A stretch of DNA of 42,965 nt from the sequence record NZ_CP050991.1. One strand, given 5' to 3'. The first letter of the stretch is position 1, and every line of letters starts with the position of its first letter. This DNA is from a plasmid. The position numbers were made by a program, and so were the translations under genes. Of this stretch, positions 1 to 42,965 are shown piece after piece. The notes under the pieces are model-generated. The model was not told the DNA's origin, did no database searches, and saw nothing but the letters and a program-made list of their open reading frames with translations.

Positions 1-9748: not shown

Positions 9749-10372
9749 ATGCTGATCGGCTACATGCGGGTATCCAAGACGGACGGCAGCCAGGCCACCG
9801 ACCTGCAACGCGACGCGCTGATCGCCGCCGGCGTCGCGCCGGAGCAATGCTATGAGGACCAGGCCTCAGGCAAGCGCGAGGACCGTCCGGGCCTGGCCGC
9901 CTGCCTGAAGGCGCTGCGCGCCGGCGACACGCTGGTGGTGTGGAAGCTGGACAGGCTGGGACGCGACCTGCGCCACCTGGTCAACACCGTGCACGAACTG
10001 ACCGCGCGCGGCATCGGCCTCAAGGTGCTGAGCGGACACGGCGCCGCCATCGACACCGCCAGCGCCGCCGGCAAGCTGGTTTTCGGCATCTTCGCCGCAT
10101 TGGCGGAGTTCGAACGGGAATTGATTTCCGAGCGCACCACGGCCGGCCTGGCCGCGGCGCGCGCGCGCGGCCGCCACGGCGGGCGGCCTTACAAGATGAC
10201 CGCCGCCAAGCTGCGCCTGGCGCAGGCGGCGATGGGCCAGCCCGGCACCAAGGTGGCGGAACTGTGCGCGGAGCTGGGCATCACTCGGCAAACGCTGTAC
10301 CGCCATGTTTCCCCCCAGGGAGAATTGCGGCCCGATGGCGAAAAGCTGCTGGCGCGACGGGCTTCGCGATAA
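9749..10372 (+). CDS. Serine recombinase (resolvase/DNA-invertase family)
   Basis: 207 aa from ATG 9749 (the track ORF extends upstream to 9440 in the same frame). N-terminal MLIGYMRVSKTDGSQATDLQRDAL carries the catalytic Ser motif. The C-terminus has GGRP and a short HTH (ITRQTLYRHV). Confidence 0.85.
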   Translation: MLIGYMRVSKTDGSQATDLQRDALIAAGVAPEQCYEDQASGKREDRPGLAACLKALRAGDTLVVWKLDRLGRDLRHLVNTVHELTARGIGLKVLSGHGAAIDTASAAGKLVFGIFAALAEFERELISERTTAGLAAARARGRHGGRPYKMTAAKLRLAQAAMGQPGTKVAELCAELGITRQTLYRHVSPQGELRPDGEKLLARRASR

Positions 10373-10892
10373 ACGCGTTCTCCCCTGCTCTATCCGATCG
10401 CCAGGACGATTCGCGAATAGGCGGTTTCCCTCCCGTTCTTGGTCCGCTGCTGCTGCCTGCAATCGTCGATGCCGCCCTTTTCATCGCATGCCAGGGTCTC
10501 GGGGCTTCGCCCTGAGCAGGCAGATAGGCAGCGCCAGGGAGTGAAACGACCGCGGCGCGGCCGCTTGTAATCACGCCGGTTGCCGGCGGTATTACAAACC
10601 CTACCCTGTCCTCGATTGAAGTCCTGCCTTCCGCACGCCTTGTCGATACAGAATCGGTAAACAGGAAGAAACGCCGAAAGCATCGCCAGGCCACCATCAT
10701 GAAAACGGATCGCCGACACCTCGATCAAACAGCAGTCAAAACACGCGCTCAGCCGAAAAAGATAGCCCGTTGAAACCAGGCAGAAAACATCAGCGGAAAC
10801 AGTATCGAAAACCGCTGGCGAAACTTATCGGAAATCAGAATGGCCCCGTTCCTGGAAACAGATCTGAAATACCTGTTCTTACATGTTTATTG

Positions 10893-10938
10893 TTGTAAAA
10901 TACAAATACAACTTTTACGATGTTTTTTGTTTTTACAA
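10893..10938. promoter_or_regulatory. AT-rich hipBA promoter region with two near-palindromes (TTGTAAAATACAA 10893-10905; TTGTTTTTACAA 10927-10938). Candidate operators for the XRE/HipB-type repressor
   Basis: Palindromes read from the sequence. GGGAG ribosome-binding site 7 nt before the hipB ATG. Confidence 0.3.
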
Positions 10939-10966
10939 CATTCAAGATGTATCTTGGGAGCCAGCC

Positions 10967-11230
10967 ATGCACTACCCCGTCCGCACTCTGGAGCAACTGC
11001 GCCCTCTATTGCTTGGCCTGCGCAAGGCGGCGGGGTTGACTCAAACTCAGCTGGCCGCGCGCCTCGGCGTGTCCCAGCAAAGCTACGCCCGGTTGGAAGC
11101 CAACCCCGCCGCCGCCAGCGTGGAACGCTTATACCGCGCGCTGCGGGCGCTGGATGCGGAGTTGGCGTTGTCCAGCCCCGGCTCCCCTCCTCCGCCATCA
11201 GCGGCGGATGCGCACGGAGAGGAGTGGTGA
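10967..11230 (+). CDS. hipB: HipB-like XRE-family HTH antitoxin/repressor
   Basis: 87 aa. LRKAAGLTQTQLAARLGVSQQSYARLE is a classic XRE helix-turn-helix. The stop is 2 nt before the hipA start. Confidence 0.7.
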   Translation: MHYPVRTLEQLRPLLLGLRKAAGLTQTQLAARLGVSQQSYARLEANPAAASVERLYRALRALDAELALSSPGSPPPPSAADAHGEEW

Positions 11231-11231
11231 C

Positions 11232-12581
11232 ATGGGCCGCCGCAAACAGCAGCAAAAATTGCATGTATGGATGAACGGCCTGCCGGTCGGCAGTTGGGAG
11301 ACTGGCCGAGCCGGCGACCGCCTGACTTATTTCGACGACTGGGTGGCTCACCCGCAGGGGCGTCCGCTGTCGTTGTCCCTCCCCTTCCTACCCGGCGGCA
11401 TGCCGCATCAGGGCACGGCTGTCGCCGCTTTTTTCGACAACCTGCTGCCCGATAGCGAAGCCATCCGCCGGCGCCTGGCGCAACGCCATCGCTTGGCCGA
11501 AACGTCGCCGTTCCAGCTGCTCTCGGCCCTGGGCCGGGATTGCGTCGGCGCGATCCAACTGCTGCCCGAGGATGAAACGCCGCAGGACCTGCGGACGATC
11601 CGCGGCGAAGCCTTGGATGAGGCCGGCGTCGCCCGCCTGTTGCGCCAGGCCGTCGCGGCCGAGCCGCTCGGACTGCGGGAGGACGAGGCGGATTTGCGGC
11701 TGTCCATCGCCGGCGCGCAGGAAAAGACCGCGCTGCTGCGCCATGCCGGCCGTTGGCTGTTGCCGCGGAACAGCACCCCAACCACCCATATTTTCAAGCT
11801 GCCATTGGGCCTGGTCGGCGGCATGCAGGCGGACATGCGTAGCTCGGTGGAGAACGAATGGCTATGCTCGCGCCTGGTTGCCGGCTTCGGCCTGCCGGTG
11901 GCGGCATGCCAGATCGCGCGGTTCGAGGAACAGAAAGTCCTGGTGGTGGAACGCTTCGACCGCCGCCTGTCGGCAGACGGCAGCTGGATTCTGCGCCAAC
12001 CGCAGGAAGACATGTGCCAGGCGACCGCCACCCCGCCCCACCTCAAGTATCAGGCTGACGGTGGACCCGGCATCGCCCGGATTCTGGATATCCTGGACGG
12101 CTCACAAGCGCGGGAACGCGACCGCATGGATTTTTTCCGCGCCCAGCTGGTTTTCTGGCTGCTGGCCGCGACAGACGGACACGCCAAGAACTTCAGTTTG
12201 TTCCATCTGCCGGGCGGGCAATATCAAGCTACGCCCTTGTACGACATTTTGTCGGCCCATCCCATCATCGGCAACGGTAGCGGCCGGATCGCGCCGCAAA
12301 AGGTCAAGCTGGCCATGGCGGTGCGCCGCCGCAGCAACCATTATCTACTGGAACGCATTCGTTACGGCCATTGGCTGGCCCAGGCTCGGCAGGTGGGGTT
12401 GGCTCCGGGCCAGGCCGCTCGGTGGATAGATGAGCTGGTGGAGCAAACCGATGGCGTCGTGCAAACCGTCGCCAAGGAATTGCCGGCGGACTTTCCCCAG
12501 GATGTGGCTGACGCCATCTTCCAAGGCATGCGGCGCCAGCGCGATAAGTTGGCGGCAGGAAAACTGGCCGGCGATGAGTAG
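11232..12581 (+). CDS. hipA: HipA-family serine/threonine kinase toxin
   Basis: 449 aa from ATG 11232 (GGAG ribosome-binding site upstream). N-terminal LHVWMNGLPVG...LTYFDDW (HipA N-domain), SIAGAQEKTAL and DGHAKNFSL catalytic motifs. Confidence 0.85.
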   Translation: MGRRKQQQKLHVWMNGLPVGSWETGRAGDRLTYFDDWVAHPQGRPLSLSLPFLPGGMPHQGTAVAAFFDNLLPDSEAIRRRLAQRHRLAETSPFQLLSALGRDCVGAIQLLPEDETPQDLRTIRGEALDEAGVARLLRQAVAAEPLGLREDEADLRLSIAGAQEKTALLRHAGRWLLPRNSTPTTHIFKLPLGLVGGMQADMRSSVENEWLCSRLVAGFGLPVAACQIARFEEQKVLVVERFDRRLSADGSWILRQPQEDMCQATATPPHLKYQADGGPGIARILDILDGSQARERDRMDFFRAQLVFWLLAATDGHAKNFSLFHLPGGQYQATPLYDILSAHPIIGNGSGRIAPQKVKLAMAVRRRSNHYLLERIRYGHWLAQARQVGLAPGQAARWIDELVEQTDGVVQTVAKELPADFPQDVADAIFQGMRRQRDKLAAGKLAGDE

Positions 12582-12830
12582 TTTGCGCCGTGACTGCAAA
12601 TGCCCTGCCCTGTCTCGCTGATTTCCTTGTCCTCAACGCTGTGATGTGGCTGATATCTTCGGTTCACCTGTCTGATTTGAATCATGGCAGCCGTGAATTC
12701 ACGGATATGTATTCAAAGCAGACGTCTCAGGCGTGCAAAACCAGATTGATCTGGGAATCTTTTAACAGGCGCGCATGTCATCACACCGTATCCGGCTCAG
12801 TTATTGGCAATGAGCCGGATATTAAGTTTT

Positions 12831-12856
12831 TAGTTAAAAAACGCGCGCATGTTACA
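12831..12856. repeat. ~25-bp element TAGTTAA[A/G]AA..ACGCGCGC[A/G]TGTTA. A second copy lies at 17384..17414, in direct orientation, bracketing the rep/par module
   Basis: Both copies read from the sequence. The second copy includes an a(CG)5t alternating tract at 17398-17409. Confidence 0.3.
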
Positions 12857-12885
12857 TCATCAAGTATTCATTTGTTGTCAGCTTG

Positions 12886-14067
12886 TTATTCACTCTTTTT
12901 GCGGCTGATTTCCCGTTGAAGGGTGGGTAATTTCCCGTAGTTTTGGCATGACGGGTGGTTGCTTTCCCGTCGCCCCGTCATGCGGCCGCATTTGAACCGT
13001 GGGTGAAGCGCCGGCAAGTGCGAATCCCGGTTGACTACCAGCAGCTGGTCCCGGCTGGCGTCCCACAACAGCTGATAGCCGGGGAAGGGACCTTCTGCCA
13101 GTACGGTTTTCAACATGCGGCGGAATTCGCGCCGGCTTGCCTGGCTGCCGCTTTTCAGATGCAAGGCGTCTATGCCTATGCGCCATTCCCGCTGCCGGCC
13201 GCAATGTTTGCGCGCCAGCTCGTAAAGGCGCTTGGCCAAGGGTTTCCGCAGCTGCAGATAGCCGGGATGCAGACTCAGCACTCGACGTTGCTGCACCGCG
13301 TCCAGCAACCAGGGAGACAGTTCGACTTCTATTTGCAGCTCTCCGGAAGAAATGAGCTTGGTCCAGCTTGCCAACAACGGTTGCTGGATGTCCTTCAAGC
13401 CCTCCTGCCGATAGTCGAATTCGGTATTGCATAAGCGTTGGAGACTTTTCTCCACTGCTCGGTAACTACGACCACCCTGGTCTCTCCCGGTATCGCGCAA
13501 GAAACCAGCAATGCCGAAACGTAAGCGGTTCGGCAGTGGGCCCGTCGCGCCAAATTGGTGTTGGCATAACTGGGAGCAAAAATAAACCAATAGTTCACGG
13601 TCATAGACCGTTGCCCGACCCAGGGTCGAGTCTCTTAGCTGAATGCTGAGTTGGCGGCTGCCATCACGATTTTGCCATTGCCAAATCCCAGGGATATCTC
13701 GGCAACTCAGCGCGAACAGCGGTAATTCCAAGCTGAAGTTGTCGCTTTTCCAAGAACGCGTTTCCAAGGCCTCCAAAGGCGCTTGCGGCAAGATGGCGCA
13801 TGGGATGGTGGATAAGGGGTCAGGCGCAGTTTTACTGAAGGAAAGCAATCGCAATAGCAGGGCTAAGCGCTGTTCTGCTTTTTGTTTGAGAAATTGTAAT
13901 TGAACCCCATCCTGCTTTTCCTTGGCGAGTAACCAGCTGATTTGTTCCGGCAGCGTCAACAAGACATGCAAGGCCATTTCTCGTTGAGCTTGTTGATTCA
14001 ACAAGCGTAGATAGTTTTTTCGTTGTTCCTTCGGCAGTTGAAGGAACTGCTGCAGCAAGCTGTCCAT
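12886..14067 (-). CDS. Plasmid replication initiator, RepA/TrfA-like family (paralog 2)
   Basis: 393 aa. The C-terminal region KPLAKRLYELARKHCGRQREWRIGIDALHLKSGSQASRREFRRMLKTVLAEGPFPGYQL is clearly paralogous to NKPLERRLYEIARKHVGRQSKWQISLEALWKKSGSLSPLKKFKHQLKQSIADDALPGYSY in the 16170..17120 gene. Lower GC than its surroundings. Confidence 0.55.
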   Translation of the reverse strand: MDSLLQQFLQLPKEQRKNYLRLLNQQAQREMALHVLLTLPEQISWLLAKEKQDGVQLQFLKQKAEQRLALLLRLLSFSKTAPDPLSTIPCAILPQAPLEALETRSWKSDNFSLELPLFALSCRDIPGIWQWQNRDGSRQLSIQLRDSTLGRATVYDRELLVYFCSQLCQHQFGATGPLPNRLRFGIAGFLRDTGRDQGGRSYRAVEKSLQRLCNTEFDYRQEGLKDIQQPLLASWTKLISSGELQIEVELSPWLLDAVQQRRVLSLHPGYLQLRKPLAKRLYELARKHCGRQREWRIGIDALHLKSGSQASRREFRRMLKTVLAEGPFPGYQLLWDASRDQLLVVNRDSHLPALHPRFKCGRMTGRRESNHPSCQNYGKLPTLQREISRKKSE

Positions 14068-14280
14068 AATTTAAATTGATATCTTTCAAGATTAAAAATC
14101 TTGCTTAATAGCAGATATCGCTTAACGCTTGAGATATTCAACTCATAAAGCGGCCTGATTGAGCTTGAATCAAGCTGCTACGACAGCGCGCAATAGCATG
14201 CTGAATGGGAAAACATGTGAAGAATGGATCGTTCGCTGCTCTCCTACGATGCCTGTGGGTAGAGGCAAGCGATCGTTTCC

Positions 14281-14293
14281 GGGGGGGGGGGGG
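14281..14293. repeat. Homopolymeric G13 tract in the divergent repA2/parA promoter region
   Basis: 13 consecutive G read from the sequence. Such tracts are hypermutable (slipped-strand mispairing), but a sequencing or assembly artefact is also possible. Confidence 0.5.
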
Positions 14294-14334
14294 AGTTTTG
14301 CCGTTTGATGGGGGTGTCCAAACGGGTTGCGACA

Positions 14335-14353
14335 GTGTAGCAAGTTGCTACAC
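14335..14353. promoter_or_regulatory. 19-bp perfect palindrome GTGTAGCAAGTTGCTACAC upstream of parA. Candidate parS/centromere or ParB operator. A second copy lies at 16141..16158
   Basis: Palindrome read from the sequence. The same sequence with a one-base difference at the centre sits between parB and repA1. Confidence 0.45.
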
Positions 14354-14417
14354 TCGGCTGGACTTTCTTTTTTTGCCGGCGTATCTTACACGGAAATAAA
14401 GCCTATCGAACACGGTA

Positions 14418-15257
14418 TTGGACAAAGATATGACTCAAGTCATTGCAGTCGCAAACCATAAAGGGGGATGCGGCAAGACTACCACGGTGATCAATCTAGC
14501 CGCCGAATTCGCCCGCATCGGCCTGAATGTCCTGGTGGTGGACATGGATCCGCAAGCCAACGCCAGCCTTCATTTGGGCAAGAAACATCCCAGCGAGGTG
14601 CCAATCACCTGCGCCGAACTGCTGTTGTCGGAAGTGGAGAAACTGCCGGCGGCCATCTACGAAGACAACCACATTCCCGGCGTCGGCCTGATCTACGGTT
14701 CGTTGCAGCTAGGCAAGGCTGAAGACGAATTGAAGGACGACACGCCGCGCCCATCGGAAGAACTGAGGCAGAAGCTGGCGCCGTTGATGGGTTTGTACGA
14801 CGTGATCCTGATCGATTGTCCGCCCAGCCTGAAATTGCTGACCAGCAATGCGCTGGCGGCTTCCACCCACGTGATCATTCCGATCGAGTCCGGCTCCCAG
14901 TATGGCATGTACGGCATGACCGATCTGCTGCGTCATGTCAACCGCATCCGCCGCATCAATCCCCAGCTGGAACTGTTGGGTGCCTTGTTGGTGAAGCATG
15001 ATGAGCGGCAGACGGTTTGCCGTTTGATCGAAGCGGCCGCGCGGGAGCAGATAGGCAAACTGTTGCCGATCCGCATTCCCACCAGCACCCGGGTCAACCA
15101 GGCCGCGATGGCGCAGACCAGTTTGCACAGCCTGGACCGCAGCGCCAAGGTCACACGTGAATTCCGCGCGCTGGCGCAGTTGCTGGCACAGCAGTTGCAG
15201 CTGCAAGCCACGTCTCAATTGGAAGAAGATGTAGAAATCAATGGCGAAGAATCTTAA
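14418..15257 (+). CDS. parA: ParA/Soj-family partition ATPase
   Basis: 279 aa. IAVANHKGGCGKTTT is a deviant Walker A (KGGxGKT). Overlaps parB. Confidence 0.85.
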   Translation: MDKDMTQVIAVANHKGGCGKTTTVINLAAEFARIGLNVLVVDMDPQANASLHLGKKHPSEVPITCAELLLSEVEKLPAAIYEDNHIPGVGLIYGSLQLGKAEDELKDDTPRPSEELRQKLAPLMGLYDVILIDCPPSLKLLTSNALAASTHVIIPIESGSQYGMYGMTDLLRHVNRIRRINPQLELLGALLVKHDERQTVCRLIEAAAREQIGKLLPIRIPTSTRVNQAAMAQTSLHSLDRSAKVTREFRALAQLLAQQLQLQATSQLEEDVEINGEES

Positions 15258-16146
15258 AGCGATGTTGGCCAAGAAACTGGCCGAGAACAATCTGCGTCAC
15301 CGCGAGTCGCCGCAGGAAACCGAATTCGACGAAGGCCGCCAGCATGTGCGGCTGGATCTCGATCTGATCGATCCCAACCCTTATCAGCCGCGACGCAGCT
15401 TTCCACAACAAGAGCTGAATGCGCTGGCGTCTTCGATCGCGGAAACCGGCCTGCTGCAGCCGGTCACCGTGCGCAAACATGAAGGTCGTTATCAGCTGAT
15501 CGCCGGCGAGCGCCGTTTGCGGGCGCACGAGCTGCTGGGCAAAGCCAGCATCGAGGCGATCGTGGTACCGTCGGAGGACGCCGATCTGGCGGTATTCGCG
15601 CTGGCGGAGAACATTGATCGCCAGGATTTGGCCGATTATGAAATCGGCCTGGCTTTGCGCCGCATCGAAAACCTGTTTCCATCGAAGAAGAAATTGGCGG
15701 AATCGCTGGGCTTGAATCGCGAGGATATGTACCGCTACTTCGCGTTCGAGGCTTTGCCAGAGCGCTGGCGGGCAAGACTGGATCAGGAACCGCGTTTGCT
15801 GTCACGGTCGGCAGCCAGCGAATTGAAGCGTCTGTTGGAACAGACGCCGCCCAGTCCGGAGCTGGACATCGCTTTGGATCTGGCTTGGTCCCTGCTGGAG
15901 CAGGGATCGTTGGAACAGGGGAAAATGGCCGGCTTCATCAACCGGCAGTTGCAGCAGCAAGACGTCAGCCGTCCCCTGCCCTCGCAAAGACAGGCCTGGA
16001 AATTGGCCAGGGCGGGCCAGCAGGTGGGTTCGATGTCGCGAGACGACAAGCATGTGATGTTGAAGCTCAAGGCCGGTGTGTTGAACGATGAGGAAATCGT
16101 TCAATTGGAGCAGTTCGTCCGTCAGCTATTGAGTCATGAAGTGTAG
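15241..16146 (+). CDS. parB: ParB/Spo0J-family partition protein
   Basis: 301 aa. QPVTVRKHEGRYQLIAGERRLRAHELLG is the ParB N-domain hallmark (GERRxRA). Confidence 0.85.
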   Translation: MAKNLKAMLAKKLAENNLRHRESPQETEFDEGRQHVRLDLDLIDPNPYQPRRSFPQQELNALASSIAETGLLQPVTVRKHEGRYQLIAGERRLRAHELLGKASIEAIVVPSEDADLAVFALAENIDRQDLADYEIGLALRRIENLFPSKKKLAESLGLNREDMYRYFAFEALPERWRARLDQEPRLLSRSAASELKRLLEQTPPSPELDIALDLAWSLLEQGSLEQGKMAGFINRQLQQQDVSRPLPSQRQAWKLARAGQQVGSMSRDDKHVMLKLKAGVLNDEEIVQLEQFVRQLLSHEV

Positions 16147-16158
16147 CAACTTGCTACA
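16141..16158. promoter_or_regulatory. Second copy of the parS-like palindrome (GTGTAGCAACTTGCTACA), between parB and repA
   Basis: Read from the sequence. Nearly identical to 14335..14353. Confidence 0.45.
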
Positions 16159-16169
16159 GGAGTGAGACG

Positions 16170-17120
16170 ATGTCGGATCTGTTTGTGCAGGAAGACGAGC
16201 AGCCGGAACAGAACCCGTTGCTGACTCAGTTGCAGGCGATCAGCCAGAAGGCGAAGCAGCGGCGTTCGGAAAGCAGCATCGCGCCGATCAAGAATCCACA
16301 GCGAGACTTCTTTGTCGCCGATTTTGTCGACTACACCTTCAAAGACGATGTGGCGACGATGGATGCGCCCTTTTTCAGCCTGTCGACCAAGACGGATCGT
16401 AATATTTTCCGCTGGGAGAGTCCGGATGCTCGCCGCTATGTGGAAGTGGCGCCGTCGGCTTTTGGCCGGGCCACCATGTTGGACAAAGACGTGTTGATCT
16501 TCCTGGCCAGCCAGGTGACGGCGGCGCGCAATGCCGGCGCCGAGATCAGCCGCACCGTGCGTTTTGTCGCCCATGATTTCCTGGTCAGCACCAATCGCGA
16601 TACCAGCCGTAACGGGTACAAGGGTTTAAAGGATGCGTTGACGCGTTTGCGGGGCACTACCATCCGCACCAATATCCGTACCGGCGATCGGGAAATCACC
16701 CATATTTTCGGCTTGATAGAGTCCGCTCAGATCATCGCGGCTGAACGCAGCGGCCGGATGAGCGCGGTGGAGGTGACCTTATCGGAATGGTTGTGGCGGG
16801 CCTTGGCCTCGTTCGAGGTATTGAGTATCGATGAAGCCTATTTCCGTTTGAACAAGCCTTTGGAGCGGCGCTTGTATGAGATTGCCCGCAAGCATGTGGG
16901 GCGTCAAAGCAAGTGGCAGATCAGTCTGGAGGCGCTTTGGAAGAAATCGGGCTCGCTCAGCCCATTGAAGAAGTTCAAGCACCAGCTGAAGCAAAGCATC
17001 GCGGATGACGCGCTGCCTGGCTACAGTTACCGGCTCAACGCGGATGACTCGGTGAGCTGCTTTCCTAAAAACAACGCTCCAGCCGTGGACGAGGTGACGC
17101 GGCGCTTGGTCCAGCCCTGA
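16170..17120 (+). CDS. repA: Plasmid replication initiator, RepA/TrfA-like family (paralog 1)
   Basis: 316 aa. GGAG ribosome-binding site upstream. Paralog of 12886..14067 (see above). Followed by an AT-rich region and iterons. Confidence 0.6.
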   Translation: MSDLFVQEDEQPEQNPLLTQLQAISQKAKQRRSESSIAPIKNPQRDFFVADFVDYTFKDDVATMDAPFFSLSTKTDRNIFRWESPDARRYVEVAPSAFGRATMLDKDVLIFLASQVTAARNAGAEISRTVRFVAHDFLVSTNRDTSRNGYKGLKDALTRLRGTTIRTNIRTGDREITHIFGLIESAQIIAAERSGRMSAVEVTLSEWLWRALASFEVLSIDEAYFRLNKPLERRLYEIARKHVGRQSKWQISLEALWKKSGSLSPLKKFKHQLKQSIADDALPGYSYRLNADDSVSCFPKNNAPAVDEVTRRLVQP

Positions 17121-17456
17121 GTGGCTGAAAGCGACACGAATCGTGGCGGGCCGCTACACACTTCGTGATTACAGGAACCTGTTTTCGCCGTTTAGCGTTT
17201 TCGCCTTTTGGCTGATTCTGTTTTTTCAGACCAAAGGCCTGGGACGGCGTTTGGTTTTTCTTGCTTGCCTGGGCAGTTCGACAGCGCCGCCTGCTCTTTC
17301 CGGCTTGTTGACGACGTTTTTTTGCAGACTTCTACTGATTTGTCCGTGTTGTGGAGCGTTTGCTTACCAGGTGCTGTTATTTATAGTTAAGAAGTTAACG
17401 CGCGCGCGTGTTAGGAAATCAGGATGCCTTGTCTAGCAAGGCTTTGAGGGTAGATT

Positions 17457-17565
17457 GGGTTCCTGACTTCACGATGTCGCGGTTCCTGCATTCTCGAACG
17501 TTTGTTCCTGCGTTCACGAATCAGGGTTCCTGGCTTCCCGAAACGGGTTCCTGGCTTCCCGAAAC
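17457..17565. repeat. Five direct iterons (core GGTTCCTG; the last two copies are identical 21-mers GGGTTCCTGGCTTCCCGAAAC) spaced 21-23 bp, at the end of an AT-rich stretch (17121-17456). Candidate oriV
   Basis: Core starts at 17458, 17481, 17503, 17525 and 17546. T-runs and lower GC upstream. Confidence 0.6.
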
Positions 17566-18021
17566 AGTTGTCGCGTGGCTCGCCAAGGCGTACCAATCCT
17601 GCCAGCCTATCAATGCTTCCCGCCATTGCTGGCAGCGGGCGTAGTTGTGGCTGACGGTATCGAGAGCGGCAAGGTCATCAGTGGCAAGGGCGCGATCAGC
17701 AGCTCCGGCGGCGGGCTGGGTAGGGGCGGACAGATTGGCCGCGGCGTCGTGCTGCAGGCGCCAAGCAGCAGGCAGCACAATACGTTGGCGGTAATGCTGG
17801 CGGTAGGCTTCAAGATTGCGCTCCAGGGATTGGACTTGTTTGTCGTGCTGCAGCTGCAGCCATTTTTGCTGCTGGGCCAGGTCCGTGAGCCGAGTTTGCC
17901 ACTGCCGCTGCTCGCCCAGCTGTCGCTGTTCCGCTTGGTACTGGGCGCGCCGCTCGCCGGTTTGGAAACCGGACAAGAAGGCTAGCAGCAGGAAAATCAG
18001 TGCCAGAAGCAGTTTGTTCAT
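17521..18021 (-). CDS. Rz-like i-spanin (N-terminal transmembrane helix plus periplasmic coiled coil)
   Basis: 166 aa from ATG 18021: MNKLLLALIFLLLAFLSGF, then a Gln/Arg/Glu-rich coiled coil. ATGA overlap with the upstream transglycosylase gene. The C-terminal 14 aa are encoded by the iterons, so the true stop may be earlier. Confidence 0.5.
   Translation of the reverse strand: MNKLLLALIFLLLAFLSGFQTGERRAQYQAEQRQLGEQRQWQTRLTDLAQQQKWLQLQHDKQVQSLERNLEAYRQHYRQRIVLPAAWRLQHDAAANLSAPTQPAAGAADRALATDDLAALDTVSHNYARCQQWREALIGWQDWYALASHATTVSGSQEPVSGSQEP
17610..17813 (-). CDS. Rz1-like o-spanin lipoprotein embedded out of frame inside the Rz-like gene
   Basis: 67 aa: MKPTASITANVLCCLLLGAC-STTPRPICPPLPSPPPELLIAPLPLM. 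Lipobox LLGAC followed by a proline-rich mature part, the classic embedded Rz1 architecture. Confidence 0.5.
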   Translation of the reverse strand: MKPTASITANVLCCLLLGACSTTPRPICPPLPSPPPELLIAPLPLMTLPLSIPSATTTPAASNGGKH

Positions 18022-19046
18022 GAGCGGGCCGTTGCGTCCAGGAAGCGATAGCGGCCGCGTCGTTTCAGCATGATGTTGCTCACATACTCGCGGCTGATGC
18101 CATAGAACGAGCGCTGGCCGTATCCCGCCTTGCGGCTGGGGCCATCGGCCTTCTCGACATTGCCGAACCAGCGCGAGGGGTCGCAATCGTCCTGTGCCGC
18201 GCAGCGGCTGCGGCTGATGGCCAGCATGCCTGGCCCGGCGTTGTAGCAGTTGAGCGCCATGGCCAGGCGCTCGGCTTCGTCGGCCGCGCCGCGCACCGGG
18301 TCATAACAGCGCTTGTCCTGCAGCACCAGCGCCCGCGCCTGCAGCCTGGCGTCGTAGGGTTTGTCCCAAGACCAGCCGGCCAGCAAGCGGCTGTGCTGGC
18401 GCTTCAAGTCGCTCAGGGTGTCGAAGCGAGCGGTGCGCGTCACCTGTCCCAGGCCCACGCCGCGTTCGCGCGGCGTTTTCAATTCCGCCCGCTCCGACCA
18501 GCAGGATTTCGACTTCAGGCTGGGGCAGGTTTCCTGTTCCACCTGCGCGGCCAGCACCGAGGGCGCAGGATGATCCGGCCACAACGCCCGCTGTTCGCCG
18601 ATGACAATGGGCAGGTTGCGATAGGCGTTGTCCGGCAAGCCGCCGGGCAGGGCGGCGGCATGGCCGGGGGAAATGAACATGAGCACGAAGGCCAGCAGCA
18701 GGCAGGCTTTGAACATGACTACCGCGGCAAACACGATGGCGGAGGCCAACGGCTCGCGTTGAGCCGAAGCCAGCAGCAGACCCAGCTGCACGCGGGGAAA
18801 CAAGATGCGGCGCAGCACATGGCCGAGCAGCACCATCGCCGCCAGCACGAAGGCCAGCGCCGACAGCAGGTCGCCCGGCGTGCCGGACCAGGACAGGCGG
18901 TTGAGCGCCAGCAGGCTGGCGCCGCCGACCAGGGCCAGCAGCAGCAGCCGCGCGCAATCGCTTGCCAGATCGCGGCGCAGATGATGCAGCGCCTGCCAGT
19001 GGCGGCGGCCGGCTAGCCGCAAACGGGTCGATAGCAATGACAACAT
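18018..19046 (-). CDS. Membrane-anchored lytic transglycosylase (SLT domain), endolysin-like
   Basis: 343 aa from ATG 19046 (GAGG upstream). N-terminal hydrophobic segments, then a C-terminal SLT-like domain (QVEQETCPSLKSKSCWSERAELKTPRERGVGLGQVTR...ALNCYNAGPG). Confidence 0.7.
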   Translation of the reverse strand: MLSLLSTRLRLAGRRHWQALHHLRRDLASDCARLLLLALVGGASLLALNRLSWSGTPGDLLSALAFVLAAMVLLGHVLRRILFPRVQLGLLLASAQREPLASAIVFAAVVMFKACLLLAFVLMFISPGHAAALPGGLPDNAYRNLPIVIGEQRALWPDHPAPSVLAAQVEQETCPSLKSKSCWSERAELKTPRERGVGLGQVTRTARFDTLSDLKRQHSRLLAGWSWDKPYDARLQARALVLQDKRCYDPVRGAADEAERLAMALNCYNAGPGMLAISRSRCAAQDDCDPSRWFGNVEKADGPSRKAGYGQRSFYGISREYVSNIMLKRRGRYRFLDATARS

Positions 19047-19126
19047 GGAAGCCTCGCTTGGAAGAGGGGGCGGGGACCGGACCCGGCGGTCCGGCGAAGA
19101 GGGGAGGCGGCCAGCGCCGCCGGGGC

Positions 19127-19438
19127 TTACTTGAAGCTGGATTTCAGCCACAGCCACACGGCGGCCACCGCCACGCCAACGGTAAACATCCAGCGCGCGA
19201 CGTGGCCCAGCGCGCGCAGCAAGTTGAACGCGCCGCGCGTGGTTTCCCACGCTTCCAGCAAATCGCGCAGGTCATGCAGGGTGGCGTTCAGCTCATCCAG
19301 TGTTTTCTGCTGGGTGTCGCGCTGGCGCACCACTTCGGCCAGGGTGGCTTCGGTGGTGGCCAGTCTTTGTTCCAGGCCGCGCCAACGCTCGTCGTGGTGA
19401 AACGCCGACGAGGGAACGGCGTTGCTGCGTTCAGACAT
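19127..19438 (-). CDS. Small C-tail-anchored membrane protein with a cytoplasmic coiled coil. Possible holin/antiholin-like lysis regulator
   Basis: 103 aa. One C-terminal transmembrane helix (WMFTVGVAVAAVWLWL). Position immediately upstream of the transglycosylase and spanin genes. Confidence 0.3.
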   Translation of the reverse strand: MSERSNAVPSSAFHHDERWRGLEQRLATTEATLAEVVRQRDTQQKTLDELNATLHDLRDLLEAWETTRGAFNLLRALGHVARWMFTVGVAVAAVWLWLKSSFK

Positions 19439-20186
19439 GCATCAGCCCTTGCAACACGCGCTCCCAATCGGCTTGCTGGGCGGTGGGCGCGTCGCCGAAC
19501 CAGTCCCAGCCCAGATAGCTGACGCGGCCGCTGCCGTAAGGGAAGCTGGCTACCACCGGGTTGCCGCCCTCGTCCACGTACAGGACCTGGGCGGCGCTGG
19601 ACGGAGGACAGATCAGGGCGTTGGTGGCGTTCTGCCCGATCAGCGCCTCGGGCAGGTCGGCGGGCAGATTCGGTATCTGCGGCGCCTCCACCTTGCTCAG
19701 CGTCTTGCCACCGGCATCCGCGCCGGCGGTGACGTTCAGACCGAACAGATTCAGCAGGCCGATGGAGCTGGCCTCCGTGGCGCTGCCGTAAAACAGCAGC
19801 ATGTGGCCGCCATCGGCGACAAAGCGTCGCAACAAGGTCTGGCTGTCTGCGGACAAGTCCGCGAACATGGAGCCGGTTTCCAGTTCCGGTATCAGCAACG
19901 TGCGGCAACCGGCCAGGCCGGCGGTCAACCCGCTGACGGAAATGTCGGAAAATGTCTGATAGCTGAGGCGCAGACGGCTGGAAAGCATGGTTTTGAGATT
20001 GTCGGCCTCGTCATTCTGATATTTGTCGTTCTTCATCAGGCTGATTCCCGTGAGCAGAGGACAGGCCCGGCCGTTCAACCAGGCGTACAGGCCGGTTATA
20101 GGCTGCGCCGCGCCCGAGGGGCCGGCATGCCAAAGCGGCGGATTCAGCAGCTGCGCGCCGCTTGGGGAGGCTCGGTATAGCGCCAT
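19431..20186 (-). CDS. Hypothetical protein immediately downstream of the fibre-like gene (possible fibre-associated or assembly factor)
   Basis: 252 aa from ATG 20186. 2-nt gap after the fibre gene and 8-nt overlap with the next gene. No confident motif. Confidence 0.3.
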   Translation of the reverse strand: MALYRASPSGAQLLNPPLWHAGPSGAAQPITGLYAWLNGRACPLLTGISLMKNDKYQNDEADNLKTMLSSRLRLSYQTFSDISVSGLTAGLAGCRTLLIPELETGSMFADLSADSQTLLRRFVADGGHMLLFYGSATEASSIGLLNLFGLNVTAGADAGGKTLSKVEAPQIPNLPADLPEALIGQNATNALICPPSSAAQVLYVDEGGNPVVASFPYGSGRVSYLGWDWFGDAPTAQQADWERVLQGLMHV

Positions 20187-20187
20187 G

Positions 20188-21468
20188 TCAACCCGCCTTG
20201 TAAGTGGCGACCAACAGCGCGCCGGCGGCGAGGGCTGCCTGCACCGCCTGCAGCGTCTGATCCGCCGTGGCGGCTTCCGCAACAAACACGATGCGCTGGT
20301 TCAAATAGCCGGCGTCCAGCTGGCCATAGTTCACGCCTAGTCCGCCGGCGCCGAGCGTCAACGGCGACGCCGCGTTGATCTTCAGGCCGTTGCCGTCCAC
20401 CGCCAGGCCGCTGTTGGCGGCCAGCTTCACGTTGACGGGGCCGCCGCTGGCGTCCAGGCCGTTGCCGGCGACGATCTTGACGCCGGCGCCATCGGCGGCG
20501 AGTCCCGAGCCGGTCGACACTTTCAGTCCTGCCGCGTCCACCGCCAGGCCGCTGTTGGCGGCCAGCTTCACGCTGACGGCGCTGCCGCTGGCATCCAGGC
20601 CGTTGCCGGCAGCCACCGACACGCCGCTGTCGGTGATGGCGATGCCGTTGCCCGCGTCCACCGCCAGGCCCTTGCCATCTACCTGCAGGCCGCTGCCGGC
20701 CGCCAGTTTCAGATTCAGATTCAGGCCCTGCTTGGCCAGGCCGTTGCCGGCGCGCAGGTAGTCCAGGTCGGTGCGATAGGTCCAGCTGGGTTTGGCCGGG
20801 TCGCCGTCCATCACCCACAGCGTGCCGCCGTAAACGCCGCCATCGGTCGCCATCACCGCGGTGCCGCGCTCCAGCTCGTAATAGGGATCGCCGTCCAGCT
20901 CCGGCGCGCGGGTCCAGCCGCCGGCCTGCACTACCCACAGCACATTGTCCGGGTGGCTATCCTGGCCGCCGCTGCCGCCCTGGCGTGTGGCCAGCACCCT
21001 GTCGCCGGCCTGCAGCGGCACGCCGTCCGCCGCCGGCGGAATGCCGCTCAGCGCGGTCGGGTGGGTCAGCACCGCGCGCGCCTGGGCGCGCAGCGTCAGG
21101 CCCAGCGCCGCGTTGCTGACAAACTGGCTGACGGCGCTGGCGGTGACCAGCTGCTGATCGGGCTGGCTGGCCAGATTGATGTCTTGATTGACGACGCCGC
21201 TGACGGACGGGCCGGTGGCCAGTTGCAGCGCGCCGCTGACCGCCAGATTGCCGGTCACGTTGACAGCGTCTTTGCCGTTGTTGCCCAGCGCGATGGCCAC
21301 GGACTGGCCGTCCGGGCTGGTCACGCTGATGTGGTCGTCGACCTGGTTCAGGCTGGCGTCGAACACATTGGCGAAATCGCTGGCGGTGGGTTTCTTGCCC
21401 GCCTGGAAACTCGTCTTGAGCGCGCTGCGGGTGAGAGGATTGGCGGTGTCTGGCATGTAGATATCCAT
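20188..21468 (-). CDS. Tail-fibre-like protein (short second fibre)
   Basis: 426 aa. The N-terminus KTSFQAGKKPTASDFANVFDAS shares a K..F..PT[GA]SDFA..DA motif with the large fibre (36118..39885). Internal AGNGL/AANSGLAVD repeats, with ~130-bp nucleotide repeats at 20389-20470 and 20535-20615. Confidence 0.55.
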   Translation of the reverse strand: MDIYMPDTANPLTRSALKTSFQAGKKPTASDFANVFDASLNQVDDHISVTSPDGQSVAIALGNNGKDAVNVTGNLAVSGALQLATGPSVSGVVNQDINLASQPDQQLVTASAVSQFVSNAALGLTLRAQARAVLTHPTALSGIPPAADGVPLQAGDRVLATRQGGSGGQDSHPDNVLWVVQAGGWTRAPELDGDPYYELERGTAVMATDGGVYGGTLWVMDGDPAKPSWTYRTDLDYLRAGNGLAKQGLNLNLKLAAGSGLQVDGKGLAVDAGNGIAITDSGVSVAAGNGLDASGSAVSVKLAANSGLAVDAAGLKVSTGSGLAADGAGVKIVAGNGLDASGGPVNVKLAANSGLAVDGNGLKINAASPLTLGAGGLGVNYGQLDAGYLNQRIVFVAEAATADQTLQAVQAALAAGALLVATYKAG

Positions 21469-21636
21469 TCTGAGAGGGCGGGCGCCACCCAGGCCCGCGG
21501 CGGGCGAACAAACCGGATTAGGGAGTCGGTGTTTGAAGCGGAATTTCGCCCTGGAGCCAGGGCTTGGGTGGCGTGGACATTATGGCAAAGGGCTCGTGCG
21601 CGCGGCCGGCGGCGGCCCACGCCCGGTGTAGCCACG

Positions 21637-23523
21637 TCAGGCGGTGGCGGCTGGCTGGCTGAGCAGCCGCTGCGAGCGCCGGTTGCCGGCCCACACCTCG
21701 GTGCGGTACTGGCCGTCCAGCAGCGCCAGCGCCTGGCGCGCGATGCCGCGCTCGCGCCATTCCGGCGCGATGAGCACGCACAGATTGCGTCCGCCGTCCG
21801 CCTCGTCGCGCAGCGAGAAAAAGCCCAGCAGGCCGGCGTCCGGGTGCAGGATGGCCAGCAATTGGTTATCCGGATTGTCCCGCTCCGCCTCGATCCAGGC
21901 GGCGGCGGCTTCCGGCTCCGACAGATCCGGCAGCCGCGTCAGCGCCATGTCGTGCGGCCGGCGGCAGGCCCAGGCCAGCTCGCGGGCGTGATGCGGGCAC
22001 AGCGGCGACAGGCGCAGGCCGTCCGCGGCGGCGGCCTCCGCCGGCAGATCGGCGCGCCAGGCGTCGAAACGGCGGCGCAGCTTGACGGTTTTGGGGTGGT
22101 CCGGCTCGGCCTCTTCCAGGGCGGCCAGGATGTCGGCGGCCAGCGCCGCGTCGCCGACCAGCATTTCCAGCAACGCCAGATTGTGCAGCGCCGGACCGGC
22201 CGGCGCGTCGTGGCGCAGCGCGTCGAGAAAGGCTGCGCGCGCCGCGCCGTAATGCGCCAGCCGCATCGCCAGGCAGCCCAGGTCGAAGTGGTGGCTGCCG
22301 CCTGGCAGGCTGCGCGCCCAGGCACGATCCAGCGCTTGGCGCCAGGCCGGGCGTTGCTCGGCGGATATCGGCAAGGCCTGCAGCGCGTCCAGATGGCGGG
22401 CCAGCCAGCGCGGGTTGTGGCCTTGGCGGACCAGCGCGTCCAAGCTGGGCGCGTCGCCGCCGTCCAGGATCTCGCCGGCGGTTTCCGGCAGCGCCAGCCG
22501 CGTCAGCGGCCATGGCCGATGGCCGGGCTGCAGCACGCCGCACAGCAGCAGCGCGTCCTCTTCCGGGTTCAGGCGCATATTCAGCGCCGGCCAGCGCCAG
22601 GTCAGCGCCTCGGCGTTCAACGGCAGGATCGGATCCAGCGCGGCGGGCAGCGCGGTCGGCAGCCGGCCGCCGTGTCCCTGGTCGGCCAGATACAGCAGCA
22701 CGCCGTCCGGATGCGCCGCCGCCAGCGCGTCCGCGTGCTGGAACAAGGCCAGCGGCAGCGACGCCACGCCGACATCGGCGCGGCCCTGCTGCCGCGCCGC
22801 CAGCGCCTGCTCGTTTTCGGCGGCGAACAGCGGTGCGTGGACGGCGGCCGGCAGCGGCCCGCCCACGTTCAACGCAACAATGGCCTCGGACGCGGCGTCC
22901 GCCGGCTCCAGCCGCCAGCGCGGGCCGTCCTCGCACACCGCCACGCTGGCGCGCCAGGCCGCGCCGTAATGGCACCAGGCCACGCGCGCAGGCCGCCGGC
23001 TGTAATGGCCGTGGGCGATCAGCGCGGCGTGGCGGCCCGGCTGCGGCGCCGGATCGCCATCGGCCAGCTGCCAGACGCCGTCGGCCAGCAGCCGGGTGAT
23101 GGGCGGATGCCCGGCCAATCGCGGCAGCGCGTGATACAGCCGGAAAACCAGCGGCGGCAAGGCCATCTCGCCGGCTAGATCCAGCAGATTGCACCACAAC
23201 TGCCAGGCGAAGTCGCCGTCGTGGCTGCCGGGCAGGTGCACGGTCAGCGGCGCGTCGCCGTCGGCGGCGCCGTCCAGCAGAAAAGCCAGCAGCAGCCGCG
23301 CGGCGGCCAGGCTGCCGCCGCCGTGATTGGGCAGGGCCGGCGGCAAGGCCGCCAGATCCTCGCGCCACAAGGGTGCGTCTTCATAGGCCTGGGCTGGAAT
23401 GTGCGCGTCTATGCGCGAAACCGGCGGCGGCAGCGGGGCTTCCGGGGTCAAATCGGGCGAGGCGGCGGCATGGCTCAGGCGCAGCGGATGCGCGCCGGCC
23501 GGCAAGGAGGAGGCTGTGGTCAT
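21637..23523 (-). CDS. Large TPR-like protein with a C-terminal GNAT-acetyltransferase-like domain
   Basis: 628 aa. The C-terminus LCVLIAPEWRERGIARQALALLDGQYRTEVWAGNRRSQRLL resembles a GNAT motif A/B region. TPR-like helical repeats upstream. Confidence 0.35.
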   Translation of the reverse strand: MTTASSLPAGAHPLRLSHAAASPDLTPEAPLPPPVSRIDAHIPAQAYEDAPLWREDLAALPPALPNHGGGSLAAARLLLAFLLDGAADGDAPLTVHLPGSHDGDFAWQLWCNLLDLAGEMALPPLVFRLYHALPRLAGHPPITRLLADGVWQLADGDPAPQPGRHAALIAHGHYSRRPARVAWCHYGAAWRASVAVCEDGPRWRLEPADAASEAIVALNVGGPLPAAVHAPLFAAENEQALAARQQGRADVGVASLPLALFQHADALAAAHPDGVLLYLADQGHGGRLPTALPAALDPILPLNAEALTWRWPALNMRLNPEEDALLLCGVLQPGHRPWPLTRLALPETAGEILDGGDAPSLDALVRQGHNPRWLARHLDALQALPISAEQRPAWRQALDRAWARSLPGGSHHFDLGCLAMRLAHYGAARAAFLDALRHDAPAGPALHNLALLEMLVGDAALAADILAALEEAEPDHPKTVKLRRRFDAWRADLPAEAAAADGLRLSPLCPHHARELAWACRRPHDMALTRLPDLSEPEAAAAWIEAERDNPDNQLLAILHPDAGLLGFFSLRDEADGGRNLCVLIAPEWRERGIARQALALLDGQYRTEVWAGNRRSQRLLSQPAATA

Positions 23524-23584
23524 GGCGGTTGGGAGCAGGGCAGGGCGGGCGGGCGGCCCGCGGGATGGAATGGGGAGGAGGGGC

Positions 23585-23833
23585 TTAGCCGCGCAGCTCG
23601 CGCGCCGGCGGCAAGGTCAGCTTGCCGGCGCGGCGCAGCCGGTGGCGGGCGTAAGGCGCGTAAATGCCTTTCCAGTCCACTTGGCCCAGGCTCAGCTCGA
23701 CGATTTTCAGCGCCTGTTGCGGGCTGGGCGCGCGCTCCATCCGCCGCCAGCTGCTGGCGGTGCGCAGGGCGACGCCGAATTGACGGGCGGCGGCTTCGTC
23801 GCCGATGCAGTGGATATAGACCGATAGTTCCAT
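23585..23833 (-). CDS. Cro/YdaS-like small HTH regulator
   Basis: 82 aa from ATG 23833. AAARQFGVALRTASSWRR...IVELSLGQVDW fits a Cro/YdaS-type helix-turn-helix. AT-rich promoter upstream. Confidence 0.4.
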   Translation of the reverse strand: MELSVYIHCIGDEAAARQFGVALRTASSWRRMERAPSPQQALKIVELSLGQVDWKGIYAPYARHRLRRAGKLTLPPARELRG

Positions 23834-23962
23834 GGCGGGGCTTCCGGTGGAATGTGGGCTGGCTGGCGCGTCCGGACAGCCGGTTTTCAGCCAGCACATC
23901 ATGCCATTTGGTTTAAGTTGTTTCAAATATCGACATGGATAATCCATGATATGACAAATGCC

Positions 23963-24160
23963 TTAATTTTCCGAGGCGCGCTCATAGCAGCCGGGAAAAT
24001 ACTCGCGCGCCAGTCCATTGCGCAGCAGCAGACGCACGGCGGCGCGTTCCGACGTGGTCAGCTTTTCGGCAGCCTGCGGTTTGCGCCGCAAACGCCGCAG
24101 CAGGCGGGGCAGGGCGGCGCGATCCGCGTCGAAAAATAAGCAATGCGCGCGTTTTTTCAT
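23963..24160 (-). CDS. Small basic hypothetical protein (possible regulator)
   Basis: 65 aa from ATG 24160 in an AT-rich context. No motif recognised. Confidence 0.2.
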   Translation of the reverse strand: MKKRAHCLFFDADRAALPRLLRRLRRKPQAAEKLTTSERAAVRLLLRNGLAREYFPGCYERASEN

Positions 24161-24375
24161 GGAAATTAATTGAATTGGCATCTCAGCCATTCTATGGCTT
24201 GCCGCCGCCGCCGGGCGCGGCCGCCTCCACCGTCTGTGAAAGACCGTGCCGCCCATCCGGTCATGGCTAGCCGGCGCGGCGGGTCAGAATGGGGGGAGGG
24301 GGCGATACCCGGCCGCCCTTGCATTCATGCAGTTTGCCTCGCCGTCGGGCACAGGAAATGGCCTGTGGCGGATGG

Positions 24376-25542
24376 TTAGAACTTCAGCTTGGTCAGGAAG
24401 CGCGGCCAGTCATGCTTGGCGGTACGGCCCTCCCGTCCGGCGGTCTGCGTCAGATCGTCCAGCACGGTATTGATGATGGCTGCGTAACTATCTTTGAAAT
24501 CTTGGTGGAAGTGCGCTTGTTCCGTCACTGGGCGGACGTCATTTTTCAAGCGCCAGTAGTGCCGCGCAGGGTTCCAGTAGAGGTTCATCTGCGCAATGCT
24601 CTCTTGTTTCTTGTTGGTGTAGCCGAACATCCTGGCGGGCTGCAGCTCGCGTCCATCCGCGGTTTTGATGGGCTCGATGCCGCGGATGGTTCCATCTCCG
24701 GCCAACTGATTGTAGCCGGCCAGCACCTTGCGGGAGACGGCCGAATCTGCCGCCGGCGCTGCCAGAATCTGGCCGACTTTAGCCACCGTCTTATCCTGCT
24801 CGTCTTGCTCCGGCTGGCTGGCCGCCAGCACCAGCGGGTCTTGCAGGTTTTTCCACAGTTTGTCCGGCCGCCCCAAGCGCGCCTGCAGCGCATTGAGCGA
24901 CATGGCCAGATGGCTGGCATCGTTCAACAAGCGGTAAGTTTTGCCGGTAACGGTGGATCTTTCTTCACTGCCGGGCTTGCCTGGGGCGGCTAGGCTTTCC
25001 ATGTGGAAGGAGATTTCCAAATGGCCGAAGTAATTGCACATCAAGGTATTGTTGCCGGTGACCGAAGCCGGCCTGAATAAGCGGGAACCTGGCGGCAGCA
25101 CCGCAGCCAACGCATCCGTGACGGTTTTGGTGTGGCTCTCCAGATATTGCTTGGGGGTGGTGGCCGTGCCGGCATCAAAGGCTTTTCCGTTAGCCACTTC
25201 CAGGTCAAAGTCCAGATCGCGCATATTGCGGCTGGCGGGGCCGAGGCGACCGGTTGCGGTGTGCTTGAGTGTCAAGGCCGTGCCGCCGCCCAGCATAACT
25301 TCCGTGCCGGGCAATTCACTTTCGACGCTATGGCTGATGTTAGCGGCCAGGTCAGGCAGTAAATCCAGCAGCGCCGCATCCTGTTCTGTTGCGAGCGTAG
25401 ATGTAGGTTTTGACAAGGGGCTATTCGGGACAAAATTGGACGCCAGCCGGTTCTTCTTGCTTCGCGGATCATAGTTCGCAGCCTTGAGCAGCGGATGGGC
25501 TGGGGCTTGCATCATGAGGAACCTTTCCCGGATGACTGTCAT
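24376..25542 (-). CDS. Hypothetical protein in the cargo region. Possible nucleotidyltransferase-fold motif
   Basis: 388 aa (alternative start at 25515 with a better ribosome-binding site, AAAGG). GGGTAL...(22 aa)...RDLDFDL loosely resembles the G[GS]...DxD nucleotidyltransferase signature. Moderate GC. Confidence 0.3.
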   Translation of the reverse strand: MTVIRERFLMMQAPAHPLLKAANYDPRSKKNRLASNFVPNSPLSKPTSTLATEQDAALLDLLPDLAANISHSVESELPGTEVMLGGGTALTLKHTATGRLGPASRNMRDLDFDLEVANGKAFDAGTATTPKQYLESHTKTVTDALAAVLPPGSRLFRPASVTGNNTLMCNYFGHLEISFHMESLAAPGKPGSEERSTVTGKTYRLLNDASHLAMSLNALQARLGRPDKLWKNLQDPLVLAASQPEQDEQDKTVAKVGQILAAPAADSAVSRKVLAGYNQLAGDGTIRGIEPIKTADGRELQPARMFGYTNKKQESIAQMNLYWNPARHYWRLKNDVRPVTEQAHFHQDFKDSYAAIINTVLDDLTQTAGREGRTAKHDWPRFLTKLKF

Positions 25543-25568
25543 CCGCGTGATGTCGTCTACGTCGGGGG

Positions 25569-26369
25569 CTAGCGCGGCTTGCCTTGCCGCAATGCATCCA
25601 GCGCACTGCGGTGCCGGCTCTCATTAGCGGCTTGGATTTGCCTGTGCAGTTCTTTCCCCGCCTCATGCGAGGTAAGGTCTTTGCTTTGCTGTGCCAGCCT
25701 TTCCAGCTCCTCCGCGCCGTGTACCAAGCCGGCTGTTTTCCAGGCGATGGACAGGCCTTTGAATCCGGCCTTGCCTAAGGGATGGGGGGTGATTTGCGCT
25801 GCAATATCCAGCCCCGCGCCCACGGTGGCGCCAATGGAGGCGCTGGTCACCAGCCTGTCCGTTCCCGCCTCGCGCAGCTCGCTTTTCGCCCTTTGCAGCT
25901 CGTCCAGCTTGTCCTGCGTCACCGTGCCGGCCGCTGCCGTGGCCTTGGCCGCTTTTTTAACGCCTTCCAGGGTAAAGCTGGCGTTATGCACCACATCCGT
26001 GACCACGGCCGTGCCCAGCCGGGTTTTGTCCAGCTCCCGGACATTGCCAAATGCCGTGAATTCACCCAGGTTGGCGGCAAAGCTCAGCCCCTCCCGCACG
26101 GCTTGTGCGCCGGGCAGCTTGCCTTGGGCGACATGGCCCAGCGCCAGGCCCCGGCCTTGCAGATTGTTTTCTGCCTGCTGGACGGGGGAGTAATGCTGAT
26201 TGGCTTCATGGGCGCGGCGTAACAGCCTGTCCACTTGCTGATTGCCATAAGTCTGGGAAGCGGACGATGGCGGCATCGGCGCCGGAGCTTGAATCTTGTT
26301 GCGATATTTCCAGTATTCATAACCGGCGCCGCCCACGCCGATGCCTAATTTAATAGCGGGTCGCCACAT
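25569..26369 (-). CDS. Hypothetical protein with an N-terminal Gly-zipper hydrophobic segment
   Basis: 266 aa. N-terminus MWRPAIKLGIGVGGAGYEYW. No catalytic motif recognised. Confidence 0.3.
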   Translation of the reverse strand: MWRPAIKLGIGVGGAGYEYWKYRNKIQAPAPMPPSSASQTYGNQQVDRLLRRAHEANQHYSPVQQAENNLQGRGLALGHVAQGKLPGAQAVREGLSFAANLGEFTAFGNVRELDKTRLGTAVVTDVVHNASFTLEGVKKAAKATAAAGTVTQDKLDELQRAKSELREAGTDRLVTSASIGATVGAGLDIAAQITPHPLGKAGFKGLSIAWKTAGLVHGAEELERLAQQSKDLTSHEAGKELHRQIQAANESRHRSALDALRQGKPR

Positions 26370-26471
26370 AGCTTTTCCTTGCTGGGATTGATGCGGAATC
26401 GGGGAAAGTTAGGGGCGCATTTCGCCCTCAGCGCAGCCGCGCTCCACATGGATGCTTGGCCATGCGCAAAA

Positions 26472-27026
26472 TCAGCTGGCCTCGTTGCTGACCCATAGGG
26501 TGTTGGAGCTGGACTTCAATGCGCCGGCGGCGCTGTAAACATCGGTCTCGGCCTTGATCCAGCGACAGAAGTAATCCATATAGCCGCTGCCGTTCAACGT
26601 GAGCTTGTCCGCGGTGCTCAAATTGGCGCCCGCCAGCGCCGCGGCTGTCGGCGCGGTGCCGCTGTAATCGGCCTCGACCGAATAATCGATGTTGTCGCCG
26701 GCCGCGATCGCATTTTTCGCGTCCTTCTCGAAAAAGTTCAGCATCTTGGTATTGGCGCTTTTGGTGATCGGCGTCAGGTTATCCATGGTGTCGCCGCCGC
26801 CGATGTGATGATTGAGCAGGTGGCCTTGCACCATATAGTGTTCCGCAAAAGACTGGATGCCGGCGGACAAGCCCTTCATGGCGCTCCACCAGTTGGGGCG
26901 CGATGCCGGCGGCGATTTGCCCATCGCGGCCAAGGCGTTTTTTTCGGATCCGTACAGGGAGGCGCGGACGGAAACGCCGCAGTCATGCCGGCGCGGCGAT
27001 CCGTAATGGATGGTGGATTGCATCAT
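26472..27026 (-). CDS. HNH/EndoVII-fold nuclease-motif protein (paralog 2), candidate toxin/effector
   Basis: 185 aa from ATG 27026 (GGAG upstream). QGHLLNHHIGGGDTMDNLTPITKSAN matches the HNH pattern H-H..GG..NL..P...N (no zinc cysteines) and is paralogous to the 27196..28320 gene. Confidence 0.4.
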   Translation of the reverse strand: MMQSTIHYGSPRRHDCGVSVRASLYGSEKNALAAMGKSPPASRPNWWSAMKGLSAGIQSFAEHYMVQGHLLNHHIGGGDTMDNLTPITKSANTKMLNFFEKDAKNAIAAGDNIDYSVEADYSGTAPTAAALAGANLSTADKLTLNGSGYMDYFCRWIKAETDVYSAAGALKSSSNTLWVSNEAS

Positions 27027-27124
27027 GGTGAGCTCCAGAAAAAACAGCTGCGATAAGCGGCGCCGGCGTCCGCGGGGCCGGGTGAAATACGGCGCTGGGG
27101 CGCGATGCCCAGCGGGCAAATTGC

Positions 27125-27138
27125 GGGGGGGGGGGGGG
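27125..27138. repeat. Homopolymeric G14 tract about 90 bp upstream of the HNH-motif gene, abutting a REP element
   Basis: 14 consecutive G read from the sequence. Confidence 0.5.
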
Positions 27139-27140
27139 AA

Positions 27141-27180
27141 AGCCGGGTGTCACACCCTACGATTGCGCCATACGGCCGTG
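27141..27180. repeat. REP element (AGCCGGGTGTCACACCCTACGATTGC...)
   Basis: Near-identical copy at 29458..29497. Inverted copies at 28558, 29221 and 29327. Confidence 0.6.
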
Positions 27181-27195
27181 GGCAACCGTGGAATG

Positions 27196-42965: not shown

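What the first reader, a model, noticed from the sequence alone, without database searches (positions are those of the whole stretch)
17521..19438. Lambda-style lysis cassette (transglycosylase, Rz with embedded Rz1) next to the eCIS: likely release mechanism
What the sequence shows. A membrane-anchored SLT-domain lytic transglycosylase (18018-19046) overlaps by ATGA an Rz-like protein (N-terminal transmembrane helix plus coiled coil, 17521-18021). Inside that gene, in another frame on the same strand, lies a 67-aa ORF (17610-17813) with a textbook lipobox (LLLGAC) followed by a proline-rich sequence, the embedded Rz1 o-spanin architecture. A small C-tail-anchored membrane protein (19127-19438) sits upstream and could act as holin or antiholin. 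Established knowledge. Extracellular contractile particles such as Afp, PVC, MAC arrays and R-tailocins are released by programmed lysis of producer cells. The embedded-spanin arrangement is a phage signature.
Basis: partly seen in the sequence, partly recalled or inferred. Interest (0 to 1): 0.6.

Follow-up and report, generated by a model that had tools for sequence, protein, structure and literature searches.

The report
Phage-type lysis cassette on eCIS plasmid
A Chromobacterium violaceum plasmid that encodes a phage-tail-like injection particle also carries, at the end of that gene cluster, a conserved phage-derived set of cell-bursting genes. These genes very probably let producer cells release the particles, which is an expected arrangement, although the parts are unusually fused.

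Summary
The window is a full 42,965-bp contig of a pChV1-type C. violaceum plasmid whose Afp/PVC-like eCIS cluster wraps around the contig ends.

- **Endolysin (19046->18018):** it has three N-terminal TM helices and a C-terminal domain with a family-1 lytic transglycosylase fold, closest to MltF, MltC, MltE and Slt70. It misses the Pfam SLT model.
- **i-spanin (18021->17521):** it has a TM helix followed by two long helices.
- **Embedded ORF (17813->17610, +1 frame):** it is a real o-spanin. The lipobox and Pro-rich mature sequence are conserved in six diverged relatives, and codon statistics show dual coding.

Two refinements:
- The three-TM N-domain matches a separately encoded protein, annotated "holin" (PHROG 8226), that sits just upstream of this endolysin family in phages. 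The plasmid protein is therefore a holin-like/endolysin fusion.
- The 103-aa tail-anchored protein belongs to a small uncharacterised family. That family also occurs in two prophage lysis cassettes.

The cassette is linked to eCIS genes in Chromobacterium, Iodobacter, Parachitinimonas and related contigs. More distant relatives sit in prophages. A role in particle release is inferred, not shown. The concept is already known from R-tailocins and Afp.

The parts
19127..19438 (-). 103-aa tail-anchored protein (p103). It has a roughly 79-aa helical, probably cytoplasmic domain, one C-terminal TM (aa 80-98) and a 5-residue tail. It is a candidate lysis timer: antiholin, releasin-like factor or holin.
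   Evidence: Hydropathy is. Its start overlaps the stop of the upstream gene (ATGTCTGA). Homologues at 62-71% identity lie directly upstream of the TM-endolysin in all eCIS relatives, and homologues also occur in prophage cassettes L002 and L059. There is no Pfam, PHROG or NCBIfam family.
18657..19046 (-). N-terminal holin-like domain of the 342-aa protein (aa 1-130). It has a basic cytoplasmic N-terminus and three TM helices. TM3 ends in a small-x-Ala motif (PGHA|A).
   Evidence: TM segments are and the helices. It matches phiR1-37 g290 by BLASTP at 8e-10 and phrog_8226 'holin' at 3.5e-4. A profile of the domain finds a fused or directly adjacent copy at essentially every locus that encodes this endolysin family, including the Bordetella phage MW2 'holin' at 1.9e-6.
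18018..18656 (-). Catalytic domain of the 342-aa protein (aa about 131-342). It has a family-1 lytic transglycosylase (goose-lysozyme-like) fold and is predicted to be periplasmic.
   Evidence: The AF2 model has pLDDT 89. The top Foldseek PDB hits are MltF, MltC, MltE, Slt70 and phiKZ gp144. Invariant residues are E172 in EQE-T-C, the GLGQ motif (Gly198, Gly200 and Gln201 invariant), Tyr268 and Gly271 of YNxG, and four Cys. tblastn gives 76 phage records annotated as endolysin, and phrog_669 endolysin scores 4e-15.
17521..18021 (-). i-spanin (Rz-like), 166 aa. It has an N-terminal TM and two long periplasmic helices joined by a linker. The last ~15 residues are encoded by plasmid iterons.
   Evidence: It overlaps the endolysin stop by ATGA. 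AF2 gives helices 2-98 and 108-153 and a disordered tail. Weak hits are phrog_8821 and phrog_6197 'Rz-like spanin' at 1.5e-3 and 8.5e-3. It is conserved in relatives.
17610..17813 (-). o-spanin (Rz1-like), 67 aa, wholly embedded in the +1 frame of the i-spanin gene. The signal peptide carries lipobox LGAC. The mature 48-aa protein is Pro-rich and has a second Cys at mature position 8.
   Evidence: Supported.
19431..20186 (-). 251-aa protein of unknown function lying between the fibre-like gene and p103. It is translationally coupled on both sides and links the cassette to the eCIS late genes.
   Evidence: Junctions are. It is conserved in L006, L013 and L014. The only family hit is a weak DUF4350 match.
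17457..17565 (.). Five 21-23-bp iteron-like direct repeats next to repA. Two of them lie inside the 3' end of the i-spanin gene. They mark the junction between the cassette and the plasmid backbone.
   Evidence: Supported. repA (RPA family) at 16170-17120 is.

Best explanation
This is a phage-derived multigene lysis cassette captured by an Afp/PVC-like eCIS on a pChV1-type plasmid. It most likely bursts the producer cell to release assembled particles.

**Proposed sequence of events.**
1. The cassette is expressed with the late eCIS genes. The genes for the fibre-like protein, p251 and p103 are coupled. An 80-nt gap follows, and then the endolysin gene, which is coupled to the Rz/Rz1 gene pair.
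2. The 342-aa protein inserts into the inner membrane with its N-terminus in the cytoplasm. Its three-TM holin-like domain carries the transglycosylase domain to the periplasmic face, using TM3 as the export signal. The small-x-Ala motif after TM3 suggests that signal peptidase may then separate the two halves.
3. At a set time the holin-like domains permeabilise or depolarise the membrane, and the transglycosylase becomes free or active and cuts the murein. The tail-anchored p103 may modulate this timing.
4. The Rz/Rz1 complex, which spans the periplasm, removes the outer membrane.
5. The cell lyses and the particles escape.

**Shown by computation:** gene anatomy, fold, topology prediction, homology to phage lysis genes, conservation and dual coding of Rz1, and linkage to eCIS genes in several genera.

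**Inferred:** co-transcription, holin activity, signal-peptidase processing, the role of p103, and lysis-dependent release.
For: **Identity of the parts.**
- Phage relatives are annotated as endolysins and match phrog_669.
- The three-TM domain is either fused (28 loci) or encoded directly upstream (35 of the 37 split loci) wherever this endolysin family occurs. Annotated phage holins are among these.
- i-spanin anatomy is.
- o-spanin conservation, selection and profile match are.

**The whole cassette recurs in prophages.** Prophage L059 carries a three-TM protein, a secreted endolysin, a p103 homologue, and an Rz gene with an embedded lipoprotein ORF, next to an integrase. L002 carries p103, the fusion protein, and Rz/Rz1 after tail genes.

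**Linkage to eCIS.**
- The window holds sheath, tube, VgrG-like, gp25, spike tip, baseplate J, tape measure, AAA+ ATPase and Pvc16 genes, and no head or packaging genes.
- The same cassette lies beside eCIS genes in Chromobacterium sp. ASV5 / Xenophilus sp. AP218F, Parachitinimonas, Iodobacter plasmid pl1 and metagenomic contigs, at 62-78% endolysin identity.
- No terminator-like sites above chance occur in the region.

**Literature.** R-tailocins are released by holin, lysin and spanin. Afp on pADAP has a predicted lysis cassette. eCIS in general are thought to be released by phage-related cassettes (PMC10598620, PMC12961389, PMC10847046). Phage-tail-like particles were seen in mitomycin-treated C. 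violaceum in the 1970s, as cited in PMC5871888.
Against: - No experiment links this cassette to lysis or to particle release.
- 'Holin' for the three-TM family is an annotation (PHROG 8226, GenBank). I found no tested function, and the window's own match to phrog_8226 is weak (3.5e-4).
- Pfam SLT does not match the catalytic domain.
- No promoter was identified, and the simple scan is uninformative, so co-expression is only inferred from spacing.
- The i-spanin carries a 15-residue iteron-encoded C-terminal extension that is absent from homologues. In lambda the C-termini of Rz and Rz1 interact, so the extension could impair function in this particular plasmid.
- TM3 is strongly hydrophobic. 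Spontaneous SAR-type release is therefore unlikely, and the activation step is unknown.
- Some eCIS loci have no lysis cassette at all (PMC10598620), so lysis genes are not a universal requirement.
Confidence: 0.75

Rival explanations
1. The cassette is a leftover of the phage ancestor of the plasmid (a defective phage-plasmid, as the pChV1 paper proposed). It is carried along without a role in eCIS release and is possibly decaying.
For: Lima et al. 2018 considered pChV1 a P1-like or chimeric phage-plasmid (PMC5871888). The closest non-eCIS relatives are prophage cassettes. The i-spanin 3' end runs into the plasmid iterons, which looks like a junction scar.
Against: There are no head, portal or terminase genes on the whole plasmid. 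All cassette ORFs are intact. They are conserved at 39-78% identity across several genera, always beside eCIS genes, on plasmids and on larger contigs. The embedded o-spanin frame shows purifying selection. The catalytic residues are invariant.
Confidence: 0.1
2. The cassette works as a type-10-secretion-like or vesicle-producing system. It acts in a small subpopulation or only locally, and it releases the eCIS, or the plasmid-encoded nuclease toxins, without classical culture-wide lysis.
For: Holin, endolysin and spanin cassettes are used for Tc toxin release by a specialised subpopulation in Yersinia entomophaga, and the term T10SS has been proposed for this (PMC10847046, PMC10101115). The endolysin is membrane-tethered, which could confine its action.
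Against: At the single-cell level this is the same mechanism, namely lysis of the expressing cell. A spanin pair argues for complete envelope disruption. Nothing in the sequence speaks to population heterogeneity. No convincing invertible promoter was found next to the neighbouring invertase.
Confidence: 0.12
3. The transglycosylase is a specialised, non-lytic murein-remodelling enzyme, like those that accompany T3SS, T4SS and T6SS machines. It would make room for particle assembly or passage rather than lyse the cell.
For: It has a family-1 lytic transglycosylase fold closest to the housekeeping enzymes MltF, MltC and MltE, and it is permanently membrane-anchored by three TM helices.
Against: eCIS particles assemble in the cytoplasm and have no envelope-spanning stage. 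The enzyme family is annotated as endolysin in 76 phage genomes. It is always paired with the three-TM 'holin' module and followed by spanins.
Confidence: 0.03

Closest known systems
Phage lambda S-R-Rz/Rz1 lysis cassette
   Same: The gene order is membrane protein, muralytic enzyme (lambda R is also a transglycosylase), then i-spanin. The o-spanin is fully embedded in the +1 frame at nearly the same relative position, nt 208 of 501 here against 220 of 462 in lambda. The endolysin and Rz genes overlap by ATGA. In both, the o-spanin has a lipobox Cys, a second Cys about 8-10 residues later, and then a proline run.
   Different: No sequence homology to Rz or Rz1 is detectable. The endolysin is exported and membrane-anchored rather than cytoplasmic. 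The holin-like module is fused to it. There is an extra tail-anchored protein. The cargo is a tail-like particle, not a virion.
Lysis cassettes of Bordetella phage MW2 (Mesyanzhinovviridae) and Yersinia phage phiR1-37 (g290/g289), and of prophage L059
   Same: They have a homologous three-TM protein (PHROG 8226 'holin') and a homologous transglycosylase endolysin. L059 also has a p103 homologue and an Rz gene with an embedded lipoprotein ORF.
   Different: In these phages the two modules are separate genes, and the endolysin has its own cleavable-looking signal peptide. In the plasmid, and in 28 of 65 loci, they are one polypeptide in which TM3 takes the place of the signal peptide. None of these phage systems appears to have been tested experimentally in the literature I could search.
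R-type tailocin (pyocin) and Afp/pADAP lysis cassettes
   Same: These are phage-type lysis genes encoded beside a contractile tail-like particle cluster and are held responsible for release by producer lysis (PMC10598620, PMC12961389). Afp is also plasmid-borne.
   Different: The component families differ. According to PMC12961389 the Afp cassette is an endopeptidase, a holin and a lysozyme located upstream of the cluster. Here the cassette lies between the fibre-like gene and the sheath gene, and in pChV1 the plasmid backbone is inserted after it. The Afp/PVC class generally has far less evidence for dedicated lysis genes than the tailocins.
Phage Mu releasin gp25 (DUF2730)
   Same: Like p103, gp25 is a protein of about 100 aa that is almost entirely cytoplasmic. 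It is tethered by a single TM with only 4-5 residues in the periplasm, and it is encoded beside a membrane-anchored endolysin with a basic cytoplasmic N-terminus (PMC9239132).
   Different: The orientation is opposite, with an N-terminal TM in gp25 and a C-terminal TM in p103. There is no DUF2730 match. The partner endolysin here has three strongly hydrophobic TMs rather than a SAR domain. The resemblance is topological only.
Natural holin-endolysin fusion of Clostridium sporogenes (TpeE family)
   Same: [quoted passage not shown]
   Different: It is an unrelated holin family with one TM plus an amphipathic helix, from a Gram-positive host, and it has no spanins. In the TpeE model the fused endolysin is translocated by flipping of the holin's C-terminal end, whereas here TM3 is predicted to act as an export signal.

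Membership tests
Two-component spanin, embedded architecture (Rz/Rz1 type) | i-spanin: a single N-terminal TM helix with the rest in the periplasm, largely helical or coiled-coil | tested here: met
   The TM is at aa 4-22. AF2 gives helices 2-98 and 108-153 with a flexible linker.
Two-component spanin, embedded architecture (Rz/Rz1 type) | o-spanin: a small outer-membrane lipoprotein with a lipobox signal, no inner-membrane retention residue at +2, and a Pro-rich mature part | tested here: met
   The sequence is MKPTASITANVLCCLLLGA|C-S-T-T with 21% Pro. The lipobox Cys and CPPLPxPP motif are invariant in 5 relatives. SignalP and LipoP were not available.
Two-component spanin, embedded architecture (Rz/Rz1 type) | The o-spanin gene lies wholly inside the i-spanin gene in the +1 frame, and both frames are under selection | tested here: met
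   Position-3 divergence is 0.288, below all 55 controls, and +1-frame identity is 0.603, above all controls.
Two-component spanin, embedded architecture (Rz/Rz1 type) | Located immediately next to the endolysin gene | tested here: met
   There is an ATGA overlap. About half of the related loci scanned (roughly 35 of 67) have a lipobox ORF starting roughly 170-450 nt after the endolysin stop.
Two-component spanin, embedded architecture (Rz/Rz1 type) | Sequence homology to lambda Rz/Rz1 (not a requirement, since spanins are highly diverse) | tested here: not met
   hhalign gives probabilities of 0.5% and 2.4%. Pfam gives no hit. PHROG 'Rz-like spanin' hits are weak, at 1.5e-3 and 8.5e-3.
Two-component spanin, embedded architecture (Rz/Rz1 type) | The subunits bind through their C-termini and disrupt the outer membrane | not testable with these tools
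   This needs genetics or biochemistry.
Family-1 lytic transglycosylase (SLT / GH23-like) endolysin | Goose-lysozyme-like fold | tested here: met
   Foldseek against the PDB returns MltF at E 6e-4 with about 208 aligned columns, followed by MltC, MltE, Slt70 and phiKZ gp144. The model has pLDDT 89.
Family-1 lytic transglycosylase (SLT / GH23-like) endolysin | Catalytic Glu in an E-S/T motif, plus GLxQ and AYNxG motifs | tested here: met
   Glu172, Gly198, Gly200, Gln201, Tyr268 and Gly271 are invariant in 33 sequences, and Leu199 and Asn269 nearly so. Assigning the motifs to SLT family 1 rests on my own knowledge.
Family-1 lytic transglycosylase (SLT / GH23-like) endolysin | Match to the Pfam SLT model or to NCBIfam transglycosylase models | tested here: not met
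   Pfam gives no hit at E <= 0.1. NCBIfam MltF scores 0.09. The PDB profile search finds MltF at E 0.5.
Family-1 lytic transglycosylase (SLT / GH23-like) endolysin | Produces 1,6-anhydro-MurNAc ends and lyses cells from within | not testable with these tools
   This needs an enzyme assay.
Holin (PHROG 8226 family) | A small inner-membrane protein or module with at least one TM, encoded with the endolysin | tested here: met
   It has three TMs. It is fused here, and fused or adjacent at all 65 loci, immediately adjacent in 35 of the 37 split ones.
Holin (PHROG 8226 family) | Profile match to the family | tested here: inconclusive
   The window N-domain scores 3.5e-4 and 8e-4 against phrog_8226. 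The reverse profile hits MW2 'holin' at 1.9e-6 and L059 at 5.8e-7, and these two score 1e-53 and 3e-22 against phrog_8226. The link is therefore transitive.
Holin (PHROG 8226 family) | Timed, lethal permeabilisation of the inner membrane that can be triggered by energy poisons | not testable with these tools
   I found no experimental report for any member.
SAR (signal-anchor-release) endolysin | A single N-terminal, weakly hydrophobic, Gly/Ala/Ser-rich TM that leaves the membrane spontaneously | tested here: not met
   There are three TMs. TM3 has a Kyte-Doolittle mean of 2.77 over 19 residues and is rich in Leu, Phe and Val.
Mu-type releasin (DUF2730) | Match to PF10805 and an N-terminal TM with N-out/C-in topology | tested here: not met
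   p103 has no Pfam hit other than weak coiled-coil noise, and its TM is C-terminal.
Afp/PVC-like extracellular contractile injection system (context) | Sheath, tube, VgrG-like spike, gp25, baseplate J, CIS tape measure, AAA+ ATPase (Afp15-like) and Pvc16-like terminator genes, with no capsid genes | tested here: met
   No head or packaging families were found.

The most novel reading that the evidence does not exclude
The 342-aa protein is a self-exporting, two-in-one lysis protein. The third helix of a PHROG-8226-type holin serves as the signal peptide of the transglycosylase, and signal peptidase I cuts at the conserved small-x-Ala site. One translation product would then yield stoichiometric holin and periplasmic endolysin. 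The tail-anchored p103 family would be a new class of cytoplasmic-side lysis regulator, either a releasin-like factor or an antiholin, that sets the time of eCIS release. On this reading, fused and split versions of the same system would form a natural series for studying how secreted endolysins are held inactive.
Probability: 0.3. Interest if true: 0.55.

Novelty: new variant of a known kind. Interest (0 to 1): 0.4.

Why it matters
For Afp/PVC-type injection systems, which are now being engineered as protein-delivery tools, the release step is usually assumed rather than assigned to genes. Here a complete and conserved cassette is physically tied to such a system on a small plasmid of about 43 kb, in a culturable host. 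That makes lysis-dependent release directly testable by deletion and induction.

The work also gives a function to four 'hypothetical' pChV1 genes and to one gene that is not annotated at all (the o-spanin). It reframes pChV1, which was published as a possible P1-like phage-plasmid, as an eCIS plasmid that should kill the cell that expresses it.

The fused and split holin-like/endolysin family and the p103 family are uncharacterised lysis components that are widespread in proteobacterial prophages.

Tried and rejected
**Searches that found nothing useful**
- Pfam and NCBIfam scans of the four proteins gave no SLT, Rz, Rz1 or holin family.
- A sequence-profile search of the PDB gave only MltF at E 0.5, so fold comparison was needed.
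- hhalign of the Rz and Rz1 alignments against lambda Rz and Rz1 showed no homology. A pairwise BLAST against lambda gave only trivial proline matches.
- Pfam on split three-TM proteins gave only noise.
- The word-indexed homology searches for p103 and Rz returned only close relatives, all named 'hypothetical'.
- Literature searches found no paper that describes the pChV1 eCIS as such, or this lysis cassette, beyond 'putative bacteriophage lysis protein' for ORF_05.

**Scans that were uninformative**
- The promoter and terminator scan of 17000-24400 gave counts no different from shuffles, so it says nothing about operon structure.
- I looked for an invertible promoter near the invertase upstream of the sheath gene. 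It showed only short, imperfect inverted repeats.

I repeated it with database proteins.

**Readings considered and rejected**
- A SAR endolysin: there are three strongly hydrophobic TMs.
- The embedded ORF as a chance GC-rich ORF: rejected on conservation and dual-coding statistics.
- A separate internal start producing an independent secreted endolysin from Met112 (MFKACLLL...): this is possible, but the Met is not conserved in homologues.


Full report
**What the window is.** Bases 12800-20300 of the window are 98.5% identical to two 49-kb Chromobacterium violaceum plasmids. About 80% of that query is 98.4% identical to pChV1 of strain ATCC 12472, which is 44,212 bp. One protein search shows that the window's Rz-like protein occurs on a contig of exactly 42,965 bp, which is the window length. 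The window is therefore a whole plasmid contig.

Pfam scans find a complete Afp/PVC-like extracellular contractile injection system (eCIS) on the minus strand:
- sheath (9395->7980);
- two gp19-type tube proteins and a CIS_tube protein;
- a VgrG-like spike, gp25, the CIS spike tip and baseplate J (3604->437);
- past the contig end, two large proteins, the CIS tape measure (35597->33183), an AAA+ ATPase and Pvc16.

Putative payloads and a fibre-like protein follow. The annotated pChV1 record shows the same circular order. The backbone consists of two RPA-family replication initiators, ParA/ParB, HipA and a serine recombinase. It lies between the finding and the sheath gene. No head, portal or terminase family was found in any ORF.

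**The observation.** All ORFs are as described. Read on the minus strand, the junctions are tight:
- The fibre-like gene ends in TGA, and the ATG of a 251-aa gene follows after a single intervening base.
- That gene overlaps the 103-aa gene (p103) by ATGTCTGA.
- An 80-nt gap with a GAGG ribosome-binding site precedes the 342-aa gene.
- The 342-aa gene overlaps the 166-aa gene by ATGA.
- The 67-aa ORF has GGAG, a 7-nt spacer and a TTG start.

Hydropathy gives three TM segments in the 342-aa protein, one at the N-terminus of the 166-aa protein and one at the C-terminus of p103.

**The muralytic enzyme.** Pfam and NCBIfam do not recognise it. A PDB sequence-profile search reaches MltF only at E 0.5. 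PHROGs gives 'endolysin' (phrog_669) at 4e-15. tblastn finds 76 phage records, mostly annotated as endolysin, and one is annotated 'SAR endolysin transglycosylase'.

An AlphaFold model built on 33 homologues has pLDDT 89. Foldseek against the PDB returns MltF, MltC, MltE, Slt70 and phiKZ gp144, which are all family-1 lytic transglycosylases, over about 208 residues. The alignment shows an invariant Glu172 in EQE-T-C, the GLGQ motif with Gly198, Gly200 and Gln201 invariant, invariant Tyr268 and Gly271 of the YNxG motif, and four invariant cysteines. The cysteines fit a periplasmic, disulfide-bonded enzyme.

**The membrane anchor is a holin-like module.** The homologue alignment contains long forms of about 310-340 aa with three TMs, and short forms of about 210-255 aa with at most a signal-peptide-like N-terminus, and some with none.

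The N-terminal 135 residues match phiR1-37 g290 by BLASTP at 8e-10. g290 is a 116-aa three-TM protein encoded immediately upstream of the phiR1-37 endolysin g289. Bordetella phage MW2 has a 115-aa three-TM gene annotated 'holin' in the same place.

A profile of the N-domain, searched against all ORFs of 67 related loci, matched 65 of them. It is fused to the endolysin at 28 loci. At 35 of the other 37 it is a separate ORF ending just before the endolysin gene. The MW2 'holin' (1.9e-6) and g290 (2.7e-10) are among these.

The split proteins belong to PHROG 8226 'holin', with scores as strong as 1e-53. The window domain matches that family weakly, at 3.5e-4 to 8e-4. No Pfam family exists.

The plasmid protein is thus a natural fusion of this holin-annotated module with its endolysin. 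The positive-inside rule puts the very basic N-terminus and the TM2-TM3 loop in the cytoplasm, and the enzyme in the periplasm.

TM3 ends in a small-x-Ala motif in nearly all long forms (PGHA|A here; xRA, xHA or xKA elsewhere). This is exactly where the split endolysins carry their own signal-peptide cleavage-like site. I infer that TM3 serves as the export signal and may be cut by signal peptidase. This is a hypothesis. I found no experimental study of this holin family. The only natural holin-endolysin fusion I found in the literature is an unrelated clostridial one (PMC9527704).

**The spanins.** The 166-aa protein has an N-terminal TM. In an AlphaFold model it has two long helices (2-98 and 108-153) separated by a low-confidence linker. 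That is the anatomy of an i-spanin. PHROG 'Rz-like spanin' matches are weak.

The embedded ORF starts at nt 208 of 501 in the +1 frame. Lambda Rz1 starts at nt 220 of 462 in the +1 frame.

The same ORF is present in Chromobacterium sp. ASV5 / Xenophilus sp. AP218F, in three metagenomic relatives, in Parachitinimonas caeni (with an ATG start, MFKPILIVLSCLLTGAC) and in the Iodobacter plasmid. The consensus is L-[LT]-G-[AG]-C-S-T-T-P-x-P-x-C-P-P-L-P-x-P-P-x-x-L-L...L-M-T-L-P. In the lower-GC Iodobacter gene the +1 frame is broken by stops everywhere except over this ORF.

Across five sequences, the overlap region shows flat divergence over codon positions (0.27, 0.22 and 0.29). In 55 control windows of the endolysin gene, position 3 ranges from 0.40 to 0.53. 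Identity in the +1 frame is 0.60, against a control maximum of 0.54.

A profile built only from o-spanins of distant prophage cassettes ranks this segment first among 643 in the window (E 1.6e-4). About half of the related loci scanned (roughly 35 of 67) have a lipobox ORF starting roughly 170-450 nt after the endolysin stop. Neither protein is detectably homologous to lambda Rz or Rz1, so 'lambda-style' describes the architecture only.

**The 103-aa protein.** It has a helical N-terminal part of about 79 residues, one TM and a five-residue tail. Homologues at 62-71% identity sit directly upstream of the fusion gene in every eCIS relative. A family profile also finds it in two prophage-like cassettes:
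- In Chitinibacter (L002) it lies directly upstream of the fusion gene.
- In an Oxalobacteraceae MAG (L059) it lies between the endolysin and the spanins. There the order is three-TM protein, secreted endolysin, p103 homologue, then Rz with an embedded lipoprotein ORF, and integrase.

It is therefore a component of the lysis cassette rather than of the eCIS. It matches no curated family. Its topology is a nearly wholly cytoplasmic protein on a membrane tether, next to a membrane-anchored endolysin with a basic cytoplasmic N-terminus. That recalls the phage Mu releasin gp25, although the orientation is reversed and there is no homology (PMC9239132). Holin, antiholin and releasin-like roles all remain possible. 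I favour a regulatory role, because the three-TM module is the better holin candidate.

**Linkage to the eCIS.** I searched 65 related loci with the window's eCIS proteins. Only the close clade, with at least 62% endolysin identity, has eCIS genes next to the cassette:
- In Parachitinimonas (L019) and contig L013, the fibre-like gene, p251 (in L013), p103, the fusion gene and Rz are followed by a gene of about 370-390 aa and then sheath, tube and further genes.
- In Iodobacter fluviatilis plasmid pl1, Rz ends 252 nt before the sheath gene on the same strand.
- In the ASV5-type and L008 plasmids, as in pChV1, partition and replication genes follow Rz.

The circular order from fibre through cassette to sheath is therefore conserved, and only the position of the plasmid backbone differs. 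More distant relatives, at 54% identity or less, lie at the ends of prophage tail modules. The simplest history is capture of a prophage cassette by the ancestor of this Neisseriales eCIS clade.

**How it compares with what is known.** Release of R-type tailocins by holin, lysin and spanins is textbook. A lysis cassette is predicted upstream of Afp on pADAP. [quoted passage not shown]

The pChV1 paper listed ORF_05 as a 'putative bacteriophage lysis protein (COG4623)'. It left the neighbouring genes as hypothetical, did not see the embedded gene, and discussed the plasmid as a possible P1-like phage (PMC5871888). RefSeq annotates all of these genes as hypothetical.

The finding is therefore a correct identification of a known kind of arrangement. 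The composition is not described: a fused holin-like/transglycosylase, a p103 partner and embedded spanins.

**Limits.** Nothing here shows expression, lysis or release. The simple promoter and terminator scan is uninformative. The i-spanin of this plasmid ends in 15 residues (VSGSQEPVSGSQEP and flanking residues) that are encoded by two of the five iterons next to repA. These residues are absent from homologues and disordered in the model. Whether this affects spanin function is unknown.

Noticed in passing
window 17457-17565: Five iteron-like direct repeats (GGGTTCCTGnCTTCnCGAAnn, spaced 21-23 bp) lie downstream of repA. Two of them lie inside the coding 3' end of the Rz-like gene and encode a duplicated VSGSQEP tail. 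Homologues in other genera lack this tail.
   Followed up: partly
window 1-42965 (contig ends): The window is a complete 42,965-bp contig and a circular permutation of plasmid pChV1. The eCIS cluster runs off position 437 and continues from position 42959, so the cluster is contiguous only on the circle.
   Followed up: yes
window 9749-10372 (+) and 9395-9750: A serine recombinase / DNA invertase gene lies divergently, about 350 bp upstream of the sheath gene (the first eCIS gene). Only a short imperfect inverted repeat (9608-9624 / 9662-9678) was seen, and no clear invertible segment was found. Phase-variable control of the eCIS and lysis genes remains an open idea.
   Followed up: partly
window 12886-14067 (-) and 16170-17120 (+): There are two different RPA-family replication initiator genes on one 43-kb plasmid. 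They flank parA/parB (14418-16146).
   Followed up: no
window 11154-12581 (+): A HipA-family kinase toxin (HipA_C, Couple_hipA) sits on the plasmid backbone. It is presumably an addiction module, as noted in the pChV1 paper.
   Followed up: no
window 26472-27119 (-) and 27196-28809 (-): Two proteins have weak Endonuclea_NS_2 matches and lie between Pvc16 and the fibre-like gene, which is the usual payload position in eCIS loci. They are candidate nuclease effectors.
   Followed up: no
window 21637-23523 (-): A 628-aa protein has a C-terminal GNAT acetyltransferase-like domain. It is conserved at 58% identity in the ASV5-type plasmid, but there it is on the opposite strand relative to the cassette.
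   Followed up: no
window 36118-39885 (-): A 1255-aa protein in the Afp12/13 position has a bactofilin-like repeat match (7e-11). It is possibly a beta-helical fibre or baseplate extension.
   Followed up: no
window 19431-20186 (-): A 251-aa protein with only a weak DUF4350 match is translationally coupled between the fibre-like gene and p103. It is conserved in eCIS relatives (34-41% identity), and its function is unknown.
   Followed up: partly
L059 9866-11764; L002 9558-11544: Two prophage-like loci carry the same four modules as the plasmid cassette (three-TM protein, transglycosylase, p103-like protein, and an i-spanin gene containing a lipobox ORF). The order differs in L059, and the holin-like module is either split or fused.
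   Followed up: yes
L013 3510-4691; L019 11512-12627: In two relatives a gene of about 370-390 aa separates the lysis cassette from the sheath gene. In L013 it has a faint HTH_Crp_2 hit. It could be the local regulator of eCIS expression, and pChV1 has the plasmid backbone at this position instead.
   Followed up: no
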